IMG/VR virus record: IMGVR_UViG_2684623151_000005
Origin: an uncultured virus (IMG/VR IMGVR_UViG_2684623151_000005)
Taxonomy: Duplodnaviria; Heunggongvirae; Uroviricota; Caudoviricetes
Direction: 5' to 3' (one strand)
Length of the DNA: 64,000 nucleotides
In this document: positions 1 through 64,000 of the stretch, piece after piece
How the letters are laid out: each line of letters starts with the position of its first letter
How positions within the stretch are numbered: the stretch's first letter is position 1
Made by a program: the position numbers and the translations under genes
The notes under the pieces: model-generated
Databases searched by the model: none
The model's input: only the letters and a program-made list of their open reading frames with translations
Told to the model about the DNA's origin: nothing

Positions 1-194
1 AATAAAAATAATATTAATTTTTATTGTTTTTATTTAAATAAAAATATATTTTTAAAATTTTTATTTAATAACTCTATTGATATATTAAATAAAACAATAT
101 ATAATTATGACATAAGTTTATTAAATGATTTTTCTAAAAATAGATTTATGTAGTTGTTTTAGAAAAATAATCAAAAAAAAAGGATGGTGTAATT

Positions 195-1286
195 ATGGCA
201 AAAAATATAAGATATATAATAGTAGATGCTGGAAAAAACACAGTTAAATTTTCAGAAATTCTAACAAATGGAAAAATCAAATCATTAGGTTCTTTCCCTG
301 CAAGATATAGTCAGGGTACTTCAAATGTAGTAAACACTAATGTTGATTATCAAGAAAATGTTGAAACTAAGAATTTCCAAGTTGTTTACAAAGGTGAACA
401 CTTCGTTTTAGGAGAACATGGTACTTTTTACTGTAACTTTAACAGTAAAAAACATCCTATACATAGACTATGTGCCTATACAGCTATAGGCAACATTGTT
501 GATGATGGAGATACTATCCATCTTATAATAGGAAGCACATACAACTATGCAAAGTCAGATGATGACAAAAAAGAACTTGTAGATTTTTATAAAGATAGAA
601 GCGATATAGATATCATAATAAACAGAGTTCAAAAGAAATTCAAAATTTTTGATGTTTCTGTTTATCCTGAAGGACTTGCATTAATATTAAGAATGCTTTA
701 TAGAAAACATGATATTCAAGTTGGATTTGATATAGGTGGAAGTACAATTGATGTATATAATTTCGAATCAACTGATTCAGAATATTTAACATCTGATAAC
801 TCATATGGTATAAATGTACTTTACAAAAAACTTGCAAGAGAATTATCACTTTATGCGAGAAATATAAGACCAACAGAACAAGACTTTTTAGATATAATTA
901 AAAAATCTTCAAAGTTATCTATAACATTAACAGATGAACAATTAAATAACTTAAATCAAATTGTAGACTCTTTTGTTAGCAATATAATAAACTTATCATT
1001 ACAAGAATATACTGATTACAGAAAATGTTTATTATACTCTGGTGGAAGCTCTATAGTATTAAAAGATAGAATAATTGAAGGACTTGTAAAAGCAGGAGTA
1101 AGTAGAGATAATATTCTATTTGCAAACTCACCATTCGACAATGTGTTCTCTTATGGACTTAGCTTCTTAAGAGAAGAAATTGCAAAGAATGATATGGCTA
1201 AATATGCTCAAATAGGGAAATCATTCTCTATGGATGCAGTAAAATTAGAGAAAGAAATAATAGAAAAAGAAGAACTATTTGTTTAG
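195..1286 (+). CDS. parM: ParM/StbA-family actin-like plasmid segregation ATPase
   Basis: Actin/Hsp70-fold motifs IVDAGKNTVK, YPEG, GFDIGGSTID, YSGGSS; RBS AGGATGG upstream. Confidence 0.85.
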   Translation: MAKNIRYIIVDAGKNTVKFSEILTNGKIKSLGSFPARYSQGTSNVVNTNVDYQENVETKNFQVVYKGEHFVLGEHGTFYCNFNSKKHPIHRLCAYTAIGNIVDDGDTIHLIIGSTYNYAKSDDDKKELVDFYKDRSDIDIIINRVQKKFKIFDVSVYPEGLALILRMLYRKHDIQVGFDIGGSTIDVYNFESTDSEYLTSDNSYGINVLYKKLARELSLYARNIRPTEQDFLDIIKKSSKLSITLTDEQLNNLNQIVDSFVSNIINLSLQEYTDYRKCLLYSGGSSIVLKDRIIEGLVKAGVSRDNILFANSPFDNVFSYGLSFLREEIAKNDMAKYAQIGKSFSMDAVKLEKEIIEKEELFV

Positions 1287-1339
1287 AAATTAGTGGGGAC
1301 AAGCTTCCCCACTAATATAATGAAAGGAGGATTAAAACA

Positions 1340-2074
1340 ATGATTAGTTGCCTAAATAAAATGTACCCTAAAGAAAAAAGTTTACAAAAGAGTAAATCTT
1401 GGGGAATATCAATACAAAATGCATTATATGCAGATGCAATGAACATTATAAAAAATAAAGCAAATAGTGCTTCAGAAACAGGATGTAGACTTATAATAAC
1501 AGGAGATATAGTGCAAAATTCTCCAGGATTAAGTAAGTTTTTTGATATATATATATCAATCTTCAAAAATCTTGCTTATATATATGAAGGTCAAGAATTA
1601 TTTCATTATACAGAATTAGTTTTCGAACAAATAGTACAAGCAAACTTTACTAATTATGGAAGCTTTATAAATTCCCCACAAAACTTTATTAAAAATCATT
1701 TTAATTTTAATGAAAATGATAATAAAATAAATATACAAAATAAACATAACTCTTCTGAAACAAATACTTCTGAAACAGATAAGACAGATTGTAATGTAAA
1801 AGCTAAAGATTACGCAGAAAAAGAAATAGCTATTGCAGAAGAGGTTACTCCTCATGAAGAAGTTACTCCTCACGAGGAGGAGGAAACTAATACTTATAGT
1901 CCTAAATCTGAAGTTTCACAAGAGGAAATAAATATTCATAAAGATAATAGTTTAGAAGAAAAAACATTTTCAAGTGAAAAAAGCATTGAAAATGAAAACC
2001 CATTAGAAGATTTAAAAAGTCCATTAAATGATGTAAATGATGAAAATTTCTTCTTCGTTTCTGATATGTCATAA
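1340..2074 (+). CDS. Hypothetical protein, candidate ParR-like adaptor, with acidic C-terminal half (EEVTPH duplicated)
   Basis: Strong RBS AAAGGAGG; directly downstream of parM, followed by a terminator. Adaptor role is positional inference only. Confidence 0.5.
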   Translation: MISCLNKMYPKEKSLQKSKSWGISIQNALYADAMNIIKNKANSASETGCRLIITGDIVQNSPGLSKFFDIYISIFKNLAYIYEGQELFHYTELVFEQIVQANFTNYGSFINSPQNFIKNHFNFNENDNKINIQNKHNSSETNTSETDKTDCNVKAKDYAEKEIAIAEEVTPHEEVTPHEEEETNTYSPKSEVSQEEINIHKDNSLEEKTFSSEKSIENENPLEDLKSPLNDVNDENFFFVSDMS

Positions 2075-2082
2075 TCATATTC

Positions 2083-2116
2083 AAGTACTTAGACAAATGT
2101 TTAAGTACTTTTTTTT
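2083..2116 (+). terminator. Rho-independent terminator of the parM operon
   Basis: AAGTACTTAGAC...GTTTAAGTACTT hairpin followed by a T run. Confidence 0.75.
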
Positions 2117-2211
2117 ATTTATTTTTTCTAAAATCTTATTTTGAACACTATAATATAAAAAAAATAAAATAGTTAATATTATATATTTATTCAAAAGGAG
2201 ATTTTTACAAA

Positions 2212-2928
2212 ATGAAGAAAAATACAATACTAATTAAAGAGGACTTAGAAAATATTTTAAAAACATCAATTAAAAAGGAAAGAGAAATAGAAGGAAAAGA
2301 GGAATTGTTTTTAGATACATCAAATATGGGGTCATTTAAAATATTAAACAGCTTTTTTAAAGAAAGTGACTTTGATAGATTTTTATTAGATGTACCTAAA
2401 GCATTAATAATGTCGGAGAAAGAAAAAACATTAAAGTTAAAGCCTAAATTCATGGAAGTATGGACTGTAGATTTAGCATTTTCTGTAGGAAGTGAAATTA
2501 ATAAAGTTCGCCCATGTATAGTAATATCAAATTCTTTTTTATGTGGTCGTTCTAACAATATACTTGTAATTCCAATCACAAGTACAGATAACATTATGCC
2601 TTGGCATATTGAAATTGACGACAACTTCTTTACAGAAATAAAAGAAAAGACTACTGGTGTAGTAAAAATGGAACAGCTAAGAGCTGTATCTAAAGGTAGA
2701 CTTGGAAAGAAAGTTGGAAAAGTATCTAAAGAAGGAATAATAAAAATACTAATTAAAATAATGGATATGTCAAATATTTCATCAATACTTGACATTGATG
2801 AAGAGGAACTTTTTAATCTTTTTAACACTAAAATGTATGAAAATGCATTTGTAGAAAACAATAGAATTGATAAAAAAGATGATAAACTAATTATAGATAA
2901 TTTAGCAAATAACTTTTTCACTACATAA
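2212..2928 (+). CDS. PemK/MazF-family endoribonuclease toxin with N-terminal extension
   Basis: EVWTVDLAFSVGSEINKVRPCIVISN, LVIPITS, EQLRAVSKGRLGKKVGKV. Confidence 0.85.
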   Translation: MKKNTILIKEDLENILKTSIKKEREIEGKEELFLDTSNMGSFKILNSFFKESDFDRFLLDVPKALIMSEKEKTLKLKPKFMEVWTVDLAFSVGSEINKVRPCIVISNSFLCGRSNNILVIPITSTDNIMPWHIEIDDNFFTEIKEKTTGVVKMEQLRAVSKGRLGKKVGKVSKEGIIKILIKIMDMSNISSILDIDEEELFNLFNTKMYENAFVENNRIDKKDDKLIIDNLANNFFTT

Positions 2929-2948
2929 AAAGAGATTAGATGATTGCC

Positions 2949-3230
2949 TTAACAATCATCTAATCTCTTACTATATTCAGCATCATAATATTCTTTCGAA
3001 CTCAAATTGATATTAATACCATTTGATATAATATCAATTTCCCCAAACTCTCTCAACATGGCTTTAAGTTCTCTAAAACTTCTACAAAAACCATACTTTG
3101 CTTTAACTACTGAATCAGGCAAAAAAGCTCCATTTTCAGTAATTATATTAAACATTCTTCCTTTCGGAAGTGATTTAAATGTTTCCTTTTTTCTATTATC
3201 TATTCTAATTCCATTTTTATTGATTTCCAT
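2949..3230 (-). CDS. Hypothetical protein
   Basis: 93-aa ORF with GGAG RBS, last gene of the ardA operon. Confidence 0.6.
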   Translation of the reverse strand: MEINKNGIRIDNRKKETFKSLPKGRMFNIITENGAFLPDSVVKAKYGFCRSFRELKAMLREFGEIDIISNGININLSSKEYYDAEYSKRLDDC

Positions 3231-3235
3231 ATTTA

Positions 3236-3787
3236 TTATTCTCCAAATCCTTTGTTTTGTCTTATGGCAGTTTTAAGACTTTTAATATACTTAAAACCAC
3301 TACAATAATAATCTCTACCAATAGCTTCATAATTTATATATTCCTTTAAATTTGAAGGTATTTCACCTATAAATCCACTATTAGCAAGACACTCACCTAA
3401 TGTTTCATCCTTGTCATCCTCTACATTTTCAAGAAAATCTATACTTGATAGATTTCTTAATGCTTTATCTACATACTCTACCTCTTCATCAAAGAATGAA
3501 TATAAAGATAAAAGTAATCTCTTATCACATTCATCTGCATTATAAACTCTTAATAAGAATTGATTAAGAGCATAAATATTTGAATATTCATTTATATAAA
3601 ATATATCAGGATAATTATTTTCAATAGATGAAATTATAAAATCATTTTCACCTACAGCTTTGTTTATAGCTTCTTTTAAATCTTTCTCCTGCATAGGTAG
3701 TGTAATCCAGTCACCATCTGCTTCCAATATTCTTTTCACAAAAATTTTAATTGTAAATTCCTTATTTTGCATTTTATTAATCTCCAC
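3236..3787 (-). CDS. ardA: ArdA-like antirestriction protein (DNA mimic)
   Basis: GDWITLPM at the N-terminus, EIPSNLKEYINYEAIGRD at the C-terminus, acidic composition. Confidence 0.8.
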   Translation of the reverse strand: MEINKMQNKEFTIKIFVKRILEADGDWITLPMQEKDLKEAINKAVGENDFIISSIENNYPDIFYINEYSNIYALNQFLLRVYNADECDKRLLLSLYSFFDEEVEYVDKALRNLSSIDFLENVEDDKDETLGECLANSGFIGEIPSNLKEYINYEAIGRDYYCSGFKYIKSLKTAIRQNKGFGE

Positions 3788-3799
3788 CTTTTATATTAA

Positions 3800-4366
3800 T
3801 TATTTTTTTAATTCATTTATTAAATCTTTAAATGTTATTTTGAAATAACATTCTTCCTTGTTATAATTTTTTATATATTTATCATAATTAAATTTTGAGA
3901 AAATTAATTTACTTAATATTTTCTCAAATTTTCTATATGAAATTTGATTTGACATACCTAATTGCTTCGAAACCATTAATGAAAATGTAGCTTCCACCAT
4001 TCCTCTTGATTGTATGTCTCCTGTAAGATAAGTACCTGGGAGTACTATTGCTTCCTTTTCACAAGGAAAAACAAAAATCTCCTCTTCTCCTGACAACATA
4101 TTTTTATATAAATTAGCTAATTTATTATGTTCTTCAGTTTTAACTTTATTTAATATATCAATTTCTTTATCATTTAGATTGTACTTAAATCTTTTTTCAT
4201 AAGTCTCAATTATTATTGACTTACTTTTAAAGTCAACATAGATATCTTTATTTTCTAAAAAGACATCCTCACCTATCTCCGAAAGATAGAATCCTAATAC
4301 TCCTTTCTTTATAAAATATGGGTATGAAAATCTTGAATTATTCTTTTGAATAACTACTTTTCCCAC
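3800..4366 (-). CDS. Hypothetical protein
   Basis: 188-aa ORF, GTG start with AGGAGGGG RBS. Confidence 0.65.
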   Translation of the reverse strand: MGKVVIQKNNSRFSYPYFIKKGVLGFYLSEIGEDVFLENKDIYVDFKSKSIIIETYEKRFKYNLNDKEIDILNKVKTEEHNKLANLYKNMLSGEEEIFVFPCEKEAIVLPGTYLTGDIQSRGMVEATFSLMVSKQLGMSNQISYRKFEKILSKLIFSKFNYDKYIKNYNKEECYFKITFKDLINELKK

Positions 4367-4487
4367 ATTCTCCCCTCCTAAAATAAAATGAATTTTCCTA
4401 TTTATATTTAATATATTGTATATCTTTGAATATCTTTTAATTCAAATTTATAAAAAAAAGATAAGTAGAAATTACTTATCTTCAAAG

Positions 4488-5204
4488 CTATAAATTTGTA
4501 AAGTTAACAACCTCTTTATTATTAACCATTATCCTTTTATCTGACTTAACATTTCCCTTTAAAACTTTTATTAAAGCTTCACACTTATTATATAAAGCAA
4601 TACCTCTCTTAGATGGCTCATATTTATTACCATTAGAATAATTCATATATTCATTTATAACATCAGCTTGACAAACATAAGCTCCTTTAACCCTAAACAA
4701 ATCAGAATAATAATCATACTGCTCTAAGATTTTTTCTAATTCCTTATTACATTTCAAATACTTATACCAAAGTAAATTATAGAACATAGTTCCATAATTT
4801 AAAGGCAACAAATAGCCTTCTATTAAAAAAGCTATTGGTTTTTTCCCTTTACCTTTTTTCCAATCATTATAGGTTATAAACTCACCTTTGTTATTTTTAA
4901 AGACCTTTGAATTTTGATAATGATTTTCTATAGAATTCAGAACTCCATTAACCTTAACTTTAGCATATAAAGCTGAAAATCTTTTATCTCCCTTAGAACT
5001 ACATTCAAGCGTTTTACTTTTTACTTCATATTCCTGAAGAGGCTCACAATGGTCCTTAACAAATTCATTATATTTTTCACATGGAACTATAATAGGCTTA
5101 AAGCACCCCATACAATAAACTGAATCAACAAATCCATCTTTCCCTAATACTATATACTTGCTTTTGCAATCTTCACATAATACATCTTTTAATACATATT
5201 CCAT
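4488..5204 (-). CDS. Zn-ribbon plus NADAR-like (ADP-ribosyl glycohydrolase-like) protein
   Basis: N-terminal CEDC/CMGC; LECSSKGDKRFSALYA...SIENHYQNSKVF resembles the NADAR E-x-x-(Y/F)-Q-x-x-K motif. Confidence 0.5.
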   Translation of the reverse strand: MEYVLKDVLCEDCKSKYIVLGKDGFVDSVYCMGCFKPIIVPCEKYNEFVKDHCEPLQEYEVKSKTLECSSKGDKRFSALYAKVKVNGVLNSIENHYQNSKVFKNNKGEFITYNDWKKGKGKKPIAFLIEGYLLPLNYGTMFYNLLWYKYLKCNKELEKILEQYDYYSDLFRVKGAYVCQADVINEYMNYSNGNKYEPSKRGIALYNKCEALIKVLKGNVKSDKRIMVNNKEVVNFTNL

Positions 5205-5291
5205 TATATAAACTCTCCCTTCCTGTTAAATAATTAAAAAATACCTAAATCTATATTAATTTAATATATAGATTTAGGTATTTAGATATAA

Positions 5292-5522
5292 TTATAACTT
5301 TAAATTAATAAGTCTTATAATATCATCTGTGTACTTGTCATCAATTTTATACGAATTAACATCTTCTAATTTTTTCTTTAACATTCTTTTTTCTTGTTTT
5401 AATTTCAAATTTTCTTCGTATAACAATTTTTCTCTAATCTTACTCTCTTCTAACTCTTTAGATATACTTTCCACTTTAGATTGCAATGTCTTATATCCTT
5501 TTAATAAATCTCTATATTTCAT
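5292..5522 (-). CDS. Small coiled-coil protein
   Basis: 76-aa K/E/L-rich ORF directly downstream of kptA. Confidence 0.5.
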   Translation of the reverse strand: MKYRDLLKGYKTLQSKVESISKELEESKIREKLLYEENLKLKQEKRMLKKKLEDVNSYKIDDKYTDDIIRLINLKL

Positions 5523-5528
5523 AGCTAA

Positions 5529-6107
5529 CTAAAAAACAATATACTCAACTGGTATATTAGATGTTTCCCATATTATATTTGATTTTTTAAAAAATTTTTG
5601 ATTTAAATCATTATGCAAATCTAAAGCTCTAATTTTCAATATTACTGGATTATTAGTCCTTCTCAACGCAACTCTTATAGCCTTATCTTCTATTTCTGAC
5701 AAGCATACATTATCTCTTTGCATAGATTTTATAAATCCACTTTCAATAATTTTTTCAAAATTTTCTTTTGTTGTCCCATGATATAAGATTTTAGGAGGTA
5801 AAGAGTCTAAATATCTATTTATATTTAACCCCTTAATAGAATGACCATAAACAGCTCTAATTGAGTTATCACGTATTTCATATCTACCATCTTCATCTTC
5901 TTCTACAATCTCCTCTATAATTTTTTTATTCAAAACATTGGCGTATTTATGCTGTTTTTTAATTATCTTCATAATTAAACTATCAATAGATACAAATCCT
6001 TCCTCATCAAGTTCCAATTCAAATTCTCCTGGATTATGTCTCAATATATAACTAATAGTAGTACTTAATTTAACTTTATTTAGACTTATATTATTCAAAT
6101 CAAACAA
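5529..6107 (-). CDS. kptA: RNA 2'-phosphotransferase (Tpt1/KptA family)
   Basis: SYILRH, LDEEG, GRYE, IRAVYGHS, LYHGT, VCLS; Arg-His-Arg-Arg tetrad appears intact. Confidence 0.92.
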   Translation of the reverse strand: MFDLNNISLNKVKLSTTISYILRHNPGEFELELDEEGFVSIDSLIMKIIKKQHKYANVLNKKIIEEIVEEDEDGRYEIRDNSIRAVYGHSIKGLNINRYLDSLPPKILYHGTTKENFEKIIESGFIKSMQRDNVCLSEIEDKAIRVALRRTNNPVILKIRALDLHNDLNQKFFKKSNIIWETSNIPVEYIVF

Positions 6108-6131
6108 CTCCTTATTTTAATCTTTAATGTC

Positions 6132-6175
6132 ATTATATGTTTTTATTTGACATTAGTCAAAAAATAAAATATAAT
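6132..6175. promoter_or_regulatory. Back-to-back sigma-A promoters sharing one TTGAC-N4-GTCAA palindrome (6147-6160)
   Basis: Plus: TTGACA(6147)-17-TATAAT(6170). Minus: TTGACT(6160)-17-TATAAT(6137). Confidence 0.85.
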
Positions 6176-6216
6176 TAAATTATTTTTTTAATTAATAAAG
6201 AAAGTTGGTATAAATA

Positions 6217-6996
6217 ATGTCAAATGAAAAAATACAAATCTCAAACAAATTAAATAGAAGTTTAAAATTTATAGGAAGAGGCTCTGCTTTTAATACTGAC
6301 GAACTTAATACATCTGCATACATAAAATACAATCGTACTATGTTGCTAATTGATTGTGGAGAGAATATTTTTTCCAATATAAAAAAGAATGGATTATTAG
6401 ATGATATTGATAATATATACATACTAATAACTCATTTACATTCTGACCATGTTGGAAGCTTAAGTTCTTTAATATTTTATATGTACTATGAAAAAAGAAT
6501 AAAAGCAAATATACTGTTATTCCCAAACTTAGAATTATATTTGAAATTACAAGGAAATATAAAAGGAATGCATTATAATGAAATAAAATCTACCTTTATA
6601 GATGAGCTTAACCTAAACTTTATTATAACAAATGAAACACATGAACAAATGAAAGAATCTAAAATATTAAGAATTGATAAAGATATATTAATTGAAGAAA
6701 CAAAACCTATACTACCTTCATATGGGTATAAAATAATATTTAAGGATAAAAGCAAATTATATTATACTGGAGACACCTCTTCATTCAATAAAAATATGTT
6801 AAAAGAAAATAATCTAATTATATATCAAGATATATGTTCAAGGGATTATCCTGGCAACATACATTTATCGCTTAAAAAGCTTTGTGAGATTGTTCCAAGA
6901 GAAGAAAGACACAAAATATACTGTATGCATTTAGACACCACTAAATTGTCAAATTTAGCCCAAAGTGAAGGTTTTAATATTGTCTCTATAGAATAG
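6217..6996 (+). CDS. Metallo-beta-lactamase-fold hydrolase (RNase Z-like)
   Basis: GRGSAF, LIDCG, THLHSDH, YTGD, CMH motifs. Confidence 0.85.
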   Translation: MSNEKIQISNKLNRSLKFIGRGSAFNTDELNTSAYIKYNRTMLLIDCGENIFSNIKKNGLLDDIDNIYILITHLHSDHVGSLSSLIFYMYYEKRIKANILLFPNLELYLKLQGNIKGMHYNEIKSTFIDELNLNFIITNETHEQMKESKILRIDKDILIEETKPILPSYGYKIIFKDKSKLYYTGDTSSFNKNMLKENNLIIYQDICSRDYPGNIHLSLKKLCEIVPREERHKIYCMHLDTTKLSNLAQSEGFNIVSIE

Positions 6997-7174
6997 AAAA
7001 TAAAAAAGATTAATTACTTTTACATAGTAATTAATCTTTTTATCTTTAGTAGCTTACTATTGTATGTATAAACTTTATTATCCACTTAAAACAAGCACTA
7101 AATCCGTTATTAGTAAATTATTTTAATGAGATACAAACAGCTTAACACGTTTGACTTCTGTCATATTAATCATA

Positions 7175-7528
7175 TTACTTTATTCCATAAAATTCAAGAT
7201 ATAAATACTTATTTCTTCTAAATAATACATAAAATAAGCCGAAAAACATTTGAAATCTATTCAATGAATTACCACATCTAATACAAACATCATCATCTTC
7301 ATTAACCTCAAACTCAATTTCATTGCTTCTACACCAATCTAATTTAAGATACATTTTATGTTTCCCTTTTGGCAAGTCTAAAACTATAACTTCTCCATCA
7401 CTTATATATTCAACAACTTTCTCATCCACATATATCTTATAATCTCTCCAAGCATCAGCGTACATACAAGCTCTTTTCATTATAACCATAATACAAACAC
7501 TCCCTACTATACCAAGTAAACATTCCAC
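7175..7528 (-). CDS. Hypothetical protein with C-terminal hydrophobic segment (true start may be downstream)
   Basis: ORF track; YKIYVD...GKHKMYLKLDWCRSN. Confidence 0.5.
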   Translation of the reverse strand: MECLLGIVGSVCIMVIMKRACMYADAWRDYKIYVDEKVVEYISDGEVIVLDLPKGKHKMYLKLDWCRSNEIEFEVNEDDDVCIRCGNSLNRFQMFFGLFYVLFRRNKYLYLEFYGIK

Positions 7529-7587
7529 TTGATACTATATTTTTGGTATATTATAGATAAAAAAAGTTGTTTAAATAACTTTTTACA

Positions 7588-7944
7588 TCACTTATAGTAT
7601 ATTAAACATAATAAAATTAATTTTTCTATATCATTTGACATTTCGCCCAAATCTATTGAATCATTATCATTATATTTATTACTTTCTATTCTTTTAAAAT
7701 CATTACAATATTCTATCAACTTAGATTTATCATCAATATTTAAGATTTCACATATCTTATAAATATAATTTAGCATACTGCTTTCATCAACTACTCTTCC
7801 ATTTATAATATCTTTTAAAATATCATAAGAGATATTCGAGTATTTTGAGAATGATTTCAGGGTGTACCCATTAGCACTTATAACTCTTTTTATATTTAAA
7901 CCTATCTTTTTTTTATCAATTTTATTTTCAATCAAATTATACAT
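7588..7944 (-). CDS. XRE-family helix-turn-helix protein
   Basis: IGLNIKRVISANGYTLKSFSKYSNISYDILKDIING...KICEILNI. Confidence 0.7.
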   Translation of the reverse strand: MYNLIENKIDKKKIGLNIKRVISANGYTLKSFSKYSNISYDILKDIINGRVVDESSMLNYIYKICEILNIDDKSKLIEYCNDFKRIESNKYNDNDSIDLGEMSNDIEKLILLCLIYYK

Positions 7945-7997
7945 CCTTTCAATATATAAAAAGGAGTAACTGTTTAGTTACTCCTTTTTATAAAAAA

Positions 7998-9881
7998 TTA
8001 TTTTAAATTAAGATACATATCTATTATTTCTTTTCTCAATCTATTTTCAATCTTAAAGTGATTATTGGTATTATCACTTGTATTGTAAATATAATGAGCT
8101 AATTCATGAGCTAATGTATCAACAACATTCATTATACATCTATATTCATGTACACCTAATTTGTAATTTTGAGGAGATATATTCAAATTAAAATCCTTTA
8201 AACTTATTGCTTTTCTATCTAAAATTATTTCATCTCTAAACTTACAACCATAAACCTCTATTTTTTTAGTAGTATTTTTTAAAGTCTTAATTTTCTTATA
8301 TTCTCCATCTTGTTTATAATTTACAACACAAGATATATCAGCTAAATTAAACACATTTTCTTTTAAATTATATTTAATCCTAACAGCATCTAATAATAAC
8401 AAGAAATTACTCTCTTTATTATTTTTACTACCTAAATTATCAAATTTATGTTCAAATTTAAGTATATCTCTTATTTCTGATATTTCAGGTAATCCCTTGC
8501 TTTCAAAGAATTTATCATATAATACATTTTTTGATTTAATAACTTCAATACCATAATATTCTGCTAAAGCTATTTCAGTATTGAATTTATCAACTTCATT
8601 TGCAGATACCCAAAATACCTTCTTACTTCCTAAATACTTTTCTATGGTAATTACCCCACTTGAAGCCTTTTCTGTAACCTCATTTTCGTAACTATTAGAA
8701 TTAAGAGTTTTCTTTTCATACAAATCTCCATTGATAATAACTTTCTTAGTATTGCTATCAATTTTATCTAAAGTACATTTAGTTACATTACTAATACTAT
8801 CATCAAAATAATCCTCATCAGATATAAGTTCAGATTTGGTACAACTCCAAATTCCATCTTCACCAGGGCAATTTAAAACACTTAAAATTCTCTCTTTTGT
8901 AAGTGGTTTATCACTATTATCTGATTTCAAAGCATCAAGTCCTGTTATTTTTGCTTCTTTTTCAGAAATAGTTAAAAATCTCTTATAATCTTTAACTTCA
9001 AGATATTCTGATATTAATTTACAATTATCAGAAAAATCTATATTATTTTCTGAACAATTTTTTATATAATCTCTTAAAAATTGTTTTTTAAGCCCATAAA
9101 GCTTTTCAATGAATATATCATATTTTTCATCTTCTACAACACTCTTACGGTCAGGCTCTTTTAAAGTAATAGAGCTATCTTTAAATTTAACTATAAAAGA
9201 CATTCCATAATCGGGAAATGCTCTACAAACAAATCTATTTTCATAAAACATATATGATTTATATAAATCTTTATCTATAAAGAATCTTGCTGAAAATAAT
9301 TTATTTGAATACTCTTTAGAAAAGTCATATCTTTTAGGAGCGTACTCTTCAAATATTTCTTTTTTTTCTATAAGTTCTCCATTAAAAAAGACATCTGCCA
9401 CCATAAATCTTCCTATGTTTTTTATAGTTTTAACAATATCCTCAAAATCATTTTTAAAATAATCAGATTTTAAAACTACTTTAAATCCATTTATGGGACT
9501 TTCAACTTCTTTATAATCAACACTTAAATCACAAAGCATTTTATCAATGTCTATATAAATTCTTTTTTTCAGGCTACTTATAGATATAGTTTCTATGTTA
9601 GGTATTGATAAAACACTCCAAAAACCTATACCAAATCCTTCATTAGTAGTTTCCCAACTACTTGTATCAAAAGTTAATAAATCATCAGCCTTTTTTAAAC
9701 CTACACCATTATCTTCAAATGAAAATAAATTGTCATATAGATTGATATGAATTTCTTTAGAATTTGCTCTAATACTATTTTGAAACAATTCTGAAATAAA
9801 AGTTTTTTTATCAAAGACATTTCCTTTTATTATTTTTTTTATTTTTCCTTTTGTATCACTTTTTATCTTCATAATTATCAC
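7998..9881 (-). CDS. GHKL (HATPase_c) ATPase with C-terminal HEXXH metallopeptidase-like domain
   Basis: ELFQNSIRA, EDNGVG, GFGIGFWS at the N-terminus; TLAHELAH near the C-terminus. Confidence 0.75.
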   Translation of the reverse strand: MIIMKIKSDTKGKIKKIIKGNVFDKKTFISELFQNSIRANSKEIHINLYDNLFSFEDNGVGLKKADDLLTFDTSSWETTNEGFGIGFWSVLSIPNIETISISSLKKRIYIDIDKMLCDLSVDYKEVESPINGFKVVLKSDYFKNDFEDIVKTIKNIGRFMVADVFFNGELIEKKEIFEEYAPKRYDFSKEYSNKLFSARFFIDKDLYKSYMFYENRFVCRAFPDYGMSFIVKFKDSSITLKEPDRKSVVEDEKYDIFIEKLYGLKKQFLRDYIKNCSENNIDFSDNCKLISEYLEVKDYKRFLTISEKEAKITGLDALKSDNSDKPLTKERILSVLNCPGEDGIWSCTKSELISDEDYFDDSISNVTKCTLDKIDSNTKKVIINGDLYEKKTLNSNSYENEVTEKASSGVITIEKYLGSKKVFWVSANEVDKFNTEIALAEYYGIEVIKSKNVLYDKFFESKGLPEISEIRDILKFEHKFDNLGSKNNKESNFLLLLDAVRIKYNLKENVFNLADISCVVNYKQDGEYKKIKTLKNTTKKIEVYGCKFRDEIILDRKAISLKDFNLNISPQNYKLGVHEYRCIMNVVDTLAHELAHYIYNTSDNTNNHFKIENRLRKEIIDMYLNLK

Positions 9882-10069
9882 TCCTTTATTATTTCTACAT
9901 AATTTTTATCTATCCAATCTACAGTTTCTACCCCTTCTTCATTAATGGCATAAATTAAATAGAATCCTTCTACTAAATCGAAATCATTATTAATTTCTAT
10001 TTCATCTCCAATTTTATATACATTACAATTAATATTATTTTTATATTCTTTTGTTACTCTTGCTGTCAA
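9878..10069 (-). CDS. Small hypothetical protein (SH3-like pattern)
   Basis: 63 aa, overlaps the GHKL gene start; ARVTKEY...GDEIEI...WIDKNYVEII. Confidence 0.5.
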   Translation of the reverse strand: MTARVTKEYKNNINCNVYKIGDEIEINNDFDLVEGFYLIYAINEEGVETVDWIDKNYVEIIKE

Positions 10070-10086
10070 AAAAATGTTCTTCCTTT

Positions 10087-10425
10087 CTAATAATTGGTCT
10101 TTATAACATTATTTAAAAGCCCAATCTCCTTTTCTTTTTGAACAAACAAAGAAGCATTCAAGTTTGCACTATTACCATTAGGGCAATCTAACCCTTCAAC
10201 CACCCCAAATATTCTACACAATACAGGTCTTACAGCATATATAGTACATTTACCATTCATTCTAAACTTACATTCAAGAATATTATTGTGCTTATTATAA
10301 AGAGGTTTATGTTTTTGAACATACTTTTCTATAATTGCTTTCTCTGCTTTATTTATTGGCACAGGACCACAACATCCTCCACAATTTTTACAATTTTTAT
10401 GTTGAGGTATATTTAAAAAATTCAT
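10087..10425 (-). CDS. YkgJ-family Cys-cluster (Fe-S/Zn) protein
   Basis: CKNCGGCC, CKF...KCTIYAVRPVLCR. Confidence 0.85.
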   Translation of the reverse strand: MNFLNIPQHKNCKNCGGCCGPVPINKAEKAIIEKYVQKHKPLYNKHNNILECKFRMNGKCTIYAVRPVLCRIFGVVEGLDCPNGNSANLNASLFVQKEKEIGLLNNVIKTNY

Positions 10426-10519
10426 TTAATCTCCACCTTCTTTAATTGACTTTTGTCAAAAGTAATTGTAAGATATACATTACTTTCTGTCAATATCTTA
10501 TTTGATATTTATAATCCCA

Positions 10520-10765
10520 TTAAATATGATACTTTGCTTTATATTCCTCAAAATAATTAACATAAGTATCATACAATATTCTATATTTAGGAAAATACTT
10601 CAAACATTCTTCCATTTCCTTTAAATTAGACTCCCAAAATCTTAAATCATATTGATTGCAGTTGTTACTCTGAAAATCCTCTTTTAATTTTTCTAACATA
10701 TTTATATTAATATGTAACTGAACTTTATATTTTTTCTTAATCAATAACTTTCTAACAATATTCAT
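10520..10765 (-). CDS. Hypothetical protein
   Basis: 81 aa with AAGGAGG RBS. Confidence 0.6.
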   Translation of the reverse strand: MNIVRKLLIKKKYKVQLHININMLEKLKEDFQSNNCNQYDLRFWESNLKEMEECLKYFPKYRILYDTYVNYFEEYKAKYHI

Positions 10766-10874
10766 ACAGCTCCTCCTTAAAAAATAAAAAATACCTATTT
10801 CTATCTTTTTTTTATTATATAGAAATAGATATTTTTTTATAATCTAAAGCTCAAGTATTAATTTTTTATAATAT

Positions 10875-11795
10875 TTATTTTATCAAGTTAAATGTTATAT
10901 CTTTTTCTTGATTAAAATATTTAGACTTATTAGAACTCAATTTTTCAGGCATATTAACTTTAACTTTACCTTCAAATGCACCATAGAAAGCTTCTGAACC
11001 TATTGTTTCTACTGTATTAGGTATAGTCACTTCATCCTTTATTTTTGAAAAAGCAAATGCTTGTTCGCCTATATATTTTAAATGCTTAGGTAACTTTAAA
11101 GATTCTATAGGAGTTTTAGTGTACGCAGTTGCGTAATATTTACCAGTTCCTATAATTTCTACATTCAACCCATCAATACAACTTGGTACAATTAAATTTT
11201 TTGAAGCTATTTTAAATGCTCCATCATCTTCATCTGAATTTCCAGAATAAATGATTTTTTTATACTGTTCTGCCATATCCATATCTTCTTTACTCATAGT
11301 AAACTTTTTATTATTAGTATTTACACCTTGAACAACAGTTCCATCTGATTCTCCATAATAAGATATAATAGCTATAGATTTCTTAGAACCATCATTAACT
11401 ACAAAATAATCTCTATTTTTAATATATTTTGTTCCATCAGGACCAATAAAATATGTTTGAGTTATTTGCTTATCACCTAATGTTGCTTTTTCAGTCTTAC
11501 TTAAAACACATACATCATCTACATCATCAGGTTTAGATGTACTTTCATGAACAGGTTTAGTTAAATCTTTACTATCAGGAGTTATACCACCCTTATTATC
11601 AAATGAATTATCATCCATAGTTTTACTTGCATTAATCATATTATTGTTATTTGTAGTCGCAACATCTTTACCTTTCCATACTAACTTTGAAACAAGAAAT
11701 GCCCCTGTCGCAATTACAAGTCCTGCTACTATTAAAGTTTCTATACTAACATAGCCTTTACTATGTAATAAATTTTCTATTTTATATTTTTTCAT
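10875..11795 (-). CDS. Prepilin-like N-terminus plus BspA-type leucine-rich repeat adhesin
   Basis: KG|YVSIE then hydrophobic helix; C-terminal LPKHLKYIGEQAF and IPNTVETIGSEAF repeats. Confidence 0.75.
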   Translation of the reverse strand: MKKYKIENLLHSKGYVSIETLIVAGLVIATGAFLVSKLVWKGKDVATTNNNNMINASKTMDDNSFDNKGGITPDSKDLTKPVHESTSKPDDVDDVCVLSKTEKATLGDKQITQTYFIGPDGTKYIKNRDYFVVNDGSKKSIAIISYYGESDGTVVQGVNTNNKKFTMSKEDMDMAEQYKKIIYSGNSDEDDGAFKIASKNLIVPSCIDGLNVEIIGTGKYYATAYTKTPIESLKLPKHLKYIGEQAFAFSKIKDEVTIPNTVETIGSEAFYGAFEGKVKVNMPEKLSSNKSKYFNQEKDITFNLIK

Positions 11796-11947
11796 ATGTT
11801 TTCCTCTCTCTACAATTTTATTTATAAATTATTATAGATTTCTTTTTTTAAAGTTATAATACTTTGTTACTCAAAAGTTATAAAACCAACTTTAAAAAAT
11901 ATAGAAGGAAGGTTCTACTATAAATTAAATAGAAGAACCTCTCTATA

Positions 11948-14355
11948 TTATGAAACATATTTAACTATTACATTTCTTTCATTAACAATATATTGGAGCT
12001 TTTGCAGTAATTTATATGAATGAGCTACTGATTTATCTGAAACTTTATACTCTACCCCATTGTTTACAAAAAATATTTCAGTATCGCCCTTCTCAATTTC
12101 GTTAGAATTAATCAATTCTCTAATTGCTTTAAATTGTTCTCTCGATTTATTTAAATATTTGCTTCCAGTTACTATTATTTTACTTGGTGTATTACTTAAA
12201 GCTATTGTTTTTATATCAACTACAGATTGAACTTGAATTTGCAATCCATAATCATTTGAATCAACTTTCCCCTTAAGAAGAACTATAGCACCATCATAAA
12301 TCATATTTTGATATTTAGAATACTGCTTTGGAAATGCAACTACTGATACTTCTCCTGTTCTATCCTCAATCTTAAAAAGACTCATAAGGTCATTATTCTT
12401 AGTTACTTTTCTTCTTTCTTCTTTTATAATTCCTGCAATTGTAATATATTCACCTATCATAGAACCTTTATCATCTAAGCGAATAATATTGTTTCCTTCC
12501 TCGTCAAATTCTTCATCATCTGCATTATCTAACAAATATCCACATTCTATTATGTTTTTATCCTTAAAATATTTATCATATTTATCAAGTGGATGACCTG
12601 TTATATAATAACCTGAATACTCTTTTTCTTTCTTTAACTTATATTGAGAATCAAATTCTTCAATATCAGGAACATTTATATCTTTAATTTCAAGAATATT
12701 TTCTCTTACATTTTCATCTTCAATATTATTAGCTAAATCAAATAATGATAATTGGTTAGCGTGTTTCTTTTCACTTGAAGCAAGTTTTGTAAACAAAGGA
12801 ATTGCTAAAAGCTTAGACCTTCTTGTTTTTTCAAATCCATCTACTGCCCCTGAATAAACTAATGCCTCCATTACTTTTTTATTAACACAATAATTAACAG
12901 CCATTCTCTCGACAAAATCTTGGAATGAATTAAAATTTCCTCTATACTTCTTTTCTTCCATAATAGAATCTGATATTTTACCCATATCTCTTATACCTTT
13001 AAGTCCAAATCTTATACTATCTCCATCTACTGAAAATAATCTATCAGAAAGATTAACATCAGGCTGTAATATATCTATTTTTAATTTCTTGCATATAGAT
13101 AAATAAAGAGTTATCTTTTCACTTGCACTTCCTTTACCTAATAAGTATGAATTTAACGTTGCAGTAAAATACTCTACTGGATAATAGTAAGCAAACCAAG
13201 CTGTTCTTATAGCTATATCAGCGTAGCCAGTAGCATGTGATTTATTAAATGCATATCGACCAAACTTCCTCATTTTTTCCCATATTTGTGTAGCTAACTC
13301 TTCTGATATACCTCTTCTTAAACAACCTTCTGTAATGATATTCCCTTCACTATCCACTTCCCCATACAAGAATTTTTTACCTAAAGGGTCAATCATTTCA
13401 TCTTTCTTTTTTGCAAACGCTTTACGAACATTATCTGCATCGCCTTTACTAAACCCTGCTAATTCTCGAACTATAAACATACATTGTTCTTGATAAACAA
13501 TTACATTATATGTATTGCTTAATATAGATTTAAGTTGTGGCATATCATAAACAATGTCATTCGGATTAAGCATATTCTTTATATAGTTAGGTATTTCATC
13601 AATTGGCCCTGGTCTATATAAAGAGATTCCTGCTATAAGTCTTTCAAATAATTCATCACCATTACTATTTTTATTTACATCTTGAAACAACTGTTCCATA
13701 AAGCTTGTCATACCAGGACTTTCTAACTGAAATACCCCAAATGTATTTCCTTGTGAAATATATTTATATACATTAACATCATTTATAGGAACATCACTTA
13801 AAGTTAATGGTTTCTTTCCCTCTTTAATCCTTTTTTCGTTTATATATTTAATAGTTAATGAGAATACACCCATAGTTCTTAACCCTAAAAAATCCATTTT
13901 AAGAACGCCCATCTCTTCGCATTCTGCCATGTTATATTGAGTTACTGCTTCTGATACTCCAGTATTTTGGTCTTTCATAATAACCTGTGGTATATAATCA
14001 TTTACTGAACTTCTTGCAATAAGCACTCCACATGCATGTTCTGACATATTTTTAGGCAATCCTTCTAATCTCTTAGCTATATTTATAAGATTTTTTACAG
14101 TTTCATCAGATTCATATAAATCTCTTAACTCAACATTTTGTTCTAAGGCTTTATTTAAAGTCATTTTAGGCTCTACAGGTACTAACTTAGCTATTTTATC
14201 CACTAAAGTTAATGGTAAATCTAATACTCTTCCAACATCCCTTAATACCATTTTTGATGCTAAAGTACCAAAAGTAATTATTCTTGAAACACACTCTTCA
14301 CCGTATTTTTCTTTAACATAATTTATTACTTCTTCTCTTCTACTATCTTCAAAAT
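11948..14355 (-). CDS. dnaE: DNA polymerase III alpha subunit, exon 2
   Basis: FEDSRREEVI, HACGV, KMDFLGLRT, GVFQLES, YQEQ, AFNKSH, C-terminal OB fold; joined to exon 1 it restores PDIDVDF (1264 aa total). Confidence 0.95.
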
Positions 14356-15092
14356 ATAGTGATAGGTAAGTTTTTGATATTATCTCCAACTTTTCCCCCA
14401 CTCCACACCGTACATGAGACTTTCACCTCATACGGCGTTCCCTCGTTTGAAATTTACTCAAACGACTTGAGCCTATCCCTCCACTACTTATTATCATAGC
14501 TTCATAGGTACTGTGGCTCTACTCTCACCTTGATTAATTAAGGTTATAGAAGATATATTTATCTTTCCTTTCCCTTAAAACATTTCATAGATAGCTATAT
14601 CTCAATGTTCAAGGCTTTCCACGTTCCAATACTCCTATCTGTACCGTATATCCGTAGGTGCTACCTAAATACCGTCATCAACCCAATCTCCTGTAAAGAT
14701 TGTAGGATTTTCTTAACCGAGCCTTTACTCATCCTTCTGATGATAAACCAAATTTGGTTCTCTTAGCATTTCTACTAAGCGACATTTACGATAAGTCATT
14801 CAGTAGTTCGTCTCCATTACACACTTTGGATACTCACCATAGTTATACTTCATAGACATCAGGCATATCAGTTACGACTATTTAAGCCTTTCCTCAACAT
14901 TATTTGTTAGGGTAACTTTTCTGCCTACTTTAACGGGCTTTACACAATTTCATAATAGCTTAATCAACTGCATACCGTAGCTTTAATGGCAATTCTTCGG
15001 AGCGTTACTTCCTCATTTAATTGCTCGGAGTATTAGTTCTCCTAAGTTTTACAACTTAGTGTGTAGTCTTTTCAACCACAAACGTGTCGCAC
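14356..15092 (-). mobile_element. ORF-less group II intron (bacterial class B-like), 737 nt
   Basis: 5' GTGCGACACG; domain V GAACGCCGTATGAGGTGAAAGTCTCATGTACGGTGT; 3' end ACCTATCACTAT; domain IV reduced to a short hairpin; precise removal restores the dnaE frame and motif. Confidence 0.95.
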
Positions 15093-16479
15093 CAACATCT
15101 ATATCTGGCATCGAAACTCTTGAAGGATTTAAAAAACGTTCAAACAGCAAACCATACTTTATAGGTTCAATTTCAGTTATTCTTAAACAATAAGCAACAA
15201 GAGAACCACATGCTGAACCACGCCCTGGACCTACCAATATTCCTCTACTTTTGGCAAAATTAATAAAATCCCAAACTATAAGGAAATATCCTGGGAAACC
15301 CATATTATTTATAGTTTCAATTTCAAAATTAAGTCTTTCTCTATATTCTTCGCTATTATACTTATCAGTACCTTCAAATCTAAATTTAAACCCTTCCCAA
15401 CATAAATGGACAAAATACTCTGTTTCATCTTTAAACCCTTCAGGAACAGGAAATTTAGGCATATATGTTTTACCAATATCAAATTCAAATTCAACTTTAT
15501 CTTCAATTTCTAAAGTATTAATTAAATACTCTAAGTTATCACCCCAAAGCTCGAACATATCACTTGAAGAATGTAGATGATACCCACTACCATCAAATTT
15601 ATAATGCTTTTCATTAATAGTTTTTCCAGTTTGCATACATAATAATATCTCATGTATATAATCATCGTCTTTTTCAGTATAATGACTATCAGTTGTAGCA
15701 ACTATCTTAATATTATGTTTATTAGCCAATTTAATTAGATTTTCATTGACATTTTCTTCTATTTTAATCCCATGCTTTTGAACTTCAACATATAAATCAT
15801 CATCAAACATTGATTTTAATTTTAATAGTACTTCTTCTGCCCTATCAATATTATCATTTCTTATAGCCTTTGGTATTTCTCCACCAAGACAAGCTGTTAA
15901 ACAAATAAGCCCTTCACAATGTTTTTCTAAATCATCATACCTAACATGAGGTTTATAATAAAAGTTATTCCATGATAAAGAAGATAATTTTAATAAATTA
16001 TGAAACCCTTTATCATTCTTAGCAAGAAGAACTAAATGGTTTGAAGTTAACTTGCCATCTATTGTTTCAGTATAAACTTCAACCCCAACAATCCCCTTCT
16101 TACCTGCATTTCTCATTTTCTTCCAATATTCAAGAGTACCAAACATATTGGCGTGGTCTGTCAAAGCCCCTGAATATTCTGTTTTTTCTACTATGCTTTT
16201 TATAGTGTTAGCACCATCAAGTAAGGAATACCCACTATGTCTATGTAAGTCAGAAAATATGATAATACTTACTGTAAATTCATCTATAATCTTAACTTTA
16301 TACTTATTTCTTAAATCAAATAAATTTCTATATGAAAAGTCAATTTTAAAACTATCTAAAATTAAATCATTATGTTTAAGTAATAAAACCTCTCCTTCTT
16401 TTACAAGGTCTAATACTCCCCCTATATTTAATTTTAAAAGCTCTAAATCTAAAGGATTATTTAAAAGTATCTTTTTCAT
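15093..16479 (-). CDS. dnaE: DNA polymerase III alpha subunit, exon 1 (PHP domain and start of palm)
   Basis: [62 protein letters not shown] before ATG 16479. Confidence 0.95.
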
Positions 16480-16530
16480 TTTTTCTCCTTTCAATTTAAA
16501 GTAATTTCGATATCATTATATTATTCTACT

Positions 16531-16544
16531 TTGACATTAGTCAA
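16531..16544. promoter_or_regulatory. TTGAC-N4-GTCAA palindrome at the -35 of the dnaE promoter
   Basis: TTGACATTAGTCAA; minus-strand TATAAT at 16515-16520 (18-bp spacer). Confidence 0.75.
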
Positions 16545-16640
16545 ATAATAATGATTGCATAATTTTAGATATTTTCTGACAATTCAAAATTTTCATATAT
16601 AAGTTTACTTAATAAACCTATATATCAACTTTTACCGTAA

Positions 16641-16669
16641 TTGACAATAGTCAAATAAAAATATATAAT
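16641..16669 (+). promoter_or_regulatory. Sigma-A promoter overlapped by the palindromic motif
   Basis: TTGACAATAGTCAA; TTGACA-17-TATAAT. Confidence 0.8.
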
Positions 16670-16980
16670 TCTTTTATAAGTTTTACCAGTAATTTTTAAT
16701 ATAAAATATAGTAAAAGCATTGATACTTCTTTATTAGAAGATTACTTGCAACATTTATAATATTAAGTTTATGATGATTGGTAAAATTCAATACAAATGT
16801 AGAATTATTCTAACTTGTAAAATTTTTTGTTTTTTAAGAATGGCTTATTTCCAAGCATTTAACTTTAACAAGTGTTGTATCAACTATGAGAAATAGTAAT
16901 TATATATCTATATAGTTGCTATTTTTTTATTAAAAAAAACTACTAAAAATATAAAAAATAAATTATAAAGGGGACTACAT

Positions 16981-18210
16981 ATGAAAAAAAATAAAATAAG
17001 AAAAATATTAAGTAGAAAGAGTAAAACTTTAATAGTAGCAGGTCTTGTAATTGCTTCAGGTACTTTCCTAATATCTAAATTAGCATGGAAAGGTAAAAAC
17101 ATCACTAATTCAAATAATAACAAAGTTACTACTGTAGGTAAAAAAATAGATAAATCTTTAGATGAATTGCAGACAACAAAAAACAAAGAAGTTTCATGTA
17201 GTATAGAAAATCCATCTGATTTAGCTGATTATGAATATGCTGTTATAAACGATGAGCTTATTGAAAAGCAAATAAAAGATAGACAAAATAGCATTGACCC
17301 CGATGGTTGTACTGACCTTCGTGGTAGATACAATAATGAACCTTCCTGTGGTTCATGGAAAGATGACTTCAGAAAAAGAATGACCTCATTAAAAGGACAA
17401 ATAGTTATTACTGGTTATAATGGGAATAAAGATAATATATCTATACCTTCTTGTATTAATGATAAAAAAGTCGTTGCCATAGGAGTCGGTGCATTAACCT
17501 ATAAATCATTAAAAAAAGTGAATATACCTAATAGTGTTATTTATCTATGTACTCACTCAATGCCACAACTTATTGAATCAGTCGAAATACCTGATAGCGT
17601 TAAATTTATAGATGATTGGTGCTTCTTTTCGGCAAAATTAACATCAATAACAATACCTAAGACTGTTGAAGAGGTTGGATATTATGCTTTTAACAGCTCC
17701 CAATTACAATCAGTTACTATAGAGAGTGCTTCTACTAAAATTGATTCAGGTGCATTCTCAAATAGTCCAGTTTCAACAATAAATTTACCTAATGGCATTA
17801 AAAAGATACCTAATTGGGCATTCTATCATAGCATGTTAACAGAAATAAAGCTTCCTGAAAGTGTTACTGAAATTGGAGTTGGTGCATTTCAATCTTGCGA
17901 TGAAATTGAATCATTAGAACTACCTAACAATCTTGTTAAAATTGGCGATTTAGCATTTAGTTCTACCAGTTTAAAGTCAGTAAAAATACCTGATAGTGTT
18001 ATAGAAATAGGGAAAAGTGCCTTTTGTAATTGCAAATTAACATCAGTTTCTATAGGAAAAAATGTTTCCAAAATCGGGGATGGTGCATTTGATGGCAATA
18101 AATTGACATCAGTAACCATGCCTAAAAGATTTGATACTGAAAAAGAGAAATATTTTAGTGATTATTCTTCTAATAATCAAGTCTCAAATATAAAATTCAA
18201 TTTGATATAA
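16981..18210 (+). CDS. BspA-type LRR surface protein, paralog of 10875-11795, lacking the prepilin cleavage motif
   Basis: TLIVAGLVIASGTFLISKLAWKGK N-terminus; multiple IPxSVxxIGxxAF repeats. Confidence 0.85.
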   Translation: MKKNKIRKILSRKSKTLIVAGLVIASGTFLISKLAWKGKNITNSNNNKVTTVGKKIDKSLDELQTTKNKEVSCSIENPSDLADYEYAVINDELIEKQIKDRQNSIDPDGCTDLRGRYNNEPSCGSWKDDFRKRMTSLKGQIVITGYNGNKDNISIPSCINDKKVVAIGVGALTYKSLKKVNIPNSVIYLCTHSMPQLIESVEIPDSVKFIDDWCFFSAKLTSITIPKTVEEVGYYAFNSSQLQSVTIESASTKIDSGAFSNSPVSTINLPNGIKKIPNWAFYHSMLTEIKLPESVTEIGVGAFQSCDEIESLELPNNLVKIGDLAFSSTSLKSVKIPDSVIEIGKSAFCNCKLTSVSIGKNVSKIGDGAFDGNKLTSVTMPKRFDTEKEKYFSDYSSNNQVSNIKFNLI

Positions 18211-18273
18211 AAAAAAGAACTCTAACTTTATTAGTTGGAGTTCTTTTTTATAAATTTAGATATCTATAATTTT

Positions 18274-20523
18274 TTACTTAAAAACTGTTCTTTTAAATAA
18301 TTTCATGAGATTATAAGATATATCTTCTATCTCTGAATTTATTATATTTTGTCCATACATATATTTGTAAACTTCCAAATTTCTTTCTCTTTCTGATTTT
18401 AGCCCAAAAAACACAGAAAAGACATTTATTCCACTCTTCCTTGCTTCTTTTACTGCCTCTTTAACATCTTCAACTGGTCTACCTGTAATTGTCGATACAC
18501 TTGGTAGACCATCACTCAATACTATAAGAACTTTATTTTTTTCAGGTCTTTTCAACAATTCAGTAGAAGCTACTTTTATTGAAAAACCATCGTTATTACC
18601 ATTGTTAACATTTATAAGCTTATCATTTTCTAATGAATAATTAAATTTCTTTTCATCATCAAAGTCCTTAATAATACTATGATGTACTTCATTATAATAA
18701 GCTCTAAATGACACTATTTTTAAAGGAATTAATCCTTTAACGATTTCTTCTAAAATGGCACAAGCTGTAAAAGCTTCTTTCTTCTTGTTATCTGCTAACA
18801 TACTTCCTGATGAATCAACAAGTATGTAAAATACATAATTATCAATACAAGGTATCTGCTTTCTACAGAATATATCATTTTTATCTATAGAAGTCCTCCA
18901 TAATGAGTTTAAATCTAAAGTCCCTCTTTTTTGAAATTTATAATTAAACTCATTCTTATTTTTTAATAACTTTTCAAGCTCTCTTCTAAAAACTCTAATT
19001 TTTTTAGAGTAATAATTATCTAACTTTAAGTTTGTATTTTTTATATTGTTTTTTTCACAATTAAATATAGCTTTTAATTTTCCTTTTTCATTAATCTTAA
19101 GAATATCTTCCATATTAATGCGATATTGTTCTCTTTCTTTTTCCTCTTCTTTTAACATTTCCTTATCTTTTTTATCAGATTTATCAATATTATCAATTTC
19201 TTTAACAGCTTCCTTCAACGCATCATTTTTAATTAGTTCAAGTAATCTTTCTATTTCTTTTAATGAATTTAAATTACCATTATTAGAAGATTCATCTAAT
19301 GAATTTAAATTACCATTATCAGAAGATTTATCTGATGAATTTGAATTACCATTATTAGAAGATTTATCTGATGAATTTGAATTACCATTATCAGAAGATT
19401 TATCTGATGAATTTGAATTACCATTATCAGAAGATTTATCTGATGAATTTAAATTACCATTATCAGAAGATTTATCTGATGAATTTGAATTACCATTATT
19501 AGAAGATTCATCTAATGAATTTAAATTACCATTATCAGAAGATTTATCTGATGAATTTGAATTACCATTATCAGAAGATTTATCTGATGAATTTGAATTA
19601 CCATTATCAGAAGATTTATCTGATGAATTTGAATTACCATTATCAGAAGATTTATCTGATGAATTTGAATTACTATTATCAGAAGATTCATCTGATGAAG
19701 AAATCTCATCAAAAGGATGAGAACTTTGCGTATATTCTATATCATCATTTTTAGGAGAAGAAGTATTATAATCTTCAAAATTATTTAAATTGTCAAATTC
19801 TTCTTCCTTTAGATATAATTCTTTAATATAAGGTCCTATTACATCCAATAGTTGAGAACATACATCTGCACAAGAAGATGCAGTATTTTGCATTATGCCT
19901 TTTTTTATCAATGGTCTAATTTTATCCATATACTCCATAGTAATTGTTTCAGAATACTCTTCTTTGAACCCTTTAGTGTCCAATCCAATTACAGCTAAAG
20001 AAGTTATATTATAAAGAAAATCCGTAGACTCTTCCTTCTTAATCTTACTAATTTCATAAAATGATAAATTCAAGAAGTTAATAGATTTTTTGATACCTCT
20101 TAACCTGTTAACAACTCTTCTTTCTATTCTACCATCTTCTATGGAATTATAAATATGATGGGCTACTTCCTTTCCAACTGATTGAGGAATTTGATAATTA
20201 ACTTCAAGTCTATAGGATTCTCTTTTTAAAAAATTTGATAATACACTAAAATCACTATCAACAACATGAGATATTTCATGAGCTACTAAAGCTTTTAAAG
20301 CTAAAAGTATCTCTGCTTTTTCTCTTCCTATAAATAATTCAGGTAAGCCAACAGTAACATTTTTACCATCTGTAAAACTATCTCCCCCTATATTTAACTT
20401 AAAATTAATTTTCTTATCCTCACCTAATATAAAGTAGGCTATATTATTTAGCCTTTTAAATATCTTTTCCCTATTGAAATACAAATTTATACTTTCTTTT
20501 GATGTTAGTTTATTACTTTTCAT
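18274..20523 (-). CDS. VWA-domain (CobT/NorD-like) partner of MoxR AAA+, with Ser/Asn/Asp repeat linker
   Basis: N-terminal AHEISH and NSIEDGRIE; C-terminal MIDAS ILVDSSGSM and LSDGLP. Confidence 0.85.
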   Translation of the reverse strand: MKSNKLTSKESINLYFNREKIFKRLNNIAYFILGEDKKINFKLNIGGDSFTDGKNVTVGLPELFIGREKAEILLALKALVAHEISHVVDSDFSVLSNFLKRESYRLEVNYQIPQSVGKEVAHHIYNSIEDGRIERRVVNRLRGIKKSINFLNLSFYEISKIKKEESTDFLYNITSLAVIGLDTKGFKEEYSETITMEYMDKIRPLIKKGIMQNTASSCADVCSQLLDVIGPYIKELYLKEEEFDNLNNFEDYNTSSPKNDDIEYTQSSHPFDEISSSDESSDNSNSNSSDKSSDNGNSNSSDKSSDNGNSNSSDKSSDNGNSNSSDKSSDNGNLNSLDESSNNGNSNSSDKSSDNGNLNSSDKSSDNGNSNSSDKSSDNGNSNSSDKSSNNGNSNSSDKSSDNGNLNSLDESSNNGNLNSLKEIERLLELIKNDALKEAVKEIDNIDKSDKKDKEMLKEEEKEREQYRINMEDILKINEKGKLKAIFNCEKNNIKNTNLKLDNYYSKKIRVFRRELEKLLKNKNEFNYKFQKRGTLDLNSLWRTSIDKNDIFCRKQIPCIDNYVFYILVDSSGSMLADNKKKEAFTACAILEEIVKGLIPLKIVSFRAYYNEVHHSIIKDFDDEKKFNYSLENDKLINVNNGNNDGFSIKVASTELLKRPEKNKVLIVLSDGLPSVSTITGRPVEDVKEAVKEARKSGINVFSVFFGLKSERERNLEVYKYMYGQNIINSEIEDISYNLMKLFKRTVFK
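19262..19698 (-). repeat. Coding tandem repeat, 36-bp unit, ~12 copies (SSDKSSDNGNSN)
   Basis: TCAGAAGATTTATCTGATGAATTTGAATTACCATTA repeated head-to-tail with minor variants. Confidence 0.95.
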
Positions 20524-20789
20524 ACGACTCTTTTCTCCTTCTTAAATAAAAATTTTTTACCTTTATCTTTTTTATTATTATAGAACATTAAATATTAAAA
20601 TATTTCTCTATATCTTAATTTATTAAAATCATTAATTATAAATTTTTTAAAAATAAAAATTTATATATACACATAAAAATTTATATATCCAAATAATAAT
20701 TTATATATATAAATTATTTTTATATTTTTGAAATAATTCAAAATAAAAAATAATAAAGCTAAATATTATATAATATTTAGCTAATTAAA

Positions 20790-21155
20790 TTAAATTTTAT
20801 TCTTTTTTTTAAAATATTCTCTTAAACTTTCTGTTAGATTTATATCAAATGCATTTTTGCAATTTAATATAAATCTAATATCTGTTAAATTAAATACTTC
20901 AAGTTCTGAATCTCTTAAATCAAGATTACGAACTCTATTTAATACACTTGGTTTAAGTCCATTTAAAATTCCTTTATCAGAAGAATAAACAGCTAAACCA
21001 TGTTCATATTTAAATTTATGCATACAGGTTTTATTTATACCTTCACATAAATCATAAGTAATATCCTTAAAATCATTTTCAAACAAAAGGAATCGAGTCT
21101 TAATAACTCGACTTCCTCTTATTTGACTATCTATTAATGCAACAACTATCTTCAT
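20790..21155 (-). CDS. Hypothetical protein
   Basis: 121 aa, AGGAGG RBS, follows the MoxR gene. Confidence 0.65.
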   Translation of the reverse strand: MKIVVALIDSQIRGSRVIKTRFLLFENDFKDITYDLCEGINKTCMHKFKYEHGLAVYSSDKGILNGLKPSVLNRVRNLDLRDSELEVFNLTDIRFILNCKNAFDINLTESLREYFKKKNKI

Positions 21156-21166
21156 TACAGCCTCCT

Positions 21167-22777
21167 TTATAAAACCATATTAATAATGTCCTCTAATAAT
21201 GCCTCTCTTTCATCTGGTTGCTCTACTAAATTAACAACATTATCAATTATGGCCTCTTTAAAGTCAAGACCTTCATTATAAACTTCTATGGCATTAATAT
21301 ATCCTCTTACAGTAATAAACTCACTTGGCAAGTCTCCGTTTTTTACAGAGTTTAATATACCTTCAAATAAAGAATCACACCAATCAAATACTTCTTGAGG
21401 TGCATTAACTTGATTTTTTAATACTATAGATATTTTCTTAGGATATGATACTCTTATAGTTACAAATCTATCTTTTGTAGCTTCATTTAAATCAACTGTT
21501 CCTGAATAGTTTTCATTCATAGTTGATATTAAGCAGAAATTTTTATCTGCTTTAATTGCTTTATATCCAGGTACATTCAAAGCTCCTGACCAATCTGTTG
21601 CACTATGTAATAATGTTAATAACCCTGGATTTGCTGTATTAATTTCATCTAAGTTTAAAATACATCCATATTCCATAGCTATTGGCACTATACCTGGTTC
21701 AAACACTATATTCCCATTTTCAAGTTTTTGAGAACCTAAAAGGTCTAACTTATCAAGCTCTCTTGAAACTGATAATCTAAGCAATGGTCTATTGAATATC
21801 CAAGCTAATGTTTCAATAATTTTATTTTTTCCAGTTCCTTTATCTCCAACAATCCTTAAATGTTTAGAAATATTCATGTATAAAATATTTTTATTAATTA
21901 ATCCCAAATAATCATCATAATATGTATTTGGAGTTGGAATTAAACTTTTAAGATTTTCAGGATATTCCTTATAGCTCTCAAAAACCTTAACAATATGTCT
22001 TTCCTTGACATTATTATCAGTCAAATATTTAACAACCTGCAGACATTTCTCTTTAGTTGCAAAATTATTATTTACAACTTCCTCAATTATCTTATCAATA
22101 CTTTTAATTGCATTAGGATTTTTACAATCTTTAGCTTCTTTATTTTTTGAAACTAAAAGAATTGCTTTTATATTTTGTCCCTCTACCTCAACACAATTAA
22201 CAGCTATTTTTTCATAGCTATTTTTAACATAACTATATATTTTTGATTGTGTAGTTGTATCAAGCTTATTCAAATCACATATACCTATAGTTTCATTGTC
22301 TATTATACATGCAAAGTCTTTGTCATTTTGAATAGCCAAATACCCCTTTACATTGTTTCCATTGTTTATTGAATCAATTACTTCAATTTTTTTAGGATAT
22401 TTCTTATATGTCCCCTTAAAAATTAAAATGTATTCTTCTGAACCTATAAATTCTTTACCTTCATCCTCAACTTCAACCTCAATTAGAACCATAGTTCTTC
22501 CCATATATTGAGTTCCAAAGCTTTTTATAATACCTATAGACTCATCATTGAGGTCATCATATATTTCATGACCTGTCATTGGGCCAATTAAAGCATTTGC
22601 TTTATTTGTTATATACCCTTTAGTTCCATTTTCAGTAGTGACCAATAATGCCTTTGGGTCTTTACTGTTTGGACTCTTAACAATTTTAACTTTACTACCA
22701 ATATTATTTTTAATAAACATATCATTTTCTATCCATGATAATGCTGTTAATTCTACTTTTTTCATTTTTAACTCCAC
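21167..22777 (-). CDS. MoxR/CbbQ-type AAA+ ATPase with N-terminal HIRAN-like domain
   Basis: Walker A GDKGTGKN, Walker B LNLDEIN, TMNENYSG, DRF; N-terminal KSPNSKDPKALLV...GYI. Confidence 0.85.
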   Translation of the reverse strand: MELKMKKVELTALSWIENDMFIKNNIGSKVKIVKSPNSKDPKALLVTTENGTKGYITNKANALIGPMTGHEIYDDLNDESIGIIKSFGTQYMGRTMVLIEVEVEDEGKEFIGSEEYILIFKGTYKKYPKKIEVIDSINNGNNVKGYLAIQNDKDFACIIDNETIGICDLNKLDTTTQSKIYSYVKNSYEKIAVNCVEVEGQNIKAILLVSKNKEAKDCKNPNAIKSIDKIIEEVVNNNFATKEKCLQVVKYLTDNNVKERHIVKVFESYKEYPENLKSLIPTPNTYYDDYLGLINKNILYMNISKHLRIVGDKGTGKNKIIETLAWIFNRPLLRLSVSRELDKLDLLGSQKLENGNIVFEPGIVPIAMEYGCILNLDEINTANPGLLTLLHSATDWSGALNVPGYKAIKADKNFCLISTMNENYSGTVDLNEATKDRFVTIRVSYPKKISIVLKNQVNAPQEVFDWCDSLFEGILNSVKNGDLPSEFITVRGYINAIEVYNEGLDFKEAIIDNVVNLVEQPDEREALLEDIINMVL

Positions 22778-22870
22778 CTTTTAAATAAAATTTTAATTAC
22801 CTGTTTATCTTTTTATATTATAGTTTAAAAGCTCAAAAAAAATAAAACGAATTTTTAAAATTCGTTCTAT

Positions 22871-24271
22871 TTATATATTTTTGTATTTTTTACATTTTGA
22901 TAATATGCATTTTAGATAAAGTTCATAGACTAATTCTTTTGGAACATCTTTAGCAGTTCTTGCATTTGACTGCTTAAATGCTTGTTGTATTACAATATTA
23001 GCTTGTTTTGAAAACTCTTCATAATCCATACTCTCTAACATATCTCTATGACCTGCTTCAATCATATCATCTATACCTTTGCCAAAATGTTCATCCCAAA
23101 TAGCAATTTTCATATCAATATTTAAATCTTCTAATTTATCAATTACATTTAGTAATTGTTTAGTAACTTGAATATTATAAGCCATATCTGCATCAAAAGC
23201 CATCATTAAATGTTTTATTTTGAAATCTCCTTTTCCAACATATAGCTTATTTGTTAACTTACTATTCTTTTCAATATCTAAAATAGTATCTTTTAAATAT
23301 ATCCAATTGCCAACACCTTGAACAGATAAGGCAATTACTCCAAATTCTTCTGCTATAGCTCTCGCTTTAAATCTTCCTTCTGTGATAAATACAGTTGGGA
23401 GTTTAATTTTTTTTGGATATACTACATCAACAGCAATTTTAGCTGTTCTCCCCATATCCAAACCTTCATATTTATAAGCAAATGATGATGAGAACCATAT
23501 ATACCTTGTTTGATTTTCTTCCACCTTATCTCTTCTTATTTGAATACCTTCTATAATACCAAAAGCATTCTTTATACAAATACCTATACCTTTACTTTTG
23601 CTATTGCACCATTTATTTAGGTTTGTATCATAATAAAAACCTGGAATACCCTTGAGATTACTTACTGAAAAATCCTTTTTATACTTAGATATTTCAAAAA
23701 CTAACTTATCAACAATATCTTCAGAAGGTATTGAAAAGTATTCACTTGTTTCATCTTCAGAAAGTCCTCTATTCATTAGATAAGCTTTATGTTCTTCTTT
23801 TAGACCACAAATATATTTTAATGCTCTATATACTAAATCTATAATAACTTCATCCTGCCTATCTACTTCTTCTCTATAAGGAGTAACTTTCTTTTCTATT
23901 TTTTTAATTTTAACTCTTTTTATATTAAAATCATCACTATAGTATTCATCATATGTTGATTGATTTATAAGACCAAAATCTAATCCCATATTAACAATCG
24001 CATCATAATATTTACAATAACCTTTTATATGTTTATATAAGGCTATTGCATTTCCACCTTCCCCACAAGAGAAACATTTACAAATATTTTTTGAAGGTGA
24101 TATGGAAAAGCTACCAAGTCTATTATCATTATGAAATGGACATAATGATAAATAATTTCCATGAGAATATTTTAAGTTTAAATATTTACTTGCAACATCA
24201 ATAATATTTACATTCTCCAATATTTGTTGTGATAATTTTGACACAAACTCCTTTTTAAAATTTAAATCCAT
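22871..24271 (-). CDS. DNA primase (CHC2 zinc finger plus TOPRIM)
   Basis: CPFHND...CKCFSCGEGGN; ITEGRFKA, AFDAD, KGIDD; start at ATG with AGGAGTG RBS. Confidence 0.88.
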   Translation of the reverse strand: MDLNFKKEFVSKLSQQILENVNIIDVASKYLNLKYSHGNYLSLCPFHNDNRLGSFSISPSKNICKCFSCGEGGNAIALYKHIKGYCKYYDAIVNMGLDFGLINQSTYDEYYSDDFNIKRVKIKKIEKKVTPYREEVDRQDEVIIDLVYRALKYICGLKEEHKAYLMNRGLSEDETSEYFSIPSEDIVDKLVFEISKYKKDFSVSNLKGIPGFYYDTNLNKWCNSKSKGIGICIKNAFGIIEGIQIRRDKVEENQTRYIWFSSSFAYKYEGLDMGRTAKIAVDVVYPKKIKLPTVFITEGRFKARAIAEEFGVIALSVQGVGNWIYLKDTILDIEKNSKLTNKLYVGKGDFKIKHLMMAFDADMAYNIQVTKQLLNVIDKLEDLNIDMKIAIWDEHFGKGIDDMIEAGHRDMLESMDYEEFSKQANIVIQQAFKQSNARTAKDVPKELVYELYLKCILSKCKKYKNI

Positions 24272-24320
24272 AATAGTCACTCCTATAAAATAATGATTAG
24301 GGAATAAATAATTTAATAAA

Positions 24321-24779
24321 TTAAAATGGAATATCTGAATAATCACCCTCATCTTCAAAGTCATTACTTTTAGCTATATTTTTAGCCTCAAATGAAATAA
24401 CTTTTAAAGATGAAAATTGATTCCCTGATAACACAAAATTCTCAAATTTCCTTCCATCCTTTTCATAAATTTGTTTTGTTAAAATTCCACTCAGTATTAT
24501 TTCTTCCGAGTTTTTAATTAAATCAACTTTAGTGAAATCCCATAAATTCACCTTTATGAAACAAATATCTGAATATTCTTCATCTTTAGAATATTGTCCA
24601 GTCAAGTAACAATATTTGGCCTTTATATTTGAATTTGTTTTCAATGTAAATGTAAGAAGCGGCCTTCCATTTACAACTTTAGGTTCTACTTGAGAGAAGC
24701 CCCCCTTACAAACCTTTCCTGAAATACTTGCACTTATATTACCTTTTTCTGTTTTTACTAAGTTTACAAAATCATACAT
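24321..24779 (-). CDS. ssb: Single-stranded DNA-binding protein-like
   Basis: OB-fold-like pattern (FIKVNLW, ILSGILTKQIYEKDG), acidic tail ending DYSDIPF, upstream of primase. Confidence 0.7.
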   Translation of the reverse strand: MYDFVNLVKTEKGNISASISGKVCKGGFSQVEPKVVNGRPLLTFTLKTNSNIKAKYCYLTGQYSKDEEYSDICFIKVNLWDFTKVDLIKNSEEIILSGILTKQIYEKDGRKFENFVLSGNQFSSLKVISFEAKNIAKSNDFEDEGDYSDIPF

Positions 24780-24888
24780 AACTAATTTGTCCTCCTAATT
24801 AAATAAATTCAATCTTATTCCCTGTAATTTTTATTAATATATATTACTTATGAATCATAATCATTATAACTATTTAATTAGACAAAAG

Positions 24889-25578
24889 TCAAAAGTAGTT
24901 TTTTTCTATCTCTTCTTCAAGTAAATTAGCTTTATCTTCCTTTAAACCAACAGATTCTATAATTTTCTTTAAGATATTTTTTTTACAAGTTAATGTTTTT
25001 GCTTCAACATTCAATAAAACATCAAAAAAAATCAATTCAGACAAAAGAATTGTTTTATTAAAACTCATAAGTATATCTTTATTTTTCAAGAATTTATAAC
25101 ATTGAAATATATCATTGCTAATATCATCTTCATTAATAAATTTACTAACAATATGTTTTACTCTATTTATATCATCCTTTAAAAAAGCACATTTAGAATT
25201 ATTGCAAATAGGATTAATTGATAAGTTTTTATTAAATTTAACAAGAATATAACTTATTTCATTAGCTAAATCCAACAATTCATAATTGTTTATTAATTTA
25301 ATATTATCAATAACCTCATCAATATCTTTTTCTATTATTTTCATACCATAATTATTTAAGTTTTCTTTTTGAATAATTAATATCAATAATAACCAAATCT
25401 TTTTCTTACTTAAGCCTTTGTGCTTAAAAATCGAATAATTTAAATACGCATTTATATTAGAAAAATTCCCTAAATGATTATTAGTAATATTTCTATAAAA
25501 TGCGAATGCTATCATATTTACAATTTCATTTTTACTTTTATTTTCTATATCTTTTGGTATATCCCCTACAAATTTCAT
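24889..25578 (-). CDS. Hypothetical protein
   Basis: 229-aa ORF with GGAG RBS. Confidence 0.6.
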   Translation of the reverse strand: MKFVGDIPKDIENKSKNEIVNMIAFAFYRNITNNHLGNFSNINAYLNYSIFKHKGLSKKKIWLLLILIIQKENLNNYGMKIIEKDIDEVIDNIKLINNYELLDLANEISYILVKFNKNLSINPICNNSKCAFLKDDINRVKHIVSKFINEDDISNDIFQCYKFLKNKDILMSFNKTILLSELIFFDVLLNVEAKTLTCKKNILKKIIESVGLKEDKANLLEEEIEKNYF

Positions 25579-25639
25579 ATAATTTAAATCTCCAACTTAT
25601 ATTATTTAGATAAAAAAAAGGGGAATAAATTCCCCCTTA

Positions 25640-26692
25640 TTATTTAGTAACTGGCATATAAATAGTATCTGCTCCTATATCCTTTATAGAATATGCAGTT
25701 AATCCAGTTTCTGCTGAAATTACTTCTAAATCATTGTCTGTTTTATTGTACAAATAACTATCTATTCCAACAGCATGTTTATCTATTTTTATATTATTGT
25801 TAATATTTGTAGAAGATAACACTTTGTTGTCATCAGTTGAACTTATACTTTCCAAAGTTTTACTTCCATTGTTATCTACAATTGCCATAAATGATGTTCC
25901 ATCTTTATCAGCATTTATTCCTTCCACATCTTTATTTTCAAACTTTATTAAATTATCAATTAATAAATTAGATGGATTAGCTTTCAACACTAATGAATGA
26001 TTCAATCCACTACCAAACTTGTTAAATATCAATAGTTTATTGTTACTGATATCAAATCCAGTTGTCTTATCACCTACATCTATACCATTAATTTTTGAAT
26101 TAGATACATTAATAACACTTATATCATTGTTATTAGAGTAGATTAACATTTCATCTTTGACTGTCCATTTTTCAGCTTCTTTATCCAAGCCATATTCCTT
26201 TGATTTTCCATTGTCTAAAGTTACACTTATGAATGACTTATTATCATTTTTCATTATGTACAAGTAATTATTATCATTCTTCATTTCTTTTATATCATTA
26301 AAATTCAAGTTATTTAATGTTGCTAATTCTGAAACTTTTATCTTTTTATCAACTTCTTCTATTTTAAATAATTTTGAAGTATTAGAGTCAATAGCAATTA
26401 CTTGATTATATTTGTTGGAAATAGAATACTTATATTCTCCGTTTGGTAATGAAGCTTTATCAACGTTCTCACCATTTATGACTCTTAAAAGATTTATATT
26501 TCCTTTTTTATCAGCAGTAATCATAAAATCAACTAATTTTTTGTCTTTATCAACTAACTTTTGAATATTAGCTTGTGGTTTAAACAAATGTTTATATAAA
26601 AAATATCCACCAATACATACAAATGCAATAAGTCCTGAAGCCATTGCTATATTAACAAGTTTCTCTTTTCTTTTATCATCTTTATAAGACAT
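25640..26692 (-). CDS. Membrane-anchored extracellular protein (beta-propeller-like)
   Basis: Single N-terminal TM helix; repetitive beta-strand pattern. Confidence 0.6.
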   Translation of the reverse strand: MSYKDDKRKEKLVNIAMASGLIAFVCIGGYFLYKHLFKPQANIQKLVDKDKKLVDFMITADKKGNINLLRVINGENVDKASLPNGEYKYSISNKYNQVIAIDSNTSKLFKIEEVDKKIKVSELATLNNLNFNDIKEMKNDNNYLYIMKNDNKSFISVTLDNGKSKEYGLDKEAEKWTVKDEMLIYSNNNDISVINVSNSKINGIDVGDKTTGFDISNNKLLIFNKFGSGLNHSLVLKANPSNLLIDNLIKFENKDVEGINADKDGTSFMAIVDNNGSKTLESISSTDDNKVLSSTNINNNIKIDKHAVGIDSYLYNKTDNDLEVISAETGLTAYSIKDIGADTIYMPVTK

Positions 26693-26767
26693 ATAATTAC
26701 CTCCATTTTTTATTTATATTAATTATATTCATTTGGAAAATTTTTTATAAAAGTTGTTTATATAACT

Positions 26768-27592
26768 TTAATCAACTTCTACATATTCACCAAATTCTTT
26801 TAATATAAATTTTTTTATAGAACTATTCTTAATAAATATTTTCTTACACTTTAATAAAATTATTAACTCTATTATTTTATATGCCAGTACTTCTTCTTCT
26901 ATTGAGCTAATGTTAAATTTTGATGTATCTAAAGAATATCCAATATCTTTTTTACAATCATTTAGATTAAATAGAACATTATTAATTCCTTTATAAAATA
27001 TTTCATTATCATTAAACACAATCTCTATAATTTGAAAATTTTTTATATCCACCCCATTTATAGATAGATATTTATTTATTTTTTCATCTATTATCTCTTC
27101 TTCTTTTTCTCTTACTTCTAATTTACGCTTTAATATAAGTTTATTTTTATCTATTTCTAATGTTTTTAAAAATATAGATGCCTGTATAAAATTAGCTATA
27201 TCTATATAATCCTTAATTACACTTTCAGGTATATTAAAAAACAGATAAGACTGAATATTTATATAATTATTATTTAACAAATATGTTGTAAGATTTGCTT
27301 TTAAAATAACAGAATTATATAATGATATGCTCTGAATATGTAATTTTAATTCGGACTTTAATTCTTCATATATTTTTTCTACTTTTATTCTCTTAGATAA
27401 TATTTCATTCAAAACAATATCTAAGAAAATCTCAATTAAATCATTTTTTAATTCTATAATATTACTTATATTCTTTATATATAAATGACTAATCTTTTCT
27501 TCATCTGTAATTAAGTTTAAATTATATTTATCTATAAAATCATCAAAATAACTTTCAAAGTTTGTTATATTAATAGTTAAATCACTATTCAT
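26768..27592 (-). CDS. Hypothetical protein, weak YtxC-like resemblance
   Basis: YLLNNNYINIQSYLFFNI segment; AGGAGG RBS. Confidence 0.4.
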   Translation of the reverse strand: MNSDLTINITNFESYFDDFIDKYNLNLITDEEKISHLYIKNISNIIELKNDLIEIFLDIVLNEILSKRIKVEKIYEELKSELKLHIQSISLYNSVILKANLTTYLLNNNYINIQSYLFFNIPESVIKDYIDIANFIQASIFLKTLEIDKNKLILKRKLEVREKEEEIIDEKINKYLSINGVDIKNFQIIEIVFNDNEIFYKGINNVLFNLNDCKKDIGYSLDTSKFNISSIEEEVLAYKIIELIILLKCKKIFIKNSSIKKFILKEFGEYVEVD

Positions 27593-27888
27593 TTAATAAG
27601 CCTCCTAATTTCTTATTAATTTAATTACTTATAAGTATAAAATACAATTCACTTTTGTCAAAGAAGTAAACTTCATGAATAAGCCACGCCCCTAAAATTC
27701 TATATAAACACGCTTTAAAGCAACCTTTAAATCCCAAAATTTAACCTTGTAATATTCTGTTGACAAAAGTCAAAACATATTATATTATGTATGTAAATTA
27801 AAGTTATATTTTAAAATATAGTAAAATATAATATTGTAAATGGTATTAAATACTATTTATATTTTTCTAATTTTAGGAGGATTCTTAC

Positions 27889-28566
27889 ATGGGAATATTA
27901 TCAAGAATAGCTTTAATTACTAAAGCTAAAGTAAACAAAGTATTAGATGAAAAAGAAGATGAAATTGAATTAGTAAATCAAAGAATAATAGAACTAAATA
28001 CTGTATATTCAGAATTAAGAAATGCTACAGCAACTATGCTTGGAAATCAGAAACAATTAGAAAATGAATTAGCAGTAAAGAAACAAAAAGTTGATGAATT
28101 AGAGAAATCTATACAAGCAGAAATATTAAATAATAATGATGAAGTAGCTGAAAAGCTTTTTGAAGGCAAAGAACAATATGAAGCAGAGATAAATTCATTA
28201 CAAAATAGAATTAAATTAGGATTAACTCAATGCGAAAATGCTAAGAAAAATTTAAAGCAAATAAAAGAAAACATAGATTTATTAGAAAGAAAGAAAGTTG
28301 AATATGCATCAAGAATTGCTACTGCAGAAGCTAAAATAAACTTTGATAAAGCTCTTTCAAATATTGATGGTAAAAATCTAAATTTAGATTCTTTAGAGCA
28401 AAAGATTTTATCAAAAGAAGCTACTGCATTAGGATTAGAAGATTTAGATGCAGAGGAAAAGAATAATAATTTTGTTGAAGATTATCTTAACGGAAACAAA
28501 TCTACTAAAAGTACTAAAAGTGACTTTGCAAAATACAAAGAGCAACTATTAAAAAATAATAATTAA
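27889..28566 (+). CDS. pspA: PspA/IM30-family protein
   Basis: MGILSRIALITKAKVNKVLDEKED N-terminus, long coiled coil. Confidence 0.85.
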   Translation: MGILSRIALITKAKVNKVLDEKEDEIELVNQRIIELNTVYSELRNATATMLGNQKQLENELAVKKQKVDELEKSIQAEILNNNDEVAEKLFEGKEQYEAEINSLQNRIKLGLTQCENAKKNLKQIKENIDLLERKKVEYASRIATAEAKINFDKALSNIDGKNLNLDSLEQKILSKEATALGLEDLDAEEKNNNFVEDYLNGNKSTKSTKSDFAKYKEQLLKNNN

Positions 28567-28651
28567 GAAAATAACTAATTTAATACAATAAATTTTAGTC
28601 CCTCTAAGGGACTATTATTTTTTAAACTTTCAATAATGAGGTAATTAATAA

Positions 28652-29317
28652 ATGAATAAAATTAAGAATTTTACAGATGAAGAACTAAAGAAGTACAGCT
28701 CTTTATTAAACAACTTAACCCTAAACTCTTCTGATTACATGTTTATAGAAGATATTGCAGAAGGAAGATTCTTTTTTAAAATGCTTCCAACTCTCCAAGA
28801 TTACTTAAAAAAGATAGAAGAAATCAATATTAAAGCTGATGGTACTGGAATATTGGAAATATTTAAAAGCGATGAAAAATACAAAGAAGAACTACTAAAC
28901 TATAAAAAAACAATACTTCATAATTTAAATAGATTAGAAAATTGTAATAAATGTATATGTTCTAAATGTAATTTAAAATGTCCATTCAAACCAAGTGGTT
29001 GCATAGAGTGCAAACCAAATAAAAGGATTGTAGCCTGTGATAAAGAAAGATATGTCTTTTACAAGAGCGAAGAACAATTAAAACTGTGTGATAACGACAA
29101 AAATGATAAAGAGACTATATTCTATATAGTAGCTGAACTTCATGATAGATTAGATGGTAAAAAATATATTTACTTAAAAGAAGTTGGTAATGATGAAAAT
29201 GAACAATTACTTGAATTTAAAATTAAAATAAATGGAGATATTGAGTATCTTTCGTTGGAAACTGAAGAAAGAATAGATGAAATATATAACATATATGTAA
29301 AACATAATTTTATTTAA
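28652..29317 (+). CDS. Cys-rich hypothetical protein (DUF1292-like C-terminus)
   Basis: CNKCICSKCNLKCPF...CIEC cluster; acidic C-terminal domain. Confidence 0.55.
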   Translation: MNKIKNFTDEELKKYSSLLNNLTLNSSDYMFIEDIAEGRFFFKMLPTLQDYLKKIEEINIKADGTGILEIFKSDEKYKEELLNYKKTILHNLNRLENCNKCICSKCNLKCPFKPSGCIECKPNKRIVACDKERYVFYKSEEQLKLCDNDKNDKETIFYIVAELHDRLDGKKYIYLKEVGNDENEQLLEFKIKINGDIEYLSLETEERIDEIYNIYVKHNFI

Positions 29318-29376
29318 GATATTGGGAGTATTTATAGCTCCCAATATTGAAAAGGAAAGTAGGTGTTTATAAGATT

Positions 29377-29475
29377 ATGCAAAAAGAAAATAATAAAATT
29401 TATATAAATATAGTAATAAAACTTATAAGTCTTATTATACTAATAGCTATATATTTTATAGCAAAAAAAGCATAG
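29377..29475 (+). CDS. 32-aa single-TM peptide (not in ORF track)
   Basis: MQKENNKIYINIVIKLISLIILIAIYFIAKKA; purine-rich AAGGAAAGTAGGTG upstream; terminator follows. Confidence 0.55.
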   Translation: MQKENNKIYINIVIKLISLIILIAIYFIAKKA

Positions 29476-29504
29476 ATTAAACAAAGTTATCTATGCTTTT
29501 ATAA

Positions 29505-30839
29505 TTATTCTTCATCAAAATTTATATCAGCTAATGTTATGTAATTAACTTGCTCTCTACATTGCTTTATATCATTTCTTCTTTGAATGAATTTTGGTAA
29601 AGAATCAACTACCTTTAGTTGATTAATCATATCTTTATCTTTTTTAGATAATTCTTCATTATCAACATTAACCTGTTCATCTTTCTTATTATTTATTTCA
29701 TTGTTCTCTATTTCTGTTTCCTTTTCTATTTCTTCTTTTACTTCTTCGTGAACCCCAAAACCAAAAGAAATACCTGGGTTTAATAGAAAATCAGAATTAT
29801 CTTTTTCAATATTTTCATCAATTGCTATGTCCTTATTATCAGTATTTATAATTAAATTCAACAATTTCTTTTGATTCTCTATTTTTAAAGCTTTATCATG
29901 CATTCTTTTTATTTTACCTAAAGCCTTTTTTCTAAAACTTTTAGATTTTTTTCTTATTAAATCTAATTCTTCTCTATCAATATACTTAAAATAACCAAAA
30001 TTATTTTTCTTTTCTGAAGAACCTACAGCTTCATAAATAAAAGAATTTTTAGAACCTATATAAAATTTACTTATATCATATGAATAAAATATATTCTGAA
30101 AATGTTCAACATCATACTTTGAAATATTGTAAAACAAAAATATATTACTCACATATGGTTCTATATCAGAACTGTAGTTTTCGAATTCTTTTATAGAATT
30201 TGAAAATAAATATGTACCTATATTATATTCCTTACCTCTCCCCATAAGTTGAGTTATATCCTTTTCATAAAGATATGCATCATCTATATATAAAAAATGA
30301 GGAGTCTTCCCTGTTTCCTGTATATCAGTCATATCTATTTTCAATTGGTTTAATATCATTGACACTATCTTTTTGGAAAATAAATTATATTTTAAATAGT
30401 CTATATTAACTATAACAATCATTTTATTTTTTATTGCTTTTTTATAATCTATAACATCGCTTTTTATAAAATCATAATCATAACAAGATAAATTCATAAA
30501 ATTATAAAGATAAGGTACATCCATATAAGGATTTATAAAATGAACTTTTCTCTTATTTATTTTAGCTAAAGCAAATATATCAAATGCTACTTCTTCATTG
30601 TTAACTACAATTGTAGCCCCACAGTTTGGATTTTCAATATCTGCTTTAACTAAATTCATTAAAACCTTAGATGTTTTCCCTACACCATTTTTACCGATAA
30701 ATATCGAGTTTAAATATCTATTTTTATCTTGAAGATAAACATATTTTTTATTTGAACTTTCACCAACTATTTGAATAAAAGATTCATTAAGTAACTCTTT
30801 ATCATAAACCTCTTTATTTATATCCATTAAGTTAATCAT
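29505..30839 (-). CDS. Degenerate VirD4/TraG-like coupling-protein paralog
   Basis: IFIGKNGVGKT Walker A, HFLYIDDA Walker B variant, GKEYNIG; no TM segments. Confidence 0.65.
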   Translation of the reverse strand: MINLMDINKEVYDKELLNESFIQIVGESSNKKYVYLQDKNRYLNSIFIGKNGVGKTSKVLMNLVKADIENPNCGATIVVNNEEVAFDIFALAKINKRKVHFINPYMDVPYLYNFMNLSCYDYDFIKSDVIDYKKAIKNKMIVIVNIDYLKYNLFSKKIVSMILNQLKIDMTDIQETGKTPHFLYIDDAYLYEKDITQLMGRGKEYNIGTYLFSNSIKEFENYSSDIEPYVSNIFLFYNISKYDVEHFQNIFYSYDISKFYIGSKNSFIYEAVGSSEKKNNFGYFKYIDREELDLIRKKSKSFRKKALGKIKRMHDKALKIENQKKLLNLIINTDNKDIAIDENIEKDNSDFLLNPGISFGFGVHEEVKEEIEKETEIENNEINNKKDEQVNVDNEELSKKDKDMINQLKVVDSLPKFIQRRNDIKQCREQVNYITLADINFDEE

Positions 30840-31139
30840 TCTCCTTTCATACTTTTTTATATTTTATTAATTTTATCAAAAAAAAATAAAAAAAACTTCT
30901 CAAGAACCACCAAGAGAAGTTTTTGGGAGAAACACTACTACATTTTAAAGTAGTAATCATGAAAAATGCTCCCCATCATTATTCACTTTATTATTTTAAA
31001 AGCATTGTGCTTCCCTATTTTTTATATATTTTATTTTTTTTAATACAAAATTATAACTTTTTTTTTAAAATAAATTTAAGTGCATATTATAAAATATATG
31101 AACAAAGGAATTTATTGAATTAATAAATAATTTAAAGAG

Positions 31140-31502
31140 GTGGCTAAAATGAGAGAGGATTTAAACAAATTATTAAAAAAAAATATAGAATTTCAAGACT
31201 ATATATTCAATTTAAACGATATACTGTCTTGTGAATACAAGTATAGACAAGATGGATTTCCCCTTAAAGGAAAGATAATAACATTAAATAGTTATGAAAT
31301 AATAAATATTGTAACCAAATTTGCTAATGATTCAGAAATACAATCATTAGTAAAATACACAAAAAACGAAAATGGATTAAACCCCAAAAATCTAAAACAA
31401 CTACTAAAAACTTTAGCTGTAAATATAATAAAATATGGATATTTATCTAACTGTATAAAAACATTAGATGAATTAAAAGCAAATAAAAGAACTACTAAAT
31501 AA
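31140..31502 (+). CDS. Hypothetical protein
   Basis: 120-aa ORF; start uncertain (ATG 31149 has GAGGTGG RBS). Confidence 0.55.
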   Translation: MAKMREDLNKLLKKNIEFQDYIFNLNDILSCEYKYRQDGFPLKGKIITLNSYEIINIVTKFANDSEIQSLVKYTKNENGLNPKNLKQLLKTLAVNIIKYGYLSNCIKTLDELKANKRTTK

Positions 31503-31538
31503 CTTAGCAGTTCTTTTTTGTTTTTATGATTATTATAT

Positions 31539-31805
31539 TTATTTTAAAATAAATTTTTTAGCATATGTTTCTGAAATAAACTCTAAAAATTTATTAAGTG
31601 AATTTACATTAAACTTTGAAGCTACTAAGACTTTCTGCAAATCTATTAATTGCTTCTTATTAGCTGTTTTTAAAAAAGCATCTAAAACTTCTAAATTAGT
31701 AACTACTTTACCACTCTTTAAAGGAAATACAACCTCTTTAATATTCATTTTATTTAATAAATTTTCTAAAAACTTGTTTTTACATTCAAACTCCATATAA
31801 ATCAA
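31539..31805 (-). CDS. Hypothetical protein
   Basis: 88-aa ORF with AAGGAG RBS. Confidence 0.55.
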   Translation of the reverse strand: MIYMEFECKNKFLENLLNKMNIKEVVFPLKSGKVVTNLEVLDAFLKTANKKQLIDLQKVLVASKFNVNSLNKFLEFISETYAKKFILK

Positions 31806-31951
31806 AAATTACTCCTTTTTATTTATTATTTATTTATTATATAGCCTTAACTATATCTTTATAATTCATATTGCTATATATATGCCTATTACATTTATAT
31901 TTAAGTCATATCATATATATATTAAATTATACAGAAAGGAGAACTTTAGAT

Positions 31952-32476
31952 ATGTTACAAAAAATTATACGTAAAATAAAAAATACTAAGGGATTTACTT
32001 CAATTGAAGTAGCTATATCTGTTATAATTCTTTTAATTGTTATAAGTGGTTTTACTGATTTAACTACTATTCTAAAAAAACAAACAACACTCTCTTCTGC
32101 AAATAGTTATGTCGCAAGAACTGTAGGTCTACAGGGAGGAGTTAGAGTTAATGAACCTCAACAATTTGAAGGTTATAATTATGTTAGTAGTCAAAAGTTA
32201 TATAAGAATTTAAATACTATGTTTAAAGATTCAGGGGTTAGTGAAAGGGACTGGGAATGTGAAATAAATGGGTACAAACTAACTCCAACATTAAATATGC
32301 CTTTAATTGATTTTGGGGACAAATTACGAATCAAAATGAAAGTAAAATATACATGGGGATTGGTAAGCAATTTTATTCCTGGTAGAATAAATGGAGTAAG
32401 AGAATCTGAAAGAATAATAACTTCATCATATAAAATAAGAAATGGTGGATTTAATTCTTCATTAAAATTATCTTAA
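31952..32476 (+). CDS. TadE/type IV pilin-like protein
   Basis: Class III signal KG|FTSIEVAISVIILLIVISG; RBS AAAGGAG before ATG 31952. Confidence 0.75.
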   Translation: MLQKIIRKIKNTKGFTSIEVAISVIILLIVISGFTDLTTILKKQTTLSSANSYVARTVGLQGGVRVNEPQQFEGYNYVSSQKLYKNLNTMFKDSGVSERDWECEINGYKLTPTLNMPLIDFGDKLRIKMKVKYTWGLVSNFIPGRINGVRESERIITSSYKIRNGGFNSSLKLS

Positions 32477-32740
32477 TAACTTTAAAACATATCCTTATTT
32501 ATATATAATAATTTTCTTTAAATAGGTTGTAAGGTATGTATAATCAATCTTTAAGGATATTACCATGAGTAAATACAATGTCCCTATTAGCATGACTAAA
32601 AGGCTTGTCAGGGCAAGAAAATGGTATTTGATTATATACTATCCATTTATGCATAAGATAATTTTGAAAAAAAATCAATAGTATAATTTAAAAAATTTTA
32701 TATATAAATAAAAAAAGTGCCATATGGCACTTTTTTATGT

Positions 32741-33418
32741 TTATGAAAAGCTTGTATAGTCTATTTCTAAATTAGGATTTTGACTATCAAAAAATACTCC
32801 TTCTCCATCTTTAGAAACATCTACAATAATGGCTTTATCTTTAAACTCTTGATTATCTTTATTTGCACTAACTATAGAACTAACTATAGCATTTCCTTGA
32901 TTGACAATATCTTTATCATCTTTTAATGTTATTTTTAGGGCATCAATACCATCTATTTTCTCCGTTCCAGTTGATGCAAATTCACCTACTTCTGTAGCTT
33001 TATCTTTATTAACCTGTAATTCTTTAAAGGTCATTAATTTGCCACCTTCTTTATTTAATACTGCTTTACTTTGTAAATCAGGTGATACAAAGCCATTAAA
33101 CGTATCAAAGTCTTTAGCTCCATCTTTGAATTCATTAACTACTATTTCAGATGGATTTTTTGCTACTGACATAGCTTGTAATGCTATATCTTTTGCATCA
33201 TTTGCATCAAGTTTACCTTCTATGTTAAGCTCATACTTAAAGCCATCACTTTCTTTAGTTGCAGTTGAAACAACTTTATAATCTTTATTCACAAGTTGTT
33301 CAAAAGTATTGTTTGATGATGGAGTATTCTCATATTTATGATAAGCTACTCCTCCAACTATTCCTACAACGACAACTACTCCAGCTACTACCAATCCTAT
33401 AATCTTCTTTTTATTCAT
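32741..33418 (-). CDS. Membrane-anchored secreted protein
   Basis: MNKKK plus hydrophobic helix; AGGAGG RBS. Confidence 0.65.
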   Translation of the reverse strand: MNKKKIIGLVVAGVVVVVGIVGGVAYHKYENTPSSNNTFEQLVNKDYKVVSTATKESDGFKYELNIEGKLDANDAKDIALQAMSVAKNPSEIVVNEFKDGAKDFDTFNGFVSPDLQSKAVLNKEGGKLMTFKELQVNKDKATEVGEFASTGTEKIDGIDALKITLKDDKDIVNQGNAIVSSIVSANKDNQEFKDKAIIVDVSKDGEGVFFDSQNPNLEIDYTSFS

Positions 33419-33600
33419 TTTTTTATTCCTCCTAATTTTAATTGTTAATAAAACAATTCCTTTTTATTTTTTTATTATTATAATTCTATTAACAAATATA
33501 TATAACATTATATTTTTATTTTTTGATTTTTGTCAACTTTATGCTACTAATGAAAAAAATACTAAGTAGATTAAAAATTACCACTTAGTATTTTTTTTAC

Positions 33601-36354
33601 TTAAATAATCTTTTTATTTATATTCTTTTTATTTATTTTATCTTCATCTTTAACTTCATTATTTTTTTTATTTTGAGTTTTATTAGAATCTGTTTTGTTA
33701 TTTTTAGAATCAATATTATTTTTTACTCTTTTGTTATCATTACTATTCGATATATCTTTCTTTTGATTATCTTTATCTACAGTCTTGCTTTTTTCATCTT
33801 CTTTATTTTTAATATTTTCTTCTTGGGCTTTCTTCTTACTTTCTTCAGCTTTTCTCTTAGCCTCTTCAGCCTTTATTTTAGCTTCTTCTTCAGCTCTTTT
33901 TTTAGCTTCTTCCTCTTCTTTTTTCTTTTGCTCTAATCTTAAAACTACATTATATTGACTATTTAAATTATATCTAAAATCATCCAATTTAGCTTTTGCT
34001 CCATCATAAGCAGAAGGTTTCTTAATCTCATTTAACAATGTTTCTAAATTATTCAAATTATTAAATATATCATTGTACTTAGCTTTATCTTCTAATGAAG
34101 TACCTGTATTATCCAAATCAGAACAAGACTTATTTAATTCATCATTAAACTTATCTTCTCTAATCTTTTCTTCTTCATCTGTTAAATGATACATTGTTCT
34201 ATATACTAACTCTCTTAACCTTTGATTTTGCACATAATTTTCTTTATTTATTCTATCATTTTCATTTTCTTTTCTTGCTGATATTATATTCTTTAAATTA
34301 TATGCTGTATCATACAGTTTTCCATTCTTCTCATAAACAGAACTTGGCTTAGTAAACTCTATTTCTTCTAATCCATCATGTAAATATTCCATCCAATCTC
34401 TCCATATATGCCCTGGTGTTCCTCCACCAAACATATCAGGTTGTGGTTTAGGTATATCATCACCAACCCAAACAACAGTAGTATAATAAGGCGTATATCC
34501 TGCAAACCAAACATCTTTAGCACCATCAGTTGTACCTGTTTTACCTGCTTGAGATTCACCATAATTTCTCATTTTAACTCTATATCCAGTTGCCCCAGGA
34601 TTATTAATTACTGACTGCAAACAAGATGTAGCAAGGTAACTCGCTCCACTATCATACACTTTAGTTTCTTCAAAATTATTTTTGTATATTGTTTTCCCAT
34701 TGGTATCTGTAATTTCTACTACATTAGTAGGCTCTATAAACTCTCCATTTCTTTCTAAGGTAGAATAAGCACTTGCCATTTCAACATTAGTAGTTCCTTT
34801 TGTAAATCCTCCTATACCTATTATAGAAGTTTTATCTTCAGGCATAAGGTATCTAAACTCCATATCCCTTAAATAATTTAATGAATTTTCAACACCTACA
34901 AAATCTACAAGTCTTACAGCTATTGTATTTATAGATTGCTCTAATCCTTCTCTTAAAGTAACATATCCCTTGTATGAGTGATACCAGTTTACAGGACCAT
35001 TTTTTATAGGTGCATCATTATATAGTGTAGAGGGAACATATCCTCTTTCAAACGCAGGTGTATAACTAACTACAGGTTTTATAATAGAACCTGGTTGTCT
35101 CGGAGATAAGAAAGCTCTATTATAAGTAGAATCACTTCTTCCACCAACTATTGCAACGACTTCTCCTGTTTTATTATCTATAGTTACAACAGAAGCTTGT
35201 TTTTTATATCTTCCTTCATCATCTTTTAATGAGTATGGTTTCATCTGACTATCAACTATATTTTGAAGTTTTTTTTGCAATTCAGCGTCAATACAAGTCT
35301 TTACGGAATATCCTCCACTTTTGAACTTAGCTTGTGCTACTTCATAAAGCTTATTATAATTCTCATAGTATTCTTGTCTATCCTTATTATCTTTAAATTG
35401 ATATCTAAACACAAACCCTTCACTTTTAAGTATTTCATCTACTGCATTTCTTACAGCAAAGCTAATAGCATAAGGTAGATTAGCATCTATACTTTTATCA
35501 TCTGTTATATCTAACTTAATTTCTGATTTAATAGCTTCATCATATTGTTCAGATGAAATTTTATTTAGATTCTTCATTTGAACTAATATTATATTTCTTC
35601 TTTTAAGCGTATTTTCAATATTAGTTTTTGGATTGTACAAATATGGATTATTAGGTATTCCTGCTAAGAATGCACTTTCTGACAAAGTTAAATCTTTTGC
35701 AGATTTATTAAAGTAATATTGAGAAGCACTCTCTATTCCGTAGCATCCATTAGCAAAATATATATTGTTTAAATAAAATTCTAATATCTCGCTCTTTGTA
35801 AATTTTTCTTCTAATTCTTTTGCTATTACAATTTCTTCTACTTTTCTTGAAAGAGTTCTATTCATTGTTAAAAATACATTCTTGCTTAACTGTTGAGTTA
35901 TAGTAGAACCACCTTGTACATTACCACCATGACTTGTTAAGTATGTCTTTAAAGCTCTAAATATACCTTTATAATCAATAGCTCCATGTTCATAAAATCT
36001 TTCATCCTCTATTGAAATGAAAGCATCTTTAACATAATCGCTTACATCATCTGACTTTACATATTTATATTTAGCACTTTTGAACTCCTTAATTATATTA
36101 TCATCTTTATCATATAATATTGTTGGATTCTTACTATCAAATGTTTTAACAGAAACATCCTTTAGTTTATTTTGCCCTTCAACTATATATCCTTGAATTA
36201 TTGGATTATATTTATCGTAAATTCTATAAGCTCCATATATTCCTAATCCTACAGCACACATATTAATTCCTAATATACTTTTAATAAGAATAGAATGTTT
36301 CTTATTTTTAGCTTTTTTAGATTTACTTTTTTTATTAGATTTTGAATACTTCAA
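33601..36354 (-). CDS. Class A penicillin-binding protein (transglycosylase plus transpeptidase)
   Basis: EDERFYEHGAID, GGSTITQQL, RKVEE; SIIK, SIN and KTG motifs intact; charged C-terminal tail. Confidence 0.95.
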   Translation of the reverse strand: MKYSKSNKKSKSKKAKNKKHSILIKSILGINMCAVGLGIYGAYRIYDKYNPIIQGYIVEGQNKLKDVSVKTFDSKNPTILYDKDDNIIKEFKSAKYKYVKSDDVSDYVKDAFISIEDERFYEHGAIDYKGIFRALKTYLTSHGGNVQGGSTITQQLSKNVFLTMNRTLSRKVEEIVIAKELEEKFTKSEILEFYLNNIYFANGCYGIESASQYYFNKSAKDLTLSESAFLAGIPNNPYLYNPKTNIENTLKRRNIILVQMKNLNKISSEQYDEAIKSEIKLDITDDKSIDANLPYAISFAVRNAVDEILKSEGFVFRYQFKDNKDRQEYYENYNKLYEVAQAKFKSGGYSVKTCIDAELQKKLQNIVDSQMKPYSLKDDEGRYKKQASVVTIDNKTGEVVAIVGGRSDSTYNRAFLSPRQPGSIIKPVVSYTPAFERGYVPSTLYNDAPIKNGPVNWYHSYKGYVTLREGLEQSINTIAVRLVDFVGVENSLNYLRDMEFRYLMPEDKTSIIGIGGFTKGTTNVEMASAYSTLERNGEFIEPTNVVEITDTNGKTIYKNNFEETKVYDSGASYLATSCLQSVINNPGATGYRVKMRNYGESQAGKTGTTDGAKDVWFAGYTPYYTTVVWVGDDIPKPQPDMFGGGTPGHIWRDWMEYLHDGLEEIEFTKPSSVYEKNGKLYDTAYNLKNIISARKENENDRINKENYVQNQRLRELVYRTMYHLTDEEEKIREDKFNDELNKSCSDLDNTGTSLEDKAKYNDIFNNLNNLETLLNEIKKPSAYDGAKAKLDDFRYNLNSQYNVVLRLEQKKKEEEEAKKRAEEEAKIKAEEAKRKAEESKKKAQEENIKNKEDEKSKTVDKDNQKKDISNSNDNKRVKNNIDSKNNKTDSNKTQNKKNNEVKDEDKINKKNINKKII

Positions 36355-36449
36355 TTTCTATTCCTCCTATTGTAAAAAAGTAAAAAAAAATAGCTTGGGG
36401 AGGCCCCAAGCCAACCATTACAAAAACTACTAAACACCACACACAAAAT

Positions 36450-36500
36450 TTAGATAACTTCCCATAGGGTAGTTAAATTAGAAGAGTTTAATGTTTTCAT
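36450..36500 (-). CDS. 16-aa peptide MKTLNSSNLTTLWEVI in a small transcript upstream of the PBP gene
   Basis: RBS AAAGGAGA; promoter TTGACA(36668)-17-TATAAT(36645); terminator 36383-36411. Confidence 0.45.
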   Translation of the reverse strand: MKTLNSSNLTTLWEVI

Positions 36501-36693
36501 AACAGTTCTCCTTTCATATACACATAAATGTGCATCCTTTTTTTTATTTTATTTTTAAATACAAAGCTTCAAGAGCTATGTTTTATATATTTTATATTAT
36601 TAATGCAAACTGTTAAATATAACTCTTTTAATTAAATTAATTATATTAAACGCAATTTTAATTGTCAATTGTCAAAAAACATTAATGATATTG

Positions 36694-37539
36694 CTAATTT
36701 CTATAATTTCTCAATTCATTAATATCTGAACAGCCTGTAATTTTTAAAACATCTGATTGAATTTTATTAAAGTCTAAAGTTTTAGGAAAATCTTTATTAT
36801 ACCATATATTATTTACCGTATCTAAATAGACAGTTCCATATATATTTCCTGCTGATATACCGACATATAATCTTCTCAAAACTTTATCTTTTTTTATATT
36901 TTTTGACCATGAAGAAATCCTATTAATTTTTACAATAGTAGGATTTTCTTGTGTATTAATCCTATTGATGTTATTAGCTACTATTTTATTGCTTACATTG
37001 CATTGTCTTTTCATCATTCCATATACTCTTGCAGTAGCATAGGCATCATCATAAGCCCTATGGTGATTTTCTAATTTTATATTATATTTATCAACCAATG
37101 TTTGTAACTTATGATTTTTAATATCATTATTTATTCTTTTACTTATTGATAATGTATCTATAAGTAAGTTGTTTTTTACAATGCCTATAGTTTTAAAATA
37201 AAACAATAAAAATCTATCCCAATCAAATTTAGCATTATGAGCTATAATTGGTAAGTTTCCTATAAATTCATTTAATCTTCTTAAAACATGGGGATAAGTA
37301 TCTTTATGTTCTATCATTTTATCATTTATACCTGTAAGCTCTATTATTTTTTTTGGAATTTTAATTTCAGGGTCTATTAATTCTGAAAACTTATCTACTG
37401 GTTTACCATTTATTATTTTTATAGCCCCTATTTCTATAATTTTAGCTCCTTTAGTTGGCATTAAACCAGTTGTCTCTATATCTAAACATACATAACTATT
37501 TACTATTTCTTCTTCTTTCATAAAATTAACTCCATTCAT
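36694..37539 (-). CDS. DEDDh 3'-5' exonuclease (PolC/DnaQ epsilon-like)
   Basis: CLDIETTGL, AHNAKFD, IDTL, HHRAYDDA. Confidence 0.92.
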   Translation of the reverse strand: MNGVNFMKEEEIVNSYVCLDIETTGLMPTKGAKIIEIGAIKIINGKPVDKFSELIDPEIKIPKKIIELTGINDKMIEHKDTYPHVLRRLNEFIGNLPIIAHNAKFDWDRFLLFYFKTIGIVKNNLLIDTLSISKRINNDIKNHKLQTLVDKYNIKLENHHRAYDDAYATARVYGMMKRQCNVSNKIVANNINRINTQENPTIVKINRISSWSKNIKKDKVLRRLYVGISAGNIYGTVYLDTVNNIWYNKDFPKTLDFNKIQSDVLKITGCSDINELRNYRN

Positions 37540-37652
37540 AATAAAATCTATATTTAATATATAAAATTATATTTTTATATTTGACTATTGTCAAATATAG
37601 TTGATTTTTTACATAAAAATAGCTAAGATGTACCTAACACCTTAGCATATAA

Positions 37653-38696
37653 TTATTTATTAAAATATTCATTTAAAACTCTATTTGCACGATTTATATC
37701 TAAATCTTTATCACTATATTTTTTATCTTTATATATAAAGCTATCAAGAGCCTCACCATTCTGTTTCAGGTCAGTTAATATAACCCAACCCTTTTTGCCA
37801 TAAATTTGTCCCTTAGAAATTGAATTAATAGGTATTTGTAATGTATCTAAATTTTTATTATCCATATTATAAATAGTATAAGCTAAATTAAGAGCTTTCA
37901 TAAAACTTATATCAGTATCAATATTATCCCATAATTCTCTTGCTATCTTAGGGTACTTTACAACACTAATACCTTTCATTTTCTCTATTAACTTATTCAA
38001 TACTATTCTTTGTCTTTCTGTTCTTGAATAATCTCCTCCAACATTATAACGTATTCTTACATAAGATAAAGCTTGAGTTCCATTTAATAGCTGAACACCA
38101 GGATTCTCAACAAATTTAACATTTTTTCTCTCTATGGCATTATCATTTATATATTTATTAAGTTCTTTTATTTCATTTTTTTTGACATCTACATCTACGC
38201 CTTGAAGATAATCGACTATATCTACAAAACTTTGAAAATTGATAACAGCATAATAATCTATCTTCAAATTTAAATTTTTCTCTATTGTATCTTTAAGTAA
38301 GCCTATTCCCCCATATGCAAATGCTGAATTTATTTTTTGACTTCCATGATTTCTTATAGGTATATATGTATCTCTCATTATTGATGTTATTTTCACTTTT
38401 TTTAGATTAGAATCTATTGTTAATATCATAATACTATCAGTTCTACCATTTGATTTATCCCAATATCTAAAATCAGCACCACATAATAATATATTAGTTA
38501 TTCCTTTCACTTCTTTATAATTGAAATGCTCCTCTTCAGAAGATTTATCCGAGCTTTTATTACTATAATTAATGTTAGAGCTACATAACAAACTCCTATC
38601 TTCCTTTTTTTGTGTTAAATAAATAAAACAGCCTATTGTTGTACAAAATATCAATAATAACAAGAAAATAAGAATTTTTATTACTCTTAATTTCAA
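37653..38696 (-). CDS. LCP (LytR-CpsA-Psr) family glycopolymer transferase
   Basis: N-terminal TM; GRTDSIM, SIMRDT, KINSAFAYGG, YVRIR, GDYSRTERQ. Confidence 0.93.
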   Translation of the reverse strand: MKLRVIKILIFLLLLIFCTTIGCFIYLTQKKEDRSLLCSSNINYSNKSSDKSSEEEHFNYKEVKGITNILLCGADFRYWDKSNGRTDSIMILTIDSNLKKVKITSIMRDTYIPIRNHGSQKINSAFAYGGIGLLKDTIEKNLNLKIDYYAVINFQSFVDIVDYLQGVDVDVKKNEIKELNKYINDNAIERKNVKFVENPGVQLLNGTQALSYVRIRYNVGGDYSRTERQRIVLNKLIEKMKGISVVKYPKIARELWDNIDTDISFMKALNLAYTIYNMDNKNLDTLQIPINSISKGQIYGKKGWVILTDLKQNGEALDSFIYKDKKYSDKDLDINRANRVLNEYFNK

Positions 38697-38816
38697 ACAA
38701 TCAACTCCTTTTTAATAAGAGTAATTTATACAAACAGTTTTAGTCAATCTACTTTTGTCAAATAAGTGCTTAAAGAAAAACAGCTTGAATTAATACAAGC
38801 TGTTTATTTAATAGAA

Positions 38817-39548
38817 TTACTGACATTTATTATCAAAGTATGCTTCAACATTACATATAATATCAAAAACTTCATTTGATATTGTTTCTAAATTATCAGG
38901 ATTTTCTAAAATATCAATATTTAGTTTTATAGTCAAGTCTATATTATATGACTTAATATTCTCTTCATTCATTGAATCTGCATATACGTATGAAGCATAA
39001 CAGGTCATTAAATCAGTTGAGTATTCATATTCTTTTAGGAAGTCCTTTAGAATTCTTGTAAAACGTAGAACTGCAAACTTACCAAAGATACCATTTTTCT
39101 TCATCATCTTACATATGGAATCATCTCTTTTATCTTCATCAATTTCATCAATTGCAAAATATCTCTCTATAAAATCTTTTCCAAATGAGATTATCTTTCT
39201 TATTTTTATTGATTCTGAAGATGGTACTGATTCGCATTCGATATTCTTTAATTCGCCTAAAGCTAAAATCTTTTCTTGTAATTCGTTTAGTATAACATCA
39301 TATTCTACTTTCAACTCTTCTTCAGTTTTTAAATATGCTTCCCTGCACTTCAAATTTTCATACAATTCATTGTAGGATAAATCTTTATCCTTTATAGCTA
39401 AATTTATGTCAGCCCCAACATTAAATACTTTGCACTTTTCATCTAATGCAAATATTAAAGACTCCCTAACTATTTCAGGATAAGTGTCCTTAATTAGTTC
39501 TTCTTTATATTTTAATAACTCCATACCAAGACTATTTATTTTATTCAA
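38817..39548 (-). CDS. Hypothetical protein
   Basis: 243-aa acidic ORF, TTG start with AAAGGAG RBS. Confidence 0.65.
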   Translation of the reverse strand: MNKINSLGMELLKYKEELIKDTYPEIVRESLIFALDEKCKVFNVGADINLAIKDKDLSYNELYENLKCREAYLKTEEELKVEYDVILNELQEKILALGELKNIECESVPSSESIKIRKIISFGKDFIERYFAIDEIDEDKRDDSICKMMKKNGIFGKFAVLRFTRILKDFLKEYEYSTDLMTCYASYVYADSMNEENIKSYNIDLTIKLNIDILENPDNLETISNEVFDIICNVEAYFDNKCQ

Positions 39549-39707
39549 TGTATAACACTCCTTTCATTGTATTATTTTATTAATACTTCTCAAAAATAAT
39601 AATTAATTTTGCTACTCAATGACTGCCTATTGAAAACAAAAATTTAATATATAACAATAAAAAAAGTTGATAAGACAAAATCTTATCAACTTATTAATTA
39701 ATTTAAA

Positions 39708-40265
39708 CTAAACTGTTTTCTTTTGAGAAACATCTAAATAACATTTACCCAAAATATCTTTTGATATATCTAAGCATCCAACAGAAGCATTACGACTATC
39801 TAAACTATTATTTCTATTGTCACCCATAACAAAAACTTTTCCTTTTGGTATAATTTCAGAAACAAATTCAGTTATATTCATTGGCTCTTTAATATAATCC
39901 TCATTTATCTCTGTTCCATTCAAATATACTTTTCCGTTCTCTATTAGTATTTTATCTCCTGGTAAACCTATAACTCTTTTTATTAGTAATCTATCACCAT
40001 TATCTAAACAACTTTTCGTAACAACAATATCACCATGATTTATTTTTGAAAGTCTATTCATAAGCATATAGTCTGAATTATTTAAGGTGTTTTCCATACT
40101 ATGACCATTGACTTTTACTGGCATTGCTACTGCTCTTATAGTAAGTCCTATACCAAGTCCAATTAAGATAACGATTAAGTTTTCAGCAATTATTTTCTTC
40201 CAGCTTTTTTCTTTAGCTTCTAAATTACTTTCATTATTTTTTTTCATTAGTTTTCTTAAAAGCAT
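39708..40265 (-). CDS. lepB: Signal peptidase I
   Basis: GHSMENTL, IKRVIGLPGD, GDNRNNSLDSR. Confidence 0.95.
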   Translation of the reverse strand: MLLRKLMKKNNESNLEAKEKSWKKIIAENLIVILIGLGIGLTIRAVAMPVKVNGHSMENTLNNSDYMLMNRLSKINHGDIVVTKSCLDNGDRLLIKRVIGLPGDKILIENGKVYLNGTEINEDYIKEPMNITEFVSEIIPKGKVFVMGDNRNNSLDSRNASVGCLDISKDILGKCYLDVSQKKTV

Positions 40266-40578
40266 ACTTATCCACCTTTCCTTTTTATTTTCTGTATATA
40301 AATATTTTTTATTTCTATTATATAAAATGTATTTTGCTTTTATTAAATTTATATATATATATTAACATTTTACTTAACATTTGTCAAATATACATTACAT
40401 AATTGGATATTAACAATAAAACAAAAGGACATATAGTTTTACTATATGCCCTGAACAGAGTTTTATGGAAAGTTTCAAAAAAAAAAATGATTTTATTAAT
40501 TGATTAAATATATAGCTAATCAGTTATTAAAACTACATTTTTTAGGTAACTTAATTATAGTTTTAACTTTGACTTTTG

Positions 40579-40941
40579 TCAAGTATGAAAAGTTTTGTTT
40601 TTGGACAAAACTGATTGTTTTATCATTGTATCAAATATATAGTTTAAAGCATAATTAAGTTCATACTCTGTTTTTTTATCTATATCTACTTTTTCCTCAT
40701 ACTCTAAAATAGCTAATAATTCAATCAGTTCTACATTTAAATAATTTGAAGCTATTTTAAGCATATCAAAATTATATCTTGATTCATAATCTACAAATAA
40801 TTTTGCGTATTTTTCAGATATATTATAAATTTTCATTAAATCTAAAAATGTATGCCTATTAAATTCCATTTTATTTATCATCATAGACACTATATCGTCA
40901 TTTGTAAATAATGGCCTTCTTATATACATAATACAAATCAA
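40579..40941 (-). CDS. Hypothetical protein (possible HTH)
   Basis: 120 aa, TTG start with AAGGGGG RBS. Confidence 0.5.
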   Translation of the reverse strand: MICIMYIRRPLFTNDDIVSMMINKMEFNRHTFLDLMKIYNISEKYAKLFVDYESRYNFDMLKIASNYLNVELIELLAILEYEEKVDIDKKTEYELNYALNYIFDTMIKQSVLSKNKTFHT

Positions 40942-40957
40942 CCCCCTTTATTTTTCA

Positions 40958-41656
40958 TTACAGCTCCTTTTGAGTATATCCTAAACCATCTAATATCCTA
41001 CATATATTTTCTTGTTTGCTAAAAAAATCAAAGTTTTTATCTCGAATATACTCATTAGTACATTTAATCTCTGCTATTTTGTTTTTTAAATCATATATAG
41101 ACTTATTGTTCTCATCTAAATCTTTAAGAATATTATCTTTATATTTCTTCTTATTACAGGCAATATTTATTAATTTAAATATATTAGCTCCCCCATCTAT
41201 AAGAGGATTATCATACCTTATTTGGTTTTCCTGCTGTATTTTCAACAATTGGTCAAGTTCTGCTCTTGTTTCATTCTCTTTTATAGCTAATTCTTCACAA
41301 TCTTGATTTTTAATAATAATATAAAGTTTGTTATATATGTCTATATTAAATAAAGGTTCTGAATTATATAGAACTTCTATATAACTCCCAAATTCATTTT
41401 CATCAAAATTAAAATATATATTATCTTCTTTAAATAAATTTCTTAATTCAGGGAAAACCTTTTTATATAAATCACTTTGTAAATTTAGCAAATCTAATCC
41501 AAAGTAATTATTCATCAATATCAATAAATCTAAATTAATAGGACCTTTAAATAAATCAGTTAATATCATTATTGGTGTCTCATCTACATCTTTTATTTTC
41601 TCTGATAATATATCTATACTCATTTTAATTTTATTAGAATAATTATCTATATCCAT
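40958..41656 (-). CDS. Hypothetical protein with coiled coil
   Basis: 232 aa, GGAGG RBS. Confidence 0.65.
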   Translation of the reverse strand: MDIDNYSNKIKMSIDILSEKIKDVDETPIMILTDLFKGPINLDLLILMNNYFGLDLLNLQSDLYKKVFPELRNLFKEDNIYFNFDENEFGSYIEVLYNSEPLFNIDIYNKLYIIIKNQDCEELAIKENETRAELDQLLKIQQENQIRYDNPLIDGGANIFKLINIACNKKKYKDNILKDLDENNKSIYDLKNKIAEIKCTNEYIRDKNFDFFSKQENICRILDGLGYTQKEL

Positions 41657-41727
41657 TAATTCAATCCTCCAGTTCTTTATTTATATTATACTTTTGATAA
41701 TTAAAATAAAACTTATAATATTTTATA

Positions 41728-41756
41728 TTGACAATTGTCAAATAAGTTAATATAAT
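41728..41756 (+). promoter_or_regulatory. Consensus sigma-A promoter of the tRNA array, overlapped by palindrome TTGACAATTGTCAA
   Basis: TTGACA(41728)-17-TATAAT(41751). Confidence 0.85.
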
Positions 41757-41980
41757 TATATTTGTAATCAAGAATTAAGTAAACTTCCTGATGTTAAAAA
41801 ACTTTCTATATTATTTTGGTACTCAATCAGGCAAGATAAGTCTTGGATTATTCTTCAAAAATAATAAAATGCGTAGTTGTTTTATTGCCCTGTAAGACTT
41901 ATCTTGTTCTTTTGAAAAGAACATGACAAAAAAAGTTATAAAATTTTATGCTATAAAATAATATAGATTATATTTAATAA

Positions 41981-42055
41981 TGATGTGTAGCCTAATGGTC
42001 AGGCAGTTGGCTGTTAACCAACCTTACGAGGGTTCAATTCCCTCCACATCAGCCA
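41981..42055 (+). tRNA. tRNA-Asn(GTT)
   Basis: Cloverleaf TGATGTG/CACATCA, loop CTGTTAA, encoded CCA. Confidence 0.9.
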
Positions 42056-42128
42056 CGTTCATTACATCAGTTGGATAGATGGGCTATGTTTAAATAGCAA
42101 GTCATAGGTTCAAGTCCTATATGAACAT
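42056..42128 (+). tRNA. Atypical/pseudo tRNA with 6-nt anticodon loop GTTTAA
   Basis: GTTCAT/ATGAAC acceptor, CATC/GATG D-stem, GCTAT/ATAGC stem, ATAGG-TTCAAGT-CCTAT T-arm; no CCA. Confidence 0.65.
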
Positions 42129-42560
42129 ACTAATTATTCTTTTTGTTAATCTTATTAAGTTAAGATTTTATACATATATTGTTTATTGTGTTCAATAAAC
42201 AGTTTTAAACTTTATAATTAGGGAAATTACATGATATTAGGAGTCCCCCTGTTTGTAATTTAATCCTCGGATGTTACATTAGGTTGTTTATCAACAATAG
42301 GGAGTGCAAGGCGTTAAATATATATTAAATCTAATCTTCATCTATTTTACATTTTTTAGTAGTTTGTTAATTGTTTTTTCATAATAAGATGAATTTTTTT
42401 GACTATTATTAGTTTTAATTATATTTAGAATAGTTAATTTGCAAGAGTAATAAAAAATAAAAATAGTACTCGCTCGAAATAACTTGCGTAGGGATAGTGG
42501 ACATGTAACAGCAACTTGTTTTGAAATATACGAGGTTTGGGTTTGTGAGTTGCATAACAT

Positions 42561-42648
42561 GGAGAGTTGGTAGAGTGGTCGATTACATCAGTCTTGAAAA
42601 CTGAAGGTGGTAAAACATCCAAGGGTTCGAATCCCTTACTCTCCTCCA
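42561..42648 (+). tRNA. tRNA-Ser(TGA)
   Basis: GGAGAGT acceptor, loop CTTGAAA, long variable arm, CCA. Confidence 0.92.
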
Positions 42649-42895
42649 TTTTAGTAACATAATAAAGTAGAGGCATTTTAGCTGTACTACAACAAAAGAA
42701 GCATTTTAGCTATCTTTAAATTATAGTTGCTATTGAATGTTGACATATAAAGCAGTTCGTATATGCTGTTTTTTATTGAGTTCTCGCAGGGTTTTAATGC
42801 ATTACCACAAATACGATAGGCTATAAATTGTAAATAAAATAGCTGAAAGAAAAGCATATTGATTAAGGGTTGGCTATTGTGTCATATAGTAGCTA

Positions 42896-42966
42896 AAGTA
42901 AGTAGTTTAATTAAAACATCATAGATACCATATGAAGAATGTGAGTTAAAATCTCACCTTACACCT
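42896..42966 (+). tRNA. Degenerate tRNA-Val(TAC)-like
   Basis: GTAAG/CTTAC, TCATA-GATACCA-TATGA, GTGAG-TTAAAAT-CTCAC; lacks U33, TTC and D-loop GG. Confidence 0.5.
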
Positions 42967-42972
42967 TTATAT

Positions 42973-43048
42973 GCTGATGTAGCTCAACTGGTAGAGCAAT
43001 TGACTTGTAATCAATAGGTTGTGGGTTCAAGTCCCACCGTCAGCTCCA
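42973..43048 (+). tRNA. tRNA-Thr(TGT)
   Basis: Canonical cloverleaf, loop CTTGTAA, CCA. Confidence 0.95.
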
Positions 43049-43083
43049 TTCCTTCTATGTTAAATAATTTTTTGAATATCTTA

Positions 43084-43170
43084 GGGAAGTTATTCTGTAG
43101 TTGGTAGCAGGGTAGACTGTAAATCTATTACCGTAAGGTTCGGGGTGTTCGACTCACCCACTTCCCACCA
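43084..43170 (+). tRNA. tRNA-Tyr(GTA)
   Basis: Loop CTGTAAA, long variable arm, CCA. Confidence 0.9.
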
Positions 43171-43174
43171 TTAT

Positions 43175-43244
43175 GAAGAAGTAGCTTAATGAAAGCCCTA
43201 TACCTTTAATATAGTAGATGTAAGTTCAAATCTTACCTTCTTCA
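43175..43244 (+). tRNA. Atypical tRNA-Lys(TTT)
   Basis: GAAGAAG/CTTCTTC, CTATA-CCTTTAA-TATAG (C33), short D-loop, no CCA. Confidence 0.6.
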
Positions 43245-43253
43245 ATTTAATAT

Positions 43254-43329
43254 GGAGATATAGTTCAACGGTCAGAGCAACTGGCTCATAACCAGTAAGT
43301 TGTAGGTTCGAATCCTACTATCTCCACCA
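43254..43329 (+). tRNA. tRNA-CAT (elongator Met or Ile2)
   Basis: Loop CTCATAA, canonical T-arm, CCA. Confidence 0.9.
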
Positions 43330-43360
43330 TTTAAATTTTATAATAAACAAAAAAATATAT

Positions 43361-43454
43361 GGAGAGTTGGTAGAGTGGTTTAATACAGCAGTTTGCTAAA
43401 CTGTCAGTCATTTTAAATAGTGGCTCAAGGGTTCAAATCCCTTACTCTCCTCCA
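43361..43454 (+). tRNA. tRNA-Ser(GCT)
   Basis: Loop TTGCTAA, long variable arm, CCA. Confidence 0.92.
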
Positions 43455-43473
43455 TTCATCATTAATATTATAT

Positions 43474-43548
43474 GGGAAGTTAGCTTAACTGGAAAAGCAT
43501 TCGGTTGAAGCCCGAAGGAAGTGAGTTCAAGTCTTGCACTTCCCACCA
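43474..43548 (+). tRNA. tRNA-Phe(GAA)
   Basis: TTCGG-TTGAAGC-CCGAA, GGGAAGT/ACTTCCC, CCA. Confidence 0.88.
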
Positions 43549-43775
43549 AAAACATAAGTTTAAATATAAAATACTATTTTTGACTTTTATATAAAAGTTA
43601 AACTCCTGAAAGTATTCCTAAATAGTATTAATATTTAATTTATGTTTTCTACGTTGATGTTTTCATTTTTTATTATGTCTTTGATTTTATTTGATTTTAT
43701 TTTACTTTAAAGGTTGTTTATAATAATCTTTGAAATTATAGGTGAGGGGTAATAAGCCCTTCATCTATATATCAT

Positions 43776-43860
43776 GTAGGTATGATGGAATTGGTAGACA
43801 TGTTTGACTCAAAATCAAATGATTAAATTCGTGAGGGTTCGACTCCCTCTACCTACACCA
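43776..43860 (+). tRNA. tRNA-Leu(CAA)
   Basis: Loop CTCAAAA, variable arm, CCA. Confidence 0.9.
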
Positions 43861-43945
43861 CCACGACATAATAAAACTATATAATATAATACAATATAAT
43901 ATAATACAATTACCGATTAAATCACCATATTTAATCGGTAACTAT

Positions 43946-44019
43946 GGAAAGTTAGCTTAATGTGGGCAAAGCGTTTAATTAAAGATTAAAAGAAGTGAGT
44001 TCAAATCTTACACTTTCCT
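43946..44019 (+). tRNA. Divergent tRNA-Phe paralog with anticodon AAA
   Basis: GGAAAGT/ACTTTCC, TTTAA-TTAAAGA-TTAAA; clearly related to 43474-43548; no CCA. Confidence 0.6.
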
Positions 44020-44027
44020 TGATATAT

Positions 44028-44104
44028 AGCAGGATGTAGCAATAGGTAGCTTTCAAGATTCATTATCTTTGAGGTTGAGGGTTCGAATCCCTCTCCTGCA
44101 CCCA
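44028..44104 (+). tRNA. Atypical initiator-like tRNA-Met(CAT)
   Basis: 1:72 mismatch, GCAGGA/TCCTGC, loop TTCATTA, lacks the three G-C anticodon-stem pairs, CCA. Confidence 0.7.
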
Positions 44105-44112
44105 TTTTATAT

Positions 44113-44440
44113 GATTTAGTAGTTTAAAAGAAAATTTAGTAATCTAATAAAAAACATCAATAAACCTCTAAAATCAACTATAAAATTTAAAAATGTATAA
44201 ATATATATTAATTAAATAAAAACAGTATTTCAGTTACCATATCATATACTGTTTAATTACAATTAACTATATGTAAACATTTTAATTTTATAATTAGTTT
44301 TATAATGATTATATCGTTATAAACTTTTAGAAGTATATTGATGTAATTGATTTAGAATAAAAATTAGTATTAGAAAAAACATACTTAGTGTGGTAACTGA
44401 ATAAAAGTATAAGTAGGTTCGAATCCTACCTAAATCACCA
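44113..44440 (+). ncRNA. 328-nt tRNA-shaped structured RNA of unknown class
   Basis: GATTTAG/CTAAATC acceptor, perfect T-arm, ACCA end, nested long helices and 13-bp loop-loop complementarity. Confidence 0.65.
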
Positions 44441-44588
44441 TTTTTTAGCCTATAGAATAAAAACTTTGATTTAAAATTATCTAAAATTATTAGATAAGCA
44501 TAATACATGGAAGATTCAGGTTGTAAGGCTTTTTTTAAATGTATTATGTATATTTATTATTAATTCTAATGCAAGGGGATGTTTTTTT

Positions 44589-44735
44589 ATGGATGAAATT
44601 AGATATATACTTGATAAAGAAACTATCCGAGCTATGTATAGAATTGCTTCTAATAATAAATCTAAAAGAAAAAAAAGAAGTCGTTCTAAACTTAGAAAGT
44701 ATAAAGATTCTAATTGTAAAAATAATGAGGATTAA
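44589..44735 (+). CDS. 48-aa basic peptide inside the tRNA array
   Basis: AAGGGG RBS; MDEIRYILDKETIRAMYRIASNNKSKRKKRSRSKLRKYKDSNCKNNED. Confidence 0.5.
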   Translation: MDEIRYILDKETIRAMYRIASNNKSKRKKRSRSKLRKYKDSNCKNNED

Positions 44736-44756
44736 TAAGCCTCATTATTTTAATTT

Positions 44757-44830
44757 GAGGGCGTAGTTAAATGGTATAACAAAGGTCTCCAAAACCTTAA
44801 TTGGAAGTTCGATTCTTCTCGCCTTTGCCA
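44757..44830 (+). tRNA. tRNA-Trp(CCA)
   Basis: AAGGT-CTCCAAA-ACCTT, T-arm TTCGATT, GCCA end. Confidence 0.9.
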
Positions 44831-44890
44831 AATTAAATATATTATTGAAAAGACAAAGACCTATGTATAAAACACATAGGTCTTTACTTA

Positions 44891-45946
44891 TTAAACAGTT
44901 TGATTTTGTTTTTTCTTTTGAGAATTTTCATGAATTTTCAATATCATATCTAATTGTTCTATTGAATAAAATGTTTTTCTAAAATCAATTTTATTCAATA
45001 AATTATAAGCTTTAAGATATCCATATATCTTAACAAGCAACTCTTCTCCATACTCCAAGAAATCATCAAACAAACCATTATCTAATAGATTAGCAGAACA
45101 TTCCAAGTCATTTATTACTTCATTAACAAAGTAGTTACCTGAAATATTTCTTATTTTTAGATTTTTTATATTATTGATAAATGATGATTTACTCTTACCA
45201 CGAAGGCAACCTTTTTCATCAATAATTTTCAATGTATTGTCTAATACATCGAAAGTTTTGGATAATATAGTACGTATAATATCTTCAATACAATTAAGTG
45301 CATCATTTCTTTTCGAAGCTTCAAGTTCTTCAAAAATATCTAAATCAAAGTAACTCTTATTTTCCAATACTGGAAAGGCACTTAATGACATTTCCATATA
45401 GAAACTTTCTTTATATTTTTCTTTCGATGGAATATCATCTATAATTCCTTGATATATATTAGGGTCTTCACATCCCATCTTAAAAAGACTATCTTTAAGT
45501 CTTTTTTTAAAATTGCAGATTATATTATCCCAATCATTAAATATTTCATCTCTAATTGAGATATACCTTTTCTTTTCTCTATTAAAAACCTCTTTAAAAT
45601 CTCTAAAATCAGGAATTGTTAAGAATTGACCATCATAACCTATAGCCCTTTCTTTAAGTTCCTTTCTTAAATTAGCCTCAATACTTTTTAATTTTTTATT
45701 CATTTGAAGTCCTACATAATCAAAAGCTCCATTGATAAAATAGTCATCCATGAATTTAAGTACATTTTCATCGTTAACTCCAAATGCCTTTACATTTATC
45801 TTAGTATTTCCTCTAATTCGACCTACATGAACCTTAACAAGTAATCCTGATTTTGTTAAAAGGAGTCCTAAATTTTCAAGTTTAACCCCCTGTTCATTTA
45901 TGCCATTTAATAGTTCCTTAGTTTTTTCTTCATTTACATTTAACAT
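44891..45946 (-). CDS. Hypothetical protein (weak DUF3150-like resemblance)
   Basis: Long helical ORF; start moved to ATG 45946 with AAGGAG RBS. Confidence 0.55.
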   Translation of the reverse strand: MLNVNEEKTKELLNGINEQGVKLENLGLLLTKSGLLVKVHVGRIRGNTKINVKAFGVNDENVLKFMDDYFINGAFDYVGLQMNKKLKSIEANLRKELKERAIGYDGQFLTIPDFRDFKEVFNREKKRYISIRDEIFNDWDNIICNFKKRLKDSLFKMGCEDPNIYQGIIDDIPSKEKYKESFYMEMSLSAFPVLENKSYFDLDIFEELEASKRNDALNCIEDIIRTILSKTFDVLDNTLKIIDEKGCLRGKSKSSFINNIKNLKIRNISGNYFVNEVINDLECSANLLDNGLFDDFLEYGEELLVKIYGYLKAYNLLNKIDFRKTFYSIEQLDMILKIHENSQKKKQNQTV

Positions 45947-46059
45947 AATAACGCTCCTTAAATAAAAAAATTTACCTATCAAAATTATATATCACTAACA
46001 AATAAATAAGAATAATTATTCAATAAAATTAACAAAAAGGGATGTACCCTTTATGTTAA

Positions 46060-47112
46060 TTATTCTTCACTATTAGAAAAAGACTTTAAACATATCTTTT
46101 TCCCAAAAAATTCAACAAAATCAGCATAACCATTAGTTCTTTCTAAAAACTCTACATCAGCCAATTTTCTATCCATATAGGACATTAGACCTAATACATA
46201 AGCCTCCTTTGTTTTTGGTAGAACAAAAGAATCTACATTTTCAGAACTCGCTATCTTTCCAAATGTTGAAGCAATCATATGCTCTAACAACATTTTGTCA
46301 GCATCAATCAACTTTGTAGTTTTAGAAAACTCTTCAATCAAAATCTTGTTTGTAAGATATTTTGTATCAAACATTTCTCCTACATCCGTTTTGCTTATAC
46401 TTCCATTATTATTCATTGAGTAAATATTTATCTTACCAACTTCTAATAAAATAGATGCAGTTACAAGAGCCTCTTCATTTAGGTTAGTATTAGTATCATC
46501 TATATTGAAGTTCATAGCCTTATATATGTTGGCTATGGCCTTACAAAGTATAGTAAGTCTTATTGTTCTTGCTAATAATCCTGATTTGAATGAATAACCT
46601 GCTTTTTCAGATGCAGGGGCTTCGAAGAATTTACTTTTTACATCCTCTCTTTTAAATACATTAATTAATAACTCTCTAAATCCAGGATGTTTAATTGAAT
46701 TAAGAATTTGTCTAAATCTATTTTTTAATTCAATTTCATTTACGACACCAAAAGTATCATCTCTTTCAGTCTTTTCTTCGATTTTCTCTACAAACACACT
46801 ATAGTATTTGTTTTTAGAATCAGGAATGCTTTTTACTCTTAAGTAAACTTCACCATAGATATGACCTGGTACTAAACCTGTATATAATTTTTCATCATCC
46901 ATTATGGTAGCATATATTTTGCCAGATGAATCTTCAACAGAAATTGATTTATATCTTTTTCCATTTACCTTTGACACCCTATAATTATTTATGTATATAT
47001 CTCCTTTTATAATGGCAAAATCACCTTTTTCTAACTTAGAGATTTTCTTTTTTATAGGGTTATTAGTTTTTTCGTTTTCCTTGTCTACTTTAACATTGTT
47101 ATTTGTTGTCAT
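46060..47112 (-). CDS. YhaM/Cbf1-like OB-fold plus HD-domain protein with degenerate active site
   Basis: VEDSSGKIYA OB fold; APASEK...GLLART, ILLEVGK (HD replaced by LE), LEHMIAST, PKTKEA. Confidence 0.75.
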   Translation of the reverse strand: MTTNNNVKVDKENEKTNNPIKKKISKLEKGDFAIIKGDIYINNYRVSKVNGKRYKSISVEDSSGKIYATIMDDEKLYTGLVPGHIYGEVYLRVKSIPDSKNKYYSVFVEKIEEKTERDDTFGVVNEIELKNRFRQILNSIKHPGFRELLINVFKREDVKSKFFEAPASEKAGYSFKSGLLARTIRLTILCKAIANIYKAMNFNIDDTNTNLNEEALVTASILLEVGKINIYSMNNNGSISKTDVGEMFDTKYLTNKILIEEFSKTTKLIDADKMLLEHMIASTFGKIASSENVDSFVLPKTKEAYVLGLMSYMDRKLADVEFLERTNGYADFVEFFGKKICLKSFSNSEE

Positions 47113-47241
47113 AACAAATCAATCCTCCTAAAAATAATAATTTATTTATTCCTATTTATTTATTTTTATATTATATATTTAATAAGTTATTTAAATAACT
47201 TATTAAAAAAATAAAAAGGCCTCTTTAATAAAAAAGACCTT

Positions 47242-48213
47242 TTATTCATTTTTATAATACAAAAATGAAAATCCATTAAACTTATTCAATTTAGATATTC
47301 TTAAACTACCACCATTCTCTACTGCTCCCTCTAAATTTTGTGATGGTAAATATCTATCTGATTTATACTTAAATACATTTCTATGTCCATGAATTTGATA
47401 GTATCTATCTTCAGTATTATACATAAATAGCTTATCAACCTCTGTATAATCATTTCCTTGACCATTTATAAAGTTAAAGCTATCTACTAAAAAAAACTCT
47501 CTTGGAAGCCCTGTAAGCCCCCCATGCGATACTAATATCTTTTTCCCTAAATATTTATAATATATATGTTCTTTCATTGAATACATAAATTTTGATATAT
47601 CTATTTTATGTATATCTGAATCTACTAATTGCTTACAAGTATTCATAAAACATCTACTAAGATTAGTATAATTATTTTGTGAATAATGCCATAAATTAGT
47701 ATCATGATTTCCCTCTATAAATATTACATTCATCTTATTTCTTATGGATAAACAAAAACGTATTACATCTAAGTTTTCTGCCCCTCTATCAATCAAGTCA
47801 CCTAAAAAAATATATAATGATTTATCATCATAATTTTCATCCCAAAATCTTTTTAATGCCTTATAACAGCCATGTATATCTCCTATGTGATATATATTTT
47901 CATAATTTGAAAAATTATAAACTTCATCTAAATCACTTATTTTATCTATATAAATCACTTTAAACTTATTTACTAATCTGAAGAAAAAATGCTTTTCACA
48001 ATTTTTATAAGCATATATCTTATATCTATATTTATATATAAGCGTAAGCATTTCCTTTGCCATAGCCATATCTAAATCATTTATATTAAGTATCAAAAAC
48101 CTTCCTAAATTCATATTATTTTCAAGATTTGATGTATTATTTTTTTCGATGAAATATTTATTATATTGTTTTTCCTTAAACTCTGTTCTTGTTGTCAACA
48201 ATATCTTTCGCAT
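47242..48213 (-). CDS. Calcineurin-like metallophosphoesterase (Pnkp phosphatase-like)
   Basis: GDIHGC, GDLIDRG, EGNHD, SHGG, QIHGH. Confidence 0.88.
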   Translation of the reverse strand: MRKILLTTRTEFKEKQYNKYFIEKNNTSNLENNMNLGRFLILNINDLDMAMAKEMLTLIYKYRYKIYAYKNCEKHFFFRLVNKFKVIYIDKISDLDEVYNFSNYENIYHIGDIHGCYKALKRFWDENYDDKSLYIFLGDLIDRGAENLDVIRFCLSIRNKMNVIFIEGNHDTNLWHYSQNNYTNLSRCFMNTCKQLVDSDIHKIDISKFMYSMKEHIYYKYLGKKILVSHGGLTGLPREFFLVDSFNFINGQGNDYTEVDKLFMYNTEDRYYQIHGHRNVFKYKSDRYLPSQNLEGAVENGGSLRISKLNKFNGFSFLYYKNE

Positions 48214-48506
48214 AATTCATCCTTTCTTTTTGTCAATTGTCAATTATAATCATATAATATCACTTTTAAATTTTAATGTAAACTTTTTAAAGTCACATAA
48301 TATTCTATGATTAAACTCTTAAAAAAGGGCAAAAAAAAAGATATTCTATGAATATCAATAATATGGATTGCTTGACTATACTATTATCTTTTTCTTCGTC
48401 TCCTCAAGACAATCCATCATTCCTATGTTAACAATATAATATATAATCATTATCTATAAAATATAACAAAAATGGTTAAAGTAAATACTCTAACCATTTT
48501 TATAAA

Positions 48507-48863
48507 TTATTTTTTTTGAAGTAAGTATATCTTCTCCCCCTTTTGAAGAGTACTTAACTTCTTATGATTTAATTGTTCTGACATATAAATTAGTTTATTT
48601 ATATCCATATTAGGAGTTAATTTTTCTTGTGCTTCCCACGCACTATTATCTCCATTTACACCTATAACAATCTCAACCTCTTTAAAATTATCTAATGAAT
48701 ACTTTGACTCATTAGCATAAGCACAGTAACCTGATACAGTTATTGTAGCTATAAAAAATGCTGATATTACTTTAACCAATACTTTATGATTCTTAGAAAC
48801 CTTTTTAATTAAATCCTTTAATATAACTAAATACGCTAAAAATATAATTGCTACCTTTTTCAT
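48507..48863 (-). CDS. TM plus LysM-like protein (YneA-like architecture)
   Basis: TM helix then GDNSAWE...EQLNHKKLSTLQKGEKIYL. Confidence 0.5.
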   Translation of the reverse strand: MKKVAIIFLAYLVILKDLIKKVSKNHKVLVKVISAFFIATITVSGYCAYANESKYSLDNFKEVEIVIGVNGDNSAWEAQEKLTPNMDINKLIYMSEQLNHKKLSTLQKGEKIYLLQKK

Positions 48864-49007
48864 TTTAAAATTCCACCTTCTTAATAAAATTTTTAATTTA
48901 CCTATTTATTTCTTTTACATATTATATTTACTTAAAGTTGGTATAATAACTTTTAATAAAAAAAAGAAGTTAATTTTATAAAAAAACAAAATTAACTTCT
49001 CTTTAAT

Positions 49008-49184
49008 TCAATATGTTCCTGTTACCAATATATCACCAACTATTGCAGGTAATATAAACAAACCGAAGTAACCTAAACCACCAATTAGTATTATTACTAC
49101 TATAAATTTAGCTGTAGATTTTATAATTAGTTTAAGCACTACTGCTAATAAGATTACAATTAATATAAACAACCATAATGGCAT
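49008..49184 (-). CDS. 58-aa two-TM membrane protein (not in ORF track)
   Basis: MPLWLFILIVILLAVVLKLIIKSTAKFIVVIILIGGLGYFGLFILPAIVGDILVTGTY. Confidence 0.6.
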   Translation of the reverse strand: MPLWLFILIVILLAVVLKLIIKSTAKFIVVIILIGGLGYFGLFILPAIVGDILVTGTY

Positions 49185-49222
49185 ATATTATCACATCTCT
49201 TTCTTAATAATTATTTTTATTA

Positions 49223-49690
49223 TCATTCTATTTTTTCAATTGATTCTAATATTTCGTCTATATATATTATTATCTCATTATGAGATTTCAAATATTTTTT
49301 AGGTATATTTACATCATCTAAATACTCTCTTTGCTTTTTCAATACAGCAACATTATATTTATATTCTTCTTTAGTTAGCTTTTCATGAATTATCTCTTTT
49401 ATTGCTTTAAAAGCCAAATTATAGCTATTAGTTACAGAGTTATAATATCTTTCATACTCAATATTGTTTTCAAATTCTGCTGTTTCTTTAAATATTTCAG
49501 CTATTAATATATTTAATATCACTAATATTAGTGTGGCAATTGCAAATTTAAGAAATATATCCATATAAAGCATTTTTCTTACAACTACTTCACATATAGT
49601 ATTAAAAATAAACATAAAGTATGATAAATATATTAATGCTAATATAAATATCCTTTTAATATTTAAATTCATTTTTTTTAAAAATCTCAA
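49223..49690 (-). CDS. Hypothetical membrane protein
   Basis: Two N-terminal hydrophobic segments; GAGGTG RBS. Confidence 0.55.
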   Translation of the reverse strand: MRFLKKMNLNIKRIFILALIYLSYFMFIFNTICEVVVRKMLYMDIFLKFAIATLILVILNILIAEIFKETAEFENNIEYERYYNSVTNSYNLAFKAIKEIIHEKLTKEEYKYNVAVLKKQREYLDDVNIPKKYLKSHNEIIIYIDEILESIEKIE

Positions 49691-49834
49691 ATTATCACCT
49701 CAACATAATATATAATTTGATATTTAAAATAATAACTTTTGAAAAAGTGTCTATATTGCAAATATATAGTGATTAAATATATTTATAAAAAAATGGACAT
49801 ATGGCTTGTAATAAGCTCACACATCCACTTTTGT

Positions 49835-50260
49835 TTATTTATTTAAAATACTATTTTTTTTATCTTCTATTATAGAAGTTATTTCTTTTTCAGTATTAGA
49901 AAATATAGTCCCAATTTCTATGAGTTCTAAATAACCCTTTTCTTCGCCTTTTTGAATCATATCTAACGCACAATCCATTCTTTTATATAATAAATTTAGA
50001 ACCACTCCGATTTGACTAAATTCATTAATAACAGCACTATTTTTAGACTTCATATTAGAAATTTCTGAACCAATTGAAAGTAATTTATTCATATCTTCTT
50101 GAATGCTTTCTATATTGTTATCTATTGATTCCTTACTTGATAAAGACTTTGCTAAATTCTTTTGTATTTCAAATATACTCATTTCTATTTGGCCTAATTT
50201 TATGGCTTCCATAATATTTATTTCACCATTAAAAATATTCTTTAACATTTTTAAATACAC
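49835..50260 (-). CDS. Hypothetical helical protein
   Basis: 141-aa ORF; start uncertain. Confidence 0.55.
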   Translation of the reverse strand: MYLKMLKNIFNGEINIMEAIKLGQIEMSIFEIQKNLAKSLSSKESIDNNIESIQEDMNKLLSIGSEISNMKSKNSAVINEFSQIGVVLNLLYKRMDCALDMIQKGEEKGYLELIEIGTIFSNTEKEITSIIEDKKNSILNK

Positions 50261-50505
50261 CTCATATAAATATTTTAATAATTCACATTTAATATAATTA
50301 TATTGATTTTTTAAAAATATTATAAGATATTATTGCTTTTAATTTGTCATACGTTAATTTTATAAAATAATATTGAATTTTCAACACTAAAAATAAATTT
50401 ATTTTTATAAAAAAATAAATTTAAAAAATAAAAACAAATAATATTCAATAAAATTAAATATTATTTGTTTTTATAATATAATATTGTTTTTTATCTGTTA
50501 TTATT

Positions 50506-52314
50506 TTATTTTCTTTTATATGAAATACCCATAGCTGATGTTTGATAATCTACTTCTCCAGTTGAAATTAAAGACTTCAAACAAGCATTAAAATCCTCAT
50601 ATGTATATGATTTATTTAACTTTGCATTCACATAACTATGAACAGTATGTAATGACATTGAAGTAAATGGTAATTTATCTATTATTGCATCCCCTAACTC
50701 CTTATCAAAAACACTAAACAATCTATCTAATTCATCGAATACATCTTCTTGGTGAGGAGCTTCAGTTTTTGTAGTTCTAAATCTAATTGAGAAAGTTTTA
50801 TCTAATGTAGCTGATGATACGAAACAATTTCCTGAATTTAGATAAGGTAATGACCTAACTGAATCTTCATCCAAATTCGCTTCTTTAGCAAGAACTTTTA
50901 TATCTTCTACATCCTTAGTACTAAATATACATTTAGTACTAAGTTGTGATACTATTGTTGGGTCTAATAATGAAGGTCTTTGTGTACAAAGTACTTGATA
51001 AACTCCATATTTTCTTGCCTCTTGTGATATCTCTTTTAATATTCTTTTAGTTGGAGTTTGAGAATCAGCAGGAGCTACAAAATGTGCTTCATCTGATATT
51101 ATAAAAAATGGAGGAAATGCTTCAATATCTCCAATACCATCTTTAAAGTTTCTTCTTTTATAATAAAGCTTTTTAAATATATAAGATGAAATCATTAATA
51201 TTTTAAAGTTACTTCCTCTTATTACAGCCAACTTTCTACTTTTTAGTGCTTTTTCTAATGATAAAATATCATTATTAAAAATCCCTGTTGACTCTAACCC
51301 TTCTAACCTCCATAAAAGCCCTTGTAATGTATTAGAACCCGCAACCTTTGATTTATATTTACGATATAGGACTTCTTGATTTTCTGTTAAGTTAGGTATA
51401 TCTCTAACCCCTTTAGCTCTATTTTCATAAACATCTAAAGCTTCCTTTAAGTCTTTAACCTTATTAGTTAAATGAGAAAATGTATCACCTTTTTCATATA
51501 ATGAATTTAAAGCTACTGCCATAGGTTGAGATAATGGGTCTGCAAATTCTATTAAAGATTGCAACTCACTAACTGTAAGCTCTGTAAACTTAATACCTAT
51601 ATTTTTTCCAACCTCAAAAATTTTATATTTATTTTTATAGTCATATCTTAAATTACTATCTAATCCATGCATAGTTTCTTCAAATTCAAGTTCTGAATGG
51701 GGGTCTAAAGCTATAGCAGGAATATCTTTTTCCATAAACTCTTCACATATTACTCTTAACCCATAAGTTTTACCTGAACCTGAACCTCCAAACAATCCTA
51801 TTCCTGGATATTCTCTAAAAGTTCTATGATTTATTGAAAGAGGAACACCTTTCTGCTTTACAGCTTTTCCCTTTTCCCATAATGGAGCTATATTGCAATA
51901 TTCACTTGGAATATCTTCTTGTAACTTTTCAGTTCCATTAATTACGCCTAATAATAATCCCTTTTTCGGTTCAGTTGGTATTAAGAATTTTTTTATCTCT
52001 TCAAATTGTGGCTCTCTAACCTTACTTGAAGGTGTTATAGGAACTTGTAATGTTTCTAATATTCTCAATTTAGCTATATTTACATTTTCCTTCTCAAAGT
52101 CATCAAGAGTATAAAGTTCACTTACAGTACACCCTTTAGGTAAAGTACTATCATCAGCTAATGCATATGAATTAGTTTCTATAACCTCTCCTGCTATATT
52201 ACCTAAACAAGTATCTTCTATTATAAAATACTCATTTTGATAAAATCTTCTATTATTTGATACTATATATACTTCTCTTTTGTCAGTAACCCCAAAAACA
52301 AAAATCTTATTCAT
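50506..52314 (-). CDS. herA: HerA-family DNA translocase/ATPase
   Basis: HAS-barrel-like N-terminus; GGSGSGKT, LDPHSE, ISDEAH, EARKYG, TQRPS. Confidence 0.88.
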   Translation of the reverse strand: MNKIFVFGVTDKREVYIVSNNRRFYQNEYFIIEDTCLGNIAGEVIETNSYALADDSTLPKGCTVSELYTLDDFEKENVNIAKLRILETLQVPITPSSKVREPQFEEIKKFLIPTEPKKGLLLGVINGTEKLQEDIPSEYCNIAPLWEKGKAVKQKGVPLSINHRTFREYPGIGLFGGSGSGKTYGLRVICEEFMEKDIPAIALDPHSELEFEETMHGLDSNLRYDYKNKYKIFEVGKNIGIKFTELTVSELQSLIEFADPLSQPMAVALNSLYEKGDTFSHLTNKVKDLKEALDVYENRAKGVRDIPNLTENQEVLYRKYKSKVAGSNTLQGLLWRLEGLESTGIFNNDILSLEKALKSRKLAVIRGSNFKILMISSYIFKKLYYKRRNFKDGIGDIEAFPPFFIISDEAHFVAPADSQTPTKRILKEISQEARKYGVYQVLCTQRPSLLDPTIVSQLSTKCIFSTKDVEDIKVLAKEANLDEDSVRSLPYLNSGNCFVSSATLDKTFSIRFRTTKTEAPHQEDVFDELDRLFSVFDKELGDAIIDKLPFTSMSLHTVHSYVNAKLNKSYTYEDFNACLKSLISTGEVDYQTSAMGISYKRK

Positions 52315-52435
52315 TTTTAATCACCTCTTAGCTTTTTTTAACTTAAATTAATTCTATTTCAATATTAGACATTTGTCAAATTAATATTACAAAACAAAAA
52401 AAAACTGATTGAATAAAATCCAACCAGTTTCTAAA

Positions 52436-53059
52436 TCAATCTTTTAATAAATCAAGTATATTTAGTAATATATTTAGTACATCTAAGTACATATCCATAA
52501 CTTCATTTAATATTTCATCATTTTTTAACTTACCATTATTTGATTTTAATTTAAGCTTAAATTTATTTATATCATATGCTACAAATATCATAAACAAAAA
52601 TACTATTAATAATGATATAGATGGTAGGTAAAAAAACATTCTCAATACTATATAGACTAAAACTATTAATAAACTACAATTCAAGAAATATCCTAAAAAT
52701 GATATATCTTTACAATAAAAGCCTAAAATCATACTTAGTATTACAACTATTGTAGTGATACAAATAGCATTCAAAAATAACCCCTTACTATATATATCAC
52801 ATAAATATCCTAATCCAAGCCCTTCTATATAGCAAAACAATACAAAAAATATCTTTTTGGCTACACCTTCTGTATATAAAAAACCAAATATTATTGCTAA
52901 TGGAATCAGTATGATAACGTTATGATTACATTTTTCAGGTAAAAATTGAGTACACATTGCTCCTATAAGAGTTAGAATAAAAGATATTCCTAAAAACAAA
53001 CTATATTTTAAATAAGATTTTTTCATTTCTGTGCTAAAATTATTTTTTAAATTATTCAT
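52436..53059 (-). CDS. Bax inhibitor-1/YccA-family membrane protein
   Basis: Multi-TM; VAYDINK and MYLDVLNILLNIL. Confidence 0.85.
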   Translation of the reverse strand: MNNLKNNFSTEMKKSYLKYSLFLGISFILTLIGAMCTQFLPEKCNHNVIILIPLAIIFGFLYTEGVAKKIFFVLFCYIEGLGLGYLCDIYSKGLFLNAICITTIVVILSMILGFYCKDISFLGYFLNCSLLIVLVYIVLRMFFYLPSISLLIVFLFMIFVAYDINKFKLKLKSNNGKLKNDEILNEVMDMYLDVLNILLNILDLLKD

Positions 53060-53233
53060 ATATAACTCCTTATATAATTTTTATTTATTATAAGCAGTTT
53101 AAAATATTATTATAATTAATAAAATCTTAGAAGTTGTTTAGGAAACTTTTAAAGCAAAAAAAGATATGGAATAGTTATTATAATACTTACAATATCTATT
53201 CCATACCAATAACACTATATTTAATTCTATGCT

Positions 53234-53887
53234 CTATTGTATTAACTCTTCTACTTTTGATATATCATTCTCTTTTTTAATTCTAAATGTTTTTTCGCCT
53301 ATATTACTTAGATATTCATCATGAGTTACTAAAAATACTTGCTTACCAGTAAATTGAGAAATATCTTTTAAATAATCAGTAACCTTTGATGAATACTCCC
53401 CTTTTGATACAAATTTTGTTGGTTCATCTAAAAACAATGGGGCTTTATTGTTTTGGCCTACTAATTGAGTTATTGAATTAAATGAACATAAGGAAACAAC
53501 ATCAGCAAGACCTCCACCCTCTTCATTTGCAGGGTCAGTTTCACATATAATACCATCATTATTCTCTTTTGATAAGATTGAGATTTCAGCCCCTTTTTTA
53601 TCATCCATAGAAACTTTAACTGATAAATCACTTCCAAAAATATATTGAATGGCATTAGTATTAACATCTTCTAATACCTTTTTAGCTCCTTCTTTAGCCT
53701 CTTTTGATGCTTCTATTAGTAATTCCTTCTTTAAAAGAATTTCATCTCTCTTTCCTTCTAACTCTTCTATTTCCTTACCTTTTTCAATTAGTTGTTTATT
53801 TAATGTTTCTTTTACTATTCTATCCTTATTGATTTTGTTAACTAATAATTCTATTGCATTATTTATATTATCTTTCATTATTATCAC
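53234..53887 (-). CDS. C-terminal half of a split SbcC/Rad50-type ABC ATPase
   Basis: Coiled coil, signature-like EEGGG, Walker B LFLDEP, H-loop VTHD; no Walker A. Confidence 0.85.
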   Translation of the reverse strand: MIIMKDNINNAIELLVNKINKDRIVKETLNKQLIEKGKEIEELEGKRDEILLKKELLIEASKEAKEGAKKVLEDVNTNAIQYIFGSDLSVKVSMDDKKGAEISILSKENNDGIICETDPANEEGGGLADVVSLCSFNSITQLVGQNNKAPLFLDEPTKFVSKGEYSSKVTDYLKDISQFTGKQVFLVTHDEYLSNIGEKTFRIKKENDISKVEELIQ

Positions 53888-53957
53888 CTCTTACGTATAT
53901 ACTATCATTAATTTAACAATTGTCAAATTTAAAAAGAAGAGGCATTATACCTCTTCT

Positions 53958-56351
53958 TTAAAATGTTTCACAGCCTGAACCTAATTCTATATTGAATACT
54001 GATACAACAGTAGATATTTTTATCCTTTTAACTAATTCATTAAACTCTTCAAAACTATCTAAAGTAAACACTTGTAATGGGTCTTGTTGCTTATATGAAG
54101 CTAATTGAGAAGCTTGTTTTATGTGAGTTATTGATTCTAAATACTCCATCCAGTTTAAGTCAACAAAACTTAACAATATACCTCTAACTATTGATGAAAA
54201 CATATATTCATCATAAGATTGTTTTATTAAATTATACTTATCTATTGATTTTTCATACAAATAATGTTCAACTTCTTCTATAGAATTGTTTTTATTATAC
54301 ACATCTAAAACTCTATCAACAGTTACAAAATCCTTATTAAAAAGTAATGGATTTATTTCATCAAGATAATCTATAAATATTTCCTCTATACTTTTATCTA
54401 TATAAGTTTCATCATCTAATTTAAGCCTTAGTGTATGTAATTTTGAAGAAACAACTTCTTTTACCATTTTATCTATAAATTCAACTAAATTATCTGTATC
54501 TAAAACTTCATTTCTTTGAGAATATATTATCTCTCTTTGCTTATTAATAACCCCATCATATTTCATTGTATCTTTTCTGCTTTCAAAGTGCATACCTTCT
54601 ATTCTTTTTTGAGCCTCACGAACTCTTTTAGTAAAGAACTTGTTTTGTATTAACACATCTGATTGACCATTTTTATTAAGTGAATGTTCTAACTTATCCA
54701 ATATTTCAGGACTTGAAAAAACCCTTAGTAAATCATCTTCAAATGAAAGATAGAATATACTTTCGCCAGGGTCTCCCTGTCTCCCTGAACGACCTACCAA
54801 CTGATTGTCTATTCTTCTATTATCAGCCCTTTCAGTTCCTATAACCTTTAGACCACCAAGTTTTTTAACTTCATCATCTATTTTTATATCAGTACCTCTT
54901 CCTGCCATATTAGTCGCTATAGTGACTGCTCCTTTCATTCCTGCCTTTTCTATTATATGAGCCTCTTGTTCATGAAACTTAGCATTCAATACATTGTGAG
55001 GTATATTCTTTCTACTAAGTAATTCAGATAGTTCTTCTGATTTTTCTATACTTGAAGTACCTATAAGAATTGGTTGTCCAGTAGTATGTGTTTCAACTAT
55101 ATCTTTTATAATTGCTTTAACTTTAGCAATTCTACTTGAATATAATTTATCTTCTCTATCTATTCTTTGTATAGGTTTATTGGTTGGTATAACAATGACA
55201 TCTAAATTATAAGTTTCTCTAAACTCTTCTTCTTCAGTTTGAGCTGTCCCAGTCATTCCTGATAATTTTTTATATGATTTAAACAAATTTTGATAAGTTA
55301 TACTTGCCAATGTCTTATTCTCTGATTGTATTCTTACACCTTCTTTAGCTTCTAAAGCTTGATGTAATCCATCAGAATATCTTCTACCTTCAGCAATTCT
55401 TCCAGTAAATTCATCAACTATATATATCTCATTATTTTTAGGCATATAATCAATATCTTTTTTCATATCAAAATTTGCTTTTAATGCTTGACCTACATGA
55501 TGTCTTAAGTCAAAATGCTCTAAATCTGAATAATTATCTATTCCAAAGAATTTCTCTATTTTAGCTACCCCACTTTCAGTTAAGGTAACAGTTCTTTCTT
55601 TTTCATCTACTTTATAATCTTCTTCACTTAATGATTTTACAACAACATCCGTTATCTGATATAAATTTGTAGGTTCGTCTCCCTGGCCACTAATTATAAG
55701 AGGTGTCCTTGCTTCATCTATAAGTATTGAGTCAACTTCATCTACAATAGCAAAATTTAGCCCTCTTTGAACTCTACTTTCTTTTGTTTTCACCATATTA
55801 TCTTTTAAATAATCAAAACCCAACTCATTATTTGTTATGTAAGTTATATCTTTGCTATATGCATCCTTTCTTTCTTGTGGATTTATATTAGATATTACTA
55901 CACCCGTACTAACCCCTAAATAATCATATAATGGCTTCATAAGTTCCCTATCTCTCTCTGCAAGATAGTCATTAACAGTTACTATATGAACTCCCTCTCC
56001 TGTTATTGAATTAAGATAAGCAGGACATACTTCTGTCAATGTTTTACCTTCACCTGTTTTCATTTCGGCTATTCTTCCCTGATGAAGAACTACTCCACCT
56101 ATTAATTGAACATCAAATTGTTTCATTTCCAACACTCTTGAAGAGGCTTCTTTACATACAGCAAAAACTTCAACTAATAACTCTTCAAGTGTCTCACCTT
56201 TTTTATATCTTTCTTTAAACTCTTGAGTTTTAGCTTTTAATTATTCATCACTTAATGATTGCATTTTCTCATCAAGTTTATTTATCTTCTCTACAATTTT
56301 TCTTACTCTTTTGACTTCTCTTTCTGAATAAGATTTGAATAAACCTAACAT
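53958..56351 (-). pseudogene. secA: SecA with in-frame ochre stop at codon 37
   Basis: MLGLFKSYSEREVK...SLSDE*LKAKTQEFKERY continues in frame into MKTGEGKT, VDEVD, TNMAGRGTDI, GRSGRQGDPG; TAA at 56241-56243. Confidence 0.9.
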
Positions 56352-56523
56352 AGATACTTCAACACCTCCAAAGTATTCATCATATAGTAAAGATTATATT
56401 TTTACATTTGACTTTTGTCAATTGACTAAGTACACTAATGTAATGTACCTTATATTCTTTTATATAAGTTTATATAAGTTAATATATTATATTAAAAACA
56501 AAAGAAAGAAGGTGGTTTTCTTT

Positions 56524-57443
56524 ATGGATTGTACGCTTATGCTTGGTGATTGCTTAGAAAAAATGGAAAGAATTCACGATAAGTCAATAGATATGATAAT
56601 ATGCGACCTTCCATATGGTTAGGAACTACTAACTGCAGATGGGACAACCCAATAGAGTTAGAAGATTATGCAATAATAAGAGGTAAAAAAATTTATTATA
56701 ATGAATTTTTAACTATAGAAGAAACTAAGAATACTTTTAGAAAGAAAAAGTTGTCAAAAAAGGTTCTTAAGAATATATGGAATAAAATATGTAAAAAAGG
56801 CTTATGGAGTCATTATGATAGAATAATAAAGGATAATGGCATTATAATAATGTTTGCACAAGCACCTTTTGATAAAGTTTTAGGGTATAGTAATCTTAAA
56901 AATTTAAGATATGAATGGATTTGGGAAAAAACTCAAGCTACTGGTTATTTAAATGCAAATAGAATGCCAATGAAAGCTCATGAAAATATATTAATATTTT
57001 ACAAAAAGCTTCCTTCATATAATCCACAAAAAACATTTGGACATAAACCTGCAAACTTTTCTAATAAAAAAGCTGAAATTCATAATAAAAGTTCACTATA
57101 TGGAAAAGTAACAAGAGATTGTATTACTGGTGGTCAAACTGATAGATATCCTCGTAGTGTTATAAAGTTTTCATCTGATAAGCAAAAAGAGCATTATCAT
57201 GAAACTCAAAAACCATTACTATTAATTGATTATTTGATAAAATCATATAGCACTACTGAAGGTTTAAATATTCTTGACAATTGTTCAGGCTCAAATTCTA
57301 CTGCAATTGCAGGATTATTAAATAATATGAATGTAATTGCAATTGAAAAAGATTTAGAAATATTCAATAGTGGTTTAGACAGGCTATTAAAATATATTAA
57401 TGAAAGAAATATAAAAATAGATAATTTTGTAGTATCTTATTAA
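56524..57443 (+). pseudogene. N4/N6 DNA methyltransferase (beta class) frameshifted after DLPYG
   Basis: GDCLEKM...DLPYG* in one frame; GTTNCRWD...HETQKP...ILDNCSGS in another; removing 5 nt gives 304 aa. Confidence 0.88.
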
Positions 57444-57506
57444 AGTTATCATAATAATTTTAATGAAACAAAAACATGGAATCACTTAGGTAATTCCATG
57501 TTTTTT

Positions 57507-58163
57507 CTATATCTCTTCTTCATATTCATAAAATTCTCTTAAAAAGTCTAAAGGTTTATATTTGTCCCCATAAGCATATAGTAATCCTTCTCTTTGAAAA
57601 GTAGTTCTTTTATCATATCCTTTACTTTTAATTGATAAAAGTTCATCTAACTCTTTAAATTTCATAAACTTTCTTTCTTCTTTAGTTACATCATTAGTAT
57701 GTTTTGCATAATATTGTGTTAATACATTTATTGAACAACCTCTTCTATAAAGTATATAAGATTTAATTTTACTTTGCTCTATATTAAACATTCTTGCATC
57801 GAAGTATATAATCTGACTTTTAAAATATTTGTTAAAGTAAAAAAATACTTCTTGAGATATTAATGAAACAATCTTTTGAGTATCAATACTTTTAAACTTT
57901 CTATACAAACTATATGGCTTCAAAAATATTATATTAAATTCATCACTTGATATGTAAACATAACATTGATATTTATTAGATATGTATTCAGCAGTTCTCT
58001 TCATAACATGAGAAAATGTCCATTGTGATTCATCCAATATATTTATCATTTCATTTTTACAAACATTCTTTCCATCAAGTCTTATTACTACAGGCTTACA
58101 TAAGCTTATCTTACTCTTATACTTATTTTCTATCATCTTAAAATAATCAAACCTACTATTCAT
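57507..58163 (-). CDS. Thg1-like tRNA(His) guanylyltransferase / 3'-5' polymerase
   Basis: VVIRLDGKN, YISSDEF, QKIVS, YFDAR. Confidence 0.85.
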   Translation of the reverse strand: MNSRFDYFKMIENKYKSKISLCKPVVIRLDGKNVCKNEMINILDESQWTFSHVMKRTAEYISNKYQCYVYISSDEFNIIFLKPYSLYRKFKSIDTQKIVSLISQEVFFYFNKYFKSQIIYFDARMFNIEQSKIKSYILYRRGCSINVLTQYYAKHTNDVTKEERKFMKFKELDELLSIKSKGYDKRTTFQREGLLYAYGDKYKPLDFLREFYEYEEEI

Positions 58164-58377
58164 TCAATAATTCCTCCTTTAATTCTTATTATTTATATAC
58201 TATTTTTATAAAAATACTATAATAAATTTTGTCTATATTCTGACATCAATTCTATCTTTCTACATTTTAAGAGGTGAAATATTGTTTTAATAAAACTTTA
58301 GTTTACTTGTGAATAAATAAGTGCAAAAAAAGAAGAGTAATTTAAATCACTCTTCTCTTTTTTATTAATCTACAAAA

Positions 58378-58530
58378 CTATTTATTTTTATCCCTTGAAA
58401 ACATACTTGCAATTTCTCGGAATTTTTTTAAATACTCTTGATTTTTTTTATAATCTCTATTAACTTCATTTATAAAGCCCTTTGCATCAGCAATTATCAT
58501 ATTAGATAGAAGTTTTCTTCTGTTTCTCAT
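58378..58530 (-). CDS. 50-aa hypothetical protein (not in ORF track)
   Basis: AAAGGA RBS; MRNRRKLLSNMIIADAKGFINEV...; terminator downstream. Confidence 0.4.
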   Translation of the reverse strand: MRNRRKLLSNMIIADAKGFINEVNRDYKKNQEYLKKFREIASMFSRDKNK

Positions 58531-58730
58531 CTTTTACACATTCCTTTATATATATCAATGAAATCTAAATTTAATAAAAAGAGACTCCACAAAAAAAATG
58601 AAGTCTCTAAATCAAGTTATCTGAAAACACAGTCTATTAAATTAAAAAGTCGGCAATAATTAAAACTTGATTATATATTATATATACTCTTTAATCTAAT
58701 ATTATATAACTAAAATTGCTATACCCTTGT

Positions 58731-59021
58731 TTAAAATGGAATATCTCCATTACGATTTTCTTGATTAATATTACTTCCTTGTATTAAATCCCAAGGAATT
58801 AATTGGTTTATTTCTGATAATAATTGATTTATTTGATTTTCTCTATTCTTAAGTTCAACTTCAACTTCTTTTGGGTTTATATCGAATTTAGCTAATTCTT
58901 CATTTTCTTGCTTTAGATTATCTACAAGAACATCCCTTTTAGCTATAGCTTGTTGTCTAATTCCCTTAACCTTTTCTATAGCACTTTCTAACTCCTCTAC
59001 ATTCTTTACATTATTTATCAT
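58731..59021 (-). CDS. Small coiled-coil protein, likely middle piece of the split Rad50, with SSB-like DIPF tail
   Basis: Immediately after the SbcD-SbcC fusion; heptad pattern; ends NGDIPF. Confidence 0.65.
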   Translation of the reverse strand: MINNVKNVEELESAIEKVKGIRQQAIAKRDVLVDNLKQENEELAKFDINPKEVEVELKNRENQINQLLSEINQLIPWDLIQGSNINQENRNGDIPF

Positions 59022-59036
59022 AATACACTCACACCT

Positions 59037-61625
59037 CTACTCTACTAATTTTTTTATAATTCTATCGACTACTTGTTCATTTATATCATGCTTACATATT
59101 GGACATTTATTCTCTTTCAATAATTCATTTTTGAATTTATTAATATTTGTATTTAGCTCTTTATTTTTATTCTCAATAAATTCATCTGCAATAACTAACT
59201 TTTTCTCAATTTTAATCTTATTGTTATATATATTTTTAATATCATTTACCTCTTTATTTAAAGAATCGACTTTAGATATATTATTTTCTAAACTTTCTAA
59301 AATATTAGTTCTTTCTATAATTTTATCAAGCTTACAAAGTTCTTTCTTATCATTTTCTATTTTAAAACCTAAATTAGTTATATTTTCAGCTTTAGATTTA
59401 AAATCTTTATATTCATTGCTAAGATTTACAAAGTTCCTAAATTTATTATTTAAATCATCTACTAATTCAGTTTTTTCTATGATATAGTTCTCTCTTCTTA
59501 TATTATTCTTTAAGTTAGTTACATTATTTGATGTCTTTTTATAAGCATCATACTCTTTTAACAACTCATTATTATCTAATATTAAATCTTTTAATGAGCT
59601 ATATTTTTCTAACAATAGTTTTACATTTGAAGTTCTATCAATAATTAATTTAAAAGATTTCCCTTCCTTTATTATTGATGTTCTCTTACTTTGTATGAAT
59701 TTAATTTTTTCATACTCATCTACAAGAGTTTTTACAAATCTTATTTTCTCTGATACATCATCTATACAATTTGTATCTTCAATTATTTTTTCCATAAGAG
59801 TTATTTCTTTGGTTAGTCTTTGTATTTCATTAACTATTTCTCTTATACTATTAATCTCTTCTTGTAATTTCATTACTTGATTTTGTTTTTCAATAATAAT
59901 GTCCTTAGTTTTATCCAATTCTTCTAAATAATCATATTTATTTATCTCATTTTCAAGACTAAGCTTATCTTCTTTCTTATTTTTAATAGATGCATTTATA
60001 CTTCTCTCTTCTCTTTCATATTTTCTGATAACAGCATCAGCAAAGTGAGTACCATAAATACCACCTATTATTTTTTCTCTTTGAGGAGCTGTATATTTAT
60101 CTCCAATTAGAAACCAACTATCACCTTGTCTTAAAAAATTTAATGGAACTGAAAGGTCCTTATCTATATCTAAAGTATTAAATCCCATCAATTCTTGTAT
60201 TATTGGTAAACCTTTTGTATTAAACTCTTCTACTTTACCAGTATTATTATTTTCAACTATATAGCCATTTTTACCATTAGCTTTACGCTCAACTATTCTT
60301 GTAATTGTATATCCATTAGATAGATATATAGAAACTTCACATCTATCTTTACCGTTTGTTATAAACCTTCTAACATTCTTTTTACTTCTATTCTCTATTA
60401 TAAAGTCAAAAGCTCTTAGAATAGAGGTTTTCCCCTGCCTACTCTCTCCTATTAGAACATTAAGTCCTTCTGAAAAATTAAGTTCAGTATCAACATGTGA
60501 CTGAAAATTTTTCAAAACCATTTTCTGAACATAGTAATTTTCACAGTTTGCATTTGACTTATCCATTTCACTCATTTTTTCTGCTATTTCTTTTACTATT
60601 TCTTCAGTAACTTCCTTAGCTATATTCTTATTATCGGCAATTGAGCTTATAATATCTGATATATCTATACCTTTATTTATCTCTGCTTTTATGACAGTAG
60701 ATTTTATATTTTCGAGATTAGCTTTCCTTTGTACCATTTCTTCGAGTTTACTTCTATCAAGTACATTTTTCCCTGGTTCTGCACTCTTTAAATAAATACT
60801 TTTTATTACAATCCCTTTTTCCTTAGTTATATCTATTAATAAAACTTTAGGTTTTCTTTCTATTTCTTTTAAACTTGCTGATATTCTAAAAGGAGAACCA
60901 GGATTAACAAAATACTTCCCATCAATTTCTTTAAGTTCAAAACCTAAATGGTCATGCCCTGATATTGTTAAATCAGCTTTAGTCTTTTTAGCTATATCTT
61001 CAACAGTTGTATGTCTATATAAATTACCTACAGATTTTTCAACTAACATACCATGAACTATATGAATATGAATATCACCTAATTTTTCTTCAACAATATA
61101 ATCATCTATATTTTCAGGCTTATCCATCCCATTATGATAATGAGTACCTGTAATGGCAATTTTTAATCCATCCTCTGTTTCAAAAAATATTGGATTATCC
61201 TTAGTTGCAAACTTAACAAAACCAATTTCACTCAAAAATTTTATTGAAGTTTTATTTAATGTATTGATATTGTTACCATATATCTCATGATTACCAACAA
61301 CTCCTATTATCGGAACACAATCTTTAATACTATCCAATATTGTATTCATCTGATTTTCATTATTATTCTTTATATTTAATAAGTTGAACATAGTTTCTGA
61401 CAAATCACAGTTCATCCATCTTTTTATAACCTCGGTTATAAATTCAGATTTTGGTGATGGTATTGATAAGAAATCACCTGGCTGTAATATTGCAGTAGCA
61501 TTATATTTTTTTGCTATATCTTTTATCTCTTCAACTTTTTTAATTTTCGTCAACTTAAAATCGTCTTTTCTACTTGAAGGTACTTCTGTATTCTCATGTA
61601 TATCTCCAGTACATACAAATCGCAT
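59037..61625 (-). CDS. SbcD/Mre11 nuclease fused to the N-terminal half of SbcC/Rad50
   Basis: GDIH, PGDF, VGNHE, VHG, SGHDH, NPGS; then LKNFQSH, Walker A GESRQGKT, coiled coil, terminal CPIC hook; AGGAGG RBS before ATG 61625. Confidence 0.9.
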   Translation of the reverse strand: MRFVCTGDIHENTEVPSSRKDDFKLTKIKKVEEIKDIAKKYNATAILQPGDFLSIPSPKSEFITEVIKRWMNCDLSETMFNLLNIKNNNENQMNTILDSIKDCVPIIGVVGNHEIYGNNINTLNKTSIKFLSEIGFVKFATKDNPIFFETEDGLKIAITGTHYHNGMDKPENIDDYIVEEKLGDIHIHIVHGMLVEKSVGNLYRHTTVEDIAKKTKADLTISGHDHLGFELKEIDGKYFVNPGSPFRISASLKEIERKPKVLLIDITKEKGIVIKSIYLKSAEPGKNVLDRSKLEEMVQRKANLENIKSTVIKAEINKGIDISDIISSIADNKNIAKEVTEEIVKEIAEKMSEMDKSNANCENYYVQKMVLKNFQSHVDTELNFSEGLNVLIGESRQGKTSILRAFDFIIENRSKKNVRRFITNGKDRCEVSIYLSNGYTITRIVERKANGKNGYIVENNNTGKVEEFNTKGLPIIQELMGFNTLDIDKDLSVPLNFLRQGDSWFLIGDKYTAPQREKIIGGIYGTHFADAVIRKYEREERSINASIKNKKEDKLSLENEINKYDYLEELDKTKDIIIEKQNQVMKLQEEINSIREIVNEIQRLTKEITLMEKIIEDTNCIDDVSEKIRFVKTLVDEYEKIKFIQSKRTSIIKEGKSFKLIIDRTSNVKLLLEKYSSLKDLILDNNELLKEYDAYKKTSNNVTNLKNNIRRENYIIEKTELVDDLNNKFRNFVNLSNEYKDFKSKAENITNLGFKIENDKKELCKLDKIIERTNILESLENNISKVDSLNKEVNDIKNIYNNKIKIEKKLVIADEFIENKNKELNTNINKFKNELLKENKCPICKHDINEQVVDRIIKKLVE

Positions 61626-61826
61626 AAAAAAAACCTCCTTTTTATCTAATTGATTTGTCAAATTTATATTACATTTTATTTAGACATTTGTCAAATAATA
61701 AAACTTTATTAAATATTATGTTTTTAGGCAACGTTTTCAAATAAATAGTTATAATTTAGACAAGTAAAATCAATAATATAACATAAACATTTAATAGATG
61801 TTTAAATAAATTGTTGAGAGAGGATT

Positions 61827-62387
61827 TTGATTATGATATTAACAAATATGGCATTAAATTTTAAAGTAACAGAACCTATGGAAGAGTATGCAAATAAAGC
61901 ATTTAGCTTTTTAGAAAAACATCTTGAAAAAAATTGCTTAGTTAATCTTTCTTTCATAAAACGCAAAAGAGCTTTTGAGTTATCAATAAACTTTAGATAC
62001 TCAAATAAAAAAATAAATCTATCTATTCAAGAGGAAGATTTTTATGTAGGTTTAGATAAATTGGCATCTAAAGTTAGAAATAAAATATCAAAGGAACATT
62101 CTATAAAAAAAGATATTAATCGCACTTCAATTAATGACCTAAATAGTACTTTAGCCTATGATTTAGATAATAATTTATCATCTGACGTAGATGAAGAAAG
62201 TAAAATTGGAGTTATATCAAAAAGAAAGCCATTTCAAATGAAACCAATGAAAGAACAAGAGGCTTTATTACAAATAAAGAAATTAGGATATAAATCCTTT
62301 ATGTTTTTTGATTGTGACAAGCAATGTATGTGCTTAATTTATAAAAGAAAAGATGATACTTATGGAATAATAATTCCAGAGGTTTAA
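61827..62387 (+). CDS. hpf: Long-form ribosome hibernation promoting factor (HPF/RaiA)
   Basis: NFKVTEPMEEY, EDFYVGLD, KPMKEQEALLQ, LIYKRKDDTYGII. Confidence 0.88.
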   Translation: MIMILTNMALNFKVTEPMEEYANKAFSFLEKHLEKNCLVNLSFIKRKRAFELSINFRYSNKKINLSIQEEDFYVGLDKLASKVRNKISKEHSIKKDINRTSINDLNSTLAYDLDNNLSSDVDEESKIGVISKRKPFQMKPMKEQEALLQIKKLGYKSFMFFDCDKQCMCLIYKRKDDTYGIIIPEV

Positions 62388-62607
62388 ATTTTACAATATT
62401 AAATTTAAACAAAAAAAACATTATAAAATACGATATTATTTTATAATATCGTATAACATTTTATAAACAAAAATAAAGTTTCATATTATTTTATAATATG
62501 AAACTTTATTTTTATTTCTATCATTTTATATACTATATAAAGATATTATCTTATATATTTTAATAAAATTTTATATATAATGTTTTAATAAAATATATTT
62601 AAATATA

Positions 62608-64000
62608 TTAAAATATATCATCTTCTACATCTATTTCTATATTAATATCTTCAATTGATGATTCATTTTCTACAAATTCTATATTATTGGATTTCCCTTT
62701 ATCATTTCTTTGAATTTCAGGCTGTTTTATAATAACATCACCTAAATCTTGATAGTCATTAGGCTTTTCAAATCCATTATTCAATGCTTCATCTATTTCT
62801 CTTTGTTTTTGTCTTTCACTTTCTTGATATTCTAAAATCATTTTATCAAGTTTTTTATTTAACTCCATAGGAATATAATTTATCTTAGCAATTCCTGGTT
62901 CTCCGATAGAGTTTTTATTAATCAAAGAATATACAACCTCTCCAAAAGGTCTATATATAATATCTGAAGCAGTAAATCTTTCTTTTTCTTCTTCTTTTAT
63001 TGATGTAGTAACTCTTTGGTCGCTTAAAGTTGAGAAGAATCTTTTTTTAGCATAGCTTTGGTTCTTTGTAGTTTTTATCATTTTACCAAACTGTTCACTA
63101 TAATATTTAGCATCAGAAGCATTACCACCAGGATATACAATTACATTTCTTGCATTTGTAGAAACAAGCTCTATGAAATCTTTTCCCTCTTGTCCACTAC
63201 CCATACCTATTAAAGCTCTATTTTGAGTAGCTAAATGACTCGCAACTCTATAAGAACGCCCTTGAGTTAACATATCAGCAAACCCAGGATTAGCATAACA
63301 TTGAAATTCATCTATATATAAGAAATTATGTTTTCTTGTATCTTCTGTACCAGGTCTACGGAAAACAGCACTTTCCAATTGCAATATGATAAACAGCCCT
63401 AAAAATCTTCCTAAATCTCTTAAAGCTCCTTGTGCAGTAGCAATCGCTATTACATCACCTTGCTCTAAGGCTTTATCAAAATCAACTTCTGTTCCAATAC
63501 CTGCAGGTGGATTTAATACTTTTCTAAGATATTTGTTAGAAACAAGCTTTGCTACTTGTGAACGAATCCCTGATGTATTTTCAAATGTTTTAGAACAACC
63601 ACCTTGTTTATTTTCAGCTAAATAATCATCCAAAAACCATTTTGCAATATCAGCATTTTCTGAAGAAATGGATGGATTTGGAGTATTTAATCTTGAGAAT
63701 TCTACAACCATTTTTCTTCCTTCATCACCAGTATTATGTATAAGCTTATCTAAATGCAACAATGTAGCATCATTACCATAAAGTCTTTTTATAACTTTAA
63801 CAGCTCTACGAACTAAGTTGTCGTTCATATCTAAGAAATATTGAGATGAACCAACAGAGAACATTCTAAATGTAGTAGATAAGTTTTCTATAACATCACT
63901 TTCATCACCATACAGAGGGTTAAAATAAGGACATGAAGGTAATATAGGATTAAAATATAAACAATCTCTACCTTCAACTTTTGCCATAGCATAAACTTTT
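62608..64000 (-). CDS. VirD4/TraG-like type IV coupling protein (5' part outside window)
   Basis: FNPL, FLYIDEFQ, QGRSYRV...LATQ, DAKYYSEQFG. Confidence 0.85.
   Translation of the reverse strand, partial: KVYAMAKVEGRDCLYFNPILPSCPYFNPLYGDESDVIENLSTTFRMFSVGSSQYFLDMNDNLVRRAVKVIKRLYGNDATLLHLDKLIHNTGDEGRKMVVEFSRLNTPNPSISSENADIAKWFLDDYLAENKQGGCSKTFENTSGIRSQVAKLVSNKYLRKVLNPPAGIGTEVDFDKALEQGDVIAIATAQGALRDLGRFLGLFIILQLESAVFRRPGTEDTRKHNFLYIDEFQCYANPGFADMLTQGRSYRVASHLATQNRALIGMGSGQEGKDFIELVSTNARNVIVYPGGNASDAKYYSEQFGKMIKTTKNQSYAKKRFFSTLSDQRVTTSIKEEEKERFTASDIIYRPFGEVVYSLINKNSIGEPGIAKINYIPMELNKKLDKMILEYQESERQKQREIDEALNNGFEKPNDYQDLGDVIIKQPEIQRNDKGKSNNIEFVENESSIEDINIEIDVEDDIF

Follow-up and report, generated by a model that had tools for sequence, protein, structure and literature searches.

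The dnaE gene of a large clostridial plasmid, encoding the DNA polymerase III alpha subunit, is split within the second Asp codon of its PDIDVDF motif by a 737-nt group II intron on the minus strand (15092..14356). Positions refer to the window, the whole 64,000-nt stretch of DNA analyzed here. We show that this intron is an ORF-deleted member of a mobile RF02004-type lineage that homes to the second Asp codon of PDIDxDF, whose two Asp residues we take, from work on E. coli DnaE, to be catalytic. In the window copy, domain IV has lost its interior, which carries the reverse transcriptase (RT)/maturase gene in relatives, and survives as a 9-bp hairpin. How the plasmid then obtains its polymerase is a matter of probabilities, and we lean toward splicing assisted in trans by an intron-encoded protein (IEP) made elsewhere in the cell.

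The split gene and its ribozyme

Exon 1 starts with an ATG at 16479, upstream of which lies the ribosome binding site AAAGGAG, and ends in ...ATG CCA GAT ATA GAT GTT G, with the last base at 15093 on the minus strand. The intron begins with GTGCGACACG at 15092 and ends in ...ACCTATCACTAT at 14356; exon 2 then opens with AT TTT GAA from 14355, completing the Asp codon. The predicted ligated junction is ...GATGTTG joined to ATTTTGAA, and joining the exons in silico gives a single frame of 1264 codons whose only stop is terminal. Five Pfam domains (PHP, DNA_pol3_alpha, finger, HhH and OB) are distributed over the two exons, and the intron interrupts the DNA_pol3_alpha profile between positions 106 and 108. 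The intron differs in composition from its surroundings, with a G+C content of 37.7% compared to 25.4% for the window, and contains no sense ORF of 40 or more amino acids, the listed ORFs of 46 and 53 amino acids both being antisense. The features of the locus are as follows.

15093..16479, minus strand: dnaE exon 1, encoding PHP and DNA_pol3_alpha positions 1-106; the product ends ...SMPDIDV, and the last base is the G of the split Asp codon
14356..15092, minus strand: ORF-less group II intron, 737 nt, 5´ GTGCG and 3´ CACTAT, identified by Rfam, structure and covariation
14849..15041, minus strand: domain I core (RF02004, group-II-D1D4-5), Rfam score 141.3 bits
14854..14859, minus strand: EBS2, ATGTCT, pairing with exon positions -14..-9 (AGATAT) at 6/6 positions in the window, and at 5-6/6 in all 11 copies scored
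14715..14721, minus strand: EBS1, CTCGGTT, in the loop capping an AGGAU/AUCCU-closed hairpin, pairing at 4/7 positions with IBS1 GATGTTG (15099..15093)
14443..14465, minus strand: domain IV remnant, a 9-bp hairpin (UCGUUUGAG/UUCAAACGA) with a 5-nt loop, at the site of the ~1.94-1.96 kb RT/maturase insert in ORF-bearing relatives
14405..14438, minus strand: domain V; CGC occupies the triad position, and the helix has a 2-nt bulge and a GAAA loop
14358..14402, minus strand: domain VI, with a bulged A at 14363, the 8th base from the 3´ end and the likely branch point
11948..14355, minus strand: dnaE exon 2 including the stop codon, encoding DNA_pol3_alpha positions 108-260 followed by finger, HhH and OB

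Much of this had been anticipated by an initial annotation of the same DNA. The intron coordinates, the junction and the ORF-less state that it gave are all present in the sequence, on the minus strand, and the small domain IV hairpin that it described is the 9-bp stem with a 5-nt loop listed above. Its prediction of a 1264-aa DnaE after splicing holds as well, given that the frame joins without an internal stop and that a natural uninterrupted allele of 1264 aa is known (see below). It had also foreseen that automated annotation would call two genes, and RefSeq indeed annotates two separate dnaE CDSs at this locus on plasmid pJFP838A. These two CDSs should be regarded as a single intron-split gene, as should the dnaE and "OB-fold protein" pair on a related plasmid of Clostridium difficile BI1.

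Covariance models, one of the checks that the initial annotation had proposed, recover both ends of the ribozyme. RF02004 (group-II-D1D4-5) matches over its full length (model 1-201) at 15041..14849 on the minus strand with 141.3 bits (E = 4.3e-31; gathering score 34.5), and RF00029, for domains V and VI (D5/D6), matches over its full length (model 1-77) at 14440..14356 on the minus strand with 63.8 bits (gathering score 40). These two are the only intron-type matches among the 14 Rfam matches in the window. The consensus ends, 5´ GUGYG and 3´ AY, are present as GTGCG at 15092 and CACTAT at 14356. The last 120 nt fold into the domain IV hairpin, domain V and domain VI with a z-score of -3.88, and none of 200 shuffled sequences folds as well. 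When the 5´ parts of 12 copies of the intron family were folded jointly with RNAalifold, 183 consensus pairs were obtained, 33 of them with changes on both sides.

The exon binding sites were located by a column-by-column scan for complementarity. EBS1 was found in a hairpin loop opposite exon positions -7..-1, where its three hypervariable columns align with codon x of the DxD motif, itself hypervariable. Across the family, 88.2% of the EBS/IBS cells pair, compared to 31-44% in slid registers, and the observed covariation score was reached by 4 of 500 shuffles. The EBS1-IBS1 pairing is 7/7 in two copies, 6/7 in six and 5/7 in two; at 4/7, the window copy is the poorest of the 11. It has the same EBS1 as its ORF-bearing sisters, and the mismatches fall on three central positions, at its own Val codon. 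The EBS2-IBS2 pairing, on the other hand, is complete (6/6).

Outside this poor match, the predicted ribozyme core is intact, with no visible decay. Domains I to III (D1-D3) carry ten window-specific substitutions. Six of these lie in paired columns, and all six keep the pair, including two double changes; since the states of the two double-changed pairs are also found in other lineages, recombination is a possible source of them. Compared to L021, the ORF-bearing copy closest to that in the window, D5/D6 differs by one bulge base, and the same base occurs in the ORF-bearing copies L015 and L018. The terminal branch of the window copy in a maximum likelihood (ML) tree is 0.021, longer than those of its ORF-bearing sisters (0.004-0.010).

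A lineage with a fixed home in dnaE

An exact scan with a 23-nt word from the intron was run over species-representative genomes, metagenome contigs and viral contigs. It returned seven loci in the species-representative genomes and five metagenome contigs; the viral contigs gave no exact match to the word. The genome carriers are Tissierella creatinophila, a Tissierella metagenome-assembled genome (MAG), Clostridium bornimense, Clostridium sp. UBA701 and three further MAGs. In a phage collection, matches were confined to D5/D6 and covered at most 17% of the query. The lineage is rare: the 5´ 636 nt of the intron were found in 1 of 399 scored genomes of a class-level even sample (two further genomes being unscored), and the one was the centre genome itself.

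The lineage copies are 82-97.5% identical to the window copy over the ribozyme. In 10 of the 10 other copies in which both flanks can be read (L002, L014, L015, L017-L022 and L024), the intron follows the first base, G, of the second Asp codon, MPDIDxD/F (G/AT or G/AC), as it does in the window. Of the remainder, L013 stops at the intron borders, and L016/L023 has a 3´ flank alone, which gives the same reading. For the metagenome contig L023, the BLAST results are those of L016. In all nine long copies, domain IV has an interior of 1936-1964 nt and contains one frame that is intact over 606-612 codons. The RVT_1 profile matched in both of the long copies scanned, and the cognate protein of the lineage has RT and X parts and an HNH-like C-terminal part. 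The initial annotation had suggested a class B IEP; in a search of PDB sequences, the cognate protein matched IIC, IIB (T.el4h) and IIA (LtrA) maturases about equally well (E = 1e-48 to 6e-43), over the RT part only.

Three copies are ORF-less: that in the window, L024, and the one on the C. difficile plasmid. The domain IV interior is 3 nt in the window and 3 nt, with slightly different endpoints, in L024; on the C. difficile plasmid it is 87 nt, of which ~60 nt derive from the 5´ end of the full interior and 27 nt from its 3´ end. We built an ML tree from 12 ribozymes and two outgroups, leaving out the 5´-truncated L016 and L023. The window copy clusters with the ORF-bearing copies L019, L020 and L021 with a support of 100/100, and a topology uniting the three ORF-less copies is rejected (AU p = 6.8e-06). 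The closest relative of every ORF-less copy is ORF-bearing (97.5%, 94.3% and 83.8% identity). The branching of this tree requires at least two independent losses of the ORF in the lineage.

Ribozymes and exons tell different histories. The window ribozyme is 97.5% identical to that of the ORF-bearing L021, but identity drops to 60.0% and 57.7% in the 600-nt exon stretches that flank it. Between the C. perfringens and C. difficile plasmids, the DnaE proteins are 46.5% identical and the third codon positions 49%, but the introns 87.5%. A near-identical ribozyme in exons of ~59% identity implies horizontal acquisition and, judged from these comparisons, the intron evidently entered the plasmid dnaE horizontally and recently. 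A dN/dS of 0.40 between the two megaplasmid dnaE genes was set aside, as dS is saturated at 1.19.

The presence of the intron is polymorphic among near-identical plasmids. The initial annotation had suggested looking for intron-less dnaE alleles, and two were found. In a contig of run X2, presumed to be a DNA run, two letters separate 14355 from 15095, giving GAT GTG GAT TTT; this contig has 12 other differences in 962 nt (~98.7% DNA identity). An uninterrupted C. perfringens protein of 1264 aa at NCBI, encoded on a 402,186-bp contig, differs at six residues (99.5% identity) and is identical at the junction. These natural uninterrupted alleles show the predicted junction to be right. A second run, X1, has the intron-bearing form on another exon haplotype, with four differences, three of which are common to the intron-less allele. 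Eight of the ten listed differences from the uninterrupted allele are synonymous, which is weak evidence, as the differences are not assignable to one lineage. Because the insertion is very recent, intact exons prove nothing about splicing.

Conserved active-site motifs are likewise occupied by inteins and homing endonucleases, and an intron lineage settled in the catalytic motif of dnaE follows the site logic of these elements. The lineage also offers a natural comparison, between near-identical megaplasmids with and without the intron, and between ORF-bearing and ORF-less forms at 97.5% identity. Such pairs could reveal the cost to the host gene after maturase loss, as well as the tempo of ORF loss.

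The host plasmid and the making of its polymerase

The intron is identical (100%) to that of plasmid pJFP838A of C. perfringens JP838 (NZ_CP013615.1; 404,393 bp), from which the window comes. This plasmid has been described as a unique megaplasmid, and the word "intron" does not occur in the description (PMC4747519). The window's other genes are in keeping with a plasmid of very large size, among them those for an actin-like partition protein, ArdA, a TraG-like protein, primase, SecA, a class A PBP and HPF, together with a tRNA array. No phage structural genes were detected among 25 window ORFs scanned against PHROGs, and we therefore treat the host element as a plasmid. The split dnaE is the one Pol III alpha gene both on pJFP838A and on the C. 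difficile BI1 plasmid; neither gave a match to the beta-clamp C-domain.

The absence of an RT/maturase from the window, as noted in the initial annotation, extends to the whole 404-kb plasmid: six-frame searches of pJFP838A returned no RVT_1 and no GIIM match, and the same was true for the related 300-kb C. difficile BI1 plasmid. Each of these two plasmids has exactly one RF00029 match, the dnaE intron. The IEP search proposed in the annotation thus found nothing on pJFP838A, but did find a related RT/maturase intron on a second plasmid of the same strain. Among the co-resident JP838 plasmids searched (C, D and E), only pJFP838C has a full-length group II intron, scoring 191.9 bits with RF02004 and 63.1 bits with RF00029. 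Its annotated ltrA encodes 643 aa, the open RT frame being 644 aa with no internal stop. This LtrA shares 47% identity over 622 aa with the cognate IEP of L021 and has the same layout, and the pJFP838C ribozyme is 60.1% identical to that of the window in D1-D3 and 85.4% in D5-D6. The annotation had further set the case against a background in which bacterial group II introns usually encode their own maturase and avoid essential genes. The second part transfers poorly to a megaplasmid dnaE, which is not demonstrated to be the essential replicase of its host; as for the first, a related IEP on pJFP838C fits the usual pattern for ORF-less introns.

Assembled contigs (Logan) of four runs were compared over 13900-15600, and the spliced form of the window's own allele was absent from them. 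What the RNA runs X12 and X19 do contain is a form of the intron that has its ORF, and pieces of D5/D6 from other introns. A loose end in X12 that reads an uninterrupted PDIDSDF dnaE was considered as a splice product and discarded as unproven, as its exon letters differ from those of the intron-bearing contig.

We suggest the following model. Plasmid DnaE would be obtainable only once the intron has left the mRNA. The reaction would be the usual branching one, in which the bulged domain VI A attacks the 5´ splice site and ligation of the exons then restores GAT. For a copy without a maturase, the likeliest aid is a related IEP made elsewhere in the same cell, and we consider it somewhat probable that DnaE is made in this way, the candidate helper being LtrA from the full-length intron of the co-resident pJFP838C. 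Splicing would probably be less efficient than in the ORF-bearing relatives, and the intron may be better seen as a degenerating selfish element than as a dedicated regulator. That production of the polymerase depends on self-splicing or on a maturase acting in trans, as the initial annotation had put it, is supported by the split dnaE being the plasmid's only Pol III alpha gene. Bacterial ORF-less introns are rare, and the genomes that have them nearly always contain related introns with an IEP gene as well, C.te.I1 being the sole exception; a cyanobacterium provides a demonstrated case of trans-splicing (PMC4424553).

Several observations count against splicing assisted in trans. In Ll.LtrB, the interior region of domain IV carries the high-affinity binding site for the maturase, and in the window copy this interior is wholly gone. 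None of the other ten copies scored has as weak an EBS1 match (4/7); LtrA, the candidate helper, shares only 47% identity with the cognate IEP, and the ribozymes have diverged; the window copy has a longer terminal branch than its ORF-bearing sisters; and no helper is known for the ORF-less copies of C. difficile and L024.

Some of the same observations would be expected if the intron were hardly or never spliced. The plasmid dnaE would then be knocked out, host polymerases would copy the megaplasmid, and the insertion would be too young for decay to show, a combination that we regard as rather unlikely. It accords with the near-identical uninterrupted alleles, which point to a recent insertion and leave the intact exons uninformative, with the 4/7 EBS1 match, with the lack of both a cis maturase and its binding platform in domain IV, and with a terminal branch that exceeds those of the ORF-bearing sisters. 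The lack of a beta-clamp domain on the plasmid moreover implies at least partial reliance on the replication proteins of the host. A dead insertion, however, fits poorly with the window substitutions in paired columns, all six of which preserve pairing while none breaks it, or with the persistence of the intron-bearing allele in a second run (X1) on a different haplotype. The split dnaE is also the plasmid's sole Pol III alpha gene, and 8/10 of the listed differences from the uninterrupted allele are synonymous. Protein-independent self-splicing in vivo, as proposed for C.te.I1 in the accessible sections of PMC4424553, would dispense with a maturase altogether. The complete and structurally conserved ribozyme core, the recurrent loss of the ORF (in the window, on the C. 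difficile plasmid and in L024), the undecayed pairings of the window copy and the absence of an RT/maturase from both megaplasmids would all agree with it, as does the C.te.I1 precedent itself. We nevertheless judge it unlikely for this intron, given its weak EBS1-IBS1 pairing (4/7) and the presence of a related IEP in the same strain, which makes independence unnecessary. At cellular magnesium levels, moreover, group II introns generally require the help of proteins.

The initial annotation had gone further and proposed a conditional switch, in which regulated splicing would gate replication of the plasmid or of the cell. Production of plasmid DnaE does hinge on splicing, and there is a precedent of a kind in Trichodesmium, where ORF-less dnaN introns spliced by the RIR maturase have been read as a case of coordinated expression (PMC12584367, in the part available). 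At this locus, however, we detected no conserved extra structure, no ligand-binding element and no regulator. The intron is also polymorphic among near-identical plasmids, rare and patchy (1/399 scored genomes, the centre genome), horizontally acquired and poorly matched to its own exon. This combination fits a selfish element; the switch is unsupported, and we consider it very improbable.

Returning to assistance in trans, a wider picture can be drawn, which we put forward tentatively and hold to be doubtful as a whole. The lineage may have specialized on the catalytic DxD codon, hopping between chromosomal and megaplasmid dnaE genes of Clostridia and repeatedly losing its maturase gene after entry, such that the pJFP838A polymerase would now need the maturase of another replicon, either that of the NetF toxin plasmid intron or that of a chromosomal copy. 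If this were true, the maintenance of one plasmid would hang on another mobile element.

Relation to known systems

An ORF-less bacterial group II intron that interrupts a replication gene and has a related maturase-encoding intron beside it is already known as a kind. What is new here is a lineage with a fixed home in the DxD codon of dnaE, its presence on two maturase-less clostridial megaplasmids, and repeated loss of the ORF, with ORF-bearing and ORF-less forms 2.5% apart. Within the open literature that we searched, no clostridial dnaE group II intron was found to be described. The papers checked that pair a group II intron with dnaE concern inteins or host factors, as far as the portions available show. 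In a 2025 survey of phage group II introns (PMC12350094), neither "dnae" nor "clostridi" occurs.

The closest relatives are the ORF-bearing members of the lineage itself (L013-L022, from T. creatinophila, C. bornimense, UBA701 and uncultured Clostridia). These occupy the identical site in chromosomal dnaE genes, have ribozymes 83-97.5% identical to that of the window and share its EBS2. They differ in domain IV, where their 1.94-1.96 kb interior with 606-612 codons contrasts with the basal hairpin that is all the window copy has.

Among larger replicons, the Listeria jumbophage LPJP1 is comparable, as another large extrachromosomal element, with one RVT-encoding and three ORF-less introns, the RT being thought to act in trans (PMC12350094, in part). 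Its D5/D6 is 93.3% identical to that of the window over 89 nt. The RT-encoding intron of LPJP1, going by the same sections (PMC12350094), is on the same genome as the ORF-less introns, whereas pJFP838A has none.

The C.te.I1 intron of Clostridium tetani is also clostridial and ORF-less; it lies within a protein-coding gene, and its own replicon lacks a maturase. The IEP gene is absent from the genome, and the intron self-splices robustly in vitro, according to the available sections of PMC4424553. JP838, unlike the C.te.I1 host, has a related IEP gene, on pJFP838C. The window intron is further set apart by ORF-bearing relatives at 97.5% identity, and nothing suggests alternative splicing.

A case like the one described here is dnaN of Trichodesmium erythraeum, likewise a Pol III subunit gene with ORF-less introns, for which a related RT/maturase intron (RIR) is present elsewhere in the cell, as reported in the available parts of PMC12584367 and PMC4424553. 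There the interrupted gene is dnaN, encoding the beta subunit; here it is dnaE, encoding the alpha subunit, on a megaplasmid. The candidate helper of the window intron is located on another plasmid and is 47% identical to the cognate protein, with trans-splicing being a prediction in our case. In contrast to the Trichodesmium introns, the window copy is a recent horizontal arrival for which near-identical intron-less alleles exist.

Introns in dnaE and in other clostridial genes

Three introns lie within a single chromosomal dnaE, spanning 4149-8823, in L017 (a 562-kb contig of Clostridium sp. UBA701), one of the clostridial dnaE loci with an ORF-bearing copy of the same intron lineage as the window intron:

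4149-4481, group I intron (RF00028, 96.7 bits), directly upstream of the FLNPER motif
4588-7268, ORF-bearing group II intron at PDIDxD
8079-8823, second group II intron, ORF-less and 745 nt long, splitting the Glu codon of VYQ|EQVMQ

In two further loci of this kind, L020 and L022, exon 1 contains stop-rich sequence that breaks the dnaE frame ~35-300 nt before the group II intron. This is the position occupied by the group I intron in L017, which suggests that L020 and L022 may carry the same group I intron.

An ORF-bearing form of the window intron is also present in contigs from gut and faecal metatranscriptomes (runs X12 and X19, from two studies) aligned to window 14351-15093. One such contig, 2724 nt long, comes from a different dnaE from that of the window and has an insertion of ~1954 nt at the loop of domain IV.

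Related introns matching the group-II-D1D4-5 model (RF02004), each accompanied by the maturase gene ltrA, were found on the C. botulinum plasmids pRSJ20_1 and pOsaka2020-1 (L005 and L006). Their host genes are an ssb gene, occupied at its 3´ end, and a DEAD/DEAH helicase gene, occupied in its interior. It thus seems that, on large clostridial plasmids, this intron family often resides in genes of the replication type.

Other genes carried by the megaplasmid

The window holds a cluster of five genes with probable roles in anti-defence or RNA repair:

3236-3787, ArdA
4488-5204, DarT1-associated NADAR-like protein
5529-6107, Tpt1/KptA RNA 2'-phosphotransferase
6217-6996, MBL-fold protein, matching Apyc1 below threshold
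57507-58163, Thg1-like protein

The megaplasmid also bears five housekeeping genes of cellular type:

33601-36354, class A PBP
37653-38696, LytR-CpsA-Psr protein
39708-40265, signal peptidase I
53958-56135, short SecA (725 aa)
61827-62387, ribosome hibernation factor

A plasmid-borne array of 11 tRNA genes occupies 41981-44827, and among these genes lies a drum RNA:

42735-42862, drum RNA (RF02958, 59.2 bits)

Gene order around dnaE

The window dnaE is flanked on both sides by genes for BspA-type leucine-rich-repeat proteins:

10875-11795, BspA-type leucine-rich-repeat gene, one flank
16981-18210, BspA-type leucine-rich-repeat gene, the other flank

On the related 300-kb BI1 plasmid of C. difficile, AAA ATPase and VWA genes immediately precede dnaE. 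Judged by this arrangement, the leucine-rich-repeat gene upstream of the window dnaE appears to have been inserted into a conserved gene order, AAA-VWA-dnaE.

Follow-up and report, generated by a model that had tools for sequence, protein, structure and literature searches.

A 233-nt near-palindromic insert in the anticodon arm of a tRNA-type gene in a Clostridium perfringens plasmid tRNA array

The plasmid tRNA array that holds the locus

The locus described here, 44113-44440, lies in a window of 64,000 nt (the whole stretch of DNA that was analysed), whose positions 44000-44600 were 100% identical to Clostridium perfringens JP838 plasmid pJFP838A (NZ_CP013615.1, 404,393 bp) in a blastn search of plasmids. 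Positions in that record convert to window positions by subtracting 333,049. The plasmid's published description reports 24.74% G+C, 490 CDS and 10 tRNAs, and presents pJFP838A as essentially unique (PMC4747519). The G+C content of the window ranges from 21 to 32%.

The locus belongs to a tRNA array on the + strand (41981-44830), which is preceded by a promoter with a 12/12 consensus match (41728-41756) and flanked by genes on the - strand. ARAGORN at default settings identified 13 tRNAs and zero tmRNA in the array, to which Rfam added a drum RNA (42735-42862) and a further tRNA (42898-42962). Most array members encode their CCA, as read from the sequence, and the 8-nt gap between the CCA of tRNA-Met (44028-44104) and position 44113 equals the spacing of other members. 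Another long AU-rich hairpin (43549-43647, z -5.3) was found in the array spacer 43549-43775. At the syntenic tRNA locus of the 300-kb plasmid of C. difficile BI1, nothing comparable was detected 3' of its tRNA-Met.

A tRNA frame around a large middle

The robust fact about the locus is that an intact tRNA frame, consisting of acceptor, D arm and T arm, surrounds a large foreign middle (Table 1). The frame is free of decay, with 7/7 acceptor pairs, 5/5 T-stem pairs and a canonical T loop, which may reflect selection on the RNA or an insertion of recent date. The 17 nt of the T arm are the same as those of the array's tRNA-Met at 43254-43329, and the shared T-arm 14-mer is present in 2 copies in the plasmid. 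Toward the 5' end, T8 and A9 precede a D stem of GTTT (44122-25) and AAAT (44132-35), whose 6-nt loop, AAAAGA, is without G18 and G19, and the probability of this stem is ~0.2 in the full-length ensemble. U33 and A37 bracket a CUA triplet (44144-46), and the anticodon stem has a U27.U43 mismatch. An earlier note on this DNA, made from the letters alone, had described the tRNA-like acceptor, CCA, T arm and D-arm-like start, and both the sequence and ARAGORN bear out every one of these elements where that note had placed them. It had also drawn a hairpin 44381-86/44405-10, for which the 3' strand of the anticodon stem would instead serve as the 5' strand; this pairing is possible by sequence, but its ensemble probability is only 0.06-0.13.

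Table 1. Elements of the interrupted locus and plasmid genes for RNA-end enzymes (window positions unless marked)
Feature	Position	Strand	Evidence or remark
Acceptor stem, 5' strand GATTTAG	44113-44119	+	pair probability 0.96-0.98 with 44430-36
T8 A9, D arm, position 26	44120-44136	+	ARAGORN drawing
Anticodon stem 5' strand TAGTA and loop bases A-T-CTA-A	44137-44147	+	sequence, ARAGORN drawing
Insert (the 'intron' of ARAGORN, at 37/38), AT-rich near-palindrome	44148-44380	+	ARAGORN, fold, in-silico deletions
Main long hairpin	44154-44344	+	MFE fold
Apical loop, 17 nt; 44229-41 complementary to 44389-401	44229-44245	+	duplex -19.5 kcal/mol
Side hairpin, 11 bp with 3-nt loop (44299-309/44313-23)	44299-44323	+	gives the long arm its three-way junction
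Imperfect direct repeat of 44113-44157 (45 nt), just 5' of the 3' exon	44340-44382	+	local alignment score 21
Position 38 and anticodon stem 3' strand TACTT	44381-44386	+	ARAGORN drawing, ensemble
'Variable region', 26 nt, no stem of its own, contains TGTGGTAACTGAA (44389-401)	44387-44412	+	partner of the apical loop
T arm GTAGG-TTCGAAT-CCTAC	44413-44429	+	probability 0.99
Acceptor 3' strand CTAAATC (44430-36), discriminator A (44437), encoded CCA (44438-40)	44430-44440	+	sequence, ARAGORN
Tpt1	5529-6107
YhaM-like HD exoribonuclease	46060-47112
Calcineurin-type phosphatase (metallophosphoesterase)	47242-48213		related to phosphatase part of Pnkp, RNA-ligase fusions
Thg1-like protein	57507-58163
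RtcB	300236-301330 (plasmid record)

Default tRNA finders miss the locus, which is a practical point for annotation: ARAGORN did not call it at default settings. In intron mode (introns of up to 400 nt, threshold 95%), the program called 44113-44440 as a tRNA(CUA) with its intron between positions 37 and 38, and this was the sole additional call in the 64-kb window. Both strands of the 404-kb plasmid gave 2 intron calls at 95%, the other being at record position 139317, far from tRNAs. When the exons were joined in silico, they were called as an ordinary tRNA(CUA) up to a threshold of 105%, compared with 100-120% for the 13 ARAGORN-called array tRNAs and only 85% for the tRNA-like stretch at 42898-42962. 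With 22.9 bits, the Rfam tRNA model stayed below its curated threshold (gathering score 29) and covered 44349-44437 alone. Judged as a canonical tRNA, the locus has the 7-bp acceptor, the discriminator and a T arm with a TTCGAAT-type loop, but its anticodon arm, which in a canonical gene is a continuous 5-bp stem closing a 7-nt loop, is split by 233 nt at 37/38.

These calls can be counted for reading the locus as an intron-containing amber-suppressor tRNA. Its 233 nt would be excised without a ribozyme (e.g., by some endonuclease together with the plasmid RtcB), leaving a 95-nt class-II-like tRNA(CUA) with discriminator A73 that would read UAG. The bases U33 and A37 flanking CUA, as well as the canonical 37/38 site of the insert, fit that product, whereas its mature form would keep the U.U mismatch of the anticodon stem, lack G18G19 and have 26 unpaired nt as its variable region. 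The splice junction is also not uniquely fixed. The insert borders slide by 1 nt, with AAAAAAC at either end, and 84 of 8400 in-silico deletions gave some 'tRNA' at the default threshold, with various anticodons; at 105%, 8 deletions passed, five of them in the CUA form.

Fold of the insert and a complement to its apical loop

The full 328 nt folded with an MFE of -62.9 kcal/mol (z -5.2; 0/100 shuffles as stable), and the acceptor, T arm and long hairpin reached 0.93-1.0 in the ensemble. The main hairpin is a stack of helices of 9, 2, 7, 9, 7, 7, 6 and 9 bp separated by internal loops, and pair probabilities were 0.81-1.0 for the two helices that were checked, 44154-62/44336-44 and 44220-28/44246-54. 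The nested helices proposed in the earlier note in place of an anticodon arm were found again in the MFE fold (44143-48/44369-74, 44154-62/44336-44, 44167-73/44325-31, 44179-87/44284-92, 44190-96/44277-83 and 44220-28/44246-54), as was its side hairpin; the outermost helix, 44143-49/44368-74, is ambiguous, with an ensemble probability of ~0.4.

Several properties of this fold are shared by the two DNA strands. Watson-Crick pairs make up 99 of the 105 in the MFE structure, and G-U pairs are similarly few on the + strand (6/105) and on the opposite strand (8/111). The reverse strand reached an MFE of -69.8 kcal/mol versus -62.9 kcal/mol forward, with z of -6.3 versus -5.9, and for the main hairpin z was -6.5 on the + strand and -6.1 on the - strand. 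Because Watson-Crick pairs dominate and the two strands are equals in folding, we read the insert as a DNA palindrome, and there is no feature that singles out the + strand RNA as the target of selection. By palindrome score the locus was 18th among plasmid windows, and those higher-ranking windows that were folded mostly contained groups of short terminator-like hairpins instead of a single long arm; this counts against a plain insertion.

The apical loop of the long arm adds an observation that a plain insertion does not predict. As the earlier note had pointed out, 44229-41 can pair with 44389-401, forming 13 bp including one G-U, of which 11 bp are perfect. Four pairs of this 11-bp perfect helix are G/C, and no other perfect helix of the element comes close to it in stability. 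A perfect 11-bp inverted repeat of any composition arose in 49 of 300 shuffles, but a perfect helix of equal stability (-14.6 kcal/mol in a test hairpin) in only 1 of 300, and when the element outside the apical loop was shuffled 20000 times, a complement of at least 11 nt to that loop appeared 8 times; the loop complement is thus unlikely by chance. Its 11-mer arms are unique in the plasmid.

Such a complement, together with the intact tRNA ends, the encoded ACCA, the very stable fold and the drum RNA in the same array, speaks for a functional, unspliced, tRNA-scaffolded ncRNA of ~328 nt that would be released by RNase P and 3' processing. In that RNA, the long arm could bend back at the three-way junction and bring its apical loop into pairing with 44389-401; alternatively, a dimer could form by head-to-tail pairing of two molecules. 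Many genes of the plasmid serve RNA repair and anti-defence (including those for Tpt1, the Thg1-like protein, the YhaM-like exoribonuclease, the Pnkp-like phosphatase and RtcB), and in that setting the product could bind tRNA-directed enzymes as a ligand or divert them as a decoy. Against it stand the strand symmetry of the hairpin with its similar G-U count on the opposite strand, a direct repeat that suggests rearrangement (see below), and the failure to find a homologue and hence any covariation. We consider a functional ncRNA of this kind unlikely. The new class of ncRNA put forward in the earlier note therefore stands in part: the tRNA-shaped ends, the paired insert and the loop complement are real, but a class has no comparative support and no homologue.

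Comparison with known introns and RNA families

To our knowledge, the interrupted tRNA genes described to date in bacteria all contain self-splicing introns, and the insert is not such a ribozyme intron. A scan of 43900-44650 on both strands with Rfam at E<=10 yielded no group I intron, group II intron, tmRNA, YrlA or self-cleaving ribozyme; the tRNA model was the only one to match inside the locus, and a weak match to SNORD11 (E 0.11) on the - strand overlaps its 5' edge only. A group I intron was rejected on the lack of any Intron_gpI match at E<=10 in these 751 nt on both strands. In addition, 44140-44195 is without any G, which makes a U.G P1 helix beside the 5' junction impossible, and the insert ends at the ARAGORN boundary in ...AAAAAAC, thus in C and not G. 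A group II intron was likewise rejected, as the Domain V/VI and D1-D4 models were unmatched here though the same scan detected a group II intron at 14356-15041 of the window. The group I introns of bacterial and phage tRNA genes (Williams 2020, doi 10.1101/2020.01.27.920355) resemble the present case in being ~200-250 nt long, in lying in the anticodon loop, and in being hidden from default finders and recovered by ARAGORN intron mode. They differ in that here the whole insert is one near-palindromic hairpin without an Intron_gpI signal, with no G for 56 nt past the 5' junction and a terminal C instead of G, and in that the host replicon is without TAG recoding.

The locus shares with tmRNA a tRNA-like acceptor, T arm and ACCA around a large insert, and a similar size, but it has a real D arm and an anticodon-like loop. 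A tmRNA, the hallmarks of which are G3:U70, a tag reading frame and pseudoknots, was rejected: position 3 is U and position 70 is A, ARAGORN -m returned none even at 80%, and no Rfam match was obtained. These results agree with the earlier note, which had seen no G3:U70 determinant and had placed the RNA outside both tmRNA and group I introns. That note had also named a match to a known family, such as an intron-containing tRNA, as a ground for refutation, and this applies in part: ARAGORN intron mode does call an intron-containing tRNA(CUA), and its joined exons pass as an ordinary tRNA.

Protein-spliced tRNA introns of archaea and eukaryotes (37/38, BHB, EndA with RtcB or Trl1/Tpt1) share the 37/38 site with the insert, and homologues of RtcB and Tpt1 are encoded on the plasmid, both of which can be counted for the amber-suppressor reading. 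The differences are a bacterial host, an insert larger than typical, and no 3-4-3 bulge-helix-bulge (BHB) at the junctions on inspection of sequence and fold; TCTA and TAGA are pairable at the junction, but 7-8 unpaired nt follow on the 3' side and the 5' side has no bulge. The splicing endonuclease EndA (PF01974) gave 0 matches in the 404-kb plasmid, with a positive control in 4 archaea, and the PF09414 RNA ligase was not found in the plasmid either. The lack of a group I/II core, of a BHB motif and of these two protein families argues against removal of the insert as an intron.

Use of TAG in the plasmid points the same way. TAG is the stop of 51 of the 314 plasmid ORFs of at least 150 aa, and paired long in-frame segments split by one stop numbered 3 for TAG and 3 for TGA, with no Pfam domain spanning the stop in the 3 TAG cases. 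Since TAG is common as a stop and read-through candidates are equal for TAG and TGA, the plasmid shows no sign of needing an amber suppressor, and amber recoding of the plasmid was rejected on a normal use of TAG without an excess of TAG-interrupted genes. Overall, we hold an intron-containing amber-suppressor tRNA to be improbable. A Ro/TROVE partner and a plasmid CCA-adding enzyme were also considered and were rejected after searches.

The insert also resembles the intervening sequences (IVS) of bacterial 23S rRNA genes, which are excised by RNase III. As in the present locus, these are AT-rich extended stem-loops that replace the tip of a native hairpin in a stable-RNA gene, and they are likewise sporadic and without a ribozyme core. 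The differences are that the host gene here is of the tRNA type, not an rRNA gene, and that excision without ligation would here give a two-piece RNA lacking the anticodon loop. Phage tRNA clusters can also encode stable tRNA-like RNAs that are not tRNAs, such as species 1 and 2 of T4, which share a transcript with the tRNAs and mature through processing of tRNA-like ends. Their size is much smaller, and the likeness is a lead only. The 233-nt hairpin insert matches no known intron or RNA family.

Repeats, copy number and relatives of the locus

Repeats within the locus suggest DNA rearrangement. The alignment score of the imperfect direct repeat (Table 1) was matched by 1.6% of 2000 shuffles and by 0.4% of 3000 random window segments. 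The repeat contains a second TGATTTAG (44348-55) and a second AAAAAACAT (44374-82), so that this 9-nt motif is present at both insert borders (44149 and 44374). A further copy of TAAATCACCAT, with which the gene ends, is present at 43918, 513 nt upstream, as one of 5 such 10-mers in the 404 kb. The 11-bp inverted repeat (44229/44401) and the 9-nt direct repeat are not nested in the order TSD-TIR...TIR-TSD. A search of the plasmid for a second copy of the insert returned the locus only, the next best match being 34 nt and AT-rich. On this single copy in the plasmid a multi-copy element was rejected, several copies being what a MITE or IS-derived element would show. That the plasmid search reveals no mobile family counts against an insertion.

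The same repeats could be the debris of a tandem duplication, in which case a 5' tRNA fragment (44113-44157), a spacer hairpin and a decayed copy (44349-44440) would lie side by side without function. Besides the direct repeat, the two occurrences of TGATTTAG in the locus, the further TAAATCACCAT copy upstream and long hairpins in other array spacers are in keeping with this history, but TGATTTAG is common, with 53 copies on one plasmid strand, the repeat statistics are modest (p ~0.004-0.016), and the second copy has no D arm and was not a tRNA at any threshold tried. The last point bears on a caveat of the earlier note, that a second GATTTAG at 44349 allows a 92-nt RNA: the motif is present, but the shorter form is weak (z -2.0), with an acceptor-pairing probability of 0.02, and as a tRNA it was uncalled by ARAGORN even at a 70% threshold. 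We regard functionless duplication debris as very improbable.

Searches for relatives indicate that the locus is apparently a single case in the collections searched. The exact 21-mer of T arm and acceptor had 0 matches in viral contigs and 0 in metagenome contigs, the gapped pattern of both 11-mers had 0 in viral contigs, and a degenerate 3'-end pattern hit 1 locus in genome contigs, an ordinary Bacteroidaceae tRNA-Arg. Blastn against phages gave 22 records, every one matching neighbouring tRNAs only, and against plasmids 5 records, comprising pJFP838A itself, 3 that match the neighbouring tRNA-Met only and 1 with a 55-nt AT-rich match to the insert. Synteny was no more informative: the 363-aa protein encoded downstream (44891-45982) led to no syntenic relatives in viral, genome or metagenome contigs, the metallophosphoesterase to none in viral contigs, and when the 363-aa protein and its two homologues were aligned and used together, viral contigs again gave none. 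This protein falls with only 3 clusters in a large protein database, the nearest at ~50% identity, and its predicted structure (pLDDT 62) is too poor for use. Among the 22 public sequencing runs listed as sharing words with the stretch, none is an RNA run; 8 share at least half of the words, and several, with 0.2-0.95 of the words, contain diverged versions.

More distant Firmicutes megaplasmids have in common the gene pair of the YhaM-like enzyme and the 363-aa protein, and they carry tRNA arrays in which over-long tRNA-like genes were found, in Brevibacillus (L035 2342-2450, 109 nt, 35.9 bits) and Aneurinibacillus (L033 2139-2266). Their existence can be cited for a tRNA-scaffolded ncRNA, but they are unrelated in sequence to the locus and their inserts are much smaller, of tens of nt, not hundreds.

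An IVS-like insertion or duplication as the favored reading

The locus is a variant both of interrupted tRNA genes and of intervening sequences in stable-RNA genes. The explanation that we favor, with about even confidence, is an IVS-like palindromic DNA insertion or duplication in a tRNA-type gene, which would yield a tRNA-shaped, non-decoding RNA of ~328 nt. The strand symmetry and the direct repeat point at least as much to an insertion or duplication at the DNA level as to selection at the RNA level, and we count for the insertion that the locus is in register with the array in its spacer, strand and encoded ACCA, as well as the further AU-rich hairpin of the array spacer 43549-43775. Mechanistically, a tRNA-type gene of the plasmid tRNA operon, with CUA at the anticodon site, would have had its anticodon arm interrupted at 37/38 by the 233-bp AT-rich near-palindrome, whose origin would most likely lie at the DNA level and which lengthens the arm to a rod of ~60-80 bp that includes a three-way junction, in a manner that resembles the intervening sequences found in place of hairpin tips in certain bacterial 23S rRNA genes. 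The locus is probably transcribed together with the array, after which RNase P and 3' processing would trim the tRNA-like ends to release the RNA, and RNase III may cut its long stem. As the CUA triplet would be buried in a helix, the RNA is presumably non-decoding, and it could be a disabled tRNA or a tRNA-scaffolded RNA of unspecified use.

We see only a small chance that the locus makes a working RNA of an undescribed kind, be it a 328-nt scaffold RNA or a protein-spliced tRNA ligated by RtcB. Either form, if true, would be new for bacteria: in the former the apical loop would be locked onto the tRNA body or two molecules would be paired, and in the latter removal of a hairpin 'intron' would switch on an amber suppressor. 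More generally, a non-ribozyme insert in a tRNA-type gene would mean that an IVS in a tRNA is a new way of disabling or remodelling a stable-RNA gene, or would represent a new tRNA-scaffolded RNA or a protein-dependent splicing route in bacteria.

The RNA-end enzymes of the plasmid (Table 1) form an unusual set. They fit a replicon that provides tRNAs and mends those under attack, which does not in itself demonstrate splicing, and they make the plasmid well suited to studies of tRNA supply and repair by plasmid genes. Its further genes encode ArdA, an Apyc1-like hydrolase, a NADAR protein and MazF.

Unusual RNAs of the tRNA array and related genes

Besides the gene split by the hairpin insert, the plasmid tRNA array contained a drum RNA (RF02958), whose score was above the gathering score, together with three odd tRNAs: one whose anticodon loop has 6 nt (GTTTAA), one tRNA-Phe bearing the rare anticodon AAA, and one of 65 nt (see table). 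The spacers of the array also differed in their folding: that between tRNA-Phe(GAA) and tRNA-Leu(CAA) (43549-43775, + strand) formed a hairpin of about 100 nt and two smaller hairpins (z -5.3; none of 200 shuffles folded as well), whereas the fold of the 430-nt spacer at 42131-42560 was ordinary (z -0.4). Over-long tRNA-shaped genes were further found within megaplasmid tRNA arrays of Brevibacillus and Aneurinibacillus, and both combined good acceptor and T arms with an enlarged middle.

Locations of features on the plasmid (window coordinates unless stated otherwise) and on two other megaplasmids (L035 and L033, pieces of these plasmids; L016, a part of NZ_CP013615.1)
Feature	Location	Strand	Remarks
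tRNA, 6-nt anticodon loop	42055-42130	+	ARAGORN anticodon given as 'tt'
drum RNA	42735-42862	+	59.2 bits; gathering score 43
65-nt tRNA	42898-42962	+	Rfam 34.3 bits; ARAGORN only at 85% threshold
tRNA-Phe (AAA)	43946-44019	+	
Over-long tRNA-shaped gene, 112 nt	L035 2342-2453 (Brevibacillus plasmid CP139434.1)		Rfam tRNA model 35.9 bits
Over-long tRNA-shaped gene, 128 nt	L033 2139-2266 (Aneurinibacillus plasmid NZ_CP116888.1)		
Tpt1/KptA	5529-6107	-	
YhaM-like HD exoribonuclease	46060-47112	-	
YhaM-like enzyme and 363-aa protein	44891-47112	-	Adjoining pair
Pnkp-like phosphatase	47242-48213	-	
Thg1-like protein	57507-58163	-	
RtcB	record NZ_CP013615.1 300236-301330	-	
Group II intron	14356-15041	-	Rfam D1-D4 141 bits; domain V/VI 64 bits
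Fused SbcD-SbcC-like ORF	59037-61661	-	In-frame continuation 58734-59036
Class A PBP; LCP protein; signal peptidase I; SecA; ribosome hibernation factor	33601-36354; 37653-38696; 39708-40265; 53958-56135; 61827-62387		
Actin-like protein	195-1286		Conjugation or partition marker
TraG/TraD-like protein	62608-63987		Conjugation or partition marker
DevR/Csa2 (Cas7-type) CRISPR-associated gene	NZ_CP013615.1 108203-109900 (L016 8203-9897)		

RNA-end enzymes and an adjoining gene pair

This one plasmid carries an RNA-end toolkit comprising Tpt1/KptA, a YhaM-like HD exoribonuclease, a Pnkp-like phosphatase, a Thg1-like protein, and RtcB; EndA, a PF09414 ligase, Ro/TROVE, and a CCA-adding enzyme were also sought on the plasmid, and none was found. 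The YhaM-like gene adjoins that of a 363-aa helical protein, which belongs to no known family and gave a poor structure model (pLDDT 62). Megaplasmids from Clostridioides, Paenibacillus, Brevibacillus, Aneurinibacillus, and Geobacillus likewise have the two genes next to each other; those of Bacillus thuringiensis Bt407 and Jeotgalibacillus matched the 363-aa protein only.

Interrupted and possibly split genes and other plasmid content

A DNA polymerase III alpha gene is interrupted by a group II intron in which no long ORF is seen and which lies between ORFs 15049-16494 and 11948-14401. The part upstream of the intron encodes the PHP domain along with the beginning of the NTPase domain, and the downstream part encodes the remainder. 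The SbcD-SbcC-like ORF ends in a TAG immediately 3' of a CPIC zinc-hook-like motif, followed by 101 more in-frame codons, and could represent either a split gene or read-through.

The plasmid also carries cell-envelope and housekeeping-type genes (class A PBP, LCP, signal peptidase I, SecA, and the hibernation factor). A defence/anti-defence-type cluster (window 2212-6996) encodes MazF/PemK-like, ArdA, NADAR, and metallo-beta-lactamase-fold proteins, the last with a weak match, under the curated cut-off, to Apyc1 (anti-Pycsar).
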